This document shows positions 1 through 64,000 of a DNA stretch of 64,000 nucleotides, one piece after another. The notes beneath the pieces are model-generated. The model searched no databases. It worked only from the letters and a program-made list of their open reading frames with translations, and was not told where the DNA came from. This DNA is from an uncultured Gammaproteobacteria bacterium. Its GTDB lineage: Bacteria; Pseudomonadota; Gammaproteobacteria; Competibacterales; JAHEDQ01. The position numbers and the translations under genes are program-made. The stretch's first letter is position 1, and each line of letters opens with the position of its first letter. The stretch is from NCBI GenBank assembly GCA_963783675.1, contig CAWAOU010000010.1, positions 13,050 through 77,049 of the forward strand, written 5' to 3'.

Positions 1-1225
1 ACTTTTCCGGGGTCCGGTAGTCCAGTCCAAAGGTGACAAATGCCTTGGTTATGGCGCCGGTGGGGCGGCTGACCAGGAGTTCCAGGTGCCAGGATCCGGT
101 GGGATCGAATCCGGCGTCGGCCGGTACACGGAACAGATCCACCTCGTCGAATTCAGGCGCACCGTCACTGCGAACCCGGCGCAGTCGCTTATGCTGTCGG
201 TCCCGGAAGCGCAAGGCGTTATCGCCCTGGATGATCTGAAAACGATCGAAGATCCCGCCACGCACATAGCCGGAGCCCTTGAACGAGTAGCGGCCCCGGC
301 CGGCGAGCAGCAGCGCCTGCTCGCCTTCGGCCAGGGTTGTGCGAAGATTGGCGTACTCGTGAGTGCCCAGTAGACTGAGTCCGATGCTCGGGACTGAAAC
401 CAGGGCGGCGTAGAGTTCGACAAAGACGTCGTCCGGCTTGCCGGGTTCCGGCCTGCGCTGCGCCTCCGGATCCCCCGAACGCTCAAAAGCAGCGTTGACA
501 TCGGCCACTGTCAGACGAAGACGGCGCACCGATCCGTCACCCACCAGCCCAATCCAATCCAGGGTGTCCTGGCGCTCCGGGTCGATGCGCCTTACGGCCT
601 GTTTTGCGGTGGCGGGCGTCGGCGGCGACAGGCCTCCGAGACCCAATAGACGCGCGACCTTGACCGCCGACCGCAAGATGCTGTCGTCGATCACCATAAT
701 GGTTACGGTGGCGCCGCTGATGGCATCGACGGTCCGGTCCTTGGTCGGCCCGTTTGCCAGCGCGACCGCATCCACGCCCAGATAGTTGTCCAGCAGCCGG
801 GTAATCTTGTGCTCCGGAATACCGATCAGGACGATGGGCTCGTGGTGTTCGACCAGATGTGCGGCGCGGATTACGCCGGAGGTATCCAGTCCCACCAGAA
901 CGTGAATGGGTCGTCCCGAATAGCCGATCGCCTTGGAGAATTCCGTATTGAGATACAGGTACCCGAGCAGACCATCGGGTCCGAAAGCCCTGACCAGGGT
1001 TGGTGTGTCAGCGACTGTTTCGATGCGCACCGCGCCTGGAAACGCATCCCCTGGCGTGAGCTCCGAGAGATATCGATCCAGGGGGGCGGCGGTGGAGGTG
1101 GCCGCCAATCCGATCAAAACAAGGCCCAGCAGCAGCGATGCGAGGGGTTGCCTGCCGGCACCCAGAACGGTGCATGCGGCCCAGGCGCGATTCCTCCCGA
1201 CGCGGCTTCCGTCTGGTCTTTTCAC
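1..1225 (-). CDS. nosR: NosR/NirI family FMN-binding iron-sulfur flavoprotein, N-terminal part (runs off window start)
   Basis: Not in the ORF track because there is no stop in the window. Manual translation from GTG at 1225 gives a hydrophobic N-terminus, then GYSGRPIHVLVGLD...HHEPIVLIGIPE, the flavinylation motif DAISGATVT (~701-727) and SFKGSGYVRGGIFDR, all hallmarks of NosR/NirI. The start overlaps the upstream TGA (GTGA). Confidence 0.9.
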   Translation of the reverse strand, partial: MKRPDGSRVGRNRAWAACTVLGAGRQPLASLLLGLVLIGLAATSTAAPLDRYLSELTPGDAFPGAVRIETVADTPTLVRAFGPDGLLGYLYLNTEFSKAIGYSGRPIHVLVGLDTSGVIRAAHLVEHHEPIVLIGIPEHKITRLLDNYLGVDAVALANGPTKDRTVDAISGATVTIMVIDDSILRSAVKVARLLGLGGLSPPTPATAKQAVRRIDPERQDTLDWIGLVGDGSVRRLRLTVADVNAAFERSGDPEAQRRPEPGKPDDVFVELYAALVSVPSIGLSLLGTHEYANLRTTLAEGEQALLLAGRGRYSFKGSGYVRGGIFDRFQIIQGDNALRFRDRQHKRLRRVRSDGAPEFDEVDLFRVPADAGFDPTGSWHLELLVSRPTGAITKAFVTFGLDYRTPEK

Positions 1226-1509
1226 ACCACCGGGCTGCCGTAACCGCGGCTGAATGGCACCGGGCCGGACAAGGCCAGAATGTCGCCATCCTGAAGCAAG
1301 TGTTCGGACTCAATGCCCGACTGGAAACCAAAACCGCGCATGATGTTGTGACCGTTGTGCAGCACCAGAAAAATATCCGATTCCGGCACCGGCAGACTGC
1401 CCAGCACATCGGCCACCCTGGAACCGGTGGGTAGAGACAATGAGAAAAACGGCCGCTGACCGCCGAATCGCCCCAGGCTGTTGAACAGGCGAACCGTGAC
1501 CCTCACCAT
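1222..1509 (-). CDS. ThiS/MoaD-like (beta-grasp) small protein lacking the C-terminal Gly-Gly
   Basis: 95 aa with MoaD-like pattern (VTVRLF..L, T..DVL..L, LVLHNG, L.DGD.LAL). Ends SGPVPFSRGYGSPVV instead of GG. G-rich SD-like sequence upstream. Confidence 0.7.
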   Translation of the reverse strand: MVRVTVRLFNSLGRFGGQRPFFSLSLPTGSRVADVLGSLPVPESDIFLVLHNGHNIMRGFGFQSGIESEHLLQDGDILALSGPVPFSRGYGSPVV

Positions 1510-1575
1510 GACACCCCCGAAGTGGACTCAGACCATGAACTGCGGGGACGTTAGCAACGCAGTCAGGGGCTGCCC

Positions 1576-1589
1576 TTGACGGTGGTCAA
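1576..1589. promoter_or_regulatory. FNR/DNR/NNR-type binding site (TTGAC-GGTG-GTCAA)
   Basis: Perfect TTGAY-N4-RTCAA palindrome (flanked C...G) about 67 bp upstream of the ATG of the moaD-like/nosR operon. This spacing fits a class II promoter. Confidence 0.75.
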
Positions 1590-1604
1590 GTGGTGGTTCC
1601 GGGC

Positions 1605-1663
1605 GCCGGGGAACGCGGCAGATGTGCCCTTGTGGGCGAAACCCCGGCGGGGCCGGGCCTTTG
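1605..1663 (+). repeat. 59-bp dispersed repeat, fragment of the MITE interior at 37061-37119 (inverted)
   Basis: gccggggaacgcggcagatgtgcccttgtgggcgaaaccccggcggggccgggcctttg matches the reverse complement of 37061-37119 at 57/59 positions. Confidence 0.9.
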
Positions 1664-1781
1664 GGTTGGCCCTCTGCCACACCTGCACTTGCGGCGTCCT
1701 GGATTCAACCCATAATGCGGCAGAGTCCGCTGCCGGCCTGGATGCGCCGGCGCCGCCGGGCGGAATGACTCAACCGGAGAT

Positions 1782-4121
1782 TTGATGTTGGCCAGGAGCA
1801 ATCGCACACGACCCGATCAGCTTATGGCGAAAGCGGATCGCCTCCAGGCCTCTGGGGACAGCGCCGGTGCGCTCAAGATCTACCAGAAGATCCTCAAGAA
1901 TCAGCCGCGCCATGCGGAGATTTTGAGTCGGGCCGGGATTGCCGCCATACAATCCGGTAGGGCCAAGCGGGGCATCGCCTATCTTGAGCAGGTGTTGGCG
2001 CAGTATCCCACCGACGCCACGGCGCTCCACAATCTGGGGGCCGGGTACTTTCAATCCGGTGACTATACAAACGCGTCGAAGATCTACGCCCGGCTGGTGG
2101 AGGCGTCGCCTGGCGATGCTGCGGCACAGCTGTTTCTTGGCACCAGCCTGAGGCAACTCGGTCATCTCGAACAGGCCAGAGCGCCTATGGAGCGGGCCCT
2201 GGAACTTCAACCCACCGATATTGGGGCGATCAATAACCTGGGTGGACTGCTGCTGGAACTGGGTGATCCCGCTGCGGCTCTGGCGCTGTGCCAAAAAGGG
2301 CTGGAGCGGGCACCGGACGCTGAAGATCTCCAGCAGAACTGTGCCGGCGCCTTGGCGGCTTCCGGCCGCCATGATGAGGCCATCCACATACTGAAGCGAC
2401 TTGCCCAGGGCGCGTCTGGAGCCTTGGAACCTCAGCTGGCGTTGGCGAGGGGAATGGCCGATGCGGGCCGCCGTGGCGAGGCACTGACCGTGCTGCGGGG
2501 AACGCTGGAGAGGCATCCCGCCGCCGACGCCGCCTGGACGATGCTGAGCAAAACCTTGGCGGCTACGGATCCCAGTGATCTTGATCAACAGGCTCTCAGC
2601 GATGCAAGCCGCTGCATGGCCCGCAGTCCCGAGCTTGCGGCACGCATGAGCCGTCTGCTCTGCGCCGCGTTTCTTGACAACGACGCGGCAGTCCGCTGTC
2701 TGCGCGAGCTGGGCGCCGATGTGACGGCGGATCTGAATGCCGACGCGGTGCAACCAGTGCTCGATCTGTTGCGCCAGCCGCCGTTCATCGCGATGCTCAA
2801 CGGCCCGTTTTTGATTGACCCCGGGATGGAACGTCTGCTGACGGCGGTACGTCGGTGGGTGCTGCTTTCGTCCGTTTCGGGCGATGCAACCGGGGACGGC
2901 CTTGTGGACCTGACGCTGCTGTGCCCCCTGGCCTGCCAGTGTTTTGAGAACGAGTATGTGTTTATGGAGTCGCCGGAGGAGACGCGGGCGCTGGAAGCGC
3001 TGAAGGTGCTACTCGGCGCCGAAGCGACCTTGGGAATGACGCCGGAATATGCGCGTCGGCTCGCCCTGCTGGGGTGTTACCGGGGTCTGCACACGGTTGC
3101 GGTGGCTGAGGCCGTTAGCCAGGAGGACGCCGTCGCGATGGGGCGGGCCTTCGAGGCCCTGTTCCGACTGCAACTGGAAGCACCGCGACGGGAGGCGGTG
3201 TTGCGCTCGTCGATCAGGGCGTTGACTCCGATCGCCGACCAAACATCGAAAATCGTAGGCGCGCAGTACGAGGCCAATCCCTATCCCCGCTGGCAGCGTC
3301 TGGATTCGGTGGCGGCCAGGCCCCTGGGCGAACTTATGCTGTCACGGTATCCGATGCTTTCCGAGTTAAAGCCGGTTTGGTCAAACAGCCCGCAGGTTCT
3401 GGTGGCCGGCTGTGGCACCGGACGGCAAGCCATCCGCGCCGCTCAGCTTTACCAGGGATCGCGAATACTGGCCATGGACCTGAGCCTGGCCAGCCTGGGA
3501 TATGCCCAGCGCCAGGCTCAAGCCCATCGGGTGGCCAACATCGAATTTGCCCGGGGCGACATACTCGAGGCGGGCAGGATCAGCCGCCGCTTCGATGTGG
3601 TCAGCTGTACCGGCGTGTTGCATCATCTGGCGGATCCGGAGGGCGGATGGCGGCTTTTGCTGGAACGGCTCCGGCCCGGCGGCTTTATGCAGGTCGCGCT
3701 ATACAGCCGTCTCGCCCGTCTCTCGGTGTCCGCGGCTCGGGAATTCGCCCGCGACCACGGCTGGAACGGTGGCGTCGAGGACATTCGGCACTTCCGTCAG
3801 GCCCTGCTGGCCTTGCCGGAGTCCCATCCCGCCAGGGCGGTGAGCCGATTTAGGGATTTCTATGCTCTGTCGGAATGTCGGGATCTGGTGTTTCACCCCC
3901 AGGAGGACCTGTTCGACATTCCGCGCATCGGCCGATTCATCGACCAGGAAGGCTTGCGGTTTGTGGGGTTCGAGTTCGCCGACTGGACGCATCTGGGTGC
4001 CTTCAAACGGGCTCACCCGGGACAAGGTTCAGAAACGTCGCTGGCGCTTTGGGATGCGTTTGAAAACACACACCCCGATACCTTTGCCGGCATGTATGTG
4101 TTTTGGGTGATGAAGCCATAG
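1782..4121 (+). CDS. TPR-repeat protein with C-terminal class I SAM-dependent methyltransferase
   Basis: Multiple TPRs (ALHNLGA.Y, AINNLG.LL). QYEANPYPRW segment, motif I VLVAGCGTG, motif II DLS, and CTGVLHHL. Confidence 0.85.
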   Translation: MMLARSNRTRPDQLMAKADRLQASGDSAGALKIYQKILKNQPRHAEILSRAGIAAIQSGRAKRGIAYLEQVLAQYPTDATALHNLGAGYFQSGDYTNASKIYARLVEASPGDAAAQLFLGTSLRQLGHLEQARAPMERALELQPTDIGAINNLGGLLLELGDPAAALALCQKGLERAPDAEDLQQNCAGALAASGRHDEAIHILKRLAQGASGALEPQLALARGMADAGRRGEALTVLRGTLERHPAADAAWTMLSKTLAATDPSDLDQQALSDASRCMARSPELAARMSRLLCAAFLDNDAAVRCLRELGADVTADLNADAVQPVLDLLRQPPFIAMLNGPFLIDPGMERLLTAVRRWVLLSSVSGDATGDGLVDLTLLCPLACQCFENEYVFMESPEETRALEALKVLLGAEATLGMTPEYARRLALLGCYRGLHTVAVAEAVSQEDAVAMGRAFEALFRLQLEAPRREAVLRSSIRALTPIADQTSKIVGAQYEANPYPRWQRLDSVAARPLGELMLSRYPMLSELKPVWSNSPQVLVAGCGTGRQAIRAAQLYQGSRILAMDLSLASLGYAQRQAQAHRVANIEFARGDILEAGRISRRFDVVSCTGVLHHLADPEGGWRLLLERLRPGGFMQVALYSRLARLSVSAAREFARDHGWNGGVEDIRHFRQALLALPESHPARAVSRFRDFYALSECRDLVFHPQEDLFDIPRIGRFIDQEGLRFVGFEFADWTHLGAFKRAHPGQGSETSLALWDAFENTHPDTFAGMYVFWVMKP

Positions 4122-5190
4122 ACCTTGGGTCGTCTACGTCGGAAGGTGCGCGCCGTTCCTGATTACCCTTCCATTTTTTTCGGTAATCCCGCGGTGACTC
4201 CCCGGTCCAGGATTTGAACGCCCGGGAGAAACTGGTCGCGTCGGTAAATCCCAGTGCGCCTGCGATCTGCGCGACGGATTGTTGGGTCTCAGTGAGATAC
4301 TCGGTCGCACGGCGCTTTTTCAGTGCGGTAACCTCCGCCGACAGTGTGGTGCCGTTCGATTTCAGCAGCCGTTGCAGCGATTGGCGGCTCATGCCGGATA
4401 GCCGCGCCGCAAGGTCGACGCTCAGTCCAGGATCATGCAGGTGCAGTATCAGGACCTGCCGAAACCCCTCCAGAAAACCAACCGGGATCTTGAGCCTCTT
4501 CCCCTGCGTCGTGGGTGTCCGGGACATCTGCTGCCGATCCAATTGCAGCACCAGCCATTCGGTGGGAAACCGCGCCACCATCCCCATCCGGTCTCCACCG
4601 ATAAAGCTGGCGCCCATATAAGCGTCGGGCAGTGCTGTGGGATCGCACACGGTGATTCTCACCTCACCTGGATCCCAATGTGCTCCGGTACCGTGCTGCA
4701 GCAGGCGTAGCGTAAACGCCGCGGTGAAGGCGTCATTCTGTGCGGGCGCCATCTCCTGATGGGTCGTCCTCATTTCCTTGAAGTAAGAGTAGCCCGAGCA
4801 GATTTCCAGAACGTGTCGTGCCGAAGAGGCTTCGTCCTTGGCGGCCTGGATAAATCGGGTGAAGAACTCACCCAGCGTGGATGCCCGGGAAACCGCGTCG
4901 ACAAACGGGGGCCATCCGGCGAGATCCAATCGCTCTCCCACCCGGGCGCCCAGATAAGGGTCTGGTGAGGCGGAGGCCGCATCCTCCAGAAAACGGTGAA
5001 CAACCATGCTTGGAACAAATATGCTGGTATCGGCGACGCTCTGGCGGACCAGCCCATTGCTCGCCAGGACCACGTCGGCGTCCACCCCCAACTGATCCAG
5101 CTCCTCAACGAACGGCATAATCAGGCTCAGCCGCACCAGCGGAAGCGTCGGCCTCGCTAGCGTTTCATCACGCGATTTAATATCGATCAT
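4003..5190 (-). CDS. AraC-family transcriptional regulator (OruR/ArgR-like ligand domain + HTH)
   Basis: C-terminal AraC signature LGFTDATSFSRAFKSWTGESPRDYR. Probable ATG at 5190. The long tail overlapping the convergent gene may result from an indel in the T7 run at 4174-4180. Confidence 0.85.
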   Translation of the reverse strand: MIDIKSRDETLARPTLPLVRLSLIMPFVEELDQLGVDADVVLASNGLVRQSVADTSIFVPSMVVHRFLEDAASASPDPYLGARVGERLDLAGWPPFVDAVSRASTLGEFFTRFIQAAKDEASSARHVLEICSGYSYFKEMRTTHQEMAPAQNDAFTAAFTLRLLQHGTGAHWDPGEVRITVCDPTALPDAYMGASFIGGDRMGMVARFPTEWLVLQLDRQQMSRTPTTQGKRLKIPVGFLEGFRQVLILHLHDPGLSVDLAARLSGMSRQSLQRLLKSNGTTLSAEVTALKKRRATEYLTETQQSVAQIAGALGFTDATSFSRAFKSWTGESPRDYRKKWKGNQERRAPSDVDDPRSMASSPKTHTCRQRYRGVCFQTHPKAPATFLNLVPGEPV

Positions 5191-5450
5191 GGCGCCAGAA
5201 CATAGCAGACGGACGCTTTGCCGGCACAAAAGCTTCCGTATTGCGGAAAGTTTTTTAAATCAGTGATGCGATACGCAAAGTTACGTTACGACACTTCGAT
5301 TAAGCTCGACATTCTTTTGCACGCCAGAATGCTCAGCCTTCGCACCGGGAAACACCGCGCCAGGCGTTACCACGACACGACGCGGAGTCCCCATACCTGA
5401 TCATTCAACGACGGCGTGGTTGACAGGAATACTCTCGAGGAGCACCGGCC

Positions 5451-6839
5451 ATGAAATTGATGACAGCATTGACGGCGATCGGGCTGCTAGTTGGCGCGTG
5501 CGGCGCATTCGCGCAAGACGAGGAGCAGGGCCCGCCGCCGATCCTGTTCACCAATGTCCACGTTTTTGACGGCGTGAACGAGGCGCGGATCGAGAACGCG
5601 AACGTTCTGGTCGAAGGAAACCTGATCAAGACGGTGTCGACGGAAGCAATCGAAGCGGGTGATGCCACAGTCATCGACGGCGGCGGGCGGACACTGACAC
5701 CCGGTTTCATCGACAACCATGTGCATCTGATGCTGCCCGGTCCGACGCTTCCGTCAATGGAGGCGAACAGTACCTGGGAAGACCTCGCGATTGCGGGTGT
5801 CGCCTCGGCCGAGATGTATCTCATGCAGGGCTTTACAACCGTGCGGGATGCTGGTGGCGCTAACGCCGGTCTTCAGCGGGCCATTAACGCCGGAACGATT
5901 GTCGGGCCGCGTCTCTACCCTTCAGCCGCCTTCCTTAGCACCCGCGGCGGGCACGCTGATTTCGCGAACTTCACGGCACCAGTCGGGGAAACTTCCAATT
6001 TCGGCCGTTTGAACATGGCGCAGGAAGTTGACAGTGTTGCTGATGTTCAAAAGTTTGGGCGCAACAATTTCCGTATGGGCGCCAGCCAGCTGAAGTTCAT
6101 GCAGTCGGGCGGCGTCGTGTCGGTATTTGACCCATGGCAACTGATTGCAGGCTCACAGGCCGAGATCGAGGCGGCTGTGCAGGTTGCCAACGAATATGGC
6201 AGCTATGTCATGGCACATTCGTACCGGAAAGAAGCGATCCTGAACGCCTTGAACGCTGGCGTCCGCTCGATTGAACACGGTTTCATGTTCGACTGCGAAA
6301 TCTCCGAATTGATGAATGAAAAGGATGCCTACATCACCACCAACCTGACGGCATTCGATCCGAATCTGTTCGACATCCCTGCCATCAACCAGGTTCCTGC
6401 AAGTTTGCGCAAGGCAAAGTCCGCCGCAGCAGCATTTACTGACTACCTCGACAATATGCGGAAATGCCCGGCAAAGCGCGGACATCATACGGATTGTGTC
6501 GGCAGCGTTGATGCCTGCAACATCCAAATTGCTTATGAGAAGCATCTCGCGAATGAGTTTTTTGGTGCGCACACATCGCTTGTCGCGATGACGTCTGTAG
6601 GTGGCGAGATCGCTGCCATGACCGGGGATTTCATGAATCCCTATCCTGAGGGCAAGCTCGGCGTGATCGAAGAGGGCGCGTACGCTGACATCCTGATTTT
6701 GGATGGCAACCCGCTGGAAGATTTCTCGGTTGTTGGCACAGGTGACCAATGGTTCGGCGCAGCACCACGCCCGGATAGCCCCGAAACCATTCGGATCATT
6801 ATGAAGGACGGCGTGATCTATAAGAACACGCTGAACTGA
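5451..6839 (+). CDS. Secreted metal-dependent amidohydrolase (Xaa-Pro dipeptidase/prolidase-like subtype)
   Basis: Sec signal peptide (…GAFA/QD). Metal ligands DNHVH, carbamylatable Lys (QLKFM), MAHS, IEHG, Asp in HTD. C-terminal ADILILDGNP and IMKDG. SD GAGGAG. Confidence 0.9.
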   Translation: MKLMTALTAIGLLVGACGAFAQDEEQGPPPILFTNVHVFDGVNEARIENANVLVEGNLIKTVSTEAIEAGDATVIDGGGRTLTPGFIDNHVHLMLPGPTLPSMEANSTWEDLAIAGVASAEMYLMQGFTTVRDAGGANAGLQRAINAGTIVGPRLYPSAAFLSTRGGHADFANFTAPVGETSNFGRLNMAQEVDSVADVQKFGRNNFRMGASQLKFMQSGGVVSVFDPWQLIAGSQAEIEAAVQVANEYGSYVMAHSYRKEAILNALNAGVRSIEHGFMFDCEISELMNEKDAYITTNLTAFDPNLFDIPAINQVPASLRKAKSAAAAFTDYLDNMRKCPAKRGHHTDCVGSVDACNIQIAYEKHLANEFFGAHTSLVAMTSVGGEIAAMTGDFMNPYPEGKLGVIEEGAYADILILDGNPLEDFSVVGTGDQWFGAAPRPDSPETIRIIMKDGVIYKNTLN

Positions 6840-7241
6840 TTTCTCGGTGTCCGGGGATTCGGCTCTCGTCCGCAGTTCAACTTCGGCATTATCGATCTTA
6901 ACTGGAATGCGCCAGGCGGCGGCGAGATGGTCATGACCGGCATGGATGCCTTCGGTCAACCCACATTGACATACACAGTTCGAATTCAAGACTTGAGGCA
7001 TTGAGGAATAGGCCATGTCAGTCACGATACCCCCGGCGCAAAGGGGGTGGACCAGTCTGCATGACGGATTGACGATGGTCCTCAACCTGGCTGGCGCCAA
7101 CACAAACTGGTTTGATACCGACGCCGCGCGGTGGCGTCGCCGTCACCCGCGACCCAGTGATGCAGAACAGCGTGATCGCCCAAAACACCTTATGACGCGC
7201 CCGGCGCCTGGTATGTGCTCAGTTCGCACAGGGTACCTACA

Positions 7242-8450
7242 GTGATAGCACTCCTGCGCCACATTATTCCATTTGGCCTTTTGCTACTGCTCGGCCCACC
7301 CGTCGTTGCTCAGGATGGACAGTGGCTGCCGGTCACGGGCGTTGACACCCTGCGTGACTTCATCAGCGGCCTTACGGCCGAACGGACCCTGCCGAACGGG
7401 GAAGTGAGCCGAGGCGAGTACTTTGCCGACGGCACCGGTACGCTGTTCGCTTGGGGCGCTGCGGTTCCCCGGACCTGGTCCATCAAAGGCGACGATCGGA
7501 TTTGCATCGCCGAAAATGGCCCCACCGTGTGCTACCGACTCGAGCGCAACGCGGTCGAGCCTGATCGCTATCGGGCACGGGATGTACTGACAGGCAGATC
7601 GACAGAGTTTCGATTGACCGACGACACCATCGTCCTGGCCGGAGATGCCTCAGAGATTGGCAACGAAGGCGGTGCGGCCACGCCCTCGGCCGCCGAATTG
7701 GCCGCCGAGCTGGCGGATCCGAATACGGCGGTCGCCAGCTTGAACTTCAAGAACCAGTTCCGCTGGTTCGAAGGGGATCTGCCCGACGCCGACAGCCAAA
7801 CGGGGTACACGCTTATTTTTCAGCCGACGCTGCCTTTTGTGCTTCCGAGTGGCGACAAAATTCTTTGGCGGCCCGCGATACCTCTGCTGTTCGATCAGCC
7901 GGTTTTAGACGCTGGCGGGGGCGGATTCGACGGAGAAAGCGGGCTGGGGGATATCGTCTTCGACCTGGCGTATGCGCCGAAGACAGACGGCGGCTTGATA
8001 GTCGCCTATGGATTTATCATGTCGCTGCCGACCGCGACCAATGACCTGGGCAGCGATCGCTGGACACTGGGGCCGGAGTTTCTCATCGGCAAGGCCACGC
8101 CCAAGTATGTGACCGGCGTGTTTCCGAACCACCAGTGGGACATCGGCGGCTCCGGCAACAAGGACATCAGCCTGACGACCATCCAACCCTTCTACACCTA
8201 TCTGCCCGGAGGCGGCTGGAGCGTTGGCACCGGACCGACGATCACCTATGACTGGGAGGCGACGCAGTGGACGGTTCCGCTACAGATCAACGCCGGCAAG
8301 ACGGTGGTGATTGGCGGCAGACCATGGAAATTCTCGGCGGAACTGAACTATTACGTCGAAAAACCCGATGCGTTTGGTCCGGAGTGGATGCTTGGTATCA
8401 ACGTTGCCCCAGTGGTCAAGAACGGGCTCGCCAGCTGGTTCGGGCTTTGA
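7242..8450 (+). CDS. Outer-membrane transporter-like beta-barrel protein with N-terminal small secreted domain
   Basis: Signal peptide, ELAAELADPNT motif and GLGDIVF...PTAT...LGS.RW.LGP pattern (putative MetA-pathway/'neuromedin U'-annotated OM family). Start taken as GTG 7242. Confidence 0.65.
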   Translation: MIALLRHIIPFGLLLLLGPPVVAQDGQWLPVTGVDTLRDFISGLTAERTLPNGEVSRGEYFADGTGTLFAWGAAVPRTWSIKGDDRICIAENGPTVCYRLERNAVEPDRYRARDVLTGRSTEFRLTDDTIVLAGDASEIGNEGGAATPSAAELAAELADPNTAVASLNFKNQFRWFEGDLPDADSQTGYTLIFQPTLPFVLPSGDKILWRPAIPLLFDQPVLDAGGGGFDGESGLGDIVFDLAYAPKTDGGLIVAYGFIMSLPTATNDLGSDRWTLGPEFLIGKATPKYVTGVFPNHQWDIGGSGNKDISLTTIQPFYTYLPGGGWSVGTGPTITYDWEATQWTVPLQINAGKTVVIGGRPWKFSAELNYYVEKPDAFGPEWMLGINVAPVVKNGLASWFGL

Positions 8451-8523
8451 TACAGGTACAGTCGGCCCAACCGGTTCTGGCATGCCGGGGCAGGGCGATG
8501 ATGATTACGAGGAAACCGCGCGG

Positions 8524-9768
8524 ATGACGAGCAAATGGAATCTATTCACCATGCCTGCCCTGGGGCTCGTATTGGCTTTGACGCCGGCAATCGCCGGGGC
8601 GGAGCAATTCGGCGGTCCGGATTCGGTGGAGAACCTGATCACCGACGATGCCAAACCGATATCGGCCCTGATTAAGGAACGCGCACTCGATCCCTGGTTC
8701 GAGTGGAAGGAATCGGTGCAAGAGGACACGGGGATTTCATTCGGTCTCGACTATTCCTCGCTGTATCTCAATTCGAACAAGAGCCTGGGGGAAGATTCTG
8801 CTTCGGCCGGGATGGTCCGTTTTTTCGGGTTCTGGGATCTGATCGGGCGTGGCACGAAGAACACCGGTGCGTTGGTTTGGAAGGTCGAGCACCGTCATCG
8901 GTACGGTGATGTGGCACCCAGTGGATTCGGGCTGGGTGAACTGGGTTATGTGGGAATCATCGGCCCGCCCTGGAGCAACCAGGGGATGCGGCTGACCAAC
9001 CTGTACTGGCGGCAGCGCTTCAACGAAGGCCGGATCACCGCCATCGGTGGCTATCTGGATGCCACCGATTATGCGGACACCTTCATCGGGGGTTCGCCCT
9101 GGACCGGGTTCGAAAATCTGGCGTTCAGCACGGGATCGGCCAGCATGTTTCTGCCCAACGACGCCACCCTGGGTGTGGCCGCTGCGGGTATGCTCACCGA
9201 CAACCTTTATGTGATCGGCGGTATCACCAATGCCTATGCCGACCCCACCCAACCGTTTGACGACAGCTTCGATCGCTTCTTCAGCGATGGGGAGCACTTT
9301 GTATCGCTGGAGCTTGGCTGGACCTCCACGCAGGAACGCATCTATCAGGACAACACTCACCTGACTTTCTGGCACGTGGATGACAGCGTCGAGGCCGGGG
9401 CCGTCGAGGGGTGGGGGGTGGCTTTTTCCCATGTCCGCCACATCGACGATCACTGGATGCCGTTTGTGCGCGGTGGCTATGCCGATGACGGCGGCAGCCT
9501 GCTGCAGAAATCCGTCAGCCTTGGGCTGATGTATCAGAGAAATCCCGGTGCGGACCTGCTCGGACTGGGTGTGAACTGGGGTGAGCCGAACGAAAGCAGC
9601 TTTGGTTCAGGGCTGGACGATCAGTATACGGTTGAGGCGTTTTACCGGATTCCGGTGACGCAGCAGATTGCCATAACCCCCAGCGTCGAATACATCAAGG
9701 ACCCCGCCCTGAACACCGAGTATGACTCCCTGTGGGTATTCGGGCTGCGCGCGAGGCTGGCACTTTGA
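8524..9768 (+). CDS. Carbohydrate-selective porin (OprB family)
   Basis: Signal peptide, LTNLYWRQ, and C-terminal QYTVEAFYRI...ITPSVEYIKDPA...VFGLRARLAL typical of OprB. Confidence 0.8.
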   Translation: MTSKWNLFTMPALGLVLALTPAIAGAEQFGGPDSVENLITDDAKPISALIKERALDPWFEWKESVQEDTGISFGLDYSSLYLNSNKSLGEDSASAGMVRFFGFWDLIGRGTKNTGALVWKVEHRHRYGDVAPSGFGLGELGYVGIIGPPWSNQGMRLTNLYWRQRFNEGRITAIGGYLDATDYADTFIGGSPWTGFENLAFSTGSASMFLPNDATLGVAAAGMLTDNLYVIGGITNAYADPTQPFDDSFDRFFSDGEHFVSLELGWTSTQERIYQDNTHLTFWHVDDSVEAGAVEGWGVAFSHVRHIDDHWMPFVRGGYADDGGSLLQKSVSLGLMYQRNPGADLLGLGVNWGEPNESSFGSGLDDQYTVEAFYRIPVTQQIAITPSVEYIKDPALNTEYDSLWVFGLRARLAL

Positions 9769-9799
9769 CGTCTCGATAGGGGAAAGACGGCCTGAATTG

Positions 9800-10861
9800 T
9801 CACGTGTTCACGGCTGGCACAATGCCGCCCCGATCCCCCACCTGGACGCTGCCGAATCGGGTTGCGAACACCTCCGGCAGCGGGCGATCACCGGCCATGG
9901 ACAGCCACAATCGAAACAGATGCCGTTTTCGGCCCGGATCCGGCCAGTCCTCGAATCCGGTGCGGTCATGGAGCAGTGCATGGTTATTGACGAACTGCAT
10001 GTCGCCGGGCTGCAGGGTCATGGACAGGTTCAGCGCAGGATCATTGGCCAGTGCATCGAACAGATCCAGCGCTTCCCGATACTGTTGGGTCAGACGCGGG
10101 GCGTCGTCAAAACGCTGGGCCGATTCGATATACTGGCGTTGATACATAACCGTTAGAAATCCCCGGTACCAGGAAAAAACCGGTATCAGGAAGTAGGGCG
10201 CCATCCCCTCCGGCACCTCACCCCGGCGGTCGGTGGCCACCGGTTGCATCAACAGGTGGAGCAGATCAGGACGGCGCTGACGCATTTCGTTGAAGAGGGT
10301 CGATGCGCTCACCAGCAGGGAGTCGCCACCGGATCTGGCCGTCTTGAGGCACAAAAGGCCGACCACGTCGCTGGAGTCGGTATGAAAAGTCTGGCGTTCG
10401 CGGGTCTGGTATATCCGCACCTCGGGGTCGTCACTGCGTACGCCCAGATCTCTAACGTGTCCAAGAACATGTCCCTGCGCGTTCTGGGAACGGGGGTGCC
10501 CCAAGTGGCTACCCAGGCCGAAGAACATGGCCGCGGCCATGCGTTCGTCGTATTGCTCGACCGGCAATCCGCGCAGCACGCCGAATCCGCGACCTGAGAT
10601 CAACTCCCTGGCCAGTTGGGCCAGCCGGGGTTTGAGTGTGGGCAGCGGGAAGGCGGTCGCTGTGATTGATGCGATCTCCCCATTCAGATGGAGCCAGTCC
10701 CCGGCCGCGGCTTCAAGCTCCGCGACCTCGGATTGGGTCAGATCGAGACACCACTGGTCGGCGCGCGCGACCATGGCCGGGCCGTACCAGACCATGGGGC
10801 CGGTTTGTGGCGGCGGCAGCGTCGCCGGTATTGACTTGTTGATCGGGTCATCGGTCTGCAT
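9800..10861 (-). CDS. TauD/TfdA family Fe(II)/2-oxoglutarate dioxygenase
   Basis: GRGFGVLRGLP, facial triad FHTD...LLHDR, RHLFRLWL. Start trimmed to ATG 10861 because the longer ORF overlaps the divergent gene. Confidence 0.85.
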   Translation of the reverse strand: MQTDDPINKSIPATLPPPQTGPMVWYGPAMVARADQWCLDLTQSEVAELEAAAGDWLHLNGEIASITATAFPLPTLKPRLAQLARELISGRGFGVLRGLPVEQYDERMAAAMFFGLGSHLGHPRSQNAQGHVLGHVRDLGVRSDDPEVRIYQTRERQTFHTDSSDVVGLLCLKTARSGGDSLLVSASTLFNEMRQRRPDLLHLLMQPVATDRRGEVPEGMAPYFLIPVFSWYRGFLTVMYQRQYIESAQRFDDAPRLTQQYREALDLFDALANDPALNLSMTLQPGDMQFVNNHALLHDRTGFEDWPDPGRKRHLFRLWLSMAGDRPLPEVFATRFGSVQVGDRGGIVPAVNT

Positions 10862-11119
10862 GTACAGCAACGCCCTCAGGTCGCCTACAGGTAAGATGTC
10901 ACTTCGGCCCCAGGGTCGGGGCGACAGTCTAACAGGCGAATGCCTGACGGCGCCTACCCCGAACCGCGCGCTCGGCTCAGAATCCGATTTTTGCTTATCG
11001 TTCTCGGACTGCGCTTGGACTATTCTGAACGACAGCTTGACTCTAAAGCGGATACTTTTTGCCTGAGGGGCGGGAACCCTCAGAGTTCCGTTGTGAGCAG
11101 AATCGAGGATGAGACCGCG

Positions 11120-13231
11120 ATGCCGGATGCCGAGACCAATCGACCCGTTCAACGAGTCCGGGCCGCGCTGCGGGCAGCGCAAGTCGGCATATGGGAGGTC
11201 GATCCCGCGTCCCTGAGGGTGCATTGGAGCCCGGAGATGTATGCGCTCTATGGCTTGGATGCGCGTCAACTTGAGATCGACCTTTCGGCCTGGATGTCCC
11301 GTATCCATTCGAAGGACCGCCTGCAGACCCGCGAACGCATCGAACATGCTATCGAACGGCAGACCGAGCTGGAATGCAGTTTCCGGATTTGCCTGGACAA
11401 CGGCGAATATCGATCGATGTTGCTTAAGGGCGCGCCGCGTCCCTCTGAGAATGACCAGCAGGCTCTGTTCGTCGGCACACACTGGCGTATCGACGGCCAG
11501 GGCCCGTCGCCGCGCCTGGAAGGCGAAGCGGGTCTGCGTCTGGAACTGGCCGCCCGAGGCGCGGGTGTGGGTGTCTGGGACCTGAATCTCCAGTCCAATG
11601 AACTCATATGGGACGAACAGATGTTTCATCTGTACGGCGTCTCACCGGCGGATTTTGCCGGGGCCTACGAGGCTTGGCAGGCCTGTGTTCATGCCGAGGA
11701 CCTGGATCGTGCCCATGCTGAAGTTCAGGAAGCGGTGCAGGGCTTGCGCAATTTTCACACCGAGTTCCGGGTGGTGCATCCAGATGGAGAGGTGCGGCAC
11801 ATCAAAGCCATTGCAATGATTCAAAGGAATGCAGACGGTTTGCCGGTTCGCATGCTGGGCACCAACTGGGACGTGACCGGTGAGCGGGTGGCCGAGGAAA
11901 AGCTGCGCTTTCTTGCCTACCACGACGAGTTGACGGCGTTGCCCAACCGCCGGCTCATGCGTCAGTGCCTGGAGCAGCAAATAAACCGGGCCCGGGAAAG
12001 AGATGAGCGATTGGCGGTTCTCTATCTTGATCTCGACCACTTCAAAAACGTGAACGATGCCTACGGTCACCCGTTTGGCGACCACGTGTTGCGGGAGACG
12101 GCGGGGCGGGTGCGAAGCGTTTTAAGGGCGCAGGATACACTGGCGCGCATCGGTGGTGACGAGTTCATCGCCATACTCCACCTTCCGGATGTAGAAGCCA
12201 GTGTATCTGCCTGCCAGAAGATCTTGAATGCGCTCACGCATCCGATGGAACTGGATGGGATACAGCACTTTTTGAATGCAAGTATCGGTGTCGCCATGTA
12301 CCCGGACGACGGCACCGATCCGGATACCCTGTTGCAGCATGCGGATATCGCCTTGTTTCGGGCCAAGGAATCGGGTCGGGGGATCTACTCGTTTTTCGCC
12401 AAGGAACTGTCCGCCCGGGTGATTGAGCAGACCACGCTGCAGACGGAACTGCATATCGCCCTGGCCCAGGGTCTGCTCGAGGTCTTTTATCAACCCCAGT
12501 TCGCGATCTGCGAGGATTTGCGCGATGCCCCACTTGTGGGGCTGGAAGCCCTGGTCAGATGGCGTCACCCAACCCGGGGTCTGGTCAACCCCGACCAGTT
12601 CATCCCAATTGCGGAAACCATCGGCCTGATCGAGCGCATCGATCAATTCGTACTCCGCTCCGCCGGACAAAAGGCCAGGCAGTGGCGACACCTGCTCCCC
12701 AGCGGTGCCCGCATTGCCGTCAACAAGTCCATGAAAAGCCCGGTGTCGTTGGACTTACCGGATGATTTGGTGGCGGAGTTGCTGGGTGTCGAACAGAACG
12801 CCAGCGCCTGCCGACTGACCATCGAAGTGACCGAATCCAATCTGATGCAGAACCCGGAACTCTCCATTGGCAGCCTGACCCGGCTCAAACAACAGGGTTT
12901 TCGTATCGCCATCGACGATTTCGGCACCGGGTACTCGTCGCTGAGCTATCTGAAACGCCTACCCATAGACTATGTGAAGATCGACCGCTCGTTTATCGAC
13001 GAGCTGCATCGGGACAGCCACGACCGGGCCATCACCTCAGCCATCATCGCCATGGCCCGTTCGCTTGATCTGGAGGTCTATGCGGAAGGCGTCGAAACCC
13101 AAAGCCAGCTCGCATTCCTGGCAGAGATCGGCTGCGAGTATGGGCAGGGCCATCTCTACTGTGCGCCTTTGTCGGCGCAGGAAACCGAGGCCCTGCTTGT
13201 GAGCCAGGCTGAGACCACCGCCACCCACTGA
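11120..13231 (+). CDS. PAS-PAS-GGDEF-EAL c-di-GMP turnover protein
   Basis: Two PAS_3 repeats (GIWEVD, GVWDLN..IHxED), HDELTALPNR, GGDEF, EAL, DDFGTGYSSLSYL, AEGVET. Confidence 0.92.
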   Translation: MPDAETNRPVQRVRAALRAAQVGIWEVDPASLRVHWSPEMYALYGLDARQLEIDLSAWMSRIHSKDRLQTRERIEHAIERQTELECSFRICLDNGEYRSMLLKGAPRPSENDQQALFVGTHWRIDGQGPSPRLEGEAGLRLELAARGAGVGVWDLNLQSNELIWDEQMFHLYGVSPADFAGAYEAWQACVHAEDLDRAHAEVQEAVQGLRNFHTEFRVVHPDGEVRHIKAIAMIQRNADGLPVRMLGTNWDVTGERVAEEKLRFLAYHDELTALPNRRLMRQCLEQQINRARERDERLAVLYLDLDHFKNVNDAYGHPFGDHVLRETAGRVRSVLRAQDTLARIGGDEFIAILHLPDVEASVSACQKILNALTHPMELDGIQHFLNASIGVAMYPDDGTDPDTLLQHADIALFRAKESGRGIYSFFAKELSARVIEQTTLQTELHIALAQGLLEVFYQPQFAICEDLRDAPLVGLEALVRWRHPTRGLVNPDQFIPIAETIGLIERIDQFVLRSAGQKARQWRHLLPSGARIAVNKSMKSPVSLDLPDDLVAELLGVEQNASACRLTIEVTESNLMQNPELSIGSLTRLKQQGFRIAIDDFGTGYSSLSYLKRLPIDYVKIDRSFIDELHRDSHDRAITSAIIAMARSLDLEVYAEGVETQSQLAFLAEIGCEYGQGHLYCAPLSAQETEALLVSQAETTATH

Positions 13232-13459
13232 ACGGTGCGGCCAGGGCACCCAATACGCAGCGATGCGCTAACGATCCGGTGACCGCACCCGGGAGGACCA
13301 CTCGGCCGGGTGGTGACGAACTCTGCCCTCTGCGCTCCGGCATGTGCCTCCGCTCCGTGCGACCGCGGTCCCGCCGGAACGACAGCTGGACACATTCAGA
13401 CGAGGTTGGATCGGCAGCACCGAGCCGATATTTTCTGCTACCCGTTCACCCGACCTTGA

Positions 13460-13520
13460 GCTAGTGTTCCGTCCCATAAGTGCGTTACGTTGCAACGAAC
13501 TTGTGGGACGGGACACTGGC
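13460..13520. repeat. Long imperfect palindrome (REP/mini-MITE-like or RNA hairpin) upstream of purine operon
   Basis: gctagtgttccgtcccataagtgcgtt...aacgaacttgtgggacgggacactggc, ~27-bp stem. The three outer mismatches are U-G compatible on the + strand. Confidence 0.7.
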
Positions 13521-13603
13521 TTTAAAGCCATCGTCCGATTTTACCGCCCCGACCTGACCGTTGTGGGGGCGAACCCTGAATCGGGAAGCAGCAGGTGAAT
13601 GCC

Positions 13604-13948
13604 ATGGGCAGACTGACCACGCATGTCCTCGACACGGCCCAGGGTGTGCCTGGGCGCGGCATCCTAATCGAACTCTATGAGATTCTGGATAGGCCGCGCC
13701 TGGTCAAGACCGTGACCACCAACGACGATGGCCGCACCGCCAAACCACTGCTGGAGGGTGAGGACTTTCACCCCGGTCAATGGGAGCTGCGGTTTCACGT
13801 GGGCGGGTATTTCGCCGGTGATGGCGATGTCAGCGCCCCGCGTTTTCTGGATGTGGTGCCGCTGCGCTTCGGCATCGCCGATGACGCCCACTACCATGTG
13901 CCGCTGCTGGTGTCCCCCTGGAGCTACTCCACCTATCGGGGAAGCTGA
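13604..13948 (+). CDS. uraH: 5-hydroxyisourate hydrolase (transthyretin-like)
   Basis: [29 protein letters not shown] terminus. Confidence 0.97.
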
Positions 13949-13951
13949 GCG

Positions 13952-15436
13952 ATGCCGGCTACCCCGATTTCAACACAGCCCATACGTTTTTTTCTGAATG
14001 GCGAACCGGTCACCGTCACCGACTCGCCGCCTACCCGTACGGTGCTTGCCCACCTGCGGGAAGATCTGCGTTGCACCGGTACCAAGGAAGGCTGCGCCGA
14101 GGGCGATTGCGGCGCCTGTACCGTGGTGTTGGCCGAACCGTTCGCGGAGGGGTTGCGTACCCGTGCGGTGAACGCGTGCATCCAGTTTCTGCCCACGCTG
14201 GATGGCAAAGCGGTGTTCACCGTGGAGTACCTGCGTCAAAACGACGGTGCACTGCATCCGGTTCAGCAGGCCATGGTCGATTGCCACGGGTCCCAGTGTG
14301 GATTCTGCACGCCGGGTTTTGTCATGTCCCTTTGGGCCTGTTACATCGCCCATGGAGAAAGCGGCACCCGCCCGGACCGCGCCGCCCTGCGCAGCGCCCT
14401 CACCGGCAATCTGTGCCGTTGCACCGGGTATCGGCCGATCCTGGAAGCCGGTGAACGCATGTTCGATCTCCCGCGGGTGGATTTTGCAGCGGATGCGGTG
14501 CGGCGGGATCTGGACCGGATCGCGCGGGATCAGCCCTTGTGTTACGAGCAGGGAGGTGTCCGATTTTACGCGCCCAGCACGGTGCAACAGCTGACCGAGC
14601 TCAAGACCGAATACCCAGAGGCCACTGTGCTGGCCGGATGCACGGATATAGGACTCTGGGTCAACAAGCAGTTTCGCGAGCTCGGCGATATTCTTTATCT
14701 CGGCGAGGTGGCTGAACTGAAGCGCATCGACCCGAGCGAAGCGGGTCTGCGGATCGGCGCCGCTGTCAGCCTGAGCGACGCCTATCAGGCGCTGGTCGAC
14801 CCATATCCCGAAGTGGCGGAGATCTGGGAGCGTTTTGCTTCGCCGCCGATCCGCAACGCCGGGACGCTTGGGGGCAATGTGGCCAACGGTTCACCCATCG
14901 GCGATTCCATGCCCTGGTTGATCGCTGTGGGCGCCAGGGTGGTGTTGCGCAACAGGGAACGCGCCCGGACGCTCCCGATCGAGGATCTGTATCTGGGCTA
15001 TATGAAAAAATCGATGCGCCCCGATGAGATTCTGGAGGCAATCGAAGTTCCCCTGCCGGCGCAGGACCAACGTTTCCGGACCTTCAAGCTGTCCAAGCGC
15101 TACGACTCCGACATCTCCGCCGTGTGCGCCGCCTTCTCGATTCGCCTGGATGGTTTGCAGATTCGGGAGCCCCGGGTGGCCTTTGGTGGAATGGCGGCCA
15201 CCCCGAAACGGGCGCCCAACTGCGAAGCGGCGCTGGCGGGTCAGTCCTGGTCTGAGGCAAGCGTCCGGGTGGCCATGGACGCGCTGGCGCTCGACTACGC
15301 ACCGCTGGATGACATGCGCGCCTCGGCCGGATATCGGCGCCAAACCGCGGCCAATCTACTGTATCGTTTCTATCTGGAAACCCGATCGGATCATCCCCTG
15401 GATGCCAGGTCCGTCAGTGTCTTCGCCTACACTTGA
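13952..15436 (+). CDS. xdhA: Xanthine dehydrogenase small subunit (2x[2Fe-2S] + FAD)
   Basis: GTKEGCAEGDCGAC, QCGFCTPG, GNLCRCTGY, GTLGGNVANGSPIGD, KLSKRYDSDIS. Confidence 0.97.
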   Translation: MPATPISTQPIRFFLNGEPVTVTDSPPTRTVLAHLREDLRCTGTKEGCAEGDCGACTVVLAEPFAEGLRTRAVNACIQFLPTLDGKAVFTVEYLRQNDGALHPVQQAMVDCHGSQCGFCTPGFVMSLWACYIAHGESGTRPDRAALRSALTGNLCRCTGYRPILEAGERMFDLPRVDFAADAVRRDLDRIARDQPLCYEQGGVRFYAPSTVQQLTELKTEYPEATVLAGCTDIGLWVNKQFRELGDILYLGEVAELKRIDPSEAGLRIGAAVSLSDAYQALVDPYPEVAEIWERFASPPIRNAGTLGGNVANGSPIGDSMPWLIAVGARVVLRNRERARTLPIEDLYLGYMKKSMRPDEILEAIEVPLPAQDQRFRTFKLSKRYDSDISAVCAAFSIRLDGLQIREPRVAFGGMAATPKRAPNCEAALAGQSWSEASVRVAMDALALDYAPLDDMRASAGYRRQTAANLLYRFYLETRSDHPLDARSVSVFAYT

Positions 15437-15448
15437 GTGGAGGGCCGC

Positions 15449-17782
15449 ATGAACTCACCTGCTCCGATGGCGGCGCCTGCGCCGCACCCCCATGAGTCGG
15501 CGCATCTGCATGTGTCAGGCGAAGCGACCTATACCGACGACATCCCCGAACTGGCCGGTACCCTGCACTGCGCTCTGGGCCTGAGCGCCAAGGCGCATGC
15601 GCGGATCCAATCCATGGATCTGGCGGCGGTAACCGATGCCCCCGGCGTGGTTGCGGTGTTAACCGCCGCCGACATCCCCGGCGAGAACAACTGCGGTCCG
15701 ATTGTCCACGATGATCCGATCCTGGCCGAAGATCGGGTTCAGTACGTGGGCCAGCCTTTGTTTGCGGTGGTGGCTGAGTCCTACGAAGCGGCCCGTCGGG
15801 CGGCTCGCAAAGCGGTGGTGGTCTATCAGGAACTGCCCGCGGTATTGACCCCGGCGGAAGCCAGACGGCAGCAGTCCTATGTGGTGCCGCCCATGCGTCT
15901 GACCCGGGGAAATCCCACGCGCGCCCTGGAATCAGCGCCCCATCGCCTGAGTGGTGAGTTCCAGGTGGGCGGCCAGGAGCAGTTTTATCTGGAAGGCCAG
16001 ATCGCCTACGTCGCCCCCAGGGAGGACAACGGCCTTCAGATCTGGTGTTCCACCCAGCATCCAACGGAGATGCAGCAGGTGGTCTGCCATGCCCTCAACC
16101 TGCGGTCCCACCAGGTGTTGGTGGAAATGCGCCGCATGGGCGGCGGTTTCGGCGGCAAGGAATCCCAGTCGGCCTTGTTCTGTTGCGTGGCAGCGATCGC
16201 GGCGAGCGTACTCAAGCGTCCGGTCAAGCTGCGGCCCGATCGCGACGACGACATGATGATCACCGGCAAGCGCCACTGCTTCGACTATGTCTATGACGTG
16301 GGCTTCGACGGGGACGGTCTGATACTTGGTGCGCGTGTGGAAATGCTCGCCCGGGCCGGCTACTCGGCGGATTTGTCGGCGCCTGTTGCGACCCGGGCGG
16401 TGTGCCATTTCGACAATGCCTATTACCTCGCTGACGTGGACATCCAAGCCCTGTGCGGCAAAACCAATACCCAGTCCAACACCGCATTCCGCGGATTTGG
16501 TGGACCCCAGGGCGCCATCGCCATCGAATACATCATCGATAACATCGCACGGGTGCTCGGACGGGATCCGTTGGAAATACGGCGGCGCAATTTCTATGGG
16601 CGCGGTGACCGGGACGTCACGCCCTATGGCCAGATCGTGGAAGACAATGTGATCCACGAGCTGGTAACAGAACTGGAAGCGTCCAGTGATTACTCCGGAC
16701 GGCGTCGGGTCATCGGTGAGTTCAATGCCAACAGCCCGGTGCTCAAAAAGGGCATCGCCCTGACGCCGGTGAAGTTCGGCATATCCTTCAACGTGGCGCA
16801 CTACAACCAGGCCGGTGCCCTGGTCCATGTCTATGTGGACGGTTCGGTGCTGGTCAACCATGGCGGCACCGAGATGGGGCAGGGTCTGAACACAAAGGTT
16901 GCCCAGATCGTGGCCGGAGAATTGGGCATATCGCTGGCCCATGTTCGCGCCACCGCCACCGATACCAGCAAGGTCGCGAACACCTCAGCCACCGCCGCCT
17001 CCACCGGGGCCGATCTCAACGGCAAGGCGGCGGAGAATGCGGCCCGCACCATCCGGCTTCGTCTGGCCGAGTTGGCGGCAGGCTCCTTCGGCGGCGAGTC
17101 CGGGGCGGTGGTGTTCAAGGACGATACGGTCACCGCCAATGGCAGCACCGTGTCATTCCAGGAACTGGTGGCCGAAGCCTACACCGCCCGGGTTCAGCTC
17201 TGGTCGGACGGGTTTTACAAAACCCCGAAGCTGCACTGGGATCGCGCCTCGCTCACCGGACGCCCATTCTATTATTTCGCCTATGGGGCAGCGGTCTCCG
17301 AGGTGCTGGTGGATACCCTGACCGGTGAATGGAAGCTGCTGCGTGCCGATCTGCTGCACGATGCCGGCAACTCCATCAATTCCGCCATCGATCTGGGTCA
17401 GGTCGAGGGAGCGTTTATCCAGGGCATGGGCTGGTTGACCATGGAGGAATTGTGGTGGAACCAGGACGGCAGGCTTATGACCCATGCGCCATCCACCTAC
17501 AAAATACCGGCGGTCAACGACTGCCCGGCGGACCTGCGGACGCGTCTGTTCCACAATCCAAACCACGAGGACACCGTGCTGCGTTCAAAGGCGGTGGGTG
17601 AACCACCCTTGTTGTTGTCTTTTTCGGTGTTTTTCGCGATCCGGGATGCGGTGGCCAGCATGGGGGGCAACCGCATCAATCCCCCCCTCAACGCGCCGGC
17701 CACACCGGAACGCATATTGGCGGCGGTGAACGCGGTTAAGACGTTGGCCGACACCCGTTCGCCGGCGGATACGGCGGCGTGA
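15449..17782 (+). CDS. xdhB: Xanthine dehydrogenase molybdopterin-binding subunit
   Basis: QEQFYLEGQ, MGGGFGGKES, AFRGFGGPQG, HGGTEMGQG, SKAVGEPP. SD GGAGG before ATG 15449. Confidence 0.97.
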   Translation: MNSPAPMAAPAPHPHESAHLHVSGEATYTDDIPELAGTLHCALGLSAKAHARIQSMDLAAVTDAPGVVAVLTAADIPGENNCGPIVHDDPILAEDRVQYVGQPLFAVVAESYEAARRAARKAVVVYQELPAVLTPAEARRQQSYVVPPMRLTRGNPTRALESAPHRLSGEFQVGGQEQFYLEGQIAYVAPREDNGLQIWCSTQHPTEMQQVVCHALNLRSHQVLVEMRRMGGGFGGKESQSALFCCVAAIAASVLKRPVKLRPDRDDDMMITGKRHCFDYVYDVGFDGDGLILGARVEMLARAGYSADLSAPVATRAVCHFDNAYYLADVDIQALCGKTNTQSNTAFRGFGGPQGAIAIEYIIDNIARVLGRDPLEIRRRNFYGRGDRDVTPYGQIVEDNVIHELVTELEASSDYSGRRRVIGEFNANSPVLKKGIALTPVKFGISFNVAHYNQAGALVHVYVDGSVLVNHGGTEMGQGLNTKVAQIVAGELGISLAHVRATATDTSKVANTSATAASTGADLNGKAAENAARTIRLRLAELAAGSFGGESGAVVFKDDTVTANGSTVSFQELVAEAYTARVQLWSDGFYKTPKLHWDRASLTGRPFYYFAYGAAVSEVLVDTLTGEWKLLRADLLHDAGNSINSAIDLGQVEGAFIQGMGWLTMEELWWNQDGRLMTHAPSTYKIPAVNDCPADLRTRLFHNPNHEDTVLRSKAVGEPPLLLSFSVFFAIRDAVASMGGNRINPPLNAPATPERILAAVNAVKTLADTRSPADTAA

Positions 17783-17886
17783 TATGAGTGCCTGGGGGGG
17801 CGTGCGGGATGCGATGCCTGCAGGCTCGGGCGCTTTCCGGCCGGTTTGTCCGGTCACAATCGGCAATGGAAAACGGGGTCGGCGGG

Positions 17887-19476
17887 ATGACAAACCAGAA
17901 CGATCCGCGGCTGGCCGGCGTGGCGCCACGGCTGGAACTGCAGGACATCACCAAGATCTACCCGGCCGTGGTGGCCAACGACGGCGTCAATCTTCAGGTG
18001 CTGCCCGGCGAGATTCATGCGGTCCTGGGTGAAAACGGCGCCGGTAAAAGCACCCTGATGAAAATCATCTACGGTGTCACCAAGGCGGATCGCGGCACCG
18101 TGTCCTGGAACGGGCAGGAGGTGGAGATCGCCAATCCGGCCCAGGCCCGGCGGCTGGGCATCGGTATGGTGTTCCAGCATTTTTCCCTGTTCGAAACCCT
18201 GACGGTGGTGCAGAACATTGCCCTGGCGGTCGAAGAACCGTTTGACCTGGACGGTCTGGCCAGCCGTATCGTTGAGGTCTCCGAACGCTACGGCCTGCCG
18301 CTGGACCCGCGGCGACTGGTGCATTCCCTATCGGTGGGGGAGCGCCAACGGGTCGAGATCGTGCGCTGTCTGCTGCAGGATCCCAAGCTTCTGATCATGG
18401 ACGAGCCCACCTCGGTATTGACACCCCAGGCGGTGCGCAAACTGTTCGAGACCCTGAACCGTCTGTCGTCGGAGGGCTGCAGCATCCTCTACATCAGCCA
18501 CAAGCTGGAGGAAATCAGGGAACTGTGTCACAAGGCCACGGTAATGCGGGGCGGTAAGGTCACCGGCGAGGCGGATCCGCGGCAGGAGACCGCGTCCAGC
18601 CTGGCGCGCATGATGATCGGGCGGGAGTTGCCGGTGTGCCAACAGGCACCGGCGACAGAGGGGGGCGAGCCGAGACTGGTCATCGCCGGTCTGTCACGGA
18701 CATCGGACGATCCCTTCGGCACCGATCTCAAGGACATACGCCTCACGGTGCACGGTGGCGAGATCGTGGGCATCGCCGGCATTTCCGGCAACGGTCAGCA
18801 GGAATTACTGGCGGCCCTGAGCGGCGAGCAACCCCTGGATCCGCATCAGACCTACGAGATCCATATCAACGGTCAATCGGTGGGGAATCTGGATCCCGCT
18901 GCGCGCCGCAATCTGGGTCTGGGCTTCGTGCCCGAGGAACGGCTCGGGCGGGGCGCGGTACCCGCCATGTCCCTGGCCGACAACGCCCTGCTCACCGCGC
19001 ATCGTGCCGGTATGGTGAAGCTGGGGCTGGTGGCCGGTGCTCAGGTCAGGGCCTTCGCCGATCGCTGTATCGAGACATTTGATGTGCGCTGTGGCGGACA
19101 CGGGGCGGTGGCCAAAAGCCTGTCCGGGGGTAACCTGCAAAAGTTCATTGTCGGCCGCGAACTGCTGCAATCCCCCAGCGTGATGATCGCCGCCCAGCCC
19201 ACCTGGGGGGTCGATGTGGGGGCAGCCACCACCATCCGTCAAGCGCTGATCGATTTGCGCAACCAGGGCGTCGCGGTCCTGGTCATCTCGGAGGAACTGG
19301 AGGAGTTGTTCGAAATATGCGACCGCATCGCGGTCATTGCCGAGGGTCGACTGTCGCCCACCAAGGTCACTGCGGAGACCAATCACGAAGAGATTGGTCT
19401 TTGGATGAGCGGCATGTTTCCCGGTGTCGAAGACGAACCGCTGCCAGACCTGCAGGAGTTGACCGATGCGCATTAG
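17887..19476 (+). CDS. Purine/nucleoside ABC transporter ATP-binding protein (CUT2, double ABC)
   Basis: GENGAGKS, MDEPT, LSGGNLQK, QPTWGVDVG. Start could also be ATG 17866. Confidence 0.92.
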   Translation: MTNQNDPRLAGVAPRLELQDITKIYPAVVANDGVNLQVLPGEIHAVLGENGAGKSTLMKIIYGVTKADRGTVSWNGQEVEIANPAQARRLGIGMVFQHFSLFETLTVVQNIALAVEEPFDLDGLASRIVEVSERYGLPLDPRRLVHSLSVGERQRVEIVRCLLQDPKLLIMDEPTSVLTPQAVRKLFETLNRLSSEGCSILYISHKLEEIRELCHKATVMRGGKVTGEADPRQETASSLARMMIGRELPVCQQAPATEGGEPRLVIAGLSRTSDDPFGTDLKDIRLTVHGGEIVGIAGISGNGQQELLAALSGEQPLDPHQTYEIHINGQSVGNLDPAARRNLGLGFVPEERLGRGAVPAMSLADNALLTAHRAGMVKLGLVAGAQVRAFADRCIETFDVRCGGHGAVAKSLSGGNLQKFIVGRELLQSPSVMIAAQPTWGVDVGAATTIRQALIDLRNQGVAVLVISEELEELFEICDRIAVIAEGRLSPTKVTAETNHEEIGLWMSGMFPGVEDEPLPDLQELTDAH

Positions 19477-20569
19477 GATCGAACCCCGAGCGCAACCCTC
19501 GCGCCTCATGGGATGGCTGTCGCCGCTCCTGGCCGTGGTGCTCACATTGGTTACCGGCTTTCTGTTTTCTGCCTTTTTGGGTATGAGTCCCGTGGACGCC
19601 TTCCATGCTTTTTTCGTCGCCCCCATCGACGACCTGTACGGGCTGGGGGAACTGGGGGTCAAAGCGGCGCCCCTGGCCCTGATCGCGGTGGGTCTGGCCA
19701 TCGGCTTCCGCTCCAATGTGTGGAATATCGGCGCCGAGGGCCAGCTCACCTTCGGTGCCCTGGTCGGCGGCGGCGTGGCCCTGTGGGCCTATGAGATGGA
19801 GGGTGCCTGGATTCTGCCGACGATGATTCTCGCCGGCGCACTGGGCGGCATGGCCTGGGCTTCAATTCCAGCGTTTTTGCGAACCCGGTTCAACACCAAC
19901 GAGATCCTGGTCAGTCTGATGCTGAACTATGTTGCGTTGCTGTGCCTGAGCTACATGGTTCATGGCCCGTGGCGCGATCCGGAAGGGTTTAACTTTCCCG
20001 AGTCCCGATTGTTCAGCGAATCGGCCATGTTGCCGATCATACTCGAAGACACCCGCCTGCATGCCGGGGCCCTGCTGGCCTTGGTGGCCGTGGTTTTGGG
20101 TTGGGTGTTTGTGAAAAAAAGCTTCATCGGCTATCAGATGCAGGTCGCAGGGTTGGCCGACACCGCCGCGCGCTATGCCGGTTTCAACCGCAAACGCATG
20201 ATCTGGATGGGTCTGCTGATCGGCGGTGCCGCGGCCGGAATTGCCGGCCTTTCTGAAGTGGCCGGGCCTATCGGTCAGTTGCTGCCCTCGGTATCGCCGG
20301 GCTACGGCTACGCCGCCATCATCGTCGCCTTCGTCGGACGATTGCACCCTGTGGGCATACTGCTGGCCAGCCTGCTGATGTCGCTGTTGTATCTTGGCGG
20401 CGAGTCGGCGCAGATGGAACTGGGGCTGCCCTCTGCGGTGACCGGCGTGTTTCAAGGCGTTCTGCTGTTCTATCTTCTGGCGGCGGATCTGTTTATCAAT
20501 TTCCGAATTCGCGCCGTGGCGCCGCCGGGTTCGCGCAGCCCATCGAAACCGGCGGAGGCCAGCTCCTGA
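19466..20569 (+). CDS. Purine/nucleoside ABC transporter permease 1
   Basis: WNIGAEGQ, NEILVSLML, multiple TM helices. Confidence 0.92.
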   Translation: MRIRIEPRAQPSRLMGWLSPLLAVVLTLVTGFLFSAFLGMSPVDAFHAFFVAPIDDLYGLGELGVKAAPLALIAVGLAIGFRSNVWNIGAEGQLTFGALVGGGVALWAYEMEGAWILPTMILAGALGGMAWASIPAFLRTRFNTNEILVSLMLNYVALLCLSYMVHGPWRDPEGFNFPESRLFSESAMLPIILEDTRLHAGALLALVAVVLGWVFVKKSFIGYQMQVAGLADTAARYAGFNRKRMIWMGLLIGGAAAGIAGLSEVAGPIGQLLPSVSPGYGYAAIIVAFVGRLHPVGILLASLLMSLLYLGGESAQMELGLPSAVTGVFQGVLLFYLLAADLFINFRIRAVAPPGSRSPSKPAEASS

Positions 20570-21489
20570 TGGACACTTTTACCGCGATCGTGTTGGCGAC
20601 GCTTGGGGCGGGCACCCCCCTGGTCTTTGCCGCCTTGGGTGAGCTGGTTACGGAGAAATCCGGGGTTCTGAATCTCGGCGTGGAGGGTATGATGCTGGTG
20701 GGCGCGGTGTGCGGCTTTGCCGTTGCCGCCGACTCGGGCAGCATCTGGCTGGGTGTATTGACGGCGGTGGTCGCCGGTGCCGCTATGGCATTGGTTTTCG
20801 CCGTGCTCACTCTGACGTTCCAGGCCAATCAGGTGGCCTCCGGTCTGGCCCTGACCATATTCGGGATTGGTTTGAGTGCGTTCATCGGTCTTAACTACAC
20901 CAGCGTGGCCCTGGACGGTATGGATCCGATTCAAATTCCCGTCCTCAGCGACATTCCGGTTGTTGGACCGCTGCTGTTCGGGCTGGACCCGCTGATGTAC
21001 CTGTCCTTCGCCCTGTTTGGGGCGGTGACCTGGTTTTTGTATCGCTCCAAGGCCGGCCTGCTGCTTCGCGGCATCGGCGAGGCGCCCCATTCGGCCCATG
21101 CCATCGGCTACCCGGTAATCCGTATCCGCTACCTCGCCGTGCTGTTCGGGGGCGCAATGGCCGGTTTGGGCGGGGCCTATCTCGCTTTGGTGTACACGCC
21201 TTTGTGGGTGGAGGAGATGACCGCCGGGCGGGGCTGGATCGCCCTGGCTTTGGTGGTGTTCTCCACCTGGAGGCCGGGCCGTGTGATGCTGGGCGCGTAT
21301 CTCTTCGGGGGCGTCACCATACTCCAGTTTCACGTCCAGGGGCTGGGCATCGATCTGCCGTCGCAGCTGTTGTCGATGCTGCCTTATCTGGCCACCATTA
21401 TCGTCCTGGTGTTGATCTCCCGAGACATCAACACCATCCGCCTCAATGCGCCGGCATCCATCGGCCAGGCGTTCCACCCGTCGAATTGA
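20569..21489 (+). CDS. Purine/nucleoside ABC transporter permease 2
   Basis: EKSGVLNLGVEGMML, TAGRGWIALA. Confidence 0.92.
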   Translation: MDTFTAIVLATLGAGTPLVFAALGELVTEKSGVLNLGVEGMMLVGAVCGFAVAADSGSIWLGVLTAVVAGAAMALVFAVLTLTFQANQVASGLALTIFGIGLSAFIGLNYTSVALDGMDPIQIPVLSDIPVVGPLLFGLDPLMYLSFALFGAVTWFLYRSKAGLLLRGIGEAPHSAHAIGYPVIRIRYLAVLFGGAMAGLGGAYLALVYTPLWVEEMTAGRGWIALALVVFSTWRPGRVMLGAYLFGGVTILQFHVQGLGIDLPSQLLSMLPYLATIIVLVLISRDINTIRLNAPASIGQAFHPSN

Positions 21490-21512
21490 CCACAACGACT
21501 GGAGAGACCGCA

Positions 21513-22598
21513 ATGAGCAGCATAAAGCGAAGAACCTCCCTGAAAGTCCTGTGCGCCGCGGCCGCCGTGATGATGGCGGGCGGCGCCCTGGCCGACGATC
21601 CGCTCAAGATCGGGTTTGTGTACGTGAGCCCGATCGGGGATGCGGGTTGGACCTACCAGCACGAGCAGGGCAGGCAGGCCATGCAGGAGGCCTTGGGCGC
21701 CGCAGTCGAGTCGAAGTACATCGAGGACGTGCCGGAGGGAGGCGAGTCCGAGCGTGTGATACGTCAATTCGCGGCCGACGACTACGGGCTGGTGTTCACC
21801 ACGTCGTTTGGCTATATGAACCCGACCCTCAAGGTGGCCAAGCGCTATCCAAAAGTCGCATTTGAGCATGCTACGGGCTACAAGAGCGCCAAGAACGTCG
21901 GGACCTATGTGGCGCGCTTCTATGAAGGCCGCTACCTGGCGGGGATCGTGGCTGGCGGCATGACCGAGACCAATGTTGCCGGCTACGTGGCGGCGTTTCC
22001 CATCCCGGAGGTGGTGCGGGGTATAAACGCCTTTACCCAGGGCATGCGCAGTGTGAACCCGGACGCCGAGGTCAAGGTGATCTGGACCAGTTCATGGTTC
22101 GATCCGGGCCGAGAAAGCGAGGCGGCGAACGTCCTGATCGCGCAGGGCGCCGATGTGGTGACCCACCATACCGACTCCACGGCGGTGGTCCAGGCGGCGG
22201 AAGAAAAGGGCGTCTGGGCGGTGGGCTATCACTCCGATATGTCCAGTTACGGGCCCAAATCCCAGCTCACGGCGGTGCGCCACCATTGGGGTGATTTCTA
22301 CACCAAAACCGCGCAACAGGTGCTGGACGGCACCTGGAAATCGGAAAATGTCTGGGGTGGCATCAAGGAAGGCATGATCGATATCGCGCCCCTCAACGAA
22401 GCCGTGCCGGAAGACCTGGTCAAGCAGGTGGCCGCTGCCGAGGCCGGTATTCGAGACGGTACGCTGCATCCCTTCCAGGGACCGGTCAAGAACCAGGCGG
22501 GGGAGATCGTCATCGCCGAGGGCGAGGTCATGACCGACGACCAAATGGTCAAGATGGAATATTACGTGGAAGGCGTGCAGGGCAATCTGCCGGACTGA
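21513..22598 (+). CDS. BMP-family purine/nucleoside ABC substrate-binding protein
   Basis: Signal peptide, GFVYVSPIGDAGWTYQH, TTSFGYM, WFDP. SD GGAGA before ATG 21513. Confidence 0.93.
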   Translation: MSSIKRRTSLKVLCAAAAVMMAGGALADDPLKIGFVYVSPIGDAGWTYQHEQGRQAMQEALGAAVESKYIEDVPEGGESERVIRQFAADDYGLVFTTSFGYMNPTLKVAKRYPKVAFEHATGYKSAKNVGTYVARFYEGRYLAGIVAGGMTETNVAGYVAAFPIPEVVRGINAFTQGMRSVNPDAEVKVIWTSSWFDPGRESEAANVLIAQGADVVTHHTDSTAVVQAAEEKGVWAVGYHSDMSSYGPKSQLTAVRHHWGDFYTKTAQQVLDGTWKSENVWGGIKEGMIDIAPLNEAVPEDLVKQVAAAEAGIRDGTLHPFQGPVKNQAGEIVIAEGEVMTDDQMVKMEYYVEGVQGNLPD

Positions 22599-22624
22599 TC
22601 CGGGAACCTTTCCGACGCTCGGTT

Positions 22625-22656
22625 GCCGGCGTCATACCAGAGCGTATGACGCCGGC
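22625..22656 (+). promoter_or_regulatory. Intra-operonic 13-bp perfect hairpin (likely mRNA-stabilising or attenuating element)
   Basis: gccggcgtcatac-cagagc-gtatgacgccggc directly after the substrate-binding protein gene. No U-tract. Confidence 0.6.
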
Positions 22657-22696
22657 GCCGACCACCACACGTGCAACCAGCAGCTAGGTGGTCCCG

Positions 22697-23902
22697 ATGG
22701 AAGCCTATATTGTCGACTGGCTGAATCTGTTCGGCCGCTGGCTGCACCTGATTACGGGAATTGCCTGGATCGGCGCCTCCTTTTATTTCGTATGGCTTGA
22801 CAATCATCTGCTCCCGCCTCGGGCCGCCGCCGATTCGGAACGGGGCATTGGCGGTGAGCTGTGGGCCGTGCACGGAGGTGGTTTTTATCAGGCCCAGAAG
22901 TTCAGGTTGACACCCCCATCGCTGCCGGAACCGTTGCATTGGTTCAAATGGGAAGCCTATTGGACCTGGATGTCGGGCATGTTTCTGCTCGCCCTGATCT
23001 ATTGGTACGGGGCCGAGATCTATTTGATCGACCCGAACGTGGCCGAGCTCAGCAAGGCGGTGGCCATTGTTATCGGCGCGGGCACCTTGGCCGGTGGCTG
23101 GGTCCTGTACGACATGCTCTGCAAGTCGCCCCTGGGGCGGGATGACCGCAAGCTGGCGGGCGTCGTGTTCCTGTTCGTATCGGTGGTGGCGTTTGCGCTA
23201 TGCCACGTGTTCAGCGGTCGCGGCGCTTACATTCATTTTGGCGGCATGCTGGGCACCATCATGGTGGCCAATGTGTTTTTCGTGATTATGCCGGCCCAGC
23301 GGGAACTGGTGGCGGCATGCGCCGAGGGGCGGGCGCCGGACCCCACGCCGGGCCTGAACGCCAAACAGCGATCGGTCCACAACACCTATTTCACCCTGCC
23401 GGTCCTGTTCGTCATGGTCAGCAACCACTACGCCGGCACCTACGGACATGCGTACAACTGGCTGATCCTGATCGCCATATCCCTGGTGGGGGCGCTGATT
23501 CGAGTGTGGTTCGTGCAGCGTCATTTCGGCAAATCCGGGCCGCTGCCTCTGGTTGGGGCCGGACTCATTCTGCTGGCGGTGGTGGCGGCACTGGCTCCCC
23601 GACCGGTGCCCACGGTGTCCAACGGCGAACGCAGCGGCGCGCAACTGTTTGGCCAGGTGCGCGGAATCGTCGCCACCCGCTGCAGCAGTTGCCACGCTGC
23701 TGAACCCAGTCAACCCGGCTTCACCGCGCCGCCCAAGGGCGTTGTGTTCGAGACCGATCTGGACATCGTCAACCAAGCTGTTTCCATTCACCAGCAGTCG
23801 GTGGTGAGCAAGGCCATGCCCATCGCGAACCTGACCCAGATGACCGACGGCGAGCGCGCGCTGTTGGATCAATGGTTTCGATCCGGCGCCAAGACCGAGT
23901 AA
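22697..23902 (+). CDS. puuD: Membrane urate hydroxylase with C-terminal cytochrome c domain
   Basis: RWLHLITGIAWIGASFYF, LHWFKWEAY, RSVHNTYFTLPV and the CSSCH heme motif. Confidence 0.93.
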   Translation: MEAYIVDWLNLFGRWLHLITGIAWIGASFYFVWLDNHLLPPRAAADSERGIGGELWAVHGGGFYQAQKFRLTPPSLPEPLHWFKWEAYWTWMSGMFLLALIYWYGAEIYLIDPNVAELSKAVAIVIGAGTLAGGWVLYDMLCKSPLGRDDRKLAGVVFLFVSVVAFALCHVFSGRGAYIHFGGMLGTIMVANVFFVIMPAQRELVAACAEGRAPDPTPGLNAKQRSVHNTYFTLPVLFVMVSNHYAGTYGHAYNWLILIAISLVGALIRVWFVQRHFGKSGPLPLVGAGLILLAVVAALAPRPVPTVSNGERSGAQLFGQVRGIVATRCSSCHAAEPSQPGFTAPPKGVVFETDLDIVNQAVSIHQQSVVSKAMPIANLTQMTDGERALLDQWFRSGAKTE

Positions 23903-23949
23903 GCGGAATGTGAACGATCCAGTTTCAACACCGCATCGGACGGAGTGAA

Positions 23950-24906
23950 ATGAATCAGGAATATCCACGGGATCTGATCGGTTACGGTGCCCGGCCGCCG
24001 CTCGTAAACTGGCCGGGGAGCGCAAGACTGGCCCTCCAGTTCGTCATCAACTACGAGGAGGGCGGCGAGAATTGCGTTCTGCACGGCGACGCGGCCTCCG
24101 AGAGCTTTTTGTCCGAGATCGTGGGTGCAACGCCTGTAGATGGCATGCGCCACATGAACATGGAGTCGATCTACGAGTACGGGGCCCGGGCCGGGTTCTG
24201 GCGCCTGCACCGCATGTTTACCCAGCGTTTTTTGCCGGTCACCGTGTTCGGTGTGGCCATGGCCCTGGCACGCAATCCAAGCGCGGTGGCCGCCATGCGC
24301 GAGGCCGATTGGGAGATTGCCAGCCACGGTTTGCGCTGGATCGACTATCAGCACGTGACCGAAGCCCTGGAGCGGGAGCATCTGCGTCAGGCCGTCGATC
24401 TGCACACGCAGGTCACGGGCAGCCGGCCGTTGGGCTGGTATCTGGGACGCTGCAGTCCCAACTCTCACCGTCTGGTGGCGGAGGAGGGCGGCTTTGAATA
24501 CAACGCGGACAGCTACGCCGACGATCTGCCCTATTGGGACACGGGCCATTCGGTGCCCCAGCTGATGGTGCCCTACACTCTGGATGCCAACGATATGCGG
24601 TTCGCGTCGGCGCAGGGATTCAACAGCGGCGAGCAGTTTTTCAACTACCTGCGGGATGCCTTTGACGTGTTGTATGCAGAGGGTGAACAGGCCCCTCGGA
24701 TGATGTCGGTTGGCCTGCACTGTCGACTGGTCGGGCGTCCCGGACGCGCCGCTTCGCTGGCCCGCTTCCTCGACCATGTGAACCGACATGAGCGAGTCTG
24801 GGTGTGCCGTCGCATCGATATCGCTCGCCACTGGCGGACGCATCATCCCTGGCAGGGCCATCCCGGGCCGGATGGTGGTTACCAACCGGGCACGGGTAGT
24901 GAATGA
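23950..24906 (+). CDS. puuE: Allantoinase PuuE (polysaccharide-deacetylase fold)
   Basis: YPRDLIGYG, NYEEGGE, ESIYEYG.RAG.WR, MMSVGLHCRLVGRPGR. Confidence 0.95.
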   Translation: MNQEYPRDLIGYGARPPLVNWPGSARLALQFVINYEEGGENCVLHGDAASESFLSEIVGATPVDGMRHMNMESIYEYGARAGFWRLHRMFTQRFLPVTVFGVAMALARNPSAVAAMREADWEIASHGLRWIDYQHVTEALEREHLRQAVDLHTQVTGSRPLGWYLGRCSPNSHRLVAEEGGFEYNADSYADDLPYWDTGHSVPQLMVPYTLDANDMRFASAQGFNSGEQFFNYLRDAFDVLYAEGEQAPRMMSVGLHCRLVGRPGRAASLARFLDHVNRHERVWVCRRIDIARHWRTHHPWQGHPGPDGGYQPGTGSE

Positions 24907-25439
24907 ACATGGCCCGAGATGCTCGTTTCAATCCCGCGCCCCATGAGATGACCGAGGCCGATTTTATCGCTCGATTTGGCGGCGTATACGAGCATTCGCC
25001 CTGGATTGCCCAGGAGGCCTACAGACAGGGACTGGGACCGGACCAGGACAGTCCCGAGGGCTTGAGTGCGGTCATGCAGGGTGTCGTTGCGCAGGCGGAT
25101 CGAGACCGGCTGTTGGCCCTGATCCAGGCCCATCCCGATCTGGCGGGACGCGCCGCCGTGCGGGGCGAGCTGACCGCGGAATCCGGCGCCGAGCAGGCCG
25201 GTGCAGGCATTGACCAATGCACCACGGATGAGTTCGAGCGCTTCCAGCGCTTGAACGCGTCCTACAAATCCAAGTTTGGATTTCCCTTCATCATGGCGGT
25301 CAAGGGCAGTGATCGGCACCGTATTCTGGCGGCGTTCGAACAGCGACTCGAACATGAACCGGAGCTCGAATTCGATACCGCCGTGGAGCAGATTCACCGC
25401 ATCGCCCGTTTCCGCCTGGACGCAATCGCCCGGTCGTGA
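24903..25439 (+). CDS. uraD: OHCU decarboxylase
   Basis: YEHSPWIA, AHPDLA, EQAGAG, KFGFPFIMAV. Confidence 0.95.
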   Translation: MNMARDARFNPAPHEMTEADFIARFGGVYEHSPWIAQEAYRQGLGPDQDSPEGLSAVMQGVVAQADRDRLLALIQAHPDLAGRAAVRGELTAESGAEQAGAGIDQCTTDEFERFQRLNASYKSKFGFPFIMAVKGSDRHRILAAFEQRLEHEPELEFDTAVEQIHRIARFRLDAIARS

Positions 25440-25468
25440 CCGGTCCGAATTCCTTACGGTAGATCAGT

Positions 25469-26476
25469 ATGAGCAGTGAAACCCCAAGCGACCACCCTTT
25501 GCGTCGTCTCACCAATCTGGCCCATCCCCGCCTTGGCGCCAAAGCGGTGTTCGCCACCGACGAGTGGTTCGCGCCCTGCGAGCGAATGCTGTCGGCCGAT
25601 GCCCCGGTTTTCATCGACGATAAGTTTGATGACCACGGCAAGTGGATGGATGGTTGGGAAACCCGGCGCAAGCGCAGCGAAGGCCATGACCACGCGGTGG
25701 TCCGGCTCGGTCGACCCGGTGTCATACGCGGCCTGGAAATCGACACCACCCACTTTACCGGCAATTATCCACCGGCGGCCTCGGTGGATGCCTGTTATTG
25801 CCCCGAGGGCGACCCGGACACGACTGCGCAATGGCAACAAATCCTGGCTTCGGTGAGCCTGAAAGGCGACAGCCAGCACGTGCACGCCATAAGCGATGAC
25901 GGCGTCTTCAGCCATGTACGTCTGAACATTTATCCGGACGGGGGCGTCGCCCGATTCAGAGTCTACGGCGCGCCACAGTGCGACTGGGACAGCCGCGATC
26001 CATCCGAAGTCATTGATCTGCTGGCGTTGGAGCAGGGTGGTCGCGCCATCACCTGCAATGACGAGCACTACGGCACCATAGGGAATCTCAACATGCCGGG
26101 CCGCGGCATCAACATGGGCGACGGTTGGGAAACCCGGCGCAGACGGGAACCCGGCAACGACTGGGCCATCCTGGCCCTGGGCCATCCGGGCCGGATCACT
26201 GCCATCGAGGTGGACACCGCTCATTTCAAGGGCAATTACCCGGATCGCTGCTCGATCCAGGCTGCTTATGTGCGCGGTGGCACCGTCGATTCCCTGGTCA
26301 CTCAGAGCATGTTCTGGCCTGAACTGCTGCCGCCGCAAAAGCTCGAAATGGATGCGATTCACCGTTTTGCCAGGGAAGTGGTGGACATGGGGACCGTCAC
26401 ACATGTTCGGCTCAACATCATTCCGGACGGCGGCGTCAGTCGGCTGCGTGCCTATGGCACCATCGATCGGAGCTGA
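25469..26476 (+). CDS. alc: Allantoicase
   Basis: Two repeats of DGWETRR..., DT.HF.GNYP, PDGGV.R.R.YG. Confidence 0.97.
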
Positions 26477-26489
26477 ACAGGGCATGCCC

Positions 26490-26996
26490 ATGGCAGAAAT
26501 CGAACTCAAGGCCGCGCCGCTGACTCGCGCAACCTTTGCACCCTTTGGTGATGTGATTGAAACCGAGGGCGCCCACCATTTCCCGATCAACGCGGGTGCC
26601 ATCGAGCGCTTCCATGATCTGGCCCGGGTGGATGTCGGCGACGAGCATGAGGGCCACACTCTGATCAGCATTGCCCGCTGCAATCAGCCGACCTCACCCC
26701 CGTTCCGCGTGGGCCTGGTGGAACGACATCCCCTGGGCAGTCAGGCGTTCATACCCCTGGGCGGGAGCCCGTTGATCGTGGTGGTTGCGGCCGCGGGTGA
26801 GCGCGTCGAGCCCGCACAACTGCGCGCCTTCATCTCCAATGGCCGCCAGGGTATCAACTTCCATCGCGGCACTTGGCACATGCCCATGATCGCATTGGAT
26901 CAGGACCAACAGATGGTCATCGTGGATCGAGGCGGGCCCGGGCAGAACTGCGATGAGTGGCCGTTCCGGGATCAGGAGATTGTGGTTCGTGTGTAA
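26490..26996 (+). CDS. allA: Ureidoglycolate lyase
   Basis: FAPFGDVIE, ERHPLGSQAFIP, GINFHRGTWH, VDR.G.G.NC. Confidence 0.95.
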   Translation: MAEIELKAAPLTRATFAPFGDVIETEGAHHFPINAGAIERFHDLARVDVGDEHEGHTLISIARCNQPTSPPFRVGLVERHPLGSQAFIPLGGSPLIVVVAAAGERVEPAQLRAFISNGRQGINFHRGTWHMPMIALDQDQQMVIVDRGGPGQNCDEWPFRDQEIVVRV

Positions 26997-27052
26997 GCGC
27001 GGATCGGCCGGGGTTAGACGATGGCACCAGACCGCCACCCGGGTCTGAGATT

Positions 27053-28426
27053 ATGACCGTCGTCGGCCAGCCCCGGCAAACGGGCCAGCCTCGGCAAACG
27101 GGTGATATCGCCAGACCCCTGGCGGTTCGAGGCGCCATCATCCATTGCAGTTCCGATCCCGGCGAGAGTTCCAACGGTGTCGGCGTCGAGTACCTCCCTG
27201 ACGGGCTGCTGTTGATCGATCGTGGTCGAATACTGCGCAGCGGTCCGGCGCCCGAATTGCTGCGGGATCTGGGCGAGCAGTGGCACGTGGTGGATTACAG
27301 CGGGAAGCTGATCGTGCCCGGCTTCGTCGATTGCCATGTGCATTATCCGCAGACCGACATGATCGCCTCCTACGGTGCGCAGCTGCTGGACTGGCTGGAA
27401 CAGTACACTTTTCCCACCGAGCGGCATTTTGAAGACGCCGGCCATGCTGCGGAAGTGGCGGATTTCTTTCTCACCGAGTTGTTGCGCAACGGCACCACCA
27501 CCGCATTGGTGTTCGGAACCGTGCATCCGGGTTCGGTCGAGGCTTTTTTTGCTGCCTCGGCGCGGCGCAATACCCGCATGGTGGCGGGTAAAGTGCTGAT
27601 GGACCGCAACGCACCGGACTATCTGCGGGACTCCCCCAGCACCGGGTATCGGGACAGCAAGGTGTTGATCGAACGGTGGCACGGCAACGGTCGGCAGGCC
27701 TATGCCGTCACCCCTCGTTTTGCCCCGACCTCGAGCGAGTCCCAGCTTGAGCTGGCCGGCCGTCTGGCCCAGGAGCATCCGGATGTCTATATCCACAGCC
27801 ACGTAGCCGAGAACCGGGGTGAGGTGGACTGGGTGGCGGAGTTGTTCCCCTGGAGCCGAAGTTACCTGGACGTCTATGACCGGTACCAACTGGTCCGTCG
27901 CCGCGCGGTGTATGCTCACTGCATCCATCTCGACCCGCAGGACCGCCAGCGCATGTCGGAAATGGGCGCCGTGGCGGCTTTCTGCCCGACATCGAATCTG
28001 TTTCTGGGCAGTGGCCTGTTCGACCTTGAGGCCGCCGACCAGTGCGGCTTGCGGGTGGGTTTGGCTACCGACGTGGGCGCCGGTACCAGTTTCGGTATGT
28101 TGCAGACCTTGAATGAGGCTTACAAAGTGCTGCAGATGCGCGGCCGGAGTCTGTCGCCTTACCGCGGCCTTTATCTGGCGACCCTGGGCGGGGCGCGGGC
28201 ATTGGACATGGATGGGGTGATTGGCAATTTCGAACCGGATCGGGAAGCCGATTTTGTGGTGTTGGACCCGGCCGCAACGCCGCTGTTGGCCCGGCGGCTG
28301 GCGGGGTGGAGTGATCCTGCGGATGTCTTGTTCGCGCTCATGATGCTGGGCGACGACCGCGCGGTCGCTGCGACCTATGTCATGGGGGAGCTCAAGCATA
28401 CGCGCGCTGAGCCCTCGGCCGCATGA
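27053..28426 (+). CDS. guaD: Guanine deaminase
   Basis: PGFVDCHVHYPQ, LLDWLEQYTFP, TPRFAPTS, HSHVAEN, FCPTSNLFLGSG, TDVGAG. Confidence 0.96.
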   Translation: MTVVGQPRQTGQPRQTGDIARPLAVRGAIIHCSSDPGESSNGVGVEYLPDGLLLIDRGRILRSGPAPELLRDLGEQWHVVDYSGKLIVPGFVDCHVHYPQTDMIASYGAQLLDWLEQYTFPTERHFEDAGHAAEVADFFLTELLRNGTTTALVFGTVHPGSVEAFFAASARRNTRMVAGKVLMDRNAPDYLRDSPSTGYRDSKVLIERWHGNGRQAYAVTPRFAPTSSESQLELAGRLAQEHPDVYIHSHVAENRGEVDWVAELFPWSRSYLDVYDRYQLVRRRAVYAHCIHLDPQDRQRMSEMGAVAAFCPTSNLFLGSGLFDLEAADQCGLRVGLATDVGAGTSFGMLQTLNEAYKVLQMRGRSLSPYRGLYLATLGGARALDMDGVIGNFEPDREADFVVLDPAATPLLARRLAGWSDPADVLFALMMLGDDRAVAATYVMGELKHTRAEPSAA

Positions 28427-29529
28427 ACAGGTGGCTCGAGCATCTGCTGGAGGCGGTAGAGTGCGGAGAGTCCTGTGTCATGGTGACGGTTGCGGCGGTG
28501 CGTGGATCCGCGCCCCGGGAGCCGGGGGCGGCCATGACGGTCACCCGGAACCGGGTGTTGGGCACCATTGGCGGTGGCAACCTGGAGTTCAGCGCCATCG
28601 AACGTGCACGCCGTCAACTGGAAGGTACTGAGCCGCTGCCCGGAGGCGGCGATCTGTGCCGGTATGTATTGGGCACCCAGTTGCAGCAGTGTTGCGGCGG
28701 TGTTGCGTATCTCCACTATCAGGCGTTTTCCGGCCCGCCACCTGACTGGCTGATCGAGTTGCGAACGCTGCGGGATCAGGGACTGGGGGCCGTCCTGGTC
28801 AGTCGGAAAGAACATGCCGCAAACACGCATCTGGTGGTCACCGACCCGAGCATCGGCGCCATGGACGTTTCGGACGAATTCCTGAGCGAGGCTGCTGCCG
28901 CAGCCCGGGCTGCGCTGGAGGACTGGCCATCGGGGCGCGATCTGCTGTGGTCAAGGGACGATGGGTACGGGCCACCCGTCGATATGGGGCGCTTCGTACT
29001 GATGCGGCCACTGCGGGTGGGCGACTTTCGCGTGCTGGTGTTTGGGGCCGGACATGTGGGCCGCGCCCTGGTTCGGGCTCTGGCGCAGCTGGCGGACCAG
29101 ATCGTATGGTGTGACGGGCGTGAAGGCGAGTTTCCCGCCGAATTGCCAGCCCGAGTGCGGGTCGAAACCGGAGACCCCTTTCGGGCGATCGAATCCATGT
29201 CCCCCGGTGCCTGCTATCTGGTAATGACACACAGCCATTCCCTGGATCTGGCCGTGTGCGAAGCCATACTGCAGCGCGGCGACCAGAGCTATCTCGGACT
29301 GATCGGTTCCCTGTCAAAACGCCGCCGGTTCGAAAAGCATCTGCTTGGGGAAGGTCTGAGCGAACTCGATCTGAAGCGTATGATCTGTCCTATTGGTGTC
29401 CCGGGTATTACCGGCAAGGACCCGGCCGTGATCGCCGCATCGGTTGCCGCCCAGTTGCTGCAGGTACGGGAGACTCGGTCTGGGGAAGTATCCCGTACCC
29501 AACGGGCGGACTCAGTGGGTCATGCGTGA
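28423..29529 (+). CDS. xdhC: Xanthine dehydrogenase accessory (Moco chaperone) protein
   Basis: GSAPRE.GA, GTIGGGNLE, QCCGG, FGAGHVG, MTHSH.LD, GLIGS..K, CPIG. Confidence 0.93.
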   Translation: MNRWLEHLLEAVECGESCVMVTVAAVRGSAPREPGAAMTVTRNRVLGTIGGGNLEFSAIERARRQLEGTEPLPGGGDLCRYVLGTQLQQCCGGVAYLHYQAFSGPPPDWLIELRTLRDQGLGAVLVSRKEHAANTHLVVTDPSIGAMDVSDEFLSEAAAAARAALEDWPSGRDLLWSRDDGYGPPVDMGRFVLMRPLRVGDFRVLVFGAGHVGRALVRALAQLADQIVWCDGREGEFPAELPARVRVETGDPFRAIESMSPGACYLVMTHSHSLDLAVCEAILQRGDQSYLGLIGSLSKRRRFEKHLLGEGLSELDLKRMICPIGVPGITGKDPAVIAASVAAQLLQVRETRSGEVSRTQRADSVGHA

Positions 29530-29598
29530 CGCTTGATCGACCGGCCGAATCCTGTAACTGTTTTGATTCGGATTACCCACCCTCCGCGGTCCGTGACC

Positions 29599-30486
29599 AT
29601 GCCTGATGCATCCGCCGAATACCTCACCACACGGGAACTGGCCGAACTGCTGCGCATAAAAGAGCGCAAGGTCTACGAACTGGCGGCCTCCGGGGTGGTG
29701 CCGTGTTCCCGGGCGACCGGCAAGCTGTTGTTTCCCCGTCGAGGGGTCGAGGACTGGGTGCGGCAAAACAGCTCGGGCTCCCCGGGCGAATCGAGACCCC
29801 AGCGGCCGCCGGTATTCCTGGGCAGTTACGATCCGCTGCTTGAATGGGCACTGCGCGAATCGCACTGCGATCTGGCCACGTTTTTGGACGGGAGCCTGGA
29901 CGGGCTCGACCGATTTGCCAAACACGAGGGTGTTGCCAGCGGGCTGCATCTCTGGGACCCGGATGACGACGATTGGAATCGGGGTCCGATCGAGGCCCGG
30001 TTCGGTTCCGAACCGGTTGTATTGATCGAATTCGCCTGGCGTGAGCGCGGTCTGGTGGTGGCAGCCGGGCGCGAATCGGAAGTGTTGTCCGTCGCCGATC
30101 TCCGGGGGCGGCGGGTAGTGCCCCGGCAGGCCGAGGCGGGCAGCCAGACCCTGCTGCGGCAGCTTCTGCAGCGGGCTGGACTCACGGAGACGGATCTGAC
30201 CTGGGCCGACACCGCGCGCACCGAAACCGAGGCCGCCCTGGTGGTGTCCGAGGGTAACGCCGATGCGGCCTTGGGTCTGGCCGGTCTTGCTCACCAGTGC
30301 CGGCTGGGTTTCGTGCCACTGATGCGGGAACGGTTTGATCTGTTGGTGGATCGACGGGCCTGGTTCGAAACGCCGTTCCAACAGTTTCTTGCCTTTTGCC
30401 GCTCGCCGGAATTCGAGCGCAAAGCACGAGCGCTGCGGGGCTATGACGTGGGTCAGTTCGGCCGGGTCGTGTTCAACGGGCTCTAG
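29599..30486 (+). CDS. Excisionase-type HTH + molybdate/tungstate-binding PBP-domain transcriptional regulator
   Basis: YLTTRELAELLRIKERKVY..G..P...TGKLLFPR (HTH_17), then GS.DPLL, GS..GL, RQ..AGS, ERFDL (PBP_like). Confidence 0.85.
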   Translation: MPDASAEYLTTRELAELLRIKERKVYELAASGVVPCSRATGKLLFPRRGVEDWVRQNSSGSPGESRPQRPPVFLGSYDPLLEWALRESHCDLATFLDGSLDGLDRFAKHEGVASGLHLWDPDDDDWNRGPIEARFGSEPVVLIEFAWRERGLVVAAGRESEVLSVADLRGRRVVPRQAEAGSQTLLRQLLQRAGLTETDLTWADTARTETEAALVVSEGNADAALGLAGLAHQCRLGFVPLMRERFDLLVDRRAWFETPFQQFLAFCRSPEFERKARALRGYDVGQFGRVVFNGL

Positions 30487-30647
30487 CAGCCTGTCGGATT
30501 TAACGCTGTTCGGCTGCAAATCCACGGATGGCGATCAACTCACCTTATCCCGCTCGTTAAATAGCCCTGCTATTCGCCTCGCCCGATAAACTGATTTGAT
30601 CCGCCCCCGATGAATTTTCGCTTCGAACGGTTAAATCCGACAGAATC
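30487..30647. mobile_element. 161-bp MITE with CTAG target duplication
   Basis: Inverted repeats CTGTCGGATTTAAC (30491-30504) and GTTAAATCCGACAG (30630-30643), flanked by CTAG at 30483-30486 (contains the regulator's TAG stop) and 30648-30651. No ORF. Confidence 0.75.
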
Positions 30648-30845
30648 CTAGGGCGCGCTCCGCGGCGCGTTGCTGTGCTATCGCACTATTGCAGCCGATC
30701 TCCTATTCTTTCGGGCATTGTCGTCGTCCGCGCGCGATCCCATTGCAAGTGGGCTGCGAGCAGGGCGGTCAAGGGTCGCCACACGCCACAGATCACCGGA
30801 ACGCCCTTTTCCCAATGATCGAGTATTCAAAGAGGTCGAAAAACC

Positions 30846-31610
30846 ATGCCCCCCGCCTTTGCCACTGCGCCGTCCGCCCGCCTTCGTGGCGGTGTATTGG
30901 GCCTGATTACGCTGATCGGAATCTCGTCATCGCCCGCCTATGCCGCCGGGACGGATATGGCGCTGGCATTTGATCTGGCTGAAATGCTGAGGGCCGGTAG
31001 AACGGTGGTGTCCGGCAACCAGGCTCTGATCAACGATCCTGCCATTGGTGACAAGGGTTTCACCGGCGAGGTTCTGGTCAGCGAGGCTGAAGTGCTGTAC
31101 GAGAATCGTGCCGGCGTGGCCGGCGCTGACACCTCCGAGCGTGACCAACGCCTGTTGGAGGCGCAGAAAATGGCGATGCGGCAGGTGGTCGATGCGCATC
31201 AGTCGGACATCAATGTGGAAGGTGTCGGCTTCAAGGGATTCATACCGGCGGTTTTTGCCCGCCTGTCCAACGACGCGTTCAAGTCTTTGGCGGGATCGGA
31301 AGCGCGCATTCGAGTGACCGCGCCCCCCGATCTGGTTCGAAATCGCAAATCCCGCCCGGATGCCTGGGAAAGCGAGATCATCAGCACTAAGTTCATGGGC
31401 ACGGACTGGCCAAGAGGTGAACCCTACACCGAGGTGGTGGAGTATGAAGGGCGACCCGCGTTCCGGATGTTGTTGCCCGAGTACTATCTTGAATCGTGTC
31501 TGTCATGCCACGGTGCGCCCAAAGGCGAAACCGACATCACCGGGTATCCCAAGGAAGGGGGCAAAGAAGGGGATCTGGGCGGGGCGATCAGCATCATTGT
31601 TTTCCAATGA
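30846..31610 (+). CDS. Secreted c-type heme-binding sensor protein (DUF3365/Tll0287-like)
   Basis: Signal peptide (…PAYA/AG), VRNRKSRPDAWE, single CLSCH heme motif, GDLGGAIS terminus. Confidence 0.8.
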   Translation: MPPAFATAPSARLRGGVLGLITLIGISSSPAYAAGTDMALAFDLAEMLRAGRTVVSGNQALINDPAIGDKGFTGEVLVSEAEVLYENRAGVAGADTSERDQRLLEAQKMAMRQVVDAHQSDINVEGVGFKGFIPAVFARLSNDAFKSLAGSEARIRVTAPPDLVRNRKSRPDAWESEIISTKFMGTDWPRGEPYTEVVEYEGRPAFRMLLPEYYLESCLSCHGAPKGETDITGYPKEGGKEGDLGGAISIIVFQ

Positions 31611-34354
31611 GTTCTGATGCAGGCCGCGGTGTGCGGACCCGTGTGCAGCCGGAGCGGACGGAACGGGTCGGGGCCCTTGAGGCAATGCCCATCTGGGCAA
31701 AGCTTACCCTGCTGACGCTGACGGGTCTGGTGAGTCTGGTTGGGTCCACCTTCTATCTTTCTTCGGCACTGCAGCAGACGGCGGATCGAACCGACCGAAT
31801 GAAGGACTTGTTCGATGTGGTTGAGGTGGCCGGAGCCGCGCATGTCGACTTCGGCGATATGCGCTATTGGCTGACCGACCTTGCCGTCAGTCTGCTGGTG
31901 GCCTCGGAGCGTCGCGCGGAGCAGGCCAGAGGCCGGCTCGATACACATCTTGATCGGCTGGCCGCCTATGATGACGCCGCGGTTTCCGCCATTCGGGCCG
32001 AAGTCGACGCCTATGTGGACAAGGCCATCCAAGCGGTGGACGCCTACACCGACGACAATCGTGTGATCGGTAACACCCTGTTGGCGGCAGCCCGCAGCCA
32101 CAGCACCCAGGTTGACGAGGCCCTCAATGCACTGGTGGGAACGGTCAACGCCGCCGCTACGGCCGAGCGCCGCAATGTGGTGGACGAAGCCGCCGCCTCA
32201 GCCAGGACGGCGTTGTACATTGTGATCGCACTGACCATCCTCGGTCTGATATTGACCACCATTGTTCTGCGTTCCATTGTCCAGCCCCTGGCCCGGTTGA
32301 AGGAAGCCATCGCCGGACTGACCCAAGGCCGCTACGACATCGATCTCCCGCCATCGGGCCGGGGTGAACTGGGGGCCGTGGCGCGGACCCTGGAGTTGTT
32401 CCGCGAAACAGCCATCGAACGCAGCCAGCTGGAAGCCGATGCGGAGCGTCAGCGTATGCGCATCGCCACCGCGATCGAAACCATACCCGACGGATTTGTG
32501 CTCTATGACGCTGATGACCGCGTGCTGCTGGCCAATTCCCGTTATCGGGAGATTTTTCCGGATGCCGCTGCGGTGGCGCAGCCAGGCGCCAGCTTCCGCG
32601 AGATACTCCAGGCCCAGCTGGAGGGTGGCCGGGTCGATCTCGACGGCATGTCGGCCGAATCCTGGATCGAGACGCGTCTCGCCCGCCATCGGGAGTCAAA
32701 GGGCTATGTGGACGAAGTGCGTCGGGCGGGCGGCTGGGTTCGGATCAGCAAACGCGAGACCCCGGAGGGGGGCAAGGTGGCGGTCTACACCGACATCACC
32801 GAGCTCAAACAACGACAGGACGAACTGGAGGAGGCGCGGCGTGCAGCCGAGGGCGCCAGTGAAGCCAAAAGCCAGTTCCTGGCCTCCATGAGCCATGAGT
32901 TGCGGACCCCGCTCAACGCGATCATCGGCTACAGCGAGATGCTGATGGAGGAGGCGAGCGATCTGGAGCAGGACGCTTTCATCCCGGATCTGGACAAAAT
33001 CGCCGGATCAGGGCGCCACTTGCTGATGCTCATCAACGATATCCTCGATCTGTCCAAGATCGAAGCCGGGAAGATGGAGGTGTTTGTCGAAACGTTTGAT
33101 CTGGCTGGCTTGATCGGTGAGGTGGCGGCCACCGTGGAACCGCTGATGGGGAAGAAATCCAACGATCTCCAAGTCAAGCTGGGCGCGGAACTGGGCGAGA
33201 TGCGTTCCGATCAAACCAAAATCCGGCAAAATCTGTTCAATCTTCTGAGCAATGCCGCAAAGTTCACCGAGAACGGGGAGATCGGGCTGTCGGTTCAGCG
33301 TGAATTCAGCCCAGACGGAGATCGGATCGTGTTCGAAGTCTCGGACAACGGCATCGGAATGACCGAGGTGGAACGGGGCAAGCTGTTCGAGGCATTTACC
33401 CAGGCGGATGCCTCCACCACCCGGAACTACGGCGGTACCGGACTGGGCCTTAACATCACCCGCAGTTTTTGCCAGATGATCGGTGGTAAAATCGAGGTCG
33501 CCAGCACGCCCGGTGTGGGCTCTACGTTCACCATGACCCTGCCGGCGATCTGTCCCCAACCGCTGACGCCGACGGAAGACGATCCGGTATCCGAATCAGG
33601 TCTGCCGTCCGAGTACGTTCTGGTTATAGACGATGAACCGGCGGCCCGGCGAATCATCGGTCAGGCATTGGATCAGGTCGGCATCGCCTACCGGGAGGCG
33701 GCGGACGGCACCGAAGGTATCCGTATGGTGCGCCGGGCGCGTCCGCTTGCCATTGTGCTGGATATCATCATGCCCCGGCAGGATGGTTGGTCGGTCTTGC
33801 GGACCCTCAAAAGCGACCCCGAGTTCTGCGATATCCCCGTGATCCTGGCCACCGTCATGGCGGATCGGGATTTCGGTCTGGCATTGGGCGCGGTGGATCA
33901 CCTGTCCAAGCCCATCGACACCGAACGGCTGATATCGACCCTGGAGGGTTTCCGCAGCGGCGATGGCAAAAGCGAGGTGCTGGTCATAGACGACGACCGG
34001 GTCTCACGCGACCTGTTGCGCAGGACGCTGGTCAAACAGGGCTGGTCGGTGCATGAGGCCGCCGACGGCCTGCGCGGATTGGAGCAGATCCGGAACCTGA
34101 AACCCCGTGTGGTCATTCTCGACCTCATGATGCCGGAGATGGATGGCTTTGAGGTTCTGACTGAAATGCAGTCCGTGCCGGAACTCACAGACACTCGGGT
34201 GATTGTTTTGACCGCCAAGGACTTGTCGGGAGCGGAAAAAACCTGGCTGCGGGAACACGCGGGTGCTGTGGTGGCCAAGGGCGCAGGGGCCCGGGGCGAC
34301 CTGGTTGCGGCCCTGCAGCGTCAGATCCCTCGACCCGTTGAACCAACCGAGTAA
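31607..34354 (+). CDS. Hybrid sensor histidine kinase (TM-HAMP-PAS-HisKA-HATPase-REC-REC)
   Basis: MSHELRTPLNAIIGY, NLLSNAAKFT, DNGIG, GGTGLGL, two REC domains (VIDD..LDIIMP; VIDD..LDLMMP). ATGA overlap with the upstream gene. Confidence 0.93.
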   Translation: MSSDAGRGVRTRVQPERTERVGALEAMPIWAKLTLLTLTGLVSLVGSTFYLSSALQQTADRTDRMKDLFDVVEVAGAAHVDFGDMRYWLTDLAVSLLVASERRAEQARGRLDTHLDRLAAYDDAAVSAIRAEVDAYVDKAIQAVDAYTDDNRVIGNTLLAAARSHSTQVDEALNALVGTVNAAATAERRNVVDEAAASARTALYIVIALTILGLILTTIVLRSIVQPLARLKEAIAGLTQGRYDIDLPPSGRGELGAVARTLELFRETAIERSQLEADAERQRMRIATAIETIPDGFVLYDADDRVLLANSRYREIFPDAAAVAQPGASFREILQAQLEGGRVDLDGMSAESWIETRLARHRESKGYVDEVRRAGGWVRISKRETPEGGKVAVYTDITELKQRQDELEEARRAAEGASEAKSQFLASMSHELRTPLNAIIGYSEMLMEEASDLEQDAFIPDLDKIAGSGRHLLMLINDILDLSKIEAGKMEVFVETFDLAGLIGEVAATVEPLMGKKSNDLQVKLGAELGEMRSDQTKIRQNLFNLLSNAAKFTENGEIGLSVQREFSPDGDRIVFEVSDNGIGMTEVERGKLFEAFTQADASTTRNYGGTGLGLNITRSFCQMIGGKIEVASTPGVGSTFTMTLPAICPQPLTPTEDDPVSESGLPSEYVLVIDDEPAARRIIGQALDQVGIAYREAADGTEGIRMVRRARPLAIVLDIIMPRQDGWSVLRTLKSDPEFCDIPVILATVMADRDFGLALGAVDHLSKPIDTERLISTLEGFRSGDGKSEVLVIDDDRVSRDLLRRTLVKQGWSVHEAADGLRGLEQIRNLKPRVVILDLMMPEMDGFEVLTEMQSVPELTDTRVIVLTAKDLSGAEKTWLREHAGAVVAKGAGARGDLVAALQRQIPRPVEPTE

Positions 34355-34395
34355 GCCGCGGCCCCAATGGGCGCGCACAACTCTCAACCGAAGGC

Positions 34396-34785
34396 ATGCA
34401 TGTGGCCCGAATTCTTATTGTTGAAGACAACGAACTCAATCGCGACATGCTGTCGCGGCGTTTGATCCGGCGGGGATACCAGGTGGATCTCGCCGAGAAT
34501 GGCGAACTCGGCGTTGCCCTGGCCACCGAACTCAAACCCGATCTTGTGCTGATGGACATGAGTCTGCCGGTCATGGACGGCTGGGAGGCGACACGATGCC
34601 TCAAGGCCGCCCCCGACACCGCCGGCATTCCCATCATCGCCCTCACCGCCCACGCCATGGCGGCGGATCGTGACCGGGCAATGGAAGCCGGCTGCGACGA
34701 CTACGACAGCAAACCCGTCGACCTGCCAAGATTGCTGGAAAAGATCACAAAGCTGTTGCCCTCGGAGTCCGGGCAGGAAAGCTGA
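34396..34785 (+). CDS. Single-domain response regulator (DivK/CheY-like)
   Basis: ILIVEDN, LMDMSLP.MDG, LTAHAM, KP. Confidence 0.93.
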   Translation: MHVARILIVEDNELNRDMLSRRLIRRGYQVDLAENGELGVALATELKPDLVLMDMSLPVMDGWEATRCLKAAPDTAGIPIIALTAHAMAADRDRAMEAGCDDYDSKPVDLPRLLEKITKLLPSESGQES

Positions 34786-34796
34786 AGCGCACCGCC

Positions 34797-36362
34797 ATGT
34801 CAGGGGAAACCGAACTCGGCAAGAGTGCCTTCGCCGCCCATCTGGCACAGGACCTGGCGGGTCCTGCTCAGGCCATTCTGGGTTTTCAGGAATTGGCCGT
34901 TGAGCAGGCCCGCACCATCGGATTGAACCACCTGTTGCCCGATTTCGATCGGGTCAGCGGTGCGATCAAAGATCTGAACCGGTTGCTGGATGGTTTGATT
35001 GAGGAAGGGATGGATGCGCCACCCGTCGCCGGATCCGACGCCGAGGTGCGGCTTCGGCACGAGCTGCGCACGCCGCTGAACGCCATCATCGGGTACTCGG
35101 AGATGATCGCCGAGGAACTCGACCCGGTTGAGCATGAGGCACTGCACAGCGATATCGCCGTCATTCTCGCTGAGGCGGCCGCTCTGCTCGCGCGGATCGA
35201 CGATATTGTGAAGTTCTCACATCCCACGGGCAACCGGGGTGCGCAGATGGCCGCGGAACAGGCCCGCAGCGTTGCCGACGGGCTTGAGGCCAGTGTCAGC
35301 GAAGATCACCACGACACCGAATTGCTGCCGGGGCGGGTGCTGGTGGTGGACGACATTGACAGCAACCGCCAGTTGCTCGCGCGCAGGCTGCGGATGGACG
35401 GACATGAAGTGGTGTTGGCCGCTTCGGGTGCCGAGGCGCTGGAATGCCTGAACCGTCAGGCCATCGATCTGATTCTGCTGGATATCCTGATGCCGGACAT
35501 GAACGGCATAGAGCTGTTGGCTCGCATCAAGGGCCGCAGCGACGTCGGCAGGATTCCGGTCATCATGGTCTCCGGCCTCACCGATATGGAGGCGGTGATC
35601 CGCTGTATCGAAGCCGGAGCCGACGATTATCTGACAAAGCCGATCAACACGGTGCTGCTGCGGGCCCGGATGGCGGCATGTCTTGAGAAAAAACGCTGGG
35701 CCGATCGGGAACAGCGCTACCTGGAGCGAATAGAACTGGAGCGGGACCGGGCCGACGCCCTGTTGCACGCGATCCTGCCCGGTCAGGTGGTTACCCGTCT
35801 CAACAACGGCGAGGATGTCATCGCCGACCGGTTTGAGTCGGTTACCATTGTGTTCGCTGATCTGGTGGACTTTACACCCACCGCGGCCCAGACCACCGCG
35901 ATAAAACTGGTGCAGCGGCTGGACGAGATTTTTCGGGCCTTCGATACCTTGGCCGAGGAACACGGGGTGGAGAAGATCAAAACCATCGGCGACGCGTACA
36001 TGGCCGCCGCCGGGGTGCCAGTGCACAGCGAAGATCATGCGGACCGTGCGGTCGCGCTTGGGCTGTCCATGCTGACGACGCTTGAGCGCGTCGACCAGCA
36101 CGAGGTGCCGTTCAAGATCCGCATCGGCATCCACACCGGACCCATCATCGCGGGGCTGATCGGTCGCCATCGATTCGTCTACGACGTCTGGGGCGAAACC
36201 GTCAACATTGCCAGTCGCCTTGAGGCAAGCGGTCTGCCCGGGCGTATTCAATTCTCCGACGCCACCCGCCGGGCGCTGACCCGCAGCTGGCCCATCACCA
36301 AACGCGGGCGGATCGATCTCAAGGGCGTGGGCTCGATGCCAGCTTACCTGATGCCCGAATGA
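34797..36362 (+). CDS. DHp-REC-class III adenylate cyclase
   Basis: H-box HELRTPLNAIIGYSE without HATPase, then REC (VVDD, LLDILMP), then cyclase motifs FADLVDFT, KTIGDAYM, YDVWGETVNIASRLE (Lys/Asp suggests ATP specificity). Confidence 0.9.
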   Translation: MSGETELGKSAFAAHLAQDLAGPAQAILGFQELAVEQARTIGLNHLLPDFDRVSGAIKDLNRLLDGLIEEGMDAPPVAGSDAEVRLRHELRTPLNAIIGYSEMIAEELDPVEHEALHSDIAVILAEAAALLARIDDIVKFSHPTGNRGAQMAAEQARSVADGLEASVSEDHHDTELLPGRVLVVDDIDSNRQLLARRLRMDGHEVVLAASGAEALECLNRQAIDLILLDILMPDMNGIELLARIKGRSDVGRIPVIMVSGLTDMEAVIRCIEAGADDYLTKPINTVLLRARMAACLEKKRWADREQRYLERIELERDRADALLHAILPGQVVTRLNNGEDVIADRFESVTIVFADLVDFTPTAAQTTAIKLVQRLDEIFRAFDTLAEEHGVEKIKTIGDAYMAAAGVPVHSEDHADRAVALGLSMLTTLERVDQHEVPFKIRIGIHTGPIIAGLIGRHRFVYDVWGETVNIASRLEASGLPGRIQFSDATRRALTRSWPITKRGRIDLKGVGSMPAYLMPE

Positions 36363-36385
36363 CCGGATGGGTGCAAACATAGGAC

Positions 36386-37249
36386 GTGTCTGGACGGGAG
36401 GTCAATCTGGACAAGCGAGCATTGTTTCTTGGGCAGCCGTCCAAACAACGCATATTCATAAGCTATCGCCGGGATGACGCACAGTGGGCGGCGGGCCGCC
36501 TGGCCGATGCCCTGTCCGCCTACTTCGGCGATCAACGTGTGTTCCGTGATATCGACGGTATCGCGGGCGGGGCCGATTTCGGTGATGTCATTCAGGAGAA
36601 TCTTGGTACCGCGGATGCTGTGATCGTGCTGATCGGACCCGATTGGCTTGACGCCGCTGATTCCCAGGGCCGGCAACGTCTGCAGAATCCGACCGACTGG
36701 GTGGTTCGCGAAGTGGCCACAGCGCTCGAGAAAGGGGTTCCGATTTATCCTGTGCTGGTGGCCGTCACGTGGACCCCAGCCGCAGGCGGTATGTCTATGG
36801 CGCAGCCTCGGTGGGCGCTCTGGGGTCGCTGTTCGCCTTCGTTCTGTTCTACTGGGTCTGCCTGGAATACGAACCCATCGTCATCTTCTACGTGGGCATG
36901 GTTGTGGCGCCAACCATGCTGGTGTTAAGGAAGGTCTGAACAATTGCTGCGATCGCGCCGGTGTCTTTGCGCTCCCTCGTACAAGGCGCACCGAGCGAAG
37001 TTGGCCCGAGGAAAATGAGTGAGCTGCCAATGAGCGAGGTGCAACGCGGTACGAGGGGCGCAAAGGCCCGGCCCCGCTGGGGTTTCGCCCACAAGGGCAC
37101 ATCTGCCGCGTTTCCCGGCTTGGCCATAGAATGACTATGGCGCTGCGCCGGGAGCCTCGCATCTGCACCCTTGTGGACCGAAACGCGATTCGTATCAATT
37201 GTTCAGACCTTCCTTAATGAGCCTGTCCGGGTTCAAGTCGCGCAATTGA
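36386..37249 (+). pseudogene. TIR-domain + transmembrane protein, disrupted by a frameshift/deletion and a MITE
   Basis: IFISYRRDD, FRDID, WVVREV TIR motifs. The frame changes at ~36760 to a hydrophobic frame (…GALGSLFAFVLFYW…VAPTMLVL) that resumes after the MITE as MSLSGFKSRN* (stop 37247-37249). Confidence 0.75.
36929..37213. mobile_element. 285-bp IS5-family-like MITE
   Basis: Perfect 18-bp TIRs GGAAGGTCTGAACAATTG (36929-36946) and CAATTGTTCAGACCTTCC (37196-37213). TTAA duplication at 36925-36928 and 37214-37217. Ends resemble IS5 (GGAAGG..., YTAR target). No transposase. Confidence 0.9.
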
Positions 37250-37288
37250 ACCGGCCCCGCTTTCCCCGCGGAGCCGTTCGCTCGGGTG

Positions 37289-38140
37289 TCAGCGTGGTTG
37301 GGCGTTGGGGAAAAACAACTGCTGGCCATCCAGGGTATAAGCGGCGATGGCCGCCTGCCCCTGGGGACCGATGATCCAGTCGATGAACATCTGTCCTGCC
37401 TCGGCCTTCACGTTTGCATGCCTGGCCGGATTGACCAGAATGACACCGTACTGATTGAACAGCGCGTCGTCACCCTCCACGAGGATGGTGTAATCGCCTT
37501 TGTTTTTAAAGCTGATCCAGGTGCCCCGGTCGGTCATGGTGTAGGCGCCCATGGCCACGGCGGCGTTGAGGGTGGCGCCCATGCCCGAACCGGTCTCGCG
37601 ATACCAGTCGCCACTGGCCGCGGTGGGATCGACATCGGCGGTTTCCCACAGGGCGATCTCTTTCTTGTGGGTTCCTGAGCTGTCACCACGGGAGGCGAAC
37701 TTGGCGCCACTGTCCCCGATCTTCCGCAGCGAGGCGGCCGCATCTCCGGAACCGCCGATCCCGGCCGGGTCCGAGGGCGGCCCGACGATGACAAAATCGT
37801 TGTACATGACATCGAACCGTTCCACACCGTAACCCTCGGTCACAAATGCTTCCTCGGCCGGTTTGGCGTGCACCAGCAATACGTCACCGTCGCCGTTCAT
37901 TGCGTTTTTAATAGCCTGCCCGGTGCCCACAGCCACCACATTGACCTGGATGCCGGTTCGCTCGGTAAAACCCGGCAACAGCGCATCATACAGACCCGAA
38001 TTGGCGGTGGAGGTGGTCGATTGCAGGAAGATGGACTTGTCGGCCGCGAATCCGATGCCGGGCAGCGCCATGATCATCATGGTGGCGGCGCAGATTCGCC
38101 GACGCAGAGTGAATCGGTGCACTGAGGTTCTCCTGTTCAC
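37289..38140 (-). CDS. tupA: Tungstate ABC transporter substrate-binding protein
   Basis: STTSTANSGL (TTTS-type motif), VGTGQA, DVLLVHA, MYNDFVIVGP, SRGDSSGTH.KE. Confidence 0.9.
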   Translation of the reverse strand: MNRRTSVHRFTLRRRICAATMMIMALPGIGFAADKSIFLQSTTSTANSGLYDALLPGFTERTGIQVNVVAVGTGQAIKNAMNGDGDVLLVHAKPAEEAFVTEGYGVERFDVMYNDFVIVGPPSDPAGIGGSGDAAASLRKIGDSGAKFASRGDSSGTHKKEIALWETADVDPTAASGDWYRETGSGMGATLNAAVAMGAYTMTDRGTWISFKNKGDYTILVEGDDALFNQYGVILVNPARHANVKAEAGQMFIDWIIGPQGQAAIAAYTLDGQQLFFPNAQPR

Positions 38141-38152
38141 GGGTCTTTGGGC

Positions 38153-38914
38153 TTAGAAAATGAGACGGCCGTCTATATAGTCCCGGGCTGTGGTCGAAGC
38201 AGGTGCGCGGAAGAACTGTTCGGCTTGGGTGTGTTCAAGCAATCGCCCTGCATGGAGAAACACCACGTCATCGGCCAGACGGCGGGCTTGGCCCATGTCA
38301 TGGGTCACGAAAACGATCTTGGTACCCCGCTGATGGGCACGCTTCACGATGTCTTCGATGGCGTCGGTTGCGGCCGGATCGAGACTGGCGGTGGGCTCAT
38401 CCAGGAACAACACTTGAGGCTCCACGGCCATGGCCCGGGCGAGTGCGAGACGCTGTTGCTCGCCTCCCGACAGCAGCCGGGCCGCCTGCGTTGCCCGGTC
38501 CGCCAGGCCCACCTCAGTCAGCAGCGCATGGCAGCGATCGTCACTTTCCAGGCCCCTCAATTTCAGGGCAAAGCGCAGATTGGCGGCGACCGAACGGCGG
38601 AGCATCACCGGACGCTGAAACACCATGGCCTGCCGTAGCCGCACCGCCTCGGTCATGGTACGCCCACCCCAGGCGAGGGTGCCGCCGGAACAGGGGATCA
38701 TGCCGTGCAGCAGTCGCAGCAGCAGGCTTTTTCCTGCGCCGTTGGGACCGATAATCACGGTCACGGTACCGGCCACGAGGGTGAGATCGATCTCGTGCAT
38801 CAACCGGCGCCCACCGGCATCGAAGGACAAGCCCCGGGCCACGGCGGGCAGCAATGGCCAATGCTCGACCCCCTGCAGTGTGTCGACCAGCACGCCTTCG
38901 TTGGAATCAGACAT
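38153..38914 (-). CDS. tupC: Tungstate ABC transporter ATP-binding protein
   Basis: GPNGAGKS, LSGGEQQRLALARA, DEPTASLDP, in an operon with tupA and tupB. Confidence 0.85.
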   Translation of the reverse strand: MSDSNEGVLVDTLQGVEHWPLLPAVARGLSFDAGGRRLMHEIDLTLVAGTVTVIIGPNGAGKSLLLRLLHGMIPCSGGTLAWGGRTMTEAVRLRQAMVFQRPVMLRRSVAANLRFALKLRGLESDDRCHALLTEVGLADRATQAARLLSGGEQQRLALARAMAVEPQVLFLDEPTASLDPAATDAIEDIVKRAHQRGTKIVFVTHDMGQARRLADDVVFLHAGRLLEHTQAEQFFRAPASTTARDYIDGRLIF

Positions 38915-39614
38915 GGGCCTGCCGGATCGCGGTGCCGCGCAACGCCATCACCATCGTATTCACGGTCAGGGCAAGGGTGATGAGAATCAGCCCCAGGGCC
39001 AGCGCCAGGGCAAGATCGCCCTTCGAGGTTTCCAACGCGATCGCGGTGGTCATGACCCGGGTGAGGTGTTGGATGTTGCCGCCCACGATGATGACCGCCC
39101 CCACCTCCGCGATGGCCCGGCCGAAGCCCGCCAACGCCACGGTGAGGAGACTGTAGCGGGCGTCCCAGAGTAAGGTGAGTATGGCCCGGCCAGGTGGTAC
39201 GCAGAGCGATCGGAACTGCTCCGCATACTCTTCATGAAGTTGCGCCACCACCTCCCGGGTCAGGGCAGCAACAATCGGTGCGATCAGAATCGACTGGGCA
39301 ATAATCATGGCGGTGGGAGTGTAGAGCAGCTGCATCCAACCCAGTGGACCCGCGTTGGACAGCATCAGGTAGACCATCAGCCCCACCACGACGGGCGGCA
39401 GTCCCATCAGTGCATTGAGTATCACGACCAGGGCCATCCGGCCCCGGAATCGGCTCATGGCGACGGCGGCGCCCAGGGGAAGTCCAATCAAACAGGACAG
39501 AGCCACCGCGGTCAGACTGACCCGCAGCGACAACACGACGATTTCCAGCAGGTCCGGATTCGCACTGAACACCAGTCCGAAGGCCAGCCGGAACGCTTCA
39601 CCGAAGTCCTGCAT
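38907..39614 (-). CDS. tupB: Tungstate ABC transporter permease
   Basis: MGLPPVVVGL, GFGRAIAEVGA..IVGGNI...TRVMTTAIALETSKG. Confidence 0.9.
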   Translation of the reverse strand: MQDFGEAFRLAFGLVFSANPDLLEIVVLSLRVSLTAVALSCLIGLPLGAAVAMSRFRGRMALVVILNALMGLPPVVVGLMVYLMLSNAGPLGWMQLLYTPTAMIIAQSILIAPIVAALTREVVAQLHEEYAEQFRSLCVPPGRAILTLLWDARYSLLTVALAGFGRAIAEVGAVIIVGGNIQHLTRVMTTAIALETSKGDLALALALGLILITLALTVNTMVMALRGTAIRQAHV

Positions 39615-39912
39615 GGGAAACGCGAACAACTCTGAACCGTAAAAATATGCATAAGGCTGCATTATTTACCGATAATGCGCAAGAATCGCGGAGAAAATGA
39701 CATTTCGCACCTGACCTGCTGGCCGTGTTGGCACCCGTCTGGAGGGCGTGCCCATACTCGCAGGACTGCGCACGGGCTAGATTTTCCTTATCGGCGGTGA
39801 CCGGGTATCTTTCTGCGGGATGGCGTTGGTTCGGGGATACTCTTGGGTTCAACTGAGCCCTGCTTTACCCTGGGTTGCTGGTCAGGATCGATTGTTCGAC
39901 AGGAGCGTTTCA

Positions 39913-40918
39913 GTGAGCAGGTTTGGAATTGCAGTGGTGGCGACGTCGCTGATACCTTTTGACAGGGCCCGCGACGGCCTCTGATCCGGTGCCAGAGGAG
40001 GACGGATTCTCCGGCTTTATCAACCCGGGCCTGGCCTACACGACGGTCAAGAGCAATACCCTGGCCGGCGATCTGGGCACCAAGCGGATCGATTCCCTGA
40101 CCGCGAGACCCGGCTCACAGAGCTCCACCGGCTTCCGCATGCCGTTCAATGTGGCCTACACCTTTGCCGAACCGAAGATTCAGGTGTTTGCGGGTACCCG
40201 CCTGCTCGATCTGTTGCGGTTCGATTTCGCCACCCAGCTCGGTGTGAAGAAGCAGTTCGAGAACGGCAGCGCCCTGACCGTTGGCTATTTGTTCAGCGCC
40301 TTCCCGGGCAAACTGTGGCAGGACCCCTTCGTGGTGGATCAGAAGCGTAAGAGTACCGACCGCGACAGCTACGGTGTTCGAGTGCGTTATGACCGCATTC
40401 TGGGCAGCAATTTCGAAGCCGAAGTGTCCTACCGAAAAATCGATGTGGACAAGGAAAGCAGCGGAGAGTGGCTTGGCTTGAGCGAATCCCAGCGCAAGCA
40501 GTTGCGGCGTAAAGGCGACCAGACCCGTGTCGAGCTGGCCTACCAGTATGGCATCGGCGAAGGCCGCCATGCTTTTGTGCCGGCCATCAACTACGTGGAT
40601 TATGATCTGGACGGGGACGCCATGGCCAGCAAGGAAATCGGCTTGCAGCTGACCCATTTGTATTTCGGTGATCGTTGGCGCTTCGTGACCAACCTGTTCG
40701 GCGCCCGGAACAACTACGATGCCCGCCATCCGGTGTACGCCAGGACTCGGGACGAGACCGTCTACGGCGCCAGTTTCCAAGCGTTTTATTCACAGCCCTT
40801 CGGCGTCAAGAATCTGTCCGTTGCGGGCCAGTTGTCCGGCTTTATGGGCGACTCGAATATCGACTTCTACGATGTCCAGGCCAGTGTGCTGGGCGCGTCG
40901 GTGCTGTATCGCTTCTGA
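39913..40918 (+). CDS. Outer-membrane beta-barrel protein (DUF2860-like), with apparent +1 frameshift in the signal peptide
   Basis: SD AGGAG (39901) and GTG 39913 start MSRFGIAVVATSLIP in one frame, while the body (…TGPATA/SDP…WQDPF…VLYRF) starts at 39959 in another. C-terminal Y-x-F beta signal. Confidence 0.7.
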
Positions 40919-41020
40919 CCCTGGCGCCGCGCCAGACGTGTTGGCGGGTCGGACGCCTGCCGCAAACCCGTCCCAGGTTGATGGTGGGAACACGGGGGGC
41001 ACGGGGGCACGGGGAGAACT

Positions 41021-42169
41021 TTGAGCAGCCACCCGACCATCGTGACGATTCATCTGGATCGTCTGAGCCGAAATCTCCGGCTTTTGCAGTCGCTGGTCGG
41101 TAAGGGCGCGGTGTGGCCGGCGATCAAGGCCAATGCCTACGGGCACGACGCGGTGATCGTGGCCCGCCATCTGGTGGATCTGGGCTGCGGAACGCTGTGT
41201 GTGGCTCATGCCTCCGAAGCCGAGGCGTTGATCCGGTCCGGGGTGGCCGCGCGTTTTGTTTTGCTGTCCGCCGGGCTTTCTGATCCAGCCGACATGATCG
41301 TCGAGTACGGTCTGGAACCGGTGGTCAGCGAGCTTGCAATCGCCCGGGAAATCGCCCGCGTTGCGGTGGCTCGGAGCCGTCAGGTCTCGATCCACGTAAA
41401 AGTCGATACCGGCATGGGACGGGTCGGTATCCATCCGGATGCGGCGGCTTCGTTTGTAGAAACCTGCCAGGCACTGCCGGGCCTGCGCGTCCGGGGTGTC
41501 ATGAGCCACTTTCCCCGGGCCGACGAGGCGGACAAGGGCTATTCAAAGGAACAAACAGAACGTTTCCGTCGGGTGGTGGCGGGGCTGAATCGGCAGGCCA
41601 TCGACTATGTTCACATGGCGAACAGCGCCGCCATATTCGATCTGCCCGAATCCCACTTCGACGCGGTGCGGCCGGGTATCGCCCTGTACGGGCTCAAACC
41701 GTCATTGACCATGTCCAATCCCCGCGTCGAGGCGCTGCAGCCGGTACTGGAATGGAAGACCCGGATCAGCTTTCTGAAAACCGTGCCCGCCGGCACCGGG
41801 CTGAGTTACGGTCACGCTTTCCCCACAGCCCGTGAGAGCCTGATCGCCACCATTCCCTGTGGTTACGGCGACGGCCTGAGCCGCGCGTTTTCCAACAATC
41901 TGGAGGTCCTGGTGGCGGGGGTGCGTTGCCCGCTGGTTGGGCGGGTCACCATGGACCAAAGCCTCATCGACCTGACCGATGTGAAGGGCAGAGTCGAACT
42001 CGGCGACGAGGTGGTTATCATCGGACGCCAGGGCGATGAGGAGGTGACCGCCGATGAGCTCGCCGCCCGGCTGGGCACCATCAACTACGAAGTGGTGACC
42101 ACTATCTCCGCCCGGGTGCCACGTTTGGTTGCAGCCAGCGACGGCAGCGCACAGGCGATCCGCCGTTGA
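41021..42169 (+). CDS. alr: Alanine racemase
   Basis: AIKANAYGH (PLP Lys), HVKVDTGMGRVG, MSHF, VRPGIALYG, catalytic Tyr in SYG, GYGDG, GRVTMDQ, GTINYE. Confidence 0.93.
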   Translation: MSSHPTIVTIHLDRLSRNLRLLQSLVGKGAVWPAIKANAYGHDAVIVARHLVDLGCGTLCVAHASEAEALIRSGVAARFVLLSAGLSDPADMIVEYGLEPVVSELAIAREIARVAVARSRQVSIHVKVDTGMGRVGIHPDAAASFVETCQALPGLRVRGVMSHFPRADEADKGYSKEQTERFRRVVAGLNRQAIDYVHMANSAAIFDLPESHFDAVRPGIALYGLKPSLTMSNPRVEALQPVLEWKTRISFLKTVPAGTGLSYGHAFPTARESLIATIPCGYGDGLSRAFSNNLEVLVAGVRCPLVGRVTMDQSLIDLTDVKGRVELGDEVVIIGRQGDEEVTADELAARLGTINYEVVTTISARVPRLVAASDGSAQAIRR

Positions 42170-42240
42170 GAGCACGACAAGGCGCAGCGTCAGGACACTG
42201 GTGCAGATCAGCCTGATCCTGTTCTGTTCCGCAGGTGCCC

Positions 42241-42375
42241 AGCAGCGTGTTGAAAAAGCCTCAATCGGAACGATATTGCGTTGAAATCGCCTTTAAAATG
42301 CTCATTTACTGGGTCTAAGCTGCGCTTTCCCCTTCATTTTTGCCTTGCCGTGCACTCGACCGAGCCTTATTCAAC
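42241..42375. mobile_element. Degenerate MITE-like intergenic element
   Basis: Imperfect TIRs gttgaaaaagcctc (42249-42262) and gagccttattcaac (42362-42375), 12/14. AT-richer interior aaaatgctcatttac...taagctgcgcttt. Abuts CTAG at the convergent gene's stop. Confidence 0.5.
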
Positions 42376-44144
42376 TAGTTTGCAGAATTTGACCGGAAAT
42401 CCGCCTGGTCGAGCAGATTAAGAACCCGGTCCGAATCCGGGGCGAATCGATAGGCGCGGCGTAGCCATTTCTCCAGATCGAACCCGGGCCCGTACAGCGT
42501 TAACCACTCGAAGGCGCTTCTGGCCTGTTCGGTCCGACCGAGCGCCATGTAGGTCGCAACCAGATAGGCTTGAATGACCGGATTAATAGGGCCGCCGCGA
42601 TCAAGATTTCGCCCAAAAGCATCCAGGGCCTGTGCGTAGTCACCGGTTTGAAAAGCGATGACACCGAGTATGTTCAAGTGCGGCGTTCGGACGTATAAAG
42701 GATCCAGACGCAGCGCCCGCTTCGCGTACGTCAAGCCCTTGGACGGCTCGCCGTTGAAGCTGAGCAAAACCCCGTGGTAGGCATTGAGGTAGGGGTCGCC
42801 GGGTTGTGCTTCGATTGCCTGGATCGAGGCCCCTAATGCGGCGTCGAAGTCCCGATTGCTCAAGTGCGCAAAAGCCAGGGCGGTGTAAGCAAGTCCGAAG
42901 TTCGGGTCGAGTTCCGTCGCCCTGTTGGCGAGGCTTACGGCTTTTTGGAGATCCGTGTCGGATACGTCGCTGCTGCCCCAGAATGCTCTGAATGCGCCGA
43001 TGTAAGCCGCACCTGCATAGCCCCCGGCAAAGTCCGGCGCCATCTCAATCACCCGTTCAAACGCTCTGGCTGCGACCGCGAGCCGCCCGCTGTCACTGGG
43101 TGGATTGGCCAGGTTCATGGCCTGTTGATAAAGGGTGCGAGCCTCGATGTGCGCCAGAGGCGCCGGGCGGGTCGGCAGACGGTCGGCAGGGAGGAGGTTG
43201 GCCGTCAGGCTTTCCACGACGCTTTGTGACAACTCACCCTGCAGCGACAGTTCGTCACTGAGGTGTCGGTCGAAACGATCGGCCCACAGTTCCCGGTTGG
43301 TCGACAACTCGAGCAAGCGCGCGGTGACACGCAGAGTTGGCGGGGTGCCCCTGATGCTGCCTCGAAGTACGTGGGAAACCTGCAGTTCCTGGGCAAGCTG
43401 ATCGGTATCGGTGTCCTGGCCTCTGAAAGGCAGCACGGATGAAAAGGCGATGACGTCGATGCCCGGAACTCTGGATAGATCGGTGATGATGTCCTCGGTC
43501 AGGCCATCGGCGACACTCGCAGCACGGCCATCCGTGGTCCGGTCCTCGAAGGGCAGTACGGCAATGGCCGGAACACCGGGTGCAACCGTCGGAGCGAAAC
43601 CACTCGGATCCCGCGTGGATTGGGCCAGGTCATGTCGTGGCAAATAAACCATGAGCGCAATCGCAAAAGCGCTTACTGCCGCGACCATGCCAATCAGGAA
43701 TCGAGTACGGGATGGTCCAGCAGGTTCGGATTCGGTGCTCGTGGAAATGCTGGCATCAGGCGGGTTTGGTTCAAAACTGGGGACATACCCCCCTTTGGGA
43801 ACCTCGATGCGGATCGGATCGCCTCGGCCTTCCCCTAGGTAGTACTCGCCCAGTAATCGCCGCAGTCGACTGGCCTCGACCCGGACAATAGTGCTGGCCT
43901 GCGCGTCTTCCGGGTCCTGGCGGTCGAACACCGCCTGGGCAACGGTGAAACCCTTTATACGTCCGGCTCTGCCTTCTAGGGTCTCGGTGACTACATAGCG
44001 CAGAAATGTTTGCAGCCGATGGGAATCGCGGAACAGGCGGCTGCCCAGGATGCGATGGAGTTGAATCAGGATGTGTTCGGGGTCCGCAGCACGGGTCGGA
44101 TCAGAGCTAACAGGAGCACCCGTAGTTTGCGGATTGATCTGCAT
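42375..44144 (-). CDS. Membrane-anchored TolB-like/TPR signalling protein
   Basis: N-terminal L..FL.YVV.ETL.G…IVRVEASRLR…IEVPKGGYVP domain, one TM, AIAVLPF...ADGLTEDIITDLS (TolB-N) and TPRs. Confidence 0.8.
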   Translation of the reverse strand: MQINPQTTGAPVSSDPTRAADPEHILIQLHRILGSRLFRDSHRLQTFLRYVVTETLEGRAGRIKGFTVAQAVFDRQDPEDAQASTIVRVEASRLRRLLGEYYLGEGRGDPIRIEVPKGGYVPSFEPNPPDASISTSTESEPAGPSRTRFLIGMVAAVSAFAIALMVYLPRHDLAQSTRDPSGFAPTVAPGVPAIAVLPFEDRTTDGRAASVADGLTEDIITDLSRVPGIDVIAFSSVLPFRGQDTDTDQLAQELQVSHVLRGSIRGTPPTLRVTARLLELSTNRELWADRFDRHLSDELSLQGELSQSVVESLTANLLPADRLPTRPAPLAHIEARTLYQQAMNLANPPSDSGRLAVAARAFERVIEMAPDFAGGYAGAAYIGAFRAFWGSSDVSDTDLQKAVSLANRATELDPNFGLAYTALAFAHLSNRDFDAALGASIQAIEAQPGDPYLNAYHGVLLSFNGEPSKGLTYAKRALRLDPLYVRTPHLNILGVIAFQTGDYAQALDAFGRNLDRGGPINPVIQAYLVATYMALGRTEQARSAFEWLTLYGPGFDLEKWLRRAYRFAPDSDRVLNLLDQADFRSNSAN

Positions 44145-44373
44145 GTAACCTTTCGTTAAGCGCCGTCTCTCGGTGACTCACTGTCCCCGGTGGCCAACAT
44201 ACTATAAACCGTTGGTGTTCGGTGCGAGTGACGCAAGGGAAGGTGGTGGCATAGCGACGGCCCGATGCCGCCTTACAGGCCGCATGAGCCGGGCGCAGGA
44301 TTGAGCTTCCGGCTGTGGTCATCGTTTGCGCATTTGAATTTCCCCAAAAGCATCTTCTGAGGCGGCTCGGACC

Positions 44374-45513
44374 ATGTCAGCAACACCTAGCAGATTCGAC
44401 TCAGGCTCTCTTTCAGCGTTTACGAACATTGCCGTATTACTGGGTGCGCTTCTGTTGCTTTCGGCCTGTCAACAACAGGAACCCGCCCAAACTGAGGCGG
44501 TGCGGCCGGTTCGGGCCATGAAAGTGGGGGCGCTTGAGGACCTGGCGGGGCGCAGTTTTCCTGGCCGGGCCCGGGCCACTCAGGAGGTCGATCTGTCGTT
44601 TCGAGTTGCGGGTCCACTGATCGAGTTTCCGGTCAGTGTGGGGACCCGGGTTTCCACCGGTGGTTTGATCGCTCGCATCGACCCGAGGGACTTTGAGGTT
44701 CAGCAGCGTCAGGTGGAGGGCGAACTGCAGCGCGCCGTCGCCAATCGGACCCGGGCCAATAGCGAGTACCAACGACTGCTGGGGATACAGAAGCAGGGGA
44801 CCGGGCTGGTGAGCGAGGTCCAAGTGGATCGGGCCAAGGAGGATTACCAGATTGCCGAGGCGAATATCGCCACCTATGAGGCGTCTCTCGATGGCGCGCG
44901 GGACGCGGTTGGCTATACCCATCTCCTGGCACCGTTCGATGGCACTATCGTCGGGACCTTTGTCGAGAATTTCGAGTATGTCCAGGCCCGCCAGCCCATC
45001 GTGCGGCTGCTGGACAACACCCGGATTGAGTTCGAAATCAACGTGCCGGAAACGCTCATTTCCATGGTCCCACAGGTACAGAATCTGAGTGTGCGTTTCG
45101 ACGCTTTTCCGAGCCTGAACCTGTCCGCCGAGATCCTCGAGATCGGAGGGGAAGCGTCGACCACCACGCGGACCTATCCGGTCACCCTGATCATGGATCA
45201 GCCAGAGGGCTCGGAGATCCTGCCCGGGATGGCGGGCACTGCCACGGGCAATGCGCCGGATCGGACGGGCGGAGCCAGCGCGGGGATTGTGGTGCCCATG
45301 ACCTCGGTGTTTTCTCCCGCGGGCGGCGACCAAAGCTTTGTTTGGGTGATCGACCCGAACGCAGGGACGGTCACGCAGAGGCCGGTTACGCTGGGCGGGC
45401 TCAGTACCGGTGGCGTCACGGTACTCGCTGGCTTGGAGTTCGGCGAGGTCATCGCCATCGCCGGGGTGCATTTCCTGGTCGAAGGTCAGTCGGTTCGACC
45501 TGAAATGGAGTGA
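44374..45513 (+). CDS. RND efflux membrane-fusion (periplasmic adaptor) lipoprotein
   Basis: Lipobox LSAC, LSFRVAG, LAPFDG, TRTYPV, LPGM. Confidence 0.92.
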   Translation: MSATPSRFDSGSLSAFTNIAVLLGALLLLSACQQQEPAQTEAVRPVRAMKVGALEDLAGRSFPGRARATQEVDLSFRVAGPLIEFPVSVGTRVSTGGLIARIDPRDFEVQQRQVEGELQRAVANRTRANSEYQRLLGIQKQGTGLVSEVQVDRAKEDYQIAEANIATYEASLDGARDAVGYTHLLAPFDGTIVGTFVENFEYVQARQPIVRLLDNTRIEFEINVPETLISMVPQVQNLSVRFDAFPSLNLSAEILEIGGEASTTTRTYPVTLIMDQPEGSEILPGMAGTATGNAPDRTGGASAGIVVPMTSVFSPAGGDQSFVWVIDPNAGTVTQRPVTLGGLSTGGVTVLAGLEFGEVIAIAGVHFLVEGQSVRPEME

Positions 45514-45570
45514 GGGCATGACCAGGTTATTGCGAGCGCTCGGGTTGAACACCGCTACGGAGGGCGCCCA

Positions 45571-48500
45571 ATGAGCCTTACAGCCACTGCGGTGAACAAC
45601 CGCGCTGTAACCTATTTTGGCGCGGTCCTGCTGATTGTGGGTGGGGTCTTCAGCTTTTTCCAGCTCGGCCAGTTGGAGGATCCCGAGTTCACCGTGAAAA
45701 CAGCGGTCATTACGACCCAGTATCCGGGTGCCAGCCCGCAGGAAGTTGAACTGGAAGTCACCGATCGGATCGAGCTGGCACTGCAGGAGCTCAAGCAGCT
45801 CGACTATGTCTCATCCTATTCCCGGGCCGGACAGTCCATGGTGTCGGTGGAGATCAAGGCGGAGTACTGGCTGGATCAGCTGCCCCAGGTTTGGGACGAG
45901 CTCAGACGCAAAATTCGTGATGTGCAGGCGGAGTTGCCGCCTGGGGTCGGTGTACCGGTCATATCCGATGATTTCGGTGATGTTTTCGGATTTCAATTGG
46001 CGGTGATCGGTGACGGCTTCAGCTATGCCGAAGTGGAACGGTTTGCCAAGGATTTAAAGAAAGAGATCAGCATCGTTGAAGGGGTCGCGCGGGTCGACCT
46101 GTGGGGCGCTCAGGATGAGATCATCTATCTGGATGTGGCCCAGAGCCAGCTGGCCGAGCTGGGCTTGAGCGACGCCAGCCTCGAGAACACCCTGCGGCAG
46201 CAGAACAGGGTCTTGGATGCCGGCAAATTAGACATACAGGCTAAGCGCCTGCGCATTCTGCCCAGCGGTGAGTTTACATCGCCGGCCGATATCGCTGACC
46301 TGGTCATACGCCCATCGGTGTTGGATGAGAAGCAACGAGAGGCAGTTGGGGGGGGTGGTGAACTGACGCGCATTCGCGACATCGGCAGCATACGCCGGGG
46401 CTATCGCGAGCCGCCGTTGACTTTGATGCGGTACAACGGGCGTCCGGCCCTGGGCATTTCCGTCACCAACGTGTCGGGCGCCAATGTGGTGCAGGTCGGC
46501 CAAGCCATCGACCGGCGGCTGGAGGAGTTGACCGCGAATCTGCCGATCGGTCTCGAGGTGCGCCGCGTACACTGGATGTCTGATGTGGTGGCCGAAGCGG
46601 TTGATGCCTTCCTGATCAGCTTTGCGCAGGCCCTGGGCATTGTGTTGGTTGTGCTGACACTGGCCATGGGTTGGCGTATGGGCGTCATCATCGGTGGCGC
46701 GCTCATCGTCACTATCCTGGGCACTTTCATTCTGATGGCTGTTTTCGGCATTGATCTACAGCGGATGTCGCTTGGGGCGTTGATCATTGCCTTGGGCATG
46801 ATGGTGGACAACGCCATTGTGGTGGCAGACGGCATGGCGGTGCGTTTACAACAGGGTATGGAGCGATCACGTGCCGCGGTGGAGGCGGCGAGTCAGCCGG
46901 CGTTGCCACTGCTGGGCGCAACGGTGGTGGCGGTGATGGCGTTTTACCCCATCTTCGCATCGACCGAAGGCGCCGGGGAGTACTGCCGTACCCTGTTCAG
47001 CGTGGTCGCGATCGCACTGCTGGTGAGTTGGGTGGTGTCGGTGACGATGACACCGTTGCAGTGCATCGATTTGTTGCCTGACCCCGCGGCGGGCTCAGCC
47101 CAGGATGATCCTTACGCAAGCGGATTCTACCGTCGGTTCCGTGCTGTCGTAGGTGCTGCGATTCGTCTTCGCTGGCTTACGGTGGTGACCATGATCGCGC
47201 TGCTGGCGATCGCCGTGGTGGGGTTCGGCGGCGTAACAAAACTTTTCTTTCCGGACGCGTCCATGGGCAAGTTCATGATTGATGTGTACGCGCCTGAAGG
47301 GACCCGAATACAGCAGGTGGCGCTGGATCTTGAGCAGGCCGAGTCCAGGTTGCTGGCCGACGAGCGGGTAAATGGCGTCAGTGCTTTTATCGGCGCGGGA
47401 CCCCCGCGATTCTATCTGCCCGTGGACCCGGAGTCGGCGGATCAGGCCTATGCACAACTGCTGGTCAATGTTTCTGATTATCGCGACATTGATGGATTGG
47501 TCGCCGACATCGAACCCTGGCTCGGGGCGCGCCTGCAGGACAGTGTGATCAGCATCCGGAAGTTCGGTGTCGGTCCCAGCAACACATGGAAGTTCGAGGC
47601 CCGTTTCAGTGGCCCGGCGGAGGCGGACCCGGGTGTTCTCAGGGCTATTTCCGCCCAGGCGTCGGCCGTTTTGAAGGCAAGTCCTCTGGCGGGCCCGGTT
47701 CGAACCGACTGGCGCGAACCGACCCTGCTTATGGTGGCGGACTACAGTCAGGAAAGGGGCCGTTGGGCGTCGGTTACCCGCGAAGATATCGCCCTGACCA
47801 CCAAACGGGCTTTCGACGGCCGCGACATTGGTTCCTATCGCGAACGCGACGTACTGCTGCCTATTTTGCTGCGTCACGTGGAGGAGGAACGGCGGAATGT
47901 CTCCGGGATCGATGAGCTTCAGGTGCAACCCGCCATGTCCACCTACTCGGTTCCCCTGTCTCAGGTCACCGACGGCGTAAATCTCTCCTGGGAGGACCCG
48001 ATCATTGGTCGCCGTGACCGGCGACGCACCATTACCGTCGAAGCAAACCCGATCCAGGGGGTGACGCTGCCGACCCTGCTCGCCTCGGTGCGTGAGGCAT
48101 TCGAGGCCATCGAACTTCCCCCGGGGTACACCCTGGAATGGGGTGGCGAGTACGAGGATACATTGGCCGCCCAGGCTTCCCTGCTGCCGGGTATGGTCCC
48201 GGCTGGGGCGGTGGTGATTTTCATCATCGTCGCCCTGTTCAATGCCTACCGCCCCCCCCTTATCATTCTGCTGACCATTCCGTTCGCCCTGATCGGCGTT
48301 GTGGGGGGACTCCTTGCGTTTGATGTACCCTTCGGATTTGTGGCCTTACTCGGGGCCATGAGTCTGTCGGGTATGATGATCAAGAACGCCGTTGTGCTGC
48401 TGGATCAAGTGAACTTGAACCTGACCGGCGGCATGGCGCCGTACCCGGCGATAGTCGAGGCGGCGGTCTCGCGCCTGCGACCGGTGGTGCTGGCGGCGGC

Positions 48501-48708
48501 CACTACCGTGCTGGGCGTCGTCCCGTTACTGGGTGACGTATTCTGGGTTGGATTGTCCGTCACTCTGATGGCCGGGCTCAGTTTCGGCACCGTTTTGACC
48601 ATGGTGCTGGTGCCGGTTCTGTATACGATTGTTTACCGTGTTTCTTGGCAAGTCGCGGACCGGGATGATTCCAAGAGTACCGAGGCAGTGGTCCTGGGGA
48701 AGGTCTGA
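45571..48708 (+). CDS. RND efflux transporter permease (AcrB/AcrD/AcrF family)
   Basis: EDPEF, YPGASP, GMMVDNAIVV, MMIKNAVVL, RLRPV; 1045 aa. Confidence 0.95.
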   Translation: MSLTATAVNNRAVTYFGAVLLIVGGVFSFFQLGQLEDPEFTVKTAVITTQYPGASPQEVELEVTDRIELALQELKQLDYVSSYSRAGQSMVSVEIKAEYWLDQLPQVWDELRRKIRDVQAELPPGVGVPVISDDFGDVFGFQLAVIGDGFSYAEVERFAKDLKKEISIVEGVARVDLWGAQDEIIYLDVAQSQLAELGLSDASLENTLRQQNRVLDAGKLDIQAKRLRILPSGEFTSPADIADLVIRPSVLDEKQREAVGGGGELTRIRDIGSIRRGYREPPLTLMRYNGRPALGISVTNVSGANVVQVGQAIDRRLEELTANLPIGLEVRRVHWMSDVVAEAVDAFLISFAQALGIVLVVLTLAMGWRMGVIIGGALIVTILGTFILMAVFGIDLQRMSLGALIIALGMMVDNAIVVADGMAVRLQQGMERSRAAVEAASQPALPLLGATVVAVMAFYPIFASTEGAGEYCRTLFSVVAIALLVSWVVSVTMTPLQCIDLLPDPAAGSAQDDPYASGFYRRFRAVVGAAIRLRWLTVVTMIALLAIAVVGFGGVTKLFFPDASMGKFMIDVYAPEGTRIQQVALDLEQAESRLLADERVNGVSAFIGAGPPRFYLPVDPESADQAYAQLLVNVSDYRDIDGLVADIEPWLGARLQDSVISIRKFGVGPSNTWKFEARFSGPAEADPGVLRAISAQASAVLKASPLAGPVRTDWREPTLLMVADYSQERGRWASVTREDIALTTKRAFDGRDIGSYRERDVLLPILLRHVEEERRNVSGIDELQVQPAMSTYSVPLSQVTDGVNLSWEDPIIGRRDRRRTITVEANPIQGVTLPTLLASVREAFEAIELPPGYTLEWGGEYEDTLAAQASLLPGMVPAGAVVIFIIVALFNAYRPPLIILLTIPFALIGVVGGLLAFDVPFGFVALLGAMSLSGMMIKNAVVLLDQVNLNLTGGMAPYPAIVEAAVSRLRPVVLAAATTVLGVVPLLGDVFWVGLSVTLMAGLSFGTVLTMVLVPVLYTIVYRVSWQVADRDDSKSTEAVVLGKV

Positions 48709-48774
48709 GTTATTCGCGCGGATCGCGGTTTGGTCCAAAAGGGCGCAGGTGGACGGCACGGGCTGGCTGGCCTC

Positions 48775-49221
48775 TCATTGACCCACACTCCGAAACGCGC
48801 CCTCGCTCCACGCCATGGCGTTGTAGCAGCGCCGCAAGTTTGTGCCGCCGCATTCGCTGCCGTGTACGGCGAGCAGCAGAACGGGTTGTCCATCCCAGTC
48901 GACGATGCGCCAACCCTTGGCCAGGAATTCGGTGGTTGATCCGCCGACGATGGCACTGAGCGAACAACCCCCAGTTCCGCAGAACAGTGACGCCGCGCTG
49001 GAACAGGAAAACGCGCGGCTGTCGACCAGTTCGTCCGGCTCTCCGTCGCCGGTGAGATCGACCCGGGTGATAGCCTTGTCGGTGATTTCGAGCACGCCGT
49101 TCTCGAACGACTGACATTCCTGCCGGGCCTTCTGGATGATCGCGTCGCCGGCGTCGGATGCACCGGCGCTGGCTGTTACCAGGACGCAGGCAATAAACAG
49201 GCTTACTGGCAGCTTGGTCAT
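48775..49221 (-). CDS. Secreted cysteine-rich hypothetical protein
   Basis: Signal peptide, DLTGDG.PD loop, FCGTGGC motif, six Cys in the mature part. Confidence 0.65.
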   Translation of the reverse strand: MTKLPVSLFIACVLVTASAGASDAGDAIIQKARQECQSFENGVLEITDKAITRVDLTGDGEPDELVDSRAFSCSSAASLFCGTGGCSLSAIVGGSTTEFLAKGWRIVDWDGQPVLLLAVHGSECGGTNLRRCYNAMAWSEGAFRSVGQ

Positions 49222-49360
49222 GGATGATCCTTGAAACGCCCCGGGCGCTCCCCGCGAGTCGAAATCGGAGCCGGAATCGGCGGCACATTTGACTCAGATT
49301 CGGGGCAGAATAGGGCGTTTGTCAATGATGCGGGTGGTTCGGGGAGTTCGTCCAGACGCC

Positions 49361-50065
49361 ATGGGATATCACAGTGCATTCGGATGCGAGAGCCACGCCG
49401 GCCGGGTTCGCGACAACAACCAGGACGCAGCAAAGTCGGCGGCTGACCTGGGGCTTTGGATCGTGGCCGACGGCATGGGGGGTGAGGCGGCGGGTGAAGT
49501 GGCAAGTCGCCTGGCGGTAGATGAGATCGAAACCGCGATTCGGTCCGGGGACCCGCTGCCGGATGCGGTGACACGCGCCCACCGAAGCATCCGCGCGGCG
49601 CCGGCCAGGGGCTTTGGCTCCGCGGGCATGGGGTCGACGGTGGTGGTGCTCAAACTGCACTCACACCGCTATGAGATTGCCTGGGTCGGGGATAGCCGGG
49701 TCTACCTGCTTCGGCGTGGTGTTCTGACCCAACTGACGCGGGACCACTCCCTGGTTCAGGATCTGCTCGAAAGCGGCGCCATCTCGGTGATAGAGGCACA
49801 AGCTCACCCACACAGGAACATCATCACCCGAGTTCTGGGCGGGGATGCTGAACCGGTGGTCGACCAGTGTTCCGGCCGTGTTGATGCCGGCGACCTTTTC
49901 CTGCTCTGCAGCGACGGTCTCAACAACGAGATCGACGATGCCCGCATCCGTGACCTCCTGACCGCAGCCAAGGGACCAGAAGCCGCAGCGGCGGATCTGG
50001 TGGTGGCAGCGGTGGAGGCGGGGGGGCGAGACAATATCAGTGCGATGGTGGTCGCGGTCGATTGA
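49361..50065 (+). CDS. PP2C/PPM-family Ser/Thr protein phosphatase
   Basis: GRVR..NQD, VADGMGG, MGST, VGDSRVY, TRDHS, LCSDGL, GGRDNIS. Confidence 0.93.
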   Translation: MGYHSAFGCESHAGRVRDNNQDAAKSAADLGLWIVADGMGGEAAGEVASRLAVDEIETAIRSGDPLPDAVTRAHRSIRAAPARGFGSAGMGSTVVVLKLHSHRYEIAWVGDSRVYLLRRGVLTQLTRDHSLVQDLLESGAISVIEAQAHPHRNIITRVLGGDAEPVVDQCSGRVDAGDLFLLCSDGLNNEIDDARIRDLLTAAKGPEAAAADLVVAAVEAGGRDNISAMVVAVD

Positions 50066-50235
50066 GGCGTGTCTGATCTATTCGTGAACGTGCATCCTGG
50101 GACTGAAATGCACAGTTCTATGGTTGCAGGTCCTGGCGATAGTACGATTACTCCCTGCGACCGGCGCCTTGAGTTCCCACATTTCACTCTCCAATCTGCT
50201 TCGCCCAAAACAAATCAGAGGCTCCATCGCTCACA

Positions 50236-52374
50236 TCAGACACGGCTGGCCCGGGTAGACAGTGCCCGCCGGTCCAAGTCCACCAGCACTTCGGTGTTGG
50301 AGAGCGGTGTCGCATTGGTCGATGATTCCGTGCCGGTGAAGGCGGCTGAATGCATGTGCCACCAGGCGCTGGCCTGCCCCTGGTCCCATTCCCCCCATGC
50401 CATGCAGTTCATCAGGCCCGCGCGGAACTCCGATGCGCCCGCGGGGCGGTCCGCCGGCTCCTTACTCAAACAGGTCAGGATAAGCGCCTCGAGATCCGCA
50501 GGGATCCCTGCGCCCGGTGCGCGTTGAGAGGGCGGTACAGGCGCGTCGTGAAGGTGTTTCGCGCATATCTCCACCGCGCTCTCACCGTCAAACACGTTGC
50601 TGCCGGTAAGCAACATGTAGCCGACTGCGCCCAGGGCGTAAAGGTCGCCCTGCGGGCTGGCTTGACCGGGGCTACTGATGATTTCGGGGGCCATATACAG
50701 GGGTGTGCCGATAAGCAGATTCGATTGGGTGAGATTTCCGTCGGTCTCGGCAATTTCCTTGACCAGACCGAAGTCCAGCACCTTGACCACGTCGAACAAT
50801 CCGCCGCGTTCGCAGAGAATCGCGTTGGACGGTTTGATATCACGGTGGATCAGCCTCTTGGCGTGGGCCTCGGCCAGAGAGCCCGCGATCTGCTCCAGTA
50901 TGTGTATAACCCGGGCGGGTGGCAGTGCACCCGCGAACTGTACCAGACGCTCCAGGGTGCCCCCGTTGAGAAATTCCATCGCATAGTAGAGGGTTCCGTC
51001 GGGGGTCCGGCCGTAGTCATAGATGGCGATGGTGTTGGGGTGGTTCAGATTGCTGGTGATCTGGACTTCATGCTCGAAGCGCTTGCGTGCCGAGTCGCTG
51101 CGCGCAAACTCCGGGTTCATCAGTTTGATGGCCGTGGGGCGCCGCAGCAATGCGTGGGTCGCCCGATACACCGCGCCGTTGCCACCCTCGCCGATCTTTT
51201 GTCGCAAACGATACTGTCCCAGTTTGCGTTCCACCCGATCCACCGCTGTTCTGACTTGTCGCCGTATGGATCGCATGGAGGTGACGAACACCAGACCTGC
51301 GATCAAAATCCCCGTCAGGCCGATGCCGGCCAGGGTGAGATTGCGCTGCGTGATCGTCGCGCCCAGAAAGTCGTCTTCGGGAATCAGCACCGCCACCCAG
51401 ACGGTGGTGTCCTCATCCAGCGACTCGGGCGAGAAGCCTGCCCACCAGGGGGCCCGGTCGGGTGTTCGGTATCGGGATATGCCTTGGGGTTGATCTGTTG
51501 CATACCACTGTGCCAAAGCGGCATCCAAGGCGGGTACTTTCAGCTCGGTGACCGGCGAGAGGACCGCCGAGAGCAGGGCGGATTCGTCCTCGAACCTTGG
51601 GTCGGGTGGCAGGCCGAGTGTCTCACCGTCCTGGGTAAAGATCACCGTCATGCCGTTGTCGCTTGGTCGAAGCTGCGTTGTTTGGTGGGAGATATCGATC
51701 AACGTGATGTTGAACGAGACCACATGCTCTGCTTCGCGCTGCAGCGGGCTCCATCGGCTGGATACCGATACGCCGGGTTGTTTGGTGGTGAGGAAGGTAT
51801 ACGGCGTGGTCCAGAACCCATGTCCGCTTTCGCGTGACATGGCGCCCTTGAACCAGGGTCGATCCACAGGCGAGACGTCGGTCTGACGAGTCCATTGTTC
51901 CACCACGACCCCATGAACCCGCCGCTGCCAGAGCGCCACATTGGGTGCCTCGGCCTCGATACCCCGGGTCAGGATCTCCCCGGGTCGCTTGATCAGGACG
52001 TACTCATTGCCGTCGGCATCGGCCAGGTTGATGGAATCCAGAAACGGAAACTGTGACAGAAACGGCGCCAACGCGCTGAACAAGGGATCCCGATGCCCGG
52101 GGCGGATGTCGTGGTGCTGGATTTGCCTTTGTGCCAGGTGAAGTCCGTCCTGGGCGTCATCGAACAGGTTCTGCAGGGTTTGTGCAGTGGCCTGCGTGTT
52201 GCTCTCAATCAGCCGTTTGGACAGGGAGGTGGTCAACCTGTGATCGAAGTAGAACAGTGAAGCTGTCGCCAGTACAGCGGTGACGATGGCGATCATCACC
52301 AGATTGCGCGCAAGGGGTCGGTAAAAACGGGCGAACTGGGAATCAAGCCCGTGGGTTTTTGCAAATGTCTTCAT
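50236..52374 (-). CDS. Membrane Hanks-type Ser/Thr kinase with periplasmic Cache-like sensor domain
   Basis: Two TMs flank an extracytoplasmic domain (RPWF…WTTPY..L). Kinase motifs GEGGNG, AIK, HRDIKPSN, DFG, GTPLYMAPE. Confidence 0.92.
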   Translation of the reverse strand: MKTFAKTHGLDSQFARFYRPLARNLVMIAIVTAVLATASLFYFDHRLTTSLSKRLIESNTQATAQTLQNLFDDAQDGLHLAQRQIQHHDIRPGHRDPLFSALAPFLSQFPFLDSINLADADGNEYVLIKRPGEILTRGIEAEAPNVALWQRRVHGVVVEQWTRQTDVSPVDRPWFKGAMSRESGHGFWTTPYTFLTTKQPGVSVSSRWSPLQREAEHVVSFNITLIDISHQTTQLRPSDNGMTVIFTQDGETLGLPPDPRFEDESALLSAVLSPVTELKVPALDAALAQWYATDQPQGISRYRTPDRAPWWAGFSPESLDEDTTVWVAVLIPEDDFLGATITQRNLTLAGIGLTGILIAGLVFVTSMRSIRRQVRTAVDRVERKLGQYRLRQKIGEGGNGAVYRATHALLRRPTAIKLMNPEFARSDSARKRFEHEVQITSNLNHPNTIAIYDYGRTPDGTLYYAMEFLNGGTLERLVQFAGALPPARVIHILEQIAGSLAEAHAKRLIHRDIKPSNAILCERGGLFDVVKVLDFGLVKEIAETDGNLTQSNLLIGTPLYMAPEIISSPGQASPQGDLYALGAVGYMLLTGSNVFDGESAVEICAKHLHDAPVPPSQRAPGAGIPADLEALILTCLSKEPADRPAGASEFRAGLMNCMAWGEWDQGQASAWWHMHSAAFTGTESSTNATPLSNTEVLVDLDRRALSTRASRV

Positions 52375-52388
52375 GCGTTTATGCGCGA

Positions 52389-54605
52389 TCAGCTGCGGTC
52401 TGTGTCCTTTGCCGGGCCGGAATCAGGGCCATTGTTGCCGGTCTTGTCGCCGGCAAGGGGCGTGCCGGGATTGGTTGCATCCGTTTCGGGTTGTCGTGCG
52501 GCGGCGGCCAGGCGGTCACGGGCTGCCTGCCGCAGCGGAGGCTGCGTCCCGGTTGCCATTCTCACCCTGGCGAGCAGCGGACCCAAGCGCGCCCAGATCT
52601 CCGCCGGAACCCGGTTTTCCAGGTATTCAAGTGCCGTGCCCCGAAGTCTGGCATCCCCACTCTGAAGGGCTTGCTGGCTGAGCTCTACGGTCTCGGGGTC
52701 GTAGACTGCCCCTAACAGCAGAAAGATCAGTTGCAGTGTCGAGCGCTCTGAGTCCTCAACCTTCGATTTGTTGGACGCATCCCTGCGGGCGAGGTATCGG
52801 GATTCCCGGGCGATCACCTCCAGCAGTCGGCGACGCGGGATGCGGAGTCCCGGTTGCAGCCGATGAATCGTCTCCAGCGCCTGCGCGCACCGGTAGCGAA
52901 CGTTCCACTCCTGTGTGGTGAGCGCCGCGACCAGACCTTCCACGGCAAGCGGACTGTCCGAATAGGCCATGGCCAGCGGTAGGCGGCGTCTAACCAGTGG
53001 ATGCTGAGTCGGCGTCAGTAAAGCGTCGACCAACTGGCCCGCGCCGGTGGAGGCGAATCGGCGAATACCCCGCAGCGCTTCTTTCACGAAACGGTCATCG
53101 GCCAGCAATGAGAGCACGTGAGGCAACAGTTCCGGGGTGATGGTCTGGCTGGCCAGAACCCGTTTGACCCGTACCGGACTTCCGCTCCGCAGTTCCATGA
53201 TGGACCGGACCACCGGATCTACGGTATCCGTCACCGGCATGGCCGCGGGCGCTGTCGCTGTGGCGCCGTTCCGGGTGCTGGCGATCTCCCGAAGGACCTG
53301 ATCGCGTTCGAGCGCGGTCGGGGGCAGGGCAAGGGTGTTGCCGGTGCTCGGGTCCACCATCGGTGAATCTTCGAGGACAAAACGCCCACTGCGCAGATTC
53401 CTGGCCAATTGCCGGACATAGTTGCGATGCAGCAAAAGAATCAACAGCAGGCAGATTCCGGCCAGCATGAGCGCAGCCAGCAACAACAGCGTCTCGTTGG
53501 CCACCGGAATCATCAAAATCGACATGATCAACAGGCCGCCGAGGAGATCGCCCGACCGGTCCGCTCCCACGTCGATCAGAATCTTGCCGGTGCGTTTGTC
53601 GGCCGGCGGAATTGGCGTGTACAAAACCTCGAATCCTGCGCGAAAGAACGAGTTGTAAAACAGGTTCGCGCTGGCTCGCATCAGGGTTGCGGTGACCAGT
53701 GAGCGAAAAACAAGCGCGCTGGCACCCGAAATCAGGATGGCCAGTGGCCATGCCGCCATCGTCCCGCCCAGTCCGAACCAGCGCAGCGCCCTGTCACCGA
53801 TCACAGACTGGACCAGGAAGGTGCCCAGGCCCACCGCCATGTAGAAATAGGAAAAAAACGTAATCAGATCCGCGTCGGACAAGCTGGCCGATGCCTCGGC
53901 CTTGAGCACGTAGTCCAGCACCGCGGCCGTGGTTGCCACCAGCAAAGCCAGCAAGGCCATGCGCCTGATCAGCGGGCTGCGTTTCAGCGGTTCGAGAAAG
54001 TTGGGCGGTGGTCCGCCACTGAGAGGGGGGCCAACGTGTCCCCGGGCGAGCACGCTGATGGCAAGGCCACAGACCAGATGCATGAGACTGAGCATGAGTA
54101 AGACCGCATGGGTGTCTGCCGCCGTGGCCACCGCGTTGGCGGCGATGCCCCCGACCAGGCCGCCGAACGTGGTTGCCGCCGTGAGCCGGGTGATGACTCG
54201 CTTGGCCGAATGCGGGTCGAAGCGCTCGTTGATCAACGACCAGAATCCGCTGATCAGAATCGAGTTGAGCGCCGAAATCTGGAGATACAGACACGCCGCG
54301 GCCAGCTTTGGATCCAGATCAGTCAAAAACCATTGCCCTACCAGCAAACCGGCGCTGATCAGGTACATAATGGGCATCAGCCGACCCGGGCCGGAGCGGC
54401 TGAGCAGCCTTGACATCAGGATCGCCGCCCCGATCGAGATGGCCGCACTGGCCATCATGATCTTTGGCAACTGGTCCACTTCGAAGTAGGTCAGAAACAA
54501 GGCGTCACGGGTTGCCTTGCCGGCAATATGCTGCGCGATCATGACCGCGGCGCCAAACATGGCGACCAGTGTGAGCGTTCGCTGTGTGTTGTGTGTGGTT
54601 GGCAA
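52389..54605 (-). CDS. NTT/TLC (Npt1/Npt2-like) nucleotide translocase-like MFS protein with C-terminal HEAT repeats
   Basis: ~12 TMs with KATRDALFL, FW....ERFD...AKR, E.LYTPIP…K..ID...R.GD patterns typical of the family. C-terminal helical repeats (VRRRLP.A, VRYRCAQAL, LRGTALEYL). TTG start uncertain. Confidence 0.7.
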   Translation of the reverse strand: MPTTHNTQRTLTLVAMFGAAVMIAQHIAGKATRDALFLTYFEVDQLPKIMMASAAISIGAAILMSRLLSRSGPGRLMPIMYLISAGLLVGQWFLTDLDPKLAAACLYLQISALNSILISGFWSLINERFDPHSAKRVITRLTAATTFGGLVGGIAANAVATAADTHAVLLMLSLMHLVCGLAISVLARGHVGPPLSGGPPPNFLEPLKRSPLIRRMALLALLVATTAAVLDYVLKAEASASLSDADLITFFSYFYMAVGLGTFLVQSVIGDRALRWFGLGGTMAAWPLAILISGASALVFRSLVTATLMRASANLFYNSFFRAGFEVLYTPIPPADKRTGKILIDVGADRSGDLLGGLLIMSILMIPVANETLLLLAALMLAGICLLLILLLHRNYVRQLARNLRSGRFVLEDSPMVDPSTGNTLALPPTALERDQVLREIASTRNGATATAPAAMPVTDTVDPVVRSIMELRSGSPVRVKRVLASQTITPELLPHVLSLLADDRFVKEALRGIRRFASTGAGQLVDALLTPTQHPLVRRRLPLAMAYSDSPLAVEGLVAALTTQEWNVRYRCAQALETIHRLQPGLRIPRRRLLEVIARESRYLARRDASNKSKVEDSERSTLQLIFLLLGAVYDPETVELSQQALQSGDARLRGTALEYLENRVPAEIWARLGPLLARVRMATGTQPPLRQAARDRLAAAARQPETDATNPGTPLAGDKTGNNGPDSGPAKDTDRS

Positions 54606-54915
54606 GGTTGAGTATGTCGACCCGCTGCAAGAAACCCAGTATGCCCTGTCCGATCAGGTTCGAAAAAATCTATGCGTTGCCTATTATCCGTAAGTGCCCG
54701 TCGCGGTGAGTGCCCGCCATGATCGGACTGATTCGACGGGCGCGACGGGGATGGTCGGTGCCGTGCGATATGGCACATGGGTGCATGGTTTAGATCGTAC
54801 AAGGGAATCGGCAAAGATATATATGAAACCGTCGCTTCCGACACTAAGCTTAGGTAGAATAGTGACACCGGGTGTCTTTCAGACATTGTGCTAAAGCCGT
54901 GGGGATATATTGACC

Positions 54916-55887
54916 GTGACCAGATTGGGTGAGCGTTTTGCGGGGGTGTCGCGCCGTTTGGTCCGACTGATGGTTCCTGTTCTGGTCGCCTCTGCGCCGC
55001 TTTCGCCGGTTCACAGTGCGCCCAGTATGCTCAGGCACAGCGCATCCATGAACACGGAGGAACTGGCGACCCATGCGGATGGCCAGCTTCAGCAAGCCCT
55101 GGAGAAACTTGTGCGTGAGCAGGGTCTCTGGGGTCAGGTCGCGTCTCACAGGCTCGCCCTGGGCTTGGTTGACGTGACCGATGTCGATGCGCCCCGCTAT
55201 GCGGCGCTGAATCCGAACCAGATGATGTATGCGGCGAGTCTGCCCAAGATAGCGATTCTTCTGGGCGCTTTCGTGGAAATTGGGGACGGGGAATTGAAGC
55301 TCGATCCCGGCCTGCGGGAAGAAATGGTTCGCATGATCCGGTTCTCGGACAATGCCTCTGCCACCCGGGTGCTGGAACGGGTGGGCCGCCAGGATCTGAT
55401 CAACATCCTCACTTCGGACAAGCTCAAACTATACGATCGGGATTTCAATGGCGGCCTGTGGGTGGGCAAGGACTATGCCCGCAACAACGCCTATCAGCGG
55501 GACCCCCTGAGCAACCTCTCCCACGGCGCCACCATCTATCAGGTCGCACGGTTCTTCTATCTTCTGGAAAAAGGGCAACTGGTGGCGCCTCGCTACCGCA
55601 CCGACATGATGCGGATCCTGTCCAAGCCCGGCATCTCGCACAAGTTCGTGGCCGGCCTCAAAAATCACCCGGAAGTGCGCATGTATCGTAAGTCCGGTAC
55701 CTGGCGTGACTATCATGCTGACGCCGCCCTTGTGGAGACCGACAGCCACCGCTACATCATCGTTGGCTTGGCCCAGCATAAGGAGGCTGGGAAATGGTTT
55801 TCTCGACTGGCAGAGCCGATGCACAACCTGGTGGTGAACTGGCCGGCGTCAGCCAACGGACGTCAGCGGGTTGCACTGCGTCCTTGA
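54916..55887 (+). CDS. Serine hydrolase of class A beta-lactamase/PBP fold (no ExxLN omega-loop motif seen)
   Basis: SxxK (SLPK), SDN, KSG. N-terminal export signal. Start uncertain (54910-54970). Confidence 0.85.
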   Translation: MTRLGERFAGVSRRLVRLMVPVLVASAPLSPVHSAPSMLRHSASMNTEELATHADGQLQQALEKLVREQGLWGQVASHRLALGLVDVTDVDAPRYAALNPNQMMYAASLPKIAILLGAFVEIGDGELKLDPGLREEMVRMIRFSDNASATRVLERVGRQDLINILTSDKLKLYDRDFNGGLWVGKDYARNNAYQRDPLSNLSHGATIYQVARFFYLLEKGQLVAPRYRTDMMRILSKPGISHKFVAGLKNHPEVRMYRKSGTWRDYHADAALVETDSHRYIIVGLAQHKEAGKWFSRLAEPMHNLVVNWPASANGRQRVALRP

Positions 55888-55930
55888 GCCCCTAATCCAA
55901 TCTGTTTGAGTCTGATCTGCGTATGATTGA

Positions 55931-57232
55931 TCAGTTTCCCGTCGCCGCCTGTTCGACCGAACTGGGCTCAGCCGGATGCATCTGCTCCATGATGGTCTGG
56001 ATATGAGTTGCGAGGGATTGGTGTTCGTAAGCTGAGTTCTTGCGCAACACGTTCGAGATCAGCATCACCATGTATCTCAGTCGTTGACCTTCGGCCGGAC
56101 TTTCGACGATGGCGAACGAGTTCATATAGTTTTTCACGTTCCCCTTGTACTTCTCGCACTTGAAACCGGGTTCCTCCTTACAGCTATACAGGGAGCCCGA
56201 CTTGAAGTAGACCGCTGAATCGGCCAGCTTCGGGGCCGATGCGTAGCGTATGCGGCGCTCGGTCACATAGATCAGCCGTTTGATCTGGCGGCTGGAAAAG
56301 ACGTCCACCAAACGCCCCTGTTCCATACGCAGCCCATACTCCATCAGGGAACGCGCCGTGGCGTAGCTGGGCCCGGGTCCAGGCACCACCTTCTTGCCCT
56401 GGTGGGTAAAGAAACTGGCCTGACGAAATGACTCGAGATCGAATCCGTTGCGCACCAGGGGCTCCATGAACGTCCGTTCGAACAGCGCGGTGAGTTCAGG
56501 CTTGGGCGTTTCCTTGAAGAATCGTTTGATCTCGGCTTCCGGCGGCGGATACTCAGGTCCGTACTGGCGCATCAACATGGCCTCGCGCATGACCATGCCG
56601 GCGGCGGAGTTGGAGCTGGGGGATAGCATCCAATCCAGATACTCCCACAGGCTTGCCTGATCGCCATCGCGGATCGTGCGTCGTGTCAGGGTCTGGGTCT
56701 CAACATTGAACAGACGCACCGTGTGGTGGTCGGTGTGCGCGAACTGATCGGCGGTGACGACGGTCTCCCTCAGCACCCGGACGCGATCCGCCTGGTCCGG
56801 CCAGATGTCCGCCAGGGCCTGAAAGACCGACAGCACCACCACCAGTTTACCGACGCTGCCGACGTTCTGGCGAAAGTCGCCCCGATGTTCTGCGTACTTG
56901 AGATTCGGCAGTTCGGACAGGTCGAGGGCCGCGATGCCGTATCGGTCGGCCTGTCCGCCCAGCCGTTTAACGATCTGCCGGGTAAATTCCGGGTCGGCCG
57001 GGGGCAGTTCCAGATCCGGGTGGTTGAGCAGCCTCAGATCAACCGCATCGGTTGACAACAGGGCGCCCGGCGGCTGTTTCGAGCCCTTGATTATGCCTTC
57101 GTTGGCGAGACGGGAGGCCTCGAGACGTCGAATCCCGGTATCCGCATAGCCATCCAGAGGATAGCTCTGGGTGAGGGCCGGCATGATCAGTGTGAGCCCG
57201 AGTAGAAGTCCGGCAATGCGAGAGCCTTTCAT
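55931..57232 (-). CDS. Secreted divergent PBP/beta-lactamase-fold protein
   Basis: Signal peptide, SVGK (SxxK), SSN (SxN), KSG, Cys pair CKEEPGFKC. ATGA overlap with the upstream dikinase stop. Confidence 0.7.
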   Translation of the reverse strand: MKGSRIAGLLLGLTLIMPALTQSYPLDGYADTGIRRLEASRLANEGIIKGSKQPPGALLSTDAVDLRLLNHPDLELPPADPEFTRQIVKRLGGQADRYGIAALDLSELPNLKYAEHRGDFRQNVGSVGKLVVVLSVFQALADIWPDQADRVRVLRETVVTADQFAHTDHHTVRLFNVETQTLTRRTIRDGDQASLWEYLDWMLSPSSNSAAGMVMREAMLMRQYGPEYPPPEAEIKRFFKETPKPELTALFERTFMEPLVRNGFDLESFRQASFFTHQGKKVVPGPGPSYATARSLMEYGLRMEQGRLVDVFSSRQIKRLIYVTERRIRYASAPKLADSAVYFKSGSLYSCKEEPGFKCEKYKGNVKNYMNSFAIVESPAEGQRLRYMVMLISNVLRKNSAYEHQSLATHIQTIMEQMHPAEPSSVEQAATGN

Positions 57233-60141
57233 TGGGCCGGCACCTGGTTGAGGTTTACGGATATGCCCGACGTGGCGGCCAGGGTCTTATCCATTTCAAC
57301 CAGATAGGTGTTGCCCCGAGCGCTGCCGCTTTCCAGGAACGGGCGGATCTGGAACAAACGGAACTCACCGTCAACAAACCCAAACTCGACATCGGCTGCG
57401 GCGGGTCGACCGCTGTCGTCAAGTATCGATGGAAATCGCTGCGGCAATTCGTCTCGGGCGAACACGATCAGACGCTCTATTTCTGCTGGCTGCAGAACCG
57501 CATCGGCACCGGTCGCAGGCAGTTTCTCGATTCCGCTTGCCGGGCCCGGGCGCCGTCGCCAGGGGGCAGTCGCGGTGGCCAGCAGCTGAACAGAACCGTC
57601 ACGGGTGTCGATGCGCAGGGATTCCGCCGCCTGCCCATCCACGGCTCCACCCACACCTTCATTGATCGCCACCGATACGATGGCCCGGTCTCCGGTCTCC
57701 AGATCCTGAGTAACCAGCACGCCCGACTTGTCCGACGCCACCGATTTCAAAAGCAGAATCGAGGTAAACACATACTCGGGGTTTTCCATGTGCGACTGAC
57801 GCCAGGCGAAGGCGCGGGCGGTAAACGGCGATGCCCAGACACGGTTGATGGACTGCAGCAGATTGTCAAAACCCACCACATTGGGCAGGGTCAAGTTCAA
57901 TCCCGCTCCGGTGAAGCCGGGCAGATCCTCTACATTGGTGTCGGATCGAACGAACACGCCCACGTCGGCGCTGCCAAAGGTTTCCACCATGGCGGCACGG
58001 AGTTGATCCTGGAACCCGGCGCTGGGCTGGGTGTTCAGGATCAGATCATACAATTCGGCGCGAAACGCTTCGGTTTGTTGCTCCCGCTCGGCGGATCCCT
58101 GCGGCAGCCCGGCCAGGATTCCGTACTGTGCCACCATCCACTCAAACACGCTTTGCCCACCGCCTTTGTAGGGTCGATCCAGTACTTCAGCCTTGAAAAT
58201 GCCAAAAGGAATGGCGACGCCCTCGGCAACGGCACCTGGAAAGGCGTGCCGCAATTCCCCCAGCTTGGCTGCCTTGGGTCCGACGGTTCGACCCGAATCG
58301 CTGGCGCGCAATTGGTCCAGCGGGGCGAACGAGTGCATGGTCAGATCAAGCTTGTCCAGATCGGGACGAATCACCACATCGCTGGCGCCCTGGCCTTGCC
58401 CCAGACGTGCCGCCCACGCATCATCGAACGGATCGAGCTCCACCAGCCCGGCCGGACTCACTGCAAGCACAACCTCCTTGGCGTCATGGGGCAACAGGGT
58501 CTCGATCAGGCTTTCGTCCATGGCCACGTTCGGTATGCCGAGATTGCGCGCCAGCAATTGGACGTGGGACAGGGGATTGCCCTCACCCGCGGTCATGATA
58601 CCGGCGACCGGGGGCAGGTCGGACACGGTTTCCGGCAGTACGTAGATGCCGCGGGGTTCAAACTCCTCCATGCGTTCCAGGTCCGGACGGGCGTGGAGCA
58701 CGCCCACCGCGAGGCCCGGATTGAGGGCCTGGAAACCCACCCCCACGTCCTTGCCAAATACTTTATGCCTCACACCGGCCAGGCGATTGCCGTCTCGGGT
58801 AAGACCGTCCAGCACCTGGGAGTAAAACAGCAGCGGGCTGCCCCGGAGCTGATCCTGGATGAACAGCAACGCCTTGGGCTCGATCTCGGCCAGTTTTTGC
58901 ATGGACTCAAAGAAAACAAAGCGCAGGTTCTGAGTTGCCCAGCCCGGAACCCGCCCCAGGTAGCGCAGCTCGGCGCGGTACTTGTCCAATGAAATCTCTG
59001 GACCGGTCATGGCGGCCAGACTCTCCTGCAATGCCTGGTGTTCGCGGGCTTTGATTACCCCGGTGCCGTAGGCCGCATCCGCAGTGCTGCCTATAATCCG
59101 CAGGCGCTCGTCACGGGTGGCATTGCCCAGGCCCTCGCGAAGTTCGACGCCGGAGCTGAAATTCTCGGTTTCCACGGTGAGGCTGAGATCCAGCAAACGC
59201 AGCCGCGCCGCGGGTTGCCTCACCCGAGGCAGGGCATCGCGCAAATCGGCCAGGAGTTTGCCACTGACCCGGTAGCGATTGCCCGCGGACGGATCGGCGC
59301 TCAACTGCGCAGCGGCATCCCGGAGCAACGCCTGCAGCCACGGGCCACCGCTGAAGACCCGTGCATTGGACTCCAGCACATCGGTCAGCGGTTCGGCCTG
59401 ATAAATCTGGTCGATGGACTCGGCCAGTGCCTCAAGTCGCTTTCTCAGGGCCGGATCGGCGACGTCGCCGGCATAGCGTCTAACCCGGTCCGCGTCGCTG
59501 GCCTCGGGCGAGCCATGAATCTTGACCCGTGTGGACATGAAGCCCGGGTCCATATCCGACAATGCGGCCGATTCCTGGCGGACCTTCTGGGCTGAAGCGG
59601 TTTCCTTGCCATGGGGGAGCAACCGGACTCCGATGCGCAGTCCTGGGAATCGTGGACCAATCCAATCCGGTTGCGCGGCCAGATACTCGAGCAGAGCCCG
59701 GGCACCTTCCCGTTCGTCCTCTTCCTGGATAGCACCGCGATAGAACAGTGCCTGACGCAGAATCCAGCCGTCGTCGGCGCCGGTCAGGTAGCGTTCGATC
59801 AGAATCTGCGCGAACAGGTCGTTGAAGTCGGGTTGTCCGGCGAGTTCTGCCGCATCGATGCCCGCCAGCAAGTTCGCCACCAGGTATCCCTGCTGACGCA
59901 ACTCGAGGGTCTGCTTGCTCCACTCGCCATGTTGATGGCCGCCGCCCCGAGACTCGCAGGGATAGGGTTTCGGTGGATGGGCCGTGCCGTCGTTGCAAAA
60001 CCAGCGAAGACGATCGAACGGACCTCGGGGTGCCGCCTTCATGTCCTCGATCCACTGGCGGTAGGTGTCGGTGTCCTGCGCAAGCACCGTCAGCGGTACC
60101 ATACTCAGGGCGACAACGAGGGTCAGCATCAAACGTCGCAT
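57229..60141 (-). CDS. Secreted PEP-utilising-enzyme-superfamily dikinase-like protein (helical domain - phospho-His domain - C-terminal ATP-grasp)
   Basis: ATG 60141 with Sec signal MRRLMLTLVVALSMVPLTVLA/QD. His motif PLSHVQLLARNLGIPN. ATP-grasp motifs VGPKAAKL, VRSDTNVEDLPGFTGAGL, VWASPF, SGV, DVEFG..FQIRP. No pyruvate-binding TIM barrel. Confidence 0.85.
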   Translation of the reverse strand: MRRLMLTLVVALSMVPLTVLAQDTDTYRQWIEDMKAAPRGPFDRLRWFCNDGTAHPPKPYPCESRGGGHQHGEWSKQTLELRQQGYLVANLLAGIDAAELAGQPDFNDLFAQILIERYLTGADDGWILRQALFYRGAIQEEDEREGARALLEYLAAQPDWIGPRFPGLRIGVRLLPHGKETASAQKVRQESAALSDMDPGFMSTRVKIHGSPEASDADRVRRYAGDVADPALRKRLEALAESIDQIYQAEPLTDVLESNARVFSGGPWLQALLRDAAAQLSADPSAGNRYRVSGKLLADLRDALPRVRQPAARLRLLDLSLTVETENFSSGVELREGLGNATRDERLRIIGSTADAAYGTGVIKAREHQALQESLAAMTGPEISLDKYRAELRYLGRVPGWATQNLRFVFFESMQKLAEIEPKALLFIQDQLRGSPLLFYSQVLDGLTRDGNRLAGVRHKVFGKDVGVGFQALNPGLAVGVLHARPDLERMEEFEPRGIYVLPETVSDLPPVAGIMTAGEGNPLSHVQLLARNLGIPNVAMDESLIETLLPHDAKEVVLAVSPAGLVELDPFDDAWAARLGQGQGASDVVIRPDLDKLDLTMHSFAPLDQLRASDSGRTVGPKAAKLGELRHAFPGAVAEGVAIPFGIFKAEVLDRPYKGGGQSVFEWMVAQYGILAGLPQGSAEREQQTEAFRAELYDLILNTQPSAGFQDQLRAAMVETFGSADVGVFVRSDTNVEDLPGFTGAGLNLTLPNVVGFDNLLQSINRVWASPFTARAFAWRQSHMENPEYVFTSILLLKSVASDKSGVLVTQDLETGDRAIVSVAINEGVGGAVDGQAAESLRIDTRDGSVQLLATATAPWRRRPGPASGIEKLPATGADAVLQPAEIERLIVFARDELPQRFPSILDDSGRPAAADVEFGFVDGEFRLFQIRPFLESGSARGNTYLVEMDKTLAATSGISVNLNQVPAQ

Positions 60142-60376
60142 TTGACTCTCCGAAGATCTGGGGTTCGGCGGTGATGATTCGAGACGGTCAGAATCGCTGG
60201 AAGGGGACGATACCAGATTCTGCGCTTTTTTGAGATGGGCCTGGGATGCGCTGTCGGTATCGACGCCACGGTGGCGTCCGGACCCACTTACATTGACAGA
60301 CGGCCGCGTTGATCCGCCTGCTACCTTTTCGCCCGCCCGCGTCAAGTGTTTCTGGGCGCCGGGCCGAAGATGGACA

Positions 60377-61141
60377 TCATTCGGGTCGGTCGGCTGACTC
60401 GGCAGACACGCTCTCGACCCGGTTTCGTCCCAGCCGTTTGGCGGCATACAAGGCCGCGTCCGCCCGGGCAACCATAGCCTCGCTGTCGTCGCCGGCAGCG
60501 AATGCAGTAACGCCAAAGCTGGCGGTAATGTGTCCCAACTCTCCCAGATCCGCCTGTTCGATCCGTGTCCGTATGCTGTTGGCCAGGGACGCTCCTCCCT
60601 GGGTGTTGGAATGGAGCGATATGACCATGAATTCCTCACCGCCCCAACGCCCGACCAGGTCCGTTGCACGTACGGTGGATCGGACCACACCGGCGAGGGC
60701 GGCCAGAACCCGGTCGCCTGCCTGATGGCCGTAGACGTCGTTGACCGACTTGAAGTGATCCACGTCCATCATAAGCAGACAAAACCCGGTCTCATAACGA
60801 GCGGCGCGCCTGATTTCGGTTTCAAGCAGTTCTGTGATGCGGCGTCGATTGTAAAGGGATGTCAGCGCATCTTCCTGGGACAGGCGGATGACCTCGCTGC
60901 GAAGCAACTGGTCTTGTCGGATCGACCGGACGCCGATCACGCCGGGTACGATCAGAGCGAGCAGGGAGAAGAAGGCCGCGGTGCCCACGAACTCCCAGCG
61001 CTCGCGGTTGGTTTCCGTGCGGTGATCGTGGAACACGCGGGGCAGCAGCCTGTCTTCAAGACAAAACTCCCAGGCGAGGCTCAGCAGAACCACGGTCGCG
61101 AAAATGGCCAGGAGCGTAGCGAAAAAATCCTTCTGACTCAT
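60377..61141 (-). CDS. Two-TM diguanylate cyclase (GGEEF)
   Basis: DALT.LYNRR, DVDHFKSVND.YGH..GD, I-site RATD, GGEEF, ADAALY.AK..GRN. Confidence 0.92.
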   Translation of the reverse strand: MSQKDFFATLLAIFATVVLLSLAWEFCLEDRLLPRVFHDHRTETNRERWEFVGTAAFFSLLALIVPGVIGVRSIRQDQLLRSEVIRLSQEDALTSLYNRRRITELLETEIRRAARYETGFCLLMMDVDHFKSVNDVYGHQAGDRVLAALAGVVRSTVRATDLVGRWGGEEFMVISLHSNTQGGASLANSIRTRIEQADLGELGHITASFGVTAFAAGDDSEAMVARADAALYAAKRLGRNRVESVSAESADRPE

Positions 61142-61221
61142 GGCCCAATCGCGTCACGTCCGAATATCGAGTTCTGGCTATCGCGTTCCTTGCCTTGACC
61201 AATGCTGCCGATCCGCGGGTC

Positions 61222-62445
61222 TTAACCGACCGTCACCTTGCTTCCAGGGTGCAGGGTCTTACCCAGTATGTGCTCATCCTGATTAACGATGTGAGAGGCG
61301 TGGCCGACGATCAGAGGGTCGACCTTGACCAGCTTCGTATTCTTGTCCGGGTAGGGCAGAGTGGACAGGAAATGGCGCATGCAATTCAGGCGCGCGCGCT
61401 TCTTGTCGTCGGACTTGACCACCACCCATGGCGCATCCGCCGTGTCGGTGTAGAAGAACATGGCTTCCTTGGCCTCGGTATAGTCTTCCCACTTCTCCTG
61501 CGCGAGCTTGTCGATCGGGCTGAGTTTCCACTGTTTGAGCGGGTCCAATTTGCGCTTCTTGAACCGTGCCGTCTGCTCTTCCTGCCGGACCGAAAACCAG
61601 TACTTGAACAAATGTACACCGCTGCGCACCAGCATCCGTTCCAGTTCCGGCGTCTGTCGCATAAACTCCAGATACTCCTGGGGTTCGCAAAATCCCATGA
61701 CGCGCTCAACGCCGGCGCGGTTGTACCAGGATCGGTCGAACATCACCAGTTCACCTGCAGTGGGCAGGTGTTTCACATAGCGCTGGAAATACCACTGACC
61801 CCGCTCCTCGTCAGTGGGCTTTTCCAGGGCGACCACACGGGCACCGCGAGGATTCAGATGTTCCATGAATCGTTTGATGGTGCCGCCCTTGCCGGCCGCG
61901 TCGCGCCCTTCGAAAATCAACACGATGCGTTGACCGCTGTCTTTGACCCATTTCTGGACCTTGAGCAGTTCGACCTGAAGCGCCTGCTTCTGCTTTTCGT
62001 AGTGCTTACGGGTGACCTTGGTCTTGTATGGGTAATCCCGCGACCGGAAGGAGGCAAGGATGGTCGCATGGTCCGTTGGGGGCTTGGCCGGGTCATGCAC
62101 ATGATGCTTAGTCTTCGGAGCCTTGGTGCCGGATGATTCCTCAGCGGGGGGCTGCGCATCCGCAACCTTGGCGCCGGGTGATTCCTTACCGGGGGACTGC
62201 ACATCCGGAACCTTGGCGCCGGGTGATTCCTTACCGGGGGACTGCGCATCGGCCGTTTCCGGTCCGGCAGTTTCCTTGGCAGTGGGTTCCGCAACCTGCA
62301 TTTCGGTGACGGCACCCGCGTTCGCGGTTCCGGAAGATCGTTTGCGTCTGGCCCTCGTCTTGGGCTGCGTATCAGCGGTCGCCTGGACCTCAGTGCTGAC
62401 CGACGCGTCGTCAGGGGTTTGAGTGGCTGTCTTCGAATCCGTCAT
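61222..62445 (-). CDS. ppk2: Polyphosphate kinase 2 with long low-complexity N-terminal extension
   Basis: FEGRDAAGKGG (Walker A), WYFQRY, FDRSWYNRAGVERVMGF, KQWKLSP. About 125-aa disordered N-terminus. Confidence 0.95.
   Translation of the reverse strand: MTDSKTATQTPDDASVSTEVQATADTQPKTRARRKRSSGTANAGAVTEMQVAEPTAKETAGPETADAQSPGKESPGAKVPDVQSPGKESPGAKVADAQPPAEESSGTKAPKTKHHVHDPAKPPTDHATILASFRSRDYPYKTKVTRKHYEKQKQALQVELLKVQKWVKDSGQRIVLIFEGRDAAGKGGTIKRFMEHLNPRGARVVALEKPTDEERGQWYFQRYVKHLPTAGELVMFDRSWYNRAGVERVMGFCEPQEYLEFMRQTPELERMLVRSGVHLFKYWFSVRQEEQTARFKKRKLDPLKQWKLSPIDKLAQEKWEDYTEAKEAMFFYTDTADAPWVVVKSDDKKRARLNCMRHFLSTLPYPDKNTKLVKVDPLIVGHASHIVNQDEHILGKTLHPGSKVTVG
62121..62250 (-). repeat. 45-bp (15-aa) in-frame tandem repeat, about 3 copies, within ppk2
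   Basis: Units start at 62121, 62166 and 62211 (ccttggcgccgggtgattccttaccgggggactgc…), encoding DAQSPGKESPGAKVP / DVQSPGKESPGAKVA / DAQPPAEESSGTKAP. Confidence 0.92.
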
Positions 62446-62752
62446 ATCTAACTCGCTCGAACCTGTGGTGGATGATAAATCTTGAGCAGTAATCAAACCG
62501 AGCACCGCGCATCGGTGGATGCGTCAAGCGGCAGCATGTCTGGCGCTTATGTGGTAACGGCCATGTGACTGTCCCTGCCGTATTCTTCTATTCGCACGAC
62601 CCAGCTTGCGCAGTGGAACTCGCAACACCTGCTGCCTGAATCACGATCACTGCTTGGATCAAATTGATGCAAGCAAGCGCATCAATCTTACCATCGTACC
62701 ATTGGAGCCTTGGGTAACAGCGATCAATTGATCGAATCTTGATCCAGGTCAG

Positions 62753-63840
62753 TCACCTGCTGGTCCTGCGCCCGCCCGTCTGGGCGCTCCTCGCCCCGCT
62801 GAAATGCAACGAACGTATGGGACGGGACTCCAGGCGGTGAGTTTCAGCGCAGTCATTCTCACTCAGCGCATCCGCCAATCGAATGGGAACCGAAACAGCT
62901 GGGCGCCGAAGTGTTTTCGAGGGTGATTCCCCGAACAAGGTCTTGTACTCCACCGCGAAGCGACCCAGTTCGGAAAAACCCCAATCGTTCCCGATTGTCG
63001 GTCACCGTGGAAAAGCCGGACTCAGCAGCACGTAAATCGTTGATGCGCTCCGTTCATCCTGACACGCTGGAGATATTGCTTTGGCGTGATCCCGAGTGCA
63101 TTCCGAAAATCCCGCTCCAGCTGACGCTGACTCAATTTGACGGCAACGGCAAGGTCCGGAAAACAGTCACCGGTTGTTTCCGGCCCTTCAGGAATGCGAT
63201 TACATCGCGTAGCGTCGATTGGTGATCGAGGACAGTGGCTGTATCAGCAATGCCATGTCCGAGACGCATCATTCGAACGAGCAAATGCAGAAGTTGAGAT
63301 TCGATGCTTTTGCATACCCATTCGTCTGTCAGCAGTTCAGGCTGTCTCGCGAATTTGTCGATGACATGGCAGACGAATTGCCGGAGCGTGTGTGCCAGCG
63401 CCGGACTGCAGGTCATATGCCTATGGCATTGCCTAAGAACTGCAAGCCGGAACTCAGGGTCGAGGCGACCCAGCAAGCGGTCATGTGGCACGAGAATGAC
63501 CCAGTGATCGCTGTCGTCGGGAACGACAAAATCGATCTCGGTGGACGCTTGCGTATACACGAGCGTCTCACGGTTGACATCCGCCCCACATACGTTGACC
63601 GGCACCCTGTAGAGGAGATGACCCACCGAACACGAAGAATCCGGGAGGCGTTGCGCCATCGACAGCAACCCGTTTCGAAAACCCCTGTCGATAGAACAGG
63701 ATGCCATTGATCTGGACGAAATTCGTCCAGCCGAAAAACGGGCCCGGCGTGAGTTGGCAGTGACGGACATCCCAGGGCGAACTTGCCTGATGCTGTTCTT
63801 CGATGTCGCGAGTTTCCAGTCTGCCAGAACGTCCAGACAT
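62753..63840 (-). pseudogene. AraC-family (EutR-like) regulator split by about 4 frameshifts
   Basis: Stitched frames give …QLTPGPF.G…; DLAVAVKLSQRQLERDFRNALGITPKQYL; WGFSELGRFAVEYKTLFGESPSKTL. Shifts near 63610, 63160, 63040 and 63000. Confidence 0.8.
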
Positions 63841-64000
63841 GGTTATCCCTCAGATCCACGCGACGGTAGCATCAGCCGCAGATTACCTTTGTGGAATTTG
63901 GCGCTAATCGTCGACGAAATGATTACGAAACTTATCGCGGTTGCGTCTCAATCATATACCGCATTTCGGCAGAGTTGTCGCATTCTGCATAGGATCGTCG

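What the first reader, a model, noticed from the sequence alone, without database searches (positions are those of the whole stretch)
49361..60141. Candidate undescribed ATP-fed periplasmic phosphotransfer system: exported dikinase + two PBP-fold proteins + nucleotide translocase + Cache-STK/PP2C
Seen: six contiguous genes. A signal-peptide dikinase-like enzyme is translationally coupled (ATGA) to a secreted SxxK/SxN/KSG protein. A second SxxK/SDN/KSG protein converges on these and is divergent from an NTT/TLC-like translocase-HEAT gene. That gene lies ~15 bp upstream of a Cache-Ser/Thr kinase, which converges on a PP2C phosphatase. Established: PEP-utiliser dikinases need ATP, the periplasm is generally considered ATP-poor, and NTT proteins exchange ATP/ADP or other nucleotides across membranes. 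Inference: the translocase supplies ATP to an exported dikinase that phosphorylates or activates an envelope substrate (glycan, peptidoglycan fragment or small molecule). The PBP-fold proteins would bind, hydrolyse or transacylate it, with kinase/phosphatase control. I know of no characterised system with this composition.
Basis: partly seen in the sequence, partly recalled or inferred. Interest (0 to 1): 0.88.

Follow-up and report, generated by a model that had tools for sequence, protein, structure and literature searches.

The report
Exported dikinase module with nucleotide transporter
A secreted ATP-using phosphotransferase, two secreted penicillin-binding-type enzymes and an ATP/ADP-translocase-type membrane transporter form a conserved gene module in many environmental bacteria, which suggests that these cells deliberately feed ATP into the periplasm, a compartment usually taken to lack it.

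Summary
The conserved unit differs from the six genes.

- **Core module.** It is a Sec-exported ~970-aa phosphotransferase (DIK), a 433-aa and a 325-aa exported class-A-beta-lactamase/PBP-A-fold serine enzyme, and an NTT/TLC-family transporter. An e(P4)-type 5'-nucleotidase often joins them.
- **DIK architecture.** Signal peptide, then a new helical N-domain with an invariant Cys pair, then a His swivel domain, then a C-terminal PPDK_N ATP-grasp.
- **Transporter forms.** A short ~450-aa form and/or the NTT-HEAT form seen here.
- **Neighbourhoods.** Of 20 related loci with long flanks, 20 carry the 433-aa gene, 17 the 325-aa gene and 15 an NTT.
- **Genome co-occurrence.** In 400 sampled Gammaproteobacteria, all 33 genomes with DIK also have an NTT gene, against 67 of 367 without DIK. 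In 24 of the 33 it lies within ~10 kb of DIK.
- **Accessory genes.** Ser/Thr kinases recur sporadically (7 of 91 loci). The PP2C was seen nowhere else.

Best reading (0.55): the NTT exports ATP for an exported dikinase. The acceptor substrate is unknown, and localisation and transport are untested. One complete genome has a lone exported DIK homologue with no NTT found.

In seven literature searches, the five that returned papers found no description of such a system, one found no paper, and one did not find the NTT structure paper it sought. Interest is high.

The parts
57229..60141 (-). DIK: exported His-swivel/ATP-grasp phosphotransferase, 970 aa
   Evidence: Pfam PPDK_N 5.1e-21 and PEP-utilizers 19.6 bits. 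AlphaFold2 model with mean pLDDT 88.3 and pTM 0.83. About 970-aa homologues are abundant.
60073..60141 (-). Sec-type signal peptide of DIK (residues 1-23, ends ..VLA|QD)
   Evidence: Read from the sequence. 29 of 37 homologues pass a strict hydrophobicity and K/R heuristic. By eye 36 of 37 show the pattern; the remaining one is N-terminally truncated.
58771..60072 (-). DIK N-terminal domain (residues 24-457): small beta unit with invariant C49/C62, then an all-helical domain; presumed acceptor-binding domain
58396..58770 (-). DIK phosphohistidine swivel domain (residues 458-582); putative catalytic His526 at 58564-58566
57316..58341 (-). DIK C-terminal nucleotide-binding ATP-grasp domain (residues 601-942)
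55931..57232 (-). BL433: exported class-A-beta-lactamase/PBP-A-fold serine enzyme, translationally coupled to DIK
   Evidence: ATGA overlap. Invariant SxxK, SxN and K-S-G motifs and C351/C359. Model pLDDT 84.6. Foldseek matches CTX-M and PBP-A at TMt 0.70-0.77, E about 1e-9. Present in 64 of 82 loci. By the earlier tblastn count (63 of 82), 61 lie directly downstream of DIK on the same strand.
54910..55887 (+). BL325: second exported Beta-lactamase2-family serine enzyme, convergent on BL433 and divergent from the NTT gene
   Evidence: Pfam 1.3e-17. Invariant S110xxK113, S146xN148, K261-S-G263. Found in 42 of 82 loci. One contig of an RNA library spans 54875-55890.
52389..54605 (-). NTT-HEAT: NTT/TLC-family 12-TM-type transporter domain (about residues 1-400) with a C-terminal HEAT-repeat region
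   Evidence: Pfam TLC 22.5 bits (cut-off 21) and HEAT_2 23.2 bits. hhalign probability 98.9% to the short-NTT profile. That profile matches solved ADP/ATP carriers 9j3n and 9j3j at E 6e-26 and 2e-21 over their full length. Long-form orthologues lie beside DIK in 8 of 82 loci and in L097, L099, L100, L101 and L103.
50236..52374 (-). dCache-TM-Hanks-type Ser/Thr kinase, 14 nt downstream of NTT-HEAT; lineage-specific accessory
   Evidence: Pkinase 7.1e-46, dCache_1 26.5 bits. A 48.5%-identical kinase sits between the short and the long NTT in L100.
49361..50065 (+). PP2C-type Ser/Thr phosphatase, convergent on the kinase; link to the module not shown
   Evidence: NCBIfam Stp1/IreP 213.7 bits (cut-off 230). 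No PP2C was found in the other 91 loci searched. L013, the same-genus locus, ends before this position.

Best explanation
The window carries one copy of a widespread envelope module.

**Shown.** Four gene families travel together:
- a Sec-exported phosphotransferase of the PEP-utilising (dikinase) superfamily, DIK;
- two exported serine enzymes of the class-A-beta-lactamase/PBP-A fold;
- an inner-membrane transporter of the NTT (ATP/ADP translocase) family.

An e(P4)-type 5'-nucleotidase often joins them.

**Inferred mechanism.**
1. The NTT moves cytoplasmic ATP into the periplasm.
2. The C-terminal ATP-grasp domain of DIK binds the ATP.
3. The swivel domain's His526 is (pyro)phosphorylated and carries the phosphoryl group to an acceptor held by the novel helical N-terminal domain.
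4. AMP and Pi are released. The 5'-nucleotidase or counter-exchange through the NTT recovers them.
5. The two serine enzymes act on the same envelope substrate, before or after phosphorylation. Candidates are a D-Ala-D-Ala-type peptide, a peptidoglycan fragment or a beta-lactam-like compound.

In this Competibacteraceae genome the NTT is the HEAT-fused form. It is co-transcribed with a periplasm-sensing dCache Ser/Thr kinase, which may gate ATP export. The short NTT and the 5'-nucleotidase lie on another contig.
For: **(1) Anatomy.**
- The catalytic motifs of the ATP-grasp and the swivel His are conserved in 37 homologues down to 28% identity.

**(2) Export.**
- Signal-peptide-like N-termini: DIK 29 of 37, BL433 28 of 29, BL325 30 of 31 by a strict heuristic.
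- Invariant Cys pairs in the DIK N-domain and in BL433.
- The mature BL433 begins at a conserved YPLDGY motif directly after the cleavage-type site.

**(3) Neighbourhood.**
- Of 82 related loci: BL433 64, BL325 42, any NTT 40, 5'-nucleotidase 12.
- Among the 20 loci with at least 3 kb upstream and at least 5 kb downstream: 20, 17, 15 and 5.
- The order DIK> BL433> <BL325 NTT> recurs in 7 of 7 loci fetched around DIK from whole genomes with DIK and NTT on one contig (L097-L103; the eighth genome fetched, G127, was chosen because the two lie 1 Mb apart and is split).
- It also recurs in 4 of 6 loci from elsewhere in the phylum: 5 from other classes and 1, G759, from the same class.

**(4) Genome level, 400 Gammaproteobacteria.**
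- DIK is in 33 genomes.
- An NTT-family match is in 99.
- 32 of the 33 DIK genomes are among those 99. The 33rd, G243, has an NTT-HEAT beside DIK.
- That compares with 67 of 367 genomes without DIK.
- In 24 of 33 the two genes share a contig within ~10 kb.
- Of the 33 genomes with a best NTT match at E 1e-98 or better, 29 have DIK.

**(5) The transporter is a true NTT relative.**
- 20 of 24 short forms match Pfam TLC, best 5.8e-22.
- Their profile matches solved ADP/ATP carriers over the full length.

**(6) The 5'-nucleotidase.** TIGR01533 e(P4) family, 2.4e-53. It abuts or overlaps the NTT or BL325 gene and precedes the short NTT in this genome.

**(7) Same logic in other NTT clades.**
- The NTT lies directly after a CotH kinase gene in 3 of 3 loci; the kinase N-terminus looks signal-peptide-like in at least two of them (L118, L119), by eye.
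- The NTT lies directly before a Tat-signal aldo/keto reductase in 10 of 11 loci.

**(8) RNA libraries.** Contigs from RNA libraries of 4 studies cover BL325 and parts of BL433 and DIK.
Against: - Nothing here shows transport, its substrate or its direction.
- Characterised NTTs import ATP or exchange ATP for ADP+Pi (my recollection, and the abstracts seen). A dikinase would release AMP, so the counter-substrate is unclear.
- One complete genome, G759, has a signal-peptide-bearing DIK homologue (33% identity). No NTT was found there with A2 or PF03219, and no BL433.
- 5 of 20 long-flank loci lack an NTT nearby.
- The short-NTT profile was built from DIK-adjacent genes, so the 'best tier' count is partly circular.
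- Related genomes are not independent.
- One search scored at most 4 candidates per genome, so its tallies are a floor.
- Export was judged by a home-made heuristic, not by a trained predictor.
- The N-domain has no recognisable fold, so the acceptor is unknown.
- The window's own TLC match is weak (22.5 bits, partial).
Confidence: 0.55

Rival explanations
1. Nucleotide salvage. The NTT imports nucleotides from the periplasm and the e(P4)-type phosphatase trims them. DIK would work in the ATP-forming direction, like glycolytic PPDK, regenerating ATP from AMP and a phospho-donor. Alternatively DIK is only co-regulated with the transporter.
For: All characterised NTTs import nucleotides (abstracts listed; passages of PMC5381601). 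The 5'-nucleotidase and NTT genes abut each other, also away from DIK in this genome. PPDK-type chemistry is reversible (established knowledge).
Against: No plausible high-energy periplasmic phospho-donor is known. DIK lacks the PEP/pyruvate domain. A general salvage role would not predict that 33 of 33 DIK genomes carry an NTT against 67 of 367 others. It would also not predict other NTT clades beside an exported CotH kinase and a Tat-exported reductase.
Confidence: 0.13
2. The NTT carries the pathway's own substrate or product, not ATP. This could be a nucleotide-like or phosphorylated small molecule made outside and taken up, or a precursor exported for phosphorylation. DIK would obtain its phosphoryl donor by another route.
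For: From recollection, NTT family members carry diverse cargo such as NAD, SAM and various nucleotides; the reference list of PMC5381601 seen cites NAD transport by Chlamydia Npt1 and an S-adenosylmethionine carrier in Amoebophilus. The DIK-linked short NTTs are only about 20-25% identical to the long form and distant from solved carriers. The lone DIK in G759 has no NTT found.
Against: The ATP-grasp site residues of DIK are conserved, so a nucleotide donor is needed outside anyway. No other candidate supplier recurs in the loci.
Confidence: 0.17
3. Antibiotic or xenobiotic inactivation island. DIK would be a periplasmic analogue of rifampin phosphotransferase that phosphorylates an antibiotic, and the two serine enzymes would be beta-lactamases. 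This concerns the substrate only and is compatible with ATP supply by the NTT.
Against: The NCBIfam rifamycin phosphotransferase model scores 71.7 bits against a cut-off of 999. No rifampin-binding domain is present. No mobile elements were noticed in the loci, though I did not search for them specifically. The gene order is conserved across classes, which looks like a housekeeping envelope function.
Confidence: 0.1
4. DIK is not periplasmic. The N-terminal hydrophobic segment would be an uncleaved anchor or an annotation artefact, the catalytic domains would face the cytoplasm, and the clustering would reflect shared regulation only.
For: No trained signal-peptide predictor and no experiment was available.
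Against: The basic-hydrophobic-AxA pattern is kept in homologues as low as 28-35% identical, while that stretch is otherwise unconserved. The positive-inside rule puts the body outside. C49 and C62 are invariant. Both partner enzymes also carry signal peptides.
Confidence: 0.05

Closest known systems
Rifampin phosphotransferase (RPH-Lm; PDB 5hv1, 5fbs) and PEP synthase / PPDK
   Different: The domain order is permuted: the acceptor domain comes first and the ATP-grasp last. There is no rifampin-binding or PEP/pyruvate domain. The protein carries a signal peptide and a conserved Cys pair. Family-model scores lie far below the cut-offs.
Plant alpha-glucan, water dikinase (GWD/PWD) with the starch phosphorylation, hydrolysis and dephosphorylation cycle (recalled, not from a call)
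   Same: The same order: N-terminal substrate-binding region, then the His domain, then a C-terminal nucleotide-binding domain. The system logic is similar, with a dikinase plus hydrolases plus a phosphatase.
   Different: Pfam detects no CBM45 or CBM20. The N-domain is helical with no known fold. The hydrolases here have the beta-lactamase fold, not an amylase fold. The compartment is the bacterial periplasm.
NTT/TLC nucleotide transporters (plastid NTT1, chlamydial Npt1; PDB 9j3j, 9j3n) and the uncharacterised NTT-HEAT fusions of free-living bacteria (Major et al. 2017, PMC5381601; passages read)
   Same: Full-length profile homology. Shared motifs in the alignment printed, such as FW.FAN and Y.P.D...K.K.K..ID. 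The window protein has the NTT-HEAT architecture.
   Different: Only about 20-25% identity within the family. The organisms are free-living. The paper gives no function for such NTTs and does not mention export or the periplasm (0 occurrences of either word). Here the proposed direction is outward.
PBP-A of Thermosynechococcus (PDB 2j7v) and class A beta-lactamases (CTX-M, KPC)
   Same: Same fold (TMt 0.70-0.77) and the same SxxK / SxN / KSG triad.
   Different: 12-17% identity. BL433 is about 160 residues longer, with insertions and an extra Cys pair. No sequence-level PDB match was found. Whether a Glu166-type deacylation base is present was not tested.
[quoted passage not shown]
   Same: Another exported enzyme that needs ATP chemistry in the periplasm.
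   Different: An unrelated fold and reaction. As far as I saw, no dedicated nucleotide transporter is described with it.

Membership tests
PEP-utilising enzyme / dikinase superfamily | PPDK_N-type ATP-grasp nucleotide-binding domain | tested here: met
PEP-utilising enzyme / dikinase superfamily | Mobile phosphohistidine domain with a conserved catalytic His | tested here: met
PEP synthase / PPDK proper | C-terminal PEP/pyruvate-binding TIM-barrel domain (PEP-utilizers_C) and an N-terminal ATP-grasp | tested here: not met
   No PF02896 match. The ATP-grasp is C-terminal. NCBIfam PEP synthase models score about 84 bits against cut-offs of 598-740.
Rifamycin-inactivating phosphotransferase (RPH) | Full-length match to the RPH family model, including the rifampin-binding domain | tested here: not met
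   NF041857 scores 71.7 bits against a cut-off of 999, on the ATP-grasp part only.
Glucan, water dikinase (GWD/PWD) | N-terminal starch-binding modules (CBM45 or CBM20) | tested here: not met
   No CBM family among the Pfam hits at E 0.01 or better. The shared domain order is recalled, not tested.
NTT/TLC nucleotide transporter family (window protein 52389-54605) | Sequence membership of the 12-TM NTT domain | tested here: met
   Pfam TLC 22.5 bits (cut-off 21), partial. hhalign 98.9% to the short-NTT profile. That profile matches solved NTTs at E 6e-26. TIGR00769 scores only 23.5 bits against a cut-off of 387, so this is a distant member.
NTT/TLC nucleotide transporter family | Transports adenine or other nucleotides | not testable with these tools
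   Needs uptake and efflux assays.
NTT-HEAT fusion clade (Major et al. 2017) | NTT domain followed by C-terminal HEAT repeats | tested here: met
   HEAT_2 at 23.2 bits on residues 525-580, below the cut-off of 27.7. Long-form orthologues form one clade with support 1.0 in my FastTree, midpoint rooted. Their placement in the published clade was not tested.
Class A beta-lactamase / PBP-A-like penicillin-recognising enzymes (BL433, BL325) | SxxK, S-x-N and K-T/S-G motifs on the beta-lactamase fold | tested here: met
   The motifs are invariant. BL433 fold TMt 0.70-0.77. BL325 matches Pfam PF13354 at 64.3 bits. The BL325 structure was not predicted.
Class A beta-lactamase proper | Omega-loop Glu166 general base for deacylation | not tested
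   No residue-level structural alignment was made.
e(P4) / class C acid phosphatase 5'-nucleotidase (neighbour in related loci and on contig C16 of this genome) | HAD-IIIB domain and a match to the e(P4) family model | tested here: inconclusive
   PF03767 at 122-123 bits. TIGR01533 at 181.1 bits, below its equivalog cut-off of 216. The lipobox was not examined.
Hanks-type Ser/Thr kinase with a Cache sensor; Stp1-type PP2C | Pkinase domain; PP2C domain | tested here: met
   Pkinase 157.2 bits; PP2C_2 46.2 bits. The Stp1/IreP model scores 213.7 bits, just below its cut-off of 230. dCache_1 is below its cut-off.

The most novel reading that the evidence does not exclude
NTT-family transporters of free-living bacteria may be outward provisioning systems that stock the periplasm with nucleotide cofactors for exported enzymes. 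The cargo would be ATP for this exported dikinase and for exported CotH kinases, and possibly NAD(P)H for Tat-exported aldo/keto reductases. If so, the periplasm of many environmental Pseudomonadota would not be nucleotide-free. ATP-driven phosphorylation of envelope substrates would then be a regular part of their biology, here perhaps gated by a Cache-sensing Ser/Thr kinase acting on the HEAT-fused transporter.
Probability: 0.35. Interest if true: 0.95.

Novelty: categorically new. Interest (0 to 1): 0.86.

Why it matters
Textbooks treat the Gram-negative periplasm as lacking ATP. Known envelope chemistry works around this by using pre-activated donors such as D-Ala-D-Ala, undecaprenyl-PP and phospholipids.

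A conserved module that pairs an exported, catalytically intact ATP-grasp phosphotransferase with an ATP/ADP-translocase-type transporter would overturn that assumption for a sizeable group of bacteria.
- DIK was found in 33 of 400 sampled Gammaproteobacteria.
- It was also found in 26 genomes of other classes in the 401-genome phylum sample, 22 of them from one genus.
- The N-domain family has 647 clusters at 50% identity.

It would also give the first testable function for NTTs of free-living bacteria. Major et al. 2017 (PMC5381601, passages read) describe the NTT-HEAT fusions as not functionally characterised and offer only possible roles for NTTs of free-living organisms.

Finally, it would define two new subfamilies of penicillin-recognising enzymes tied to phosphorylation chemistry.

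Tried and rejected
- **Complex prediction.** Complex prediction of the DIK N-domain (residues 25-495) with BL433 (23-433) gave the verdict 'no answer', score 0.00. It says nothing either way.
- **Promoter and terminator scan, 49000-61500.** 4 promoter-like and 9 terminator-like sites, no more than in shuffles.
- **Sequence searches of the PDB.**
  - BL325 and BL433 as single proteins gave no match.
  - As profiles they gave only marginal rows: OXY-1 at 0.51, PBP-A at 0.024, and GroEL rows I take as chance.
- **ESM Atlas with the N-domain.** Only two unnamed clusters came back, at 0.88 and 0.79, probably the family itself. No structure search was possible.
- **Fold of the N-domain.**
  - Foldseek rows all fall on the ATP-grasp.
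- **Genome-contig scan with the single protein.** It found only 2 loci. The metagenome scan with the alignment replaced it.
- **RNA libraries.** No contig lies on the NTT gene or on most of the kinase in the 4 runs laid. This is not evidence of silence.
- **Binding-site residues of NTT1.** The structure paper was not found in the library, so no residue-level check was made.
- **Literature searches for a prior description of the system**: one found no paper and none of the others described it. Supplementary files were not consulted.
- **Shadow ORFs.** Clusters 7, 9, 11, 12 and 13 were read as shadow ORFs over real genes from their positions and were dropped.

Full report
**1. Observation**

| Gene | Coordinates | Strand |
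|---|---|---|
| PP2C | 49361-50065 | + |
| dCache-Ser/Thr kinase (STK) | 50236-52374 | - |
| NTT/TLC-like transporter with HEAT repeats | 52389-54605 | - |
| 325-aa serine enzyme (BL325) | 54910-55887 | + |
| 433-aa serine enzyme (BL433) | 55931-57232 | - |
| 970-aa dikinase-like protein (DIK) | 57229-60141 | - |

- The ATGA overlap of DIK and BL433 is in the sequence.
- So is the 14-nt gap between the transporter and the kinase.
- A GGAGAG box precedes the DIK start.
- Pfam and NCBIfam confirm every family call, several of them weakly.
- A same-genus record, 95% identical in DIK, names the organism as a Candidatus Competibacteraceae bacterium.

**2. The dikinase-like protein**

DIK is not a PEP synthase.
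- Its PPDK_N ATP-grasp lies at the C-terminus (residues ~601-942).
- A PEP-utiliser-type His domain (~458-582) precedes it.
- Before that comes a ~430-residue domain without any Pfam family.
- There is no PEP/pyruvate domain.

Conservation in an alignment of 37 homologues, 28-70% identical (A1):
- Invariant or near-invariant nucleotide-site-type residues: K623, R732, E738, D917, E919, Q931, R933.
- The S525-H526 pair of the swivel domain.
- In the N-domain, an invariant Cys pair (C49, C62) within a motif around RWFC.DG...C..HGGG.QHGEW.

The AlphaFold2 model is confident (mean pLDDT 88.3, pTM 0.83).

Fold matches:
- N-domain: only generic helical bundles.

The domain order, acceptor domain then His domain then ATP-grasp, is that of plant glucan water dikinases. 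That comparison is from my memory, and no starch-binding module is detected.

**3. Export**

N-termini pass a strict test (hydrophobic 10-mer with mean Kyte-Doolittle 2.0 or more in the first 70 residues, preceded by K/R) in these proportions:
- DIK: 29 of 37.
- BL433: 28 of 29.
- BL325: 30 of 31.

Of the 8 DIK misses, one lacks its N-terminus. The other seven fall just under a threshold and still show the pattern by eye.

In BL433 the conserved mature sequence YPLDGY starts directly after the small-x-small site.

Conserved Cys pairs in the DIK N-domain and in BL433 (C351/C359) fit an oxidising compartment.

No trained predictor was available, so export is well supported but not proven.

**4. 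How common the family is**

- The full protein finds thousands of relatives. The best 120 are 958-1001 aa long and are named only 'PEP/pyruvate-binding domain-containing protein' or 'hypothetical'.
- The N-domain alone matches 647 cluster representatives at E 1e-3 or better and 291 at 1e-30 or better. Nearly all full-length ones are ~970 aa, with the domain starting 20-50 residues in.
- Among 41 close relatives of this genome, only the genome itself and one same-genus genome have the full-length protein.
- Among 400 evenly drawn Gammaproteobacteria, 33 have it, in 28 of 321 genera.
- In a 401-genome phylum sample, 28 have it. Of these, 26 are in other classes and 22 of those belong to one genus.

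**5. Gene neighbourhood**

I examined 82 loci: 80 metagenome contigs (the best 80 of 371 confirmed relatives among 597 candidate stretches) and 2 genome records. I used family HMMs built from my own alignments.

| Partner | All 82 loci | 20 loci with ≥3 kb upstream and ≥5 kb downstream |
|---|---|---|
| BL433 | 64 | 20 |
| BL325 | 42 | 17 |
| Short NTT | 34 | 13 |
| Long NTT-HEAT | 8 | 3 |
| Any NTT | 40 | 15 |
| HAD-IIIB phosphatase | 12 | 5 |

- By the earlier tblastn count (63 loci), BL433 lies directly downstream of DIK on the same strand in 61.
- Most misses are contigs that end early.
- Five long-flank loci (L032, L039, L067, L072, L084) have no NTT nearby.
- The order DIK> BL433> <BL325 NTT(short)> (NTT-HEAT>) is found in 7 of 7 loci fetched around DIK from whole genomes in which DIK and an NTT share a contig (L097-L103). 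In the eighth genome fetched, G127, chosen because the two genes lie 1 Mb apart, DIK+BL433 and the divergent BL325/NTT pair sit apart (L104, L105).
- It is also found in 4 of 6 loci from the phylum sample. A fifth genome, G580, has the trio and a short NTT elsewhere.

**6. The transporter**

- Twenty of 24 short forms match Pfam TLC, best 5.8e-22.
- Their profile matches the solved ADP/ATP carriers 9j3n and 9j3j at E 6e-26 and 2e-21 across the whole length. Shared motifs are visible in the printed alignment.
- The window's NTT-HEAT aligns to that profile with 98.9% probability over 372 columns.
- This genome also has a short NTT on contig C16. It is 39% identical to a DIK-adjacent one. It lies directly after a HAD-IIIB phosphatase gene.
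- The phosphatase family matches the e(P4) 5'-nucleotidase model at 2.4e-53, below the equivalog cut-off.

**7. Genome-level co-occurrence**

- In the same 400 genomes, 99 have an NTT-family match at E 1e-5 or better. This is a floor, because at most 4 candidates per genome were scored.
- 32 of the 33 DIK genomes are among those 99.
- The 33rd, G243, has an NTT-HEAT beside the trio.
- So 33 of 33 DIK genomes carry an NTT, against 67 of 367 genomes without DIK.
- In 24 of the 33, DIK and an NTT share a contig within ~10 kb (coordinates).
- NTT E-values show a gap between 4e-98 and 1.5e-76. Of the 33 genomes above the gap, 29 have DIK.
- The four without DIK are G078, G087, G325 and G389.

Caveats:
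- The profile came from DIK-adjacent genes.
- Related genomes are not independent.
- G078 and G334 are flagged as unpublished. They enter only these tallies.

**8. An exception**

G759 is a complete genome with a DIK homologue (33% identity in the N-domain).
- The homologue has a signal-peptide-like N-terminus and the Cys pair.
- No NTT was found with the short-NTT profile or PF03219.
- No BL433 was found.
- The neighbours are unrelated.
- The PF03219 search matched nothing in its control genomes either, so it is weak evidence.

**9. The serine enzymes**

- Both keep SxxK, SxN and K-S-G invariant.
- The BL433 model (pLDDT 84.6) has the class A beta-lactamase/PBP-A fold, with TMt 0.70-0.77 at 12-17% identity and large insertions.
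- Sources name BL433 relatives only 'serine hydrolase'.
- Whether they hydrolyse, transfer or merely bind is open.

**10. Kinase and phosphatase**

- A kinase 48.5% identical to the window's (residues 339-674, without the Cache part) lies between the short and the long NTT in L100.
- Receiver-domain-kinase fusions, 57-60% identical to one another, lie divergently beside DIK in L099, L101 and L103.
- Further kinases are in L087 and L105, and the same-genus L013 has the orthologue. That makes 7 of 91 other loci.
- No PP2C was found in any of them.
- Kinase control is therefore a recurrent accessory, not core. The PP2C link is unsupported.

**11. Other NTT contexts (seen in passing)**

- The three best-tier NTT genomes without DIK that I fetched have the NTT directly after a CotH-kinase gene. 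That gene sits in a cluster with a glycosyltransferase. The kinase N-terminus looks signal-peptide-like in at least L118 and L119, by eye.
- Ten of 11 second-tier NTTs are followed by a ~315-aa aldo/keto reductase with a twin-arginine signal. TIGR01409 is just over its cut-off in the one tested.
- In a midpoint-rooted FastTree without an outgroup, the long forms, the reductase-linked forms and the CotH-linked forms are each one clade (support 1.0). The CotH clade nests among DIK-linked short NTTs.

**12. Expression hints**

- The stretch occurs in sediment and salt-marsh runs.
- Contigs from RNA libraries of four studies, mostly 99% or more identical, cover BL325 and pieces of BL433 and DIK. 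One contig spans 54875-55890.
- DNA carry-over cannot be excluded.

**13. Mechanism, shown versus inferred**

Shown:
- The module and its composition.
- The intact catalytic motifs.
- The export-type N-termini.
- The NTT homology.
- The co-occurrence.

Inferred:
- The NTT delivers ATP outward.
- His526 carries the phosphoryl group to an acceptor on the N-domain.
- AMP is recycled by the 5'-nucleotidase or by exchange.
- The serine enzymes work on the same substrate.
- The Cache kinase tunes the HEAT-fused transporter.

Weak points:
- The transport direction and counter-substrate are unknown.
- The acceptor is unknown.
- G759 is an exception to the rule.

**14. Prior knowledge**

- Major et al. 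2017 (PMC5381601; passages read) report NTTs and NTT-HEAT fusions in free-living bacteria with unknown function. They do not mention the periplasm or export.
- Six searches for a prior description returned no description of an exported PPDK_N-family enzyme or of an NTT serving periplasmic enzymes; one of them found no paper at all. A seventh sought the NTT structure paper and did not find it. Supplements were closed.
- I therefore rate the system as categorically new at the level of the system. It is built from known superfamilies.

Noticed in passing
L106, L108-L116 (whole-genome loci around second-tier NTT genes): In 10 of 11 fetched loci an NTT-family gene is directly followed by a ~315-aa aldo/keto reductase (PF00248) with a twin-arginine export signal. 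This suggests a periplasmic NAD(P)H-dependent enzyme paired with a nucleotide transporter.
   Followed up: partly
L117:4984-8306, L118:5223-8371, L119:5192-8370: In three genomes with a DIK-type short NTT but no DIK, the NTT lies directly after a CotH-kinase gene (595-657 aa; signal-peptide-like N-terminus in at least L118 and L119, by eye). Upstream are a 281-288-aa protein with a signal-peptide-like N-terminus, a ~495-aa protein with hydrophobic N-terminal segments, and a GT2 glycosyltransferase with an MshEN domain.
   Followed up: partly
L096:5548-9968 (this genome, contig C16): The genome's second, short NTT (473 aa) overlaps the end of an e(P4)/HAD-IIIB phosphatase gene. A class I methyltransferase and a 326-aa protein of no known family precede them on the same strand.
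   Followed up: partly
L099:17082-18353, L101:7640-8917, L103:5836-7083: Receiver-domain plus Ser/Thr-kinase fusions (~420 aa, 57-60% identical to one another) lie divergently next to DIK in three genomes of two families.
   Followed up: partly
window 61222-62505 (-) and 60377-61141 (-): Upstream of DIK lie a PPK2 polyphosphate kinase with a ~160-residue low-complexity, Pro/Ala/Glu/Lys-rich N-terminal extension and a small membrane-anchored GGDEF protein. Both are kept in the same-genus locus L013 and were found in none of the other loci (one weak, partial GGDEF match in L087).
   Followed up: partly
window 44374-48708 (+): A membrane-fusion protein and a 1045-aa RND-type efflux pump gene lie just upstream of the PP2C. 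I assigned them from the translations only and ran no Pfam search on them.
   Followed up: no
G001:C65:3-1961: The same-genus genome has a second DIK paralogue, 61% identical, at a contig end, in addition to its 95% orthologue.
   Followed up: no
window 54875-55890: One contig from an RNA library begins 35 nt before the BL325 start, with adapter sequence before it, and ends 3 nt after its stop. This would fit a monocistronic BL325 transcript.
   Followed up: no
L021:4576-6372, L029:10771-12489: A Na+/H+-exchanger with a TrkA-N domain lies between BL433 and the NTT-HEAT gene in two related loci.
   Followed up: no
L014:4790-5698; L120:3304-4257 and 5625-6665; L124:13544-14584 and 15935-16879: Some loci carry two BL325 paralogues flanking the short NTT gene.
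   Followed up: no

Follow-up and report, generated by a model that had tools for sequence, protein, structure and literature searches.

The window, by which we mean the whole 64,000-nucleotide stretch of DNA that was analysed, contains a gene predicted to encode a 970-aa protein that we call the dikinase. Near it lie genes predicted to encode two serine hydrolases, a membrane carrier and a protein kinase. The features are listed below by position in the window.

50236..52374, minus strand: Ser/Thr protein kinase that includes a Cache-like sensor domain; its gene follows that of the carrier after 14 nt
52389..54605, minus strand: polytopic TLC/NTT-like carrier, 738 aa, with HEAT repeats fused at its C-terminus (Pfam TLC)
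54910..55887, plus strand: predicted exported beta-lactamase-fold serine hydrolase 2, 325 aa (mechanical TTG start), convergent (Pfam)
55931..57232, minus strand: predicted exported beta-lactamase-fold serine hydrolase 1, 433 aa, directly downstream of the dikinase gene
57229..60141 including the stop codon, minus strand: predicted exported dikinase gene, P0001, 970 aa (ORF and translation)
57253..58341, minus strand: C-terminal ATP-grasp nucleotide-binding domain, residues 601-963 (Pfam PPDK_N, VIA)
58402..58767, minus strand: His swivel (phosphocarrier) domain, residues 459-580, with the catalytic His526 in LSHVQLLARNLGIPNV (Pfam, profile, VIA)
58771..60072, minus strand: N-terminal helical domain, residues 24-457, ~430 aa (AlphaFold2 models, invariant columns)
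60079..60141, minus strand: signal-peptide-like N-terminus, residues 1-21 (MRR, a hydrophobic core, then VLA before QD; sequence)

The dikinase is a member of a large undescribed and uncharacterised family, with more than 1115 full-length homologues and 450 representative clusters at 50% identity (E<=1e-30). With the two hydrolases and a TLC/NTT-family carrier it makes up a four-gene module that is conserved, and this module is the novelty here.

Predicted export of the dikinase

The mechanical ORF of the dikinase spans 57229..60690 on the minus strand. Translation likely starts at the ATG at 60141, which is preceded at a distance of 4 nt by a putative ribosome-binding site, GGAGAG (60151-60146). 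An earlier note on this DNA had claimed a Sec signal peptide. The N-terminus indeed reads as one, with MRR, an 18-residue hydrophobic stretch that is the sole hydrophobic segment in the protein, and a cleavage site between VLA and QD that we read from the sequence. In an alignment of 94 family members (30-73% identity), 92 have such a signal-like N-terminus, defined as a 12-residue window with a mean Kyte-Doolittle value of at least 1.5 ahead of the conserved mature start; the two below this value are P0185 (-0.23) and P0264 (1.36). The N-terminal Cys pair that had been noticed (WFC49 ... YPC62) accounts for all the Cys in the protein and is invariant in all 94 sequences. Signal-like N-termini across the family, together with the invariant Cys pair, suggest that the dikinase is exported, as had been proposed.

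The protein could instead be a cytoplasmic dikinase with permuted domains, the hydrophobic stretch being something other than a signal peptide or the start having been miscalled. The reach of the mechanical ORF up to 60690 fits this reading. We nevertheless consider it highly improbable, given the ribosome-binding site, the Cys pair, a hydrophobic N-terminus just before the mature start in members from many lineages, and partner proteins that are all exported or membrane proteins. Sequence upstream of the ATG is, moreover, not conserved, because homologues begin there (query coverage from residue 1-30).

Domain architecture and comparison with known dikinases

The AlphaFold2 model of the dikinase (pLDDT 93.0, pTM 0.90) predicts that residues 24-457 are helical, in agreement with a claimed helical region of ~450 aa. 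A small beta-hairpin in this domain bears Cys49 and Cys62 together with an invariant polar cluster (G40, W47, W126, R135, G136, Q139, E143 and H209). From its position and conservation we presume that this is the acceptor-binding domain. It had no Pfam match, no PDB relative by profile search (best E 0.33) and a best Foldseek E of 0.12, and the VIA matches were confined to generic helix bundles (Z at most 11.5 over ~90 residues).

The swivel domain contains the His motif noticed earlier, LSHVQLLARN, at residues 524-533 (window 58543-58572), inside a match to Pfam PEP-utilizers at 503-541 that falls just below the gathering score (E 6.8e-4, 19.6 bits versus 23.1). With the family profile this domain can be aligned with its counterpart in PEP synthase 8a8e (i-E 5.7e-5), and it superposes on residues 758-867 of RPH (VIA Z 9.6, rmsd 3.1 over 106). 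Both S525 and H526 are invariant across the 94 aligned sequences.

The C-terminal ATP-grasp is where it had been placed: RSDTNVEDL..G..GAGL occupies residues 732-748, within a Pfam PPDK_N match at 620-940 (E 5.1e-21, 75.7 bits, gathering score 27). By VIA its matches are RPH 5hv1 (Z 32.0, rmsd 2.9 over 308 residues, 21% identity), PEP synthase 2ols (Z 30.0), HpeI (Z 26.7) and PPDK (Z 19.8). Nine residues of the domain are invariant in the 94 sequences (K623, R732, D734, N736, E738, D739, E919, Q931 and R933), which reach down to 30% identity. Of the invariant residues, H526, K623, R732, E919, Q931 and R933 align with the PEP synthase motifs DIEW...QSRP and VRSSATAEDL. A pyruvate-binding barrel, which the earlier note had said was missing, was found neither by Pfam (no PEP-utilizers_C match at E<=0.01) nor in the AlphaFold2 model, which has no beta/alpha barrel. 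The domain order is substrate domain - His - ATP-grasp, as stated in that note. We consider it likely that the dikinase is both exported and catalytically competent.

PEP synthase and PPDK share with the dikinase a PPDK_N ATP-grasp, a PEP-utilizers swivel with an SH motif and the aligned catalytic residues, but their order is ATP-grasp - His - TIM barrel and the dikinase has no barrel. PEP synthase 8a8e has a Thr at position -2 from the His (TSH motif) where the dikinase has Leu524, and the regulatory Thr is therefore missing. As had been argued before, the protein is not a PEP synthase: it scores 84.9 bits on NF005057 against a cut-off of 598, and a true PpsA is on another contig of the same genome (1276 bits). 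Mislabelling had also been foreseen, and databases do call family fragments 'phosphoenolpyruvate synthase, partial' or 'pyruvate phosphate dikinase, partial'.

In structure, the ATP-grasp is most like that of RPH (PDB 5hv1, 5fbs, 5fbu), on which the swivel superposes too. Like the dikinase, RPH combines three domains in the manner of a small-molecule dikinase, the one for the second substrate being helical. Its order is ATP-grasp - substrate - His (ATP-grasp at 1-315, His at 758-867), of which the dikinase is a cyclic permutation, and it is cytoplasmic whereas the dikinase has a signal peptide. We rejected identity with RPH on the NCBIfam RPH model (71.7 bits, cut-off 999). In HpeHI, CreHI and PpsAB (phenylphosphate synthase), according to the available text of PMC12167813, one protein carries the substrate domain and the swivel His and the other the ATP-grasp, so that fusing the parts in that order gives the architecture of the dikinase. 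HpeI matches the dikinase ATP-grasp, but no kinship of the substrate domain to the dikinase N-terminal domain was detected. These systems act on phenolics in cytoplasmic catabolism amid aromatic-degradation genes; the dikinase is a single, putatively exported chain among envelope genes. Its order fits a cyclic permutation of RPH and a fusion of such two-component dikinases equally well.

The earlier note had favoured a glucan-water-dikinase-like enzyme. What stands is the order of the last two domains: in GWD and PWD the His domain immediately precedes a PPDK-type ATP-binding domain at the C-terminus, and the acceptor parts are N-terminal (PMC13553574, available text). They transfer the beta-phosphate, as we propose for the dikinase. 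Beyond the domain order the resemblance was not supported; in the structural comparison the ATP-grasp came nearest to those of RPH and PEP synthase. GWD, compared here by its described architecture, has CBM45 modules and a central domain, unlike the all-helical N-terminus of the dikinase, and is plastidial, whereas the dikinase is bacterial and probably extracytoplasmic.

Two genomes (G460, G662) contain exported swivel-ATP-grasp proteins of another, shorter family, which keep the catalytic residues.

A conserved four-gene module

We surveyed synteny at 23 dikinase loci. The partners conserved there do not figure in the earlier note, and they alter the view of what the dikinase may do. In the window, the ATG of hydrolase 1 overlaps the TGA of the dikinase (ATGA), suggesting that the two genes are translationally coupled. 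Hydrolase 1 is present at 22 of the 23 loci, on the same strand as the dikinase in 21/21 and with an approximate gap of <=20 nt in 13/21. It has invariant SxxK, SSN and KSG motifs plus an invariant Cys pair; its Pfam Beta-lactamase2 score is 20.9 bits (gathering score 22), and its atlas clusters are 91-94% PF13354. Hydrolase 2, found at 20/23 loci, scores 64.3 bits on the same model and has conserved SLPK, SxN and KSG. All examined orthologues of both hydrolases have signal-like N-termini.

The carrier in the window has nine hydrophobic segments and matches Pfam TLC, as NTTs do, at 22.5 bits (gathering score 21), with MFS_1 and HEAT_2 below their cut-offs. This HEAT-fused form has orthologues in 9 of 301 genomes, of which 8 also carry the dikinase, and it marks one clade in a quick tree. 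Short carrier paralogues at other loci score higher on TLC (53-71 bits). All are far from characterised ATP/ADP exchangers on TIGR00769 (cut-off 387), at 23.5 bits for the window carrier and 50-62 bits for the short forms. A divergent TLC-like carrier was present at 19/23 loci in the fetched stretches, and at 20/23 within ~10 kb once G129 is counted. PMC5381601 describes NTT-HEAT fusions, and NTTs in free-living bacteria, as widespread proteins whose function is not known, and its available text proposes no link to an exported enzyme.

The Ser/Thr kinase (157 bits on Pfam Pkinase; dCache_1 sub-threshold at 26.5 bits) has homologues at 6/23 loci and is accessory, in a minority of loci. RNA-library contigs from two sediment studies, at least 99% identical, cover parts of the three genes for predicted exported proteins, and one spans the dikinase/hydrolase junction (57119-57277); these may represent DNA carry-over.

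A bacterial analogue of glucan-water dikinase would phosphorylate a periplasmic glucan, such as osmoregulated periplasmic glucans, or another polysaccharide hydroxyl. The GWD-like domain order fits this, the closest relative stems from a record labelled Candidatus Competibacteraceae, and Trp, Asp/Glu, His and Arg abound in the invariant N-terminal cluster, as they may often do in sugar-binding sites. We consider it quite unlikely: the protein has no CBM45, CBM20 or other carbohydrate-binding Pfam domain, no glucan synthesis or degradation genes are conserved among neighbours at the 23 loci, and the conserved partners have a peptidase/beta-lactamase fold and are not glycosidases. A module that inactivates xenobiotics or antibiotics in the periplasm, in which the dikinase phosphorylates an incoming toxic compound with a periplasmic action, much as RPH treats rifampin in the cytoplasm, and the hydrolases cleave the same or related ones, is also unlikely. 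The structural nearness to RPH, a member of a wide small-molecule dikinase family (PMC12167813, available text), and the Beta-lactamase2 partners with their SxxK, SxN and KSG motifs would suit it. Yet the conserved neighbours at the 23 loci included no mobile-element genes. No likeness of the N-terminal domain to the RIF-binding domain was detected by profile, Foldseek or VIA, although one may have escaped these comparisons. Pocket residues of the N-terminal domain invariant across the 94 sequences and a single-copy, syntenic module in 24 genera are more in keeping with a housekeeping substrate than with a resistance target, which would vary. For an acceptor in the cell wall or another envelope component, and not a xenobiotic, we regard the case as evenly balanced.

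Carrier co-occurrence and proposed function

In one sample of 300 Gammaproteobacteria genomes, a TLC match was found in 27/27 dikinase-positive genomes, representing 24 genera, versus 18/273 negatives; co-occurrence among related genomes is non-independent. Six of the TLC-matching negatives have canonical NTTs (350-695 bits); five of these genomes measure 1.2-1.9 Mb and the sixth 3.1 Mb. Among other classes of the same phylum, three genomes (G369, G490, G409) have the carrier next to the dikinase, and in G447 it lies at another place in the genome. A homologue in the complete genome G626, which has no TLC match and no hydrolase neighbours, keeps the N-terminal signature but has substitutions at catalytic positions (H526R, S525W, K623Q, R732L, E919R, R933L), and may be a natural control for the association. 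This pattern fits ATP supply and product uptake equally. A functional coupling of carrier and dikinase is reasonably probable.

On balance, we slightly favour a Sec-exported, His-dependent dikinase that acts in the periplasm on an envelope acceptor, as the core of the four-gene module and with ATP fed by the carrier. The ATP-grasp would bind ATP, by homology with PEP synthase, PPDK and RPH. His526 on the swivel would accept the beta,gamma-pyrophosphoryl group with release of AMP, the gamma-phosphate would be lost to water, and the swivel would pass the beta-phosphate on to an acceptor bound in the helical domain. The two beta-lactamase/PBP-fold hydrolases would act on the same envelope substrate, and the inner-membrane carrier would supply nucleotide, in the simplest form by moving ATP out for AMP/ADP.

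ATP is classically regarded as absent from the periplasm, according to a preprint on Lig E (10.64898/2026.03.22.713542, available text, as below). Lig E offers a precedent in that it bears a signal peptide and requires ATP outside the cytoplasm, though its fold and chemistry are unrelated to those of the dikinase. The preprint states its ATP supply as an open question and, in the text available, says that lig E has no syntenic partners and does not mention a dedicated carrier gene. The linked carriers are distant from characterised NTTs and therefore could import product instead of exporting ATP. The nucleotide would then come from the environment or leakage, and the carrier would take up the phosphorylated product or AMP. 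Those NTTs that have been characterised act as importers or exchangers, and their substrates are diverse (PMC5381601, available text); extracellular ATP at nanomolar levels is reported for several bacteria (Lig E preprint); and no TLC match was found in G381, a draft genome (360 contigs, 97% complete) with an intact dikinase and hydrolase 1, or in G460 and G662 with their shorter proteins. Against this, nanomolar ATP is below the Km of the only periplasmic ATP enzyme studied (Lig E preprint), and we consider such scavenging rather unlikely. Co-occurrence and adjacency would be needed under either reading and do not discriminate between them. We propose ATP supply to the periplasm as the basis of the coupling only tentatively, and the near-constant linkage of the dikinase to the carrier and the two hydrolases hints that some bacteria may deliberately feed ATP outside the inner membrane.

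Domain architecture of a putative exported dikinase

From a reading of the sequence, the likely start of the dikinase gene is the ATG at 60141, which has GGAGAG upstream and yields a protein 970 aa long (P0001). The part of the open reading frame upstream of this ATG is mechanical because homologues from other genomes begin to align within residues 1-30. The N-terminus of P0001 is comprised of MRR, an 18-residue hydrophobic core and VLA|QD. The protein also contains WFC49 and YPC62, the motif LSH526VQLLARN (58543-58572) and RSDTNVEDL..G..GAGL at residues 732-748. At E<=0.01, Pfam found no domains in P0001 besides PPDK_N (PF01326), at residues 620-940 with 75.7 bits against a gathering score of 27, and PEP-utilizers (PF00391), at residues 503-541 with 19.6 bits, just under the gathering score of 23.1. 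An AlphaFold2 model of the whole protein, with 94 family sequences as input, has a pLDDT of 93.0 and a pTM of 0.90. The open reading frame and the parts of this model are as follows.

57229..60690, minus strand: mechanical extent of the dikinase ORF (ORF calling)
Residues 24-457: N-domain, helical, with a small beta-hairpin that bears both cysteines
Residues 459-580: swivel domain, beta-rich
Between the swivel domain and the ATP-grasp: linker
Residues 601 to ~963: C-terminal ATP-grasp

The features that the earlier note had read from the DNA (signal peptide, Cys pair, helical region, His motif and C-terminal ATP-grasp) are all present where it placed them, as borne out by the ORF, its translation, Pfam and the AlphaFold2 model. 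That observation is confirmed, and the interpretation put on it, a dikinase resembling the plant glucan water dikinases (GWD/PWD), is partly supported.

Export of P0001 is most likely, with the signal-like N-terminus read from the sequence and not by a dedicated predictor. Residues 4-22 are the sole hydrophobic segment, and in 92 of 94 members of the family the conserved mature start comes directly after a strongly hydrophobic stretch (the misses are the proteins P0185 and P0264). P0001 has exactly two Cys residues. Both are invariant and lie 13 residues apart in the hairpin, as would be expected if Cys49 and Cys62 formed a disulfide in an oxidising compartment.

Alignment of 94 family sequences that are 30-73% identical to P0001 showed that S525, H526, K623, R732, S733, D734, T735, N736, E738, D739, E919, Q931 and R933 are invariant (94/94). 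In a profile alignment, invariant residues of P0001 fall on the PEP synthase motifs VRSSATAEDL and DIEW...QSRP. The invariance of S525, H526 and the ATP-site residues suggests that the His-dependent dikinase apparatus is intact and under selection. With a swivel His and a PPDK_N ATP-grasp, the family is, as judged from sequence, a member of the PEP-utilising/dikinase superfamily. Structural comparison agrees in that the ATP-grasp resembles those of several known dikinases (table) and has a top Foldseek E of 8e-13.

Comparison of the P0001 ATP-grasp with known dikinases (VIA)
Rifampin phosphotransferase (RPH), 5hv1: Z 32.0, rmsd 2.9 over 308 residues
PEP synthase, 2ols: Z 30.0
HpeI, 9goj: Z 26.7
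Pyruvate phosphate dikinase (PPDK), 1dik: Z 19.8

For the swivel domain, VIA gave a superposition on the swivel at the C-terminus of RPH (5fbu residues 758-867; Z 9.6, rmsd 3.1 over 106). The family profile aligns the domain with its counterpart in PEP synthase 8a8e at an i-E of 5.7e-5, and the SH motifs are in register.

Despite these likenesses, P0001 is not a PEP synthase, in agreement with the earlier note. Scores against the PEP synthase models NF005057 (84.9 bits against 598) and TIGR01418 (84.4 against 739.75) are far below the cut-offs, and the matches are confined to the ATP-grasp. The order of domains also rules it out. In PEP synthase an ATP-grasp (chain 100-368 in the profile alignment) is followed by the His-bearing swivel (378-467) and a barrel; in P0001 the His domain (459-580) lies before the ATP-grasp (601-963), the model contains no beta/alpha barrel and Pfam gives no PEP-utilizers_C match. 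A true PpsA, scoring 1276 bits, is encoded on another contig of the same genome. Identity as RPH was rejected as well, with NF041857 at 71.7 bits against 999, NF000283 at 48 against 1700 and a permuted domain order. RPH was not among the matches to the N-domain by Foldseek, profile search or VIA, the last of which barely covered residues 24-225.

The case for a GWD-like enzyme is mixed. In GWD the His domain precedes a C-terminal ATP domain, according to one source (PMC13553574), and this order of the last two domains is the only feature that P0001 and GWD have in common. No CBM45 or CBM20 starch-binding module was found by Pfam in residues 1-500 at E<=0.01, and the N-domain is helical. The chain ranges of the superposition give RPH the order ATP-grasp, substrate domain, His domain. 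In the two-component dikinases HpeHI, CreHI and PpsAB, the substrate and swivel domains are on one protein and the ATP-grasp is on another, as stated in PMC12167813. The order of P0001, substrate domain then His domain then ATP-grasp, corresponds to a cyclic permutation of RPH or to a fusion of the two-component type, and defines a new domain order within the dikinase superfamily.

The N-domain and the spread of the family

The presumed acceptor-binding N-domain is predicted with confidence when folded alone (pLDDT 91.8 on 23 sequences). Foldseek against the PDB gave nothing significant (top E 0.12), and a profile search against PDB sequences had a top E of 0.33. A wide VIA comparison returned only generic four-helix bundles (top Z 11.5 over 89 residues), all on model residues 226-435; a second had a top Z of 10.7. 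In the ESM Atlas, only fragments of the same dikinase family were returned. The invariant residues of the domain (G40, W47, C49, C62, W126, R135, G136, Q139, E143 and H209) are all within its first 200, and the motifs GGGxQHGE, DDGW, YRGAxQxEDE and RxKIH are near-invariant. Thus no relatives of this domain of ~430 aa were detected in comparisons of which VIA barely probed residues 24-225, the site of the invariant residues, and for that reason we do not claim a new fold. The cluster of invariant residues, rich in Trp, Asp, Glu, His and Arg, would suit a sugar or a phosphate-bearing ligand. A search of short proteins with residues 24-230 gave 147 matches, mostly fragments at contig ends, with no clear case of a stand-alone N-domain. 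No related protein longer than 1698 aa was found at E<=1e-10, which is weak evidence against fusions of the family. Complex prediction for the N-domain with the downstream hydrolase gave a score of 0.00 (mark 0.32), which speaks neither for nor against binding.

The family is large. A word-indexed search that scored 7999 candidates found at least 1115 proteins related to P0001 at E<=0.001, and the best 120 of these are all 958-1001 aa long and 61-75% identical to P0001. An exhaustive HMMER search of 50%-identity representatives found 450 clusters at E<=1e-30. The nearest named record, at 95% identity, is from a Candidatus Competibacteraceae MAG. Among sampled genomes, the gene is in 27 of 301 Gammaproteobacteria (24 of 271 genera) and in 30 of 401 Pseudomonadota; 22 of these 30 are from one genus of another class. 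Source databases name family members 'hypothetical' or 'PEP/pyruvate-binding domain-containing protein'. The expectation that annotation pipelines would label such proteins as PEP synthase is borne out by family fragments named 'phosphoenolpyruvate synthase, partial', and others are named 'pyruvate phosphate dikinase, partial'.

A conserved module with two hydrolases and a carrier

We compared 23 loci, comprised of ~8 kb on each side of the dikinase gene from 20 genomes, two further loci and the window. Three other genes make up a module with the dikinase gene.

55931..57232, minus strand: hydrolase 1, Beta-lactamase2-type, 433 aa
54910..55887, plus strand: hydrolase 2, Beta-lactamase2 protein, 325 aa, convergent
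52389..54605, minus strand: TLC/NTT-like carrier, polytopic, 738 aa, with C-terminal HEAT repeats (Pfam)

Hydrolase 1 lies downstream of the dikinase gene, in the same orientation, at 22 of 23 loci. Strands agreed in 21 of 21, with an approximate gap of <=20 nt in 13 of these 21; in the window the dikinase TGA and the hydrolase 1 ATG overlap as ATGA. Of the 23 loci, 20 have hydrolase 2. The motifs SxxK, SxN and KSG are conserved in both hydrolases (22 and 20 orthologues, respectively), and all orthologues have signal-like N-termini. Hydrolase 2 scores 64.3 bits with PF13354 (Beta-lactamase2) and hydrolase 1 scores 20.9 against a gathering score of 22, with its Atlas clusters 91-94% PF13354. 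Both are very distant from solved beta-lactamases, and the sole PDB profile match is marginal (OXY-1, E 0.11).

The window carrier matches Pfam TLC marginally (22.5 bits against a gathering score of 21), with a HEAT_2 match below the cut-off. Carriers at other loci are ~430 aa long and score 52.8-70.7 bits, and three loci carry both the HEAT-fused and the short form. With TIGR00769, a model of NTP/NDP exchangers, linked carriers score 23.5-62 bits, below the cut-off of 387.2. A TLC-like gene is inside 19 of the 23 fetched stretches and, in one more genome (G129), at 8 kb from the dikinase gene, just beyond the stretch. The remaining three loci are two from genomes of one genus that have the carrier elsewhere and one in which the contig ends. 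No other gene family is conserved across the 23 loci, the remaining 'families' being antisense ORFs of module genes. A promoter and terminator scan of 54500-60500 gave counts no higher than shuffles.

Parts of the locus are matched at >=99% identity by RNA-library contigs from four sediment metatranscriptome runs of two studies; such contigs may reflect DNA carry-over and carry neither strand nor level. They cover hydrolase 2 in full (54875-55890), hydrolase 1 in pieces and the dikinase gene in six pieces, and one spans the dikinase/hydrolase 1 junction (57119-57277). None fell on the carrier gene (52389-54605), which proves nothing.

Several neighbouring genes were also recorded. A gene for a Ser/Thr protein kinase whose extracytoplasmic domain is Cache-like is 14 nt downstream of the carrier gene (50236-54605, minus strand, for the two), and a PP2C phosphatase gene (49289-50065, plus strand) adjoins it on the opposite strand. 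Homologues of the kinase are present at 6 of the 23 loci, and the kinase/PP2C pair may form a regulatory layer on the carrier. PADLOC gave no match for the dikinase, hydrolases or carrier, and the kinase matched only generic Ser/Thr-kinase defence models. A PPK2 polyphosphate kinase gene (61222-62505, minus strand; 352 bits) has an N-terminal extension of ~160 aa that contains a 45-nt tandem repeat (62121-62250; 2.9 copies, 90% matches, PGKESPGAKV-type unit). This gene and a GGDEF gene (60377-61141) are beside the dikinase gene only in the 95%-identical relative. An RND efflux pair (44374-48708, plus strand; HlyD-type adaptor and AcrB-type pump, 490 bits) and a gene for a 589-aa TPR protein (42375-44144, minus strand) are upstream of the module and not conserved with it. 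In two genomes of one genus, a gene for a 912-aa TPR protein lies between the dikinase and hydrolase 1 genes. The one flank of these that was scanned (L041:10765-13503 and L041:15005-16498, both minus strand, the TPR-gene insertion and SelO neighbourhood) has a SelO adenylyltransferase gene after hydrolase 1. The genome of the window contains a second TLC-like gene (contig C16; L054:400-1821, plus strand; 473 aa, Pfam TLC 32 bits) that converges on a gene for an M28 peptidase. Its orthologue at another locus (L004), 42% identical, is the divergent neighbour of the dikinase gene.

Carrier co-occurrence and a model for periplasmic phosphorylation

We searched 300 scored Gammaproteobacteria with Pfam TLC (one genome, G248, was left out as not scored). 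Matches occurred in 45 genomes, namely 27 of 27 with the dikinase gene versus 18 of 273 without it, counts in which relatives are not independent. Leaving out G039, positive for both, and G296, positive for TLC only, both of which are flagged as unpublished, gives 26 of 26 versus 17 of 272. Canonical nucleotide transporters (NTTs), with 350-695 bits, account for six of the 18 matches in dikinase-negative genomes; one of these six genomes measures 3.1 Mb and the other five 1.2-1.9 Mb. Dikinase-linked matches score 21-71 bits. An orthologue of the HEAT-fused carrier is in 9 of 301 genomes, eight of which have the dikinase gene. A quick maximum-likelihood tree placed the eight HEAT-type loci together in one 12-row clade (SH-aLRT 100), with short-carrier loci outside it. 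Genomes from other classes of the phylum also have the carrier, next to the dikinase gene in three (G369, G490 and G409, the last with a family profile E of 8e-100) and at another site in G447.

The complete genome G626 encodes a 971-aa homologue (L056:7057-9972, plus strand) that keeps the signal-like N-terminus and the N-domain signature and carries the substitutions S525W, H526R, K623Q, R732L, D739G, E919R and R933L. It has no Pfam match at all and is on a very long branch of the quick tree. It has no hydrolase neighbours, and G626 gave no TLC match by Pfam or family profile. In this single case, the carrier and the ATP/His chemistry have been lost together, and the homologue may be a pseudoenzyme whose one remaining role is to bind the acceptor.

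A strict dikinase-carrier rule is spoken against by two observations. G381, a draft of 360 contigs that is 97% complete, has an intact dikinase gene with hydrolase 1 downstream, and a TLC match was not found. The genomes G460 and G662, also with no TLC match, encode a shorter exported family that has only the swivel and ATP-grasp in common with P0001 and keeps the catalytic residues. In G460 the ORF is 696 aa long and has a LAAC motif like that of lipoproteins; the G662 protein is 658 aa long with a signal-like N-terminus.

L057:5878-7968, plus strand: shorter-family gene
L058:6177-8153, plus strand: shorter-family gene
Both products: N-terminal part of ~200-350 aa, swivel His, C-terminal PPDK_N at 179-189 bits

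Since this family is likewise of signal-peptide or lipoprotein type with intact catalytic residues, exported dikinases may be a broader phenomenon.

By homology, ATP would bind the ATP-grasp of P0001, His526 would be pyrophosphorylated with release of AMP, the gamma-phosphate would be lost to water and the swivel domain would hand the beta-phosphate over to an acceptor held by the N-domain. Of the four module proteins, three appear to be exported and one is a homologue of nucleotide carriers, so that ATP supply to the periplasm by this carrier would be the simplest coherent reading; lacking such a supply, a periplasmic enzyme that uses ATP would founder. That two PBP/beta-lactamase-fold enzymes are its obligatory partners suggests an acceptor that is a cell-wall-related or D-Ala-D-Ala-like substrate, or a xenobiotic that acts in the periplasm. 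The full reading is tentative, and we think it rather likelier to fail than to hold: a divergent NTT/TLC carrier would export ATP over the inner membrane, this ATP would drive the Sec-exported dikinase on a periplasmic or cell-wall acceptor, and the two PBP-fold hydrolases would then process the product.

In textbook bacteriology the periplasm is without ATP, and extracytoplasmic processes are ascribed to other energy sources. The availability of ATP outside the cytoplasm is called an outstanding question in a preprint on Lig E (10.64898/2026.03.22.713542), and NTTs and NTT-HEAT fusions of free-living bacteria are described as widespread and of unknown function by Major et al. (PMC5381601). 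Searches of a literature collection with few subscription journals turned up no paper that describes an exported or periplasmic dikinase with such an architecture, or its link to NTTs. The superfamily is known; what appears new is the domain order, the acceptor domain, the compartment and the genetic partnership. This is a large conserved exported family in which all ATP-site and phosphohistidine residues are kept and which is genetically tied to a nucleotide-carrier homologue. Because of this tie, two questions become directly testable, namely the source of ATP for extracytoplasmic enzymes such as Lig E and the role of NTTs in free-living bacteria. If true, the model would mean that ATP is delivered to the periplasm in a programmed way to serve a resident kinase, the first such case to be described, and would give a function to long-unexplained NTT and NTT-HEAT genes of free-living bacteria. 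For many uncultured bacteria of marine and sediment habitats, metabolic reconstructions would be distorted by the database labels PEP synthase and PPDK, which are wrong for this family. With its two beta-lactamase-fold partner enzymes, unstudied so far, the module could reveal a phosphorylated envelope component or a detoxification route hitherto unrecognised.
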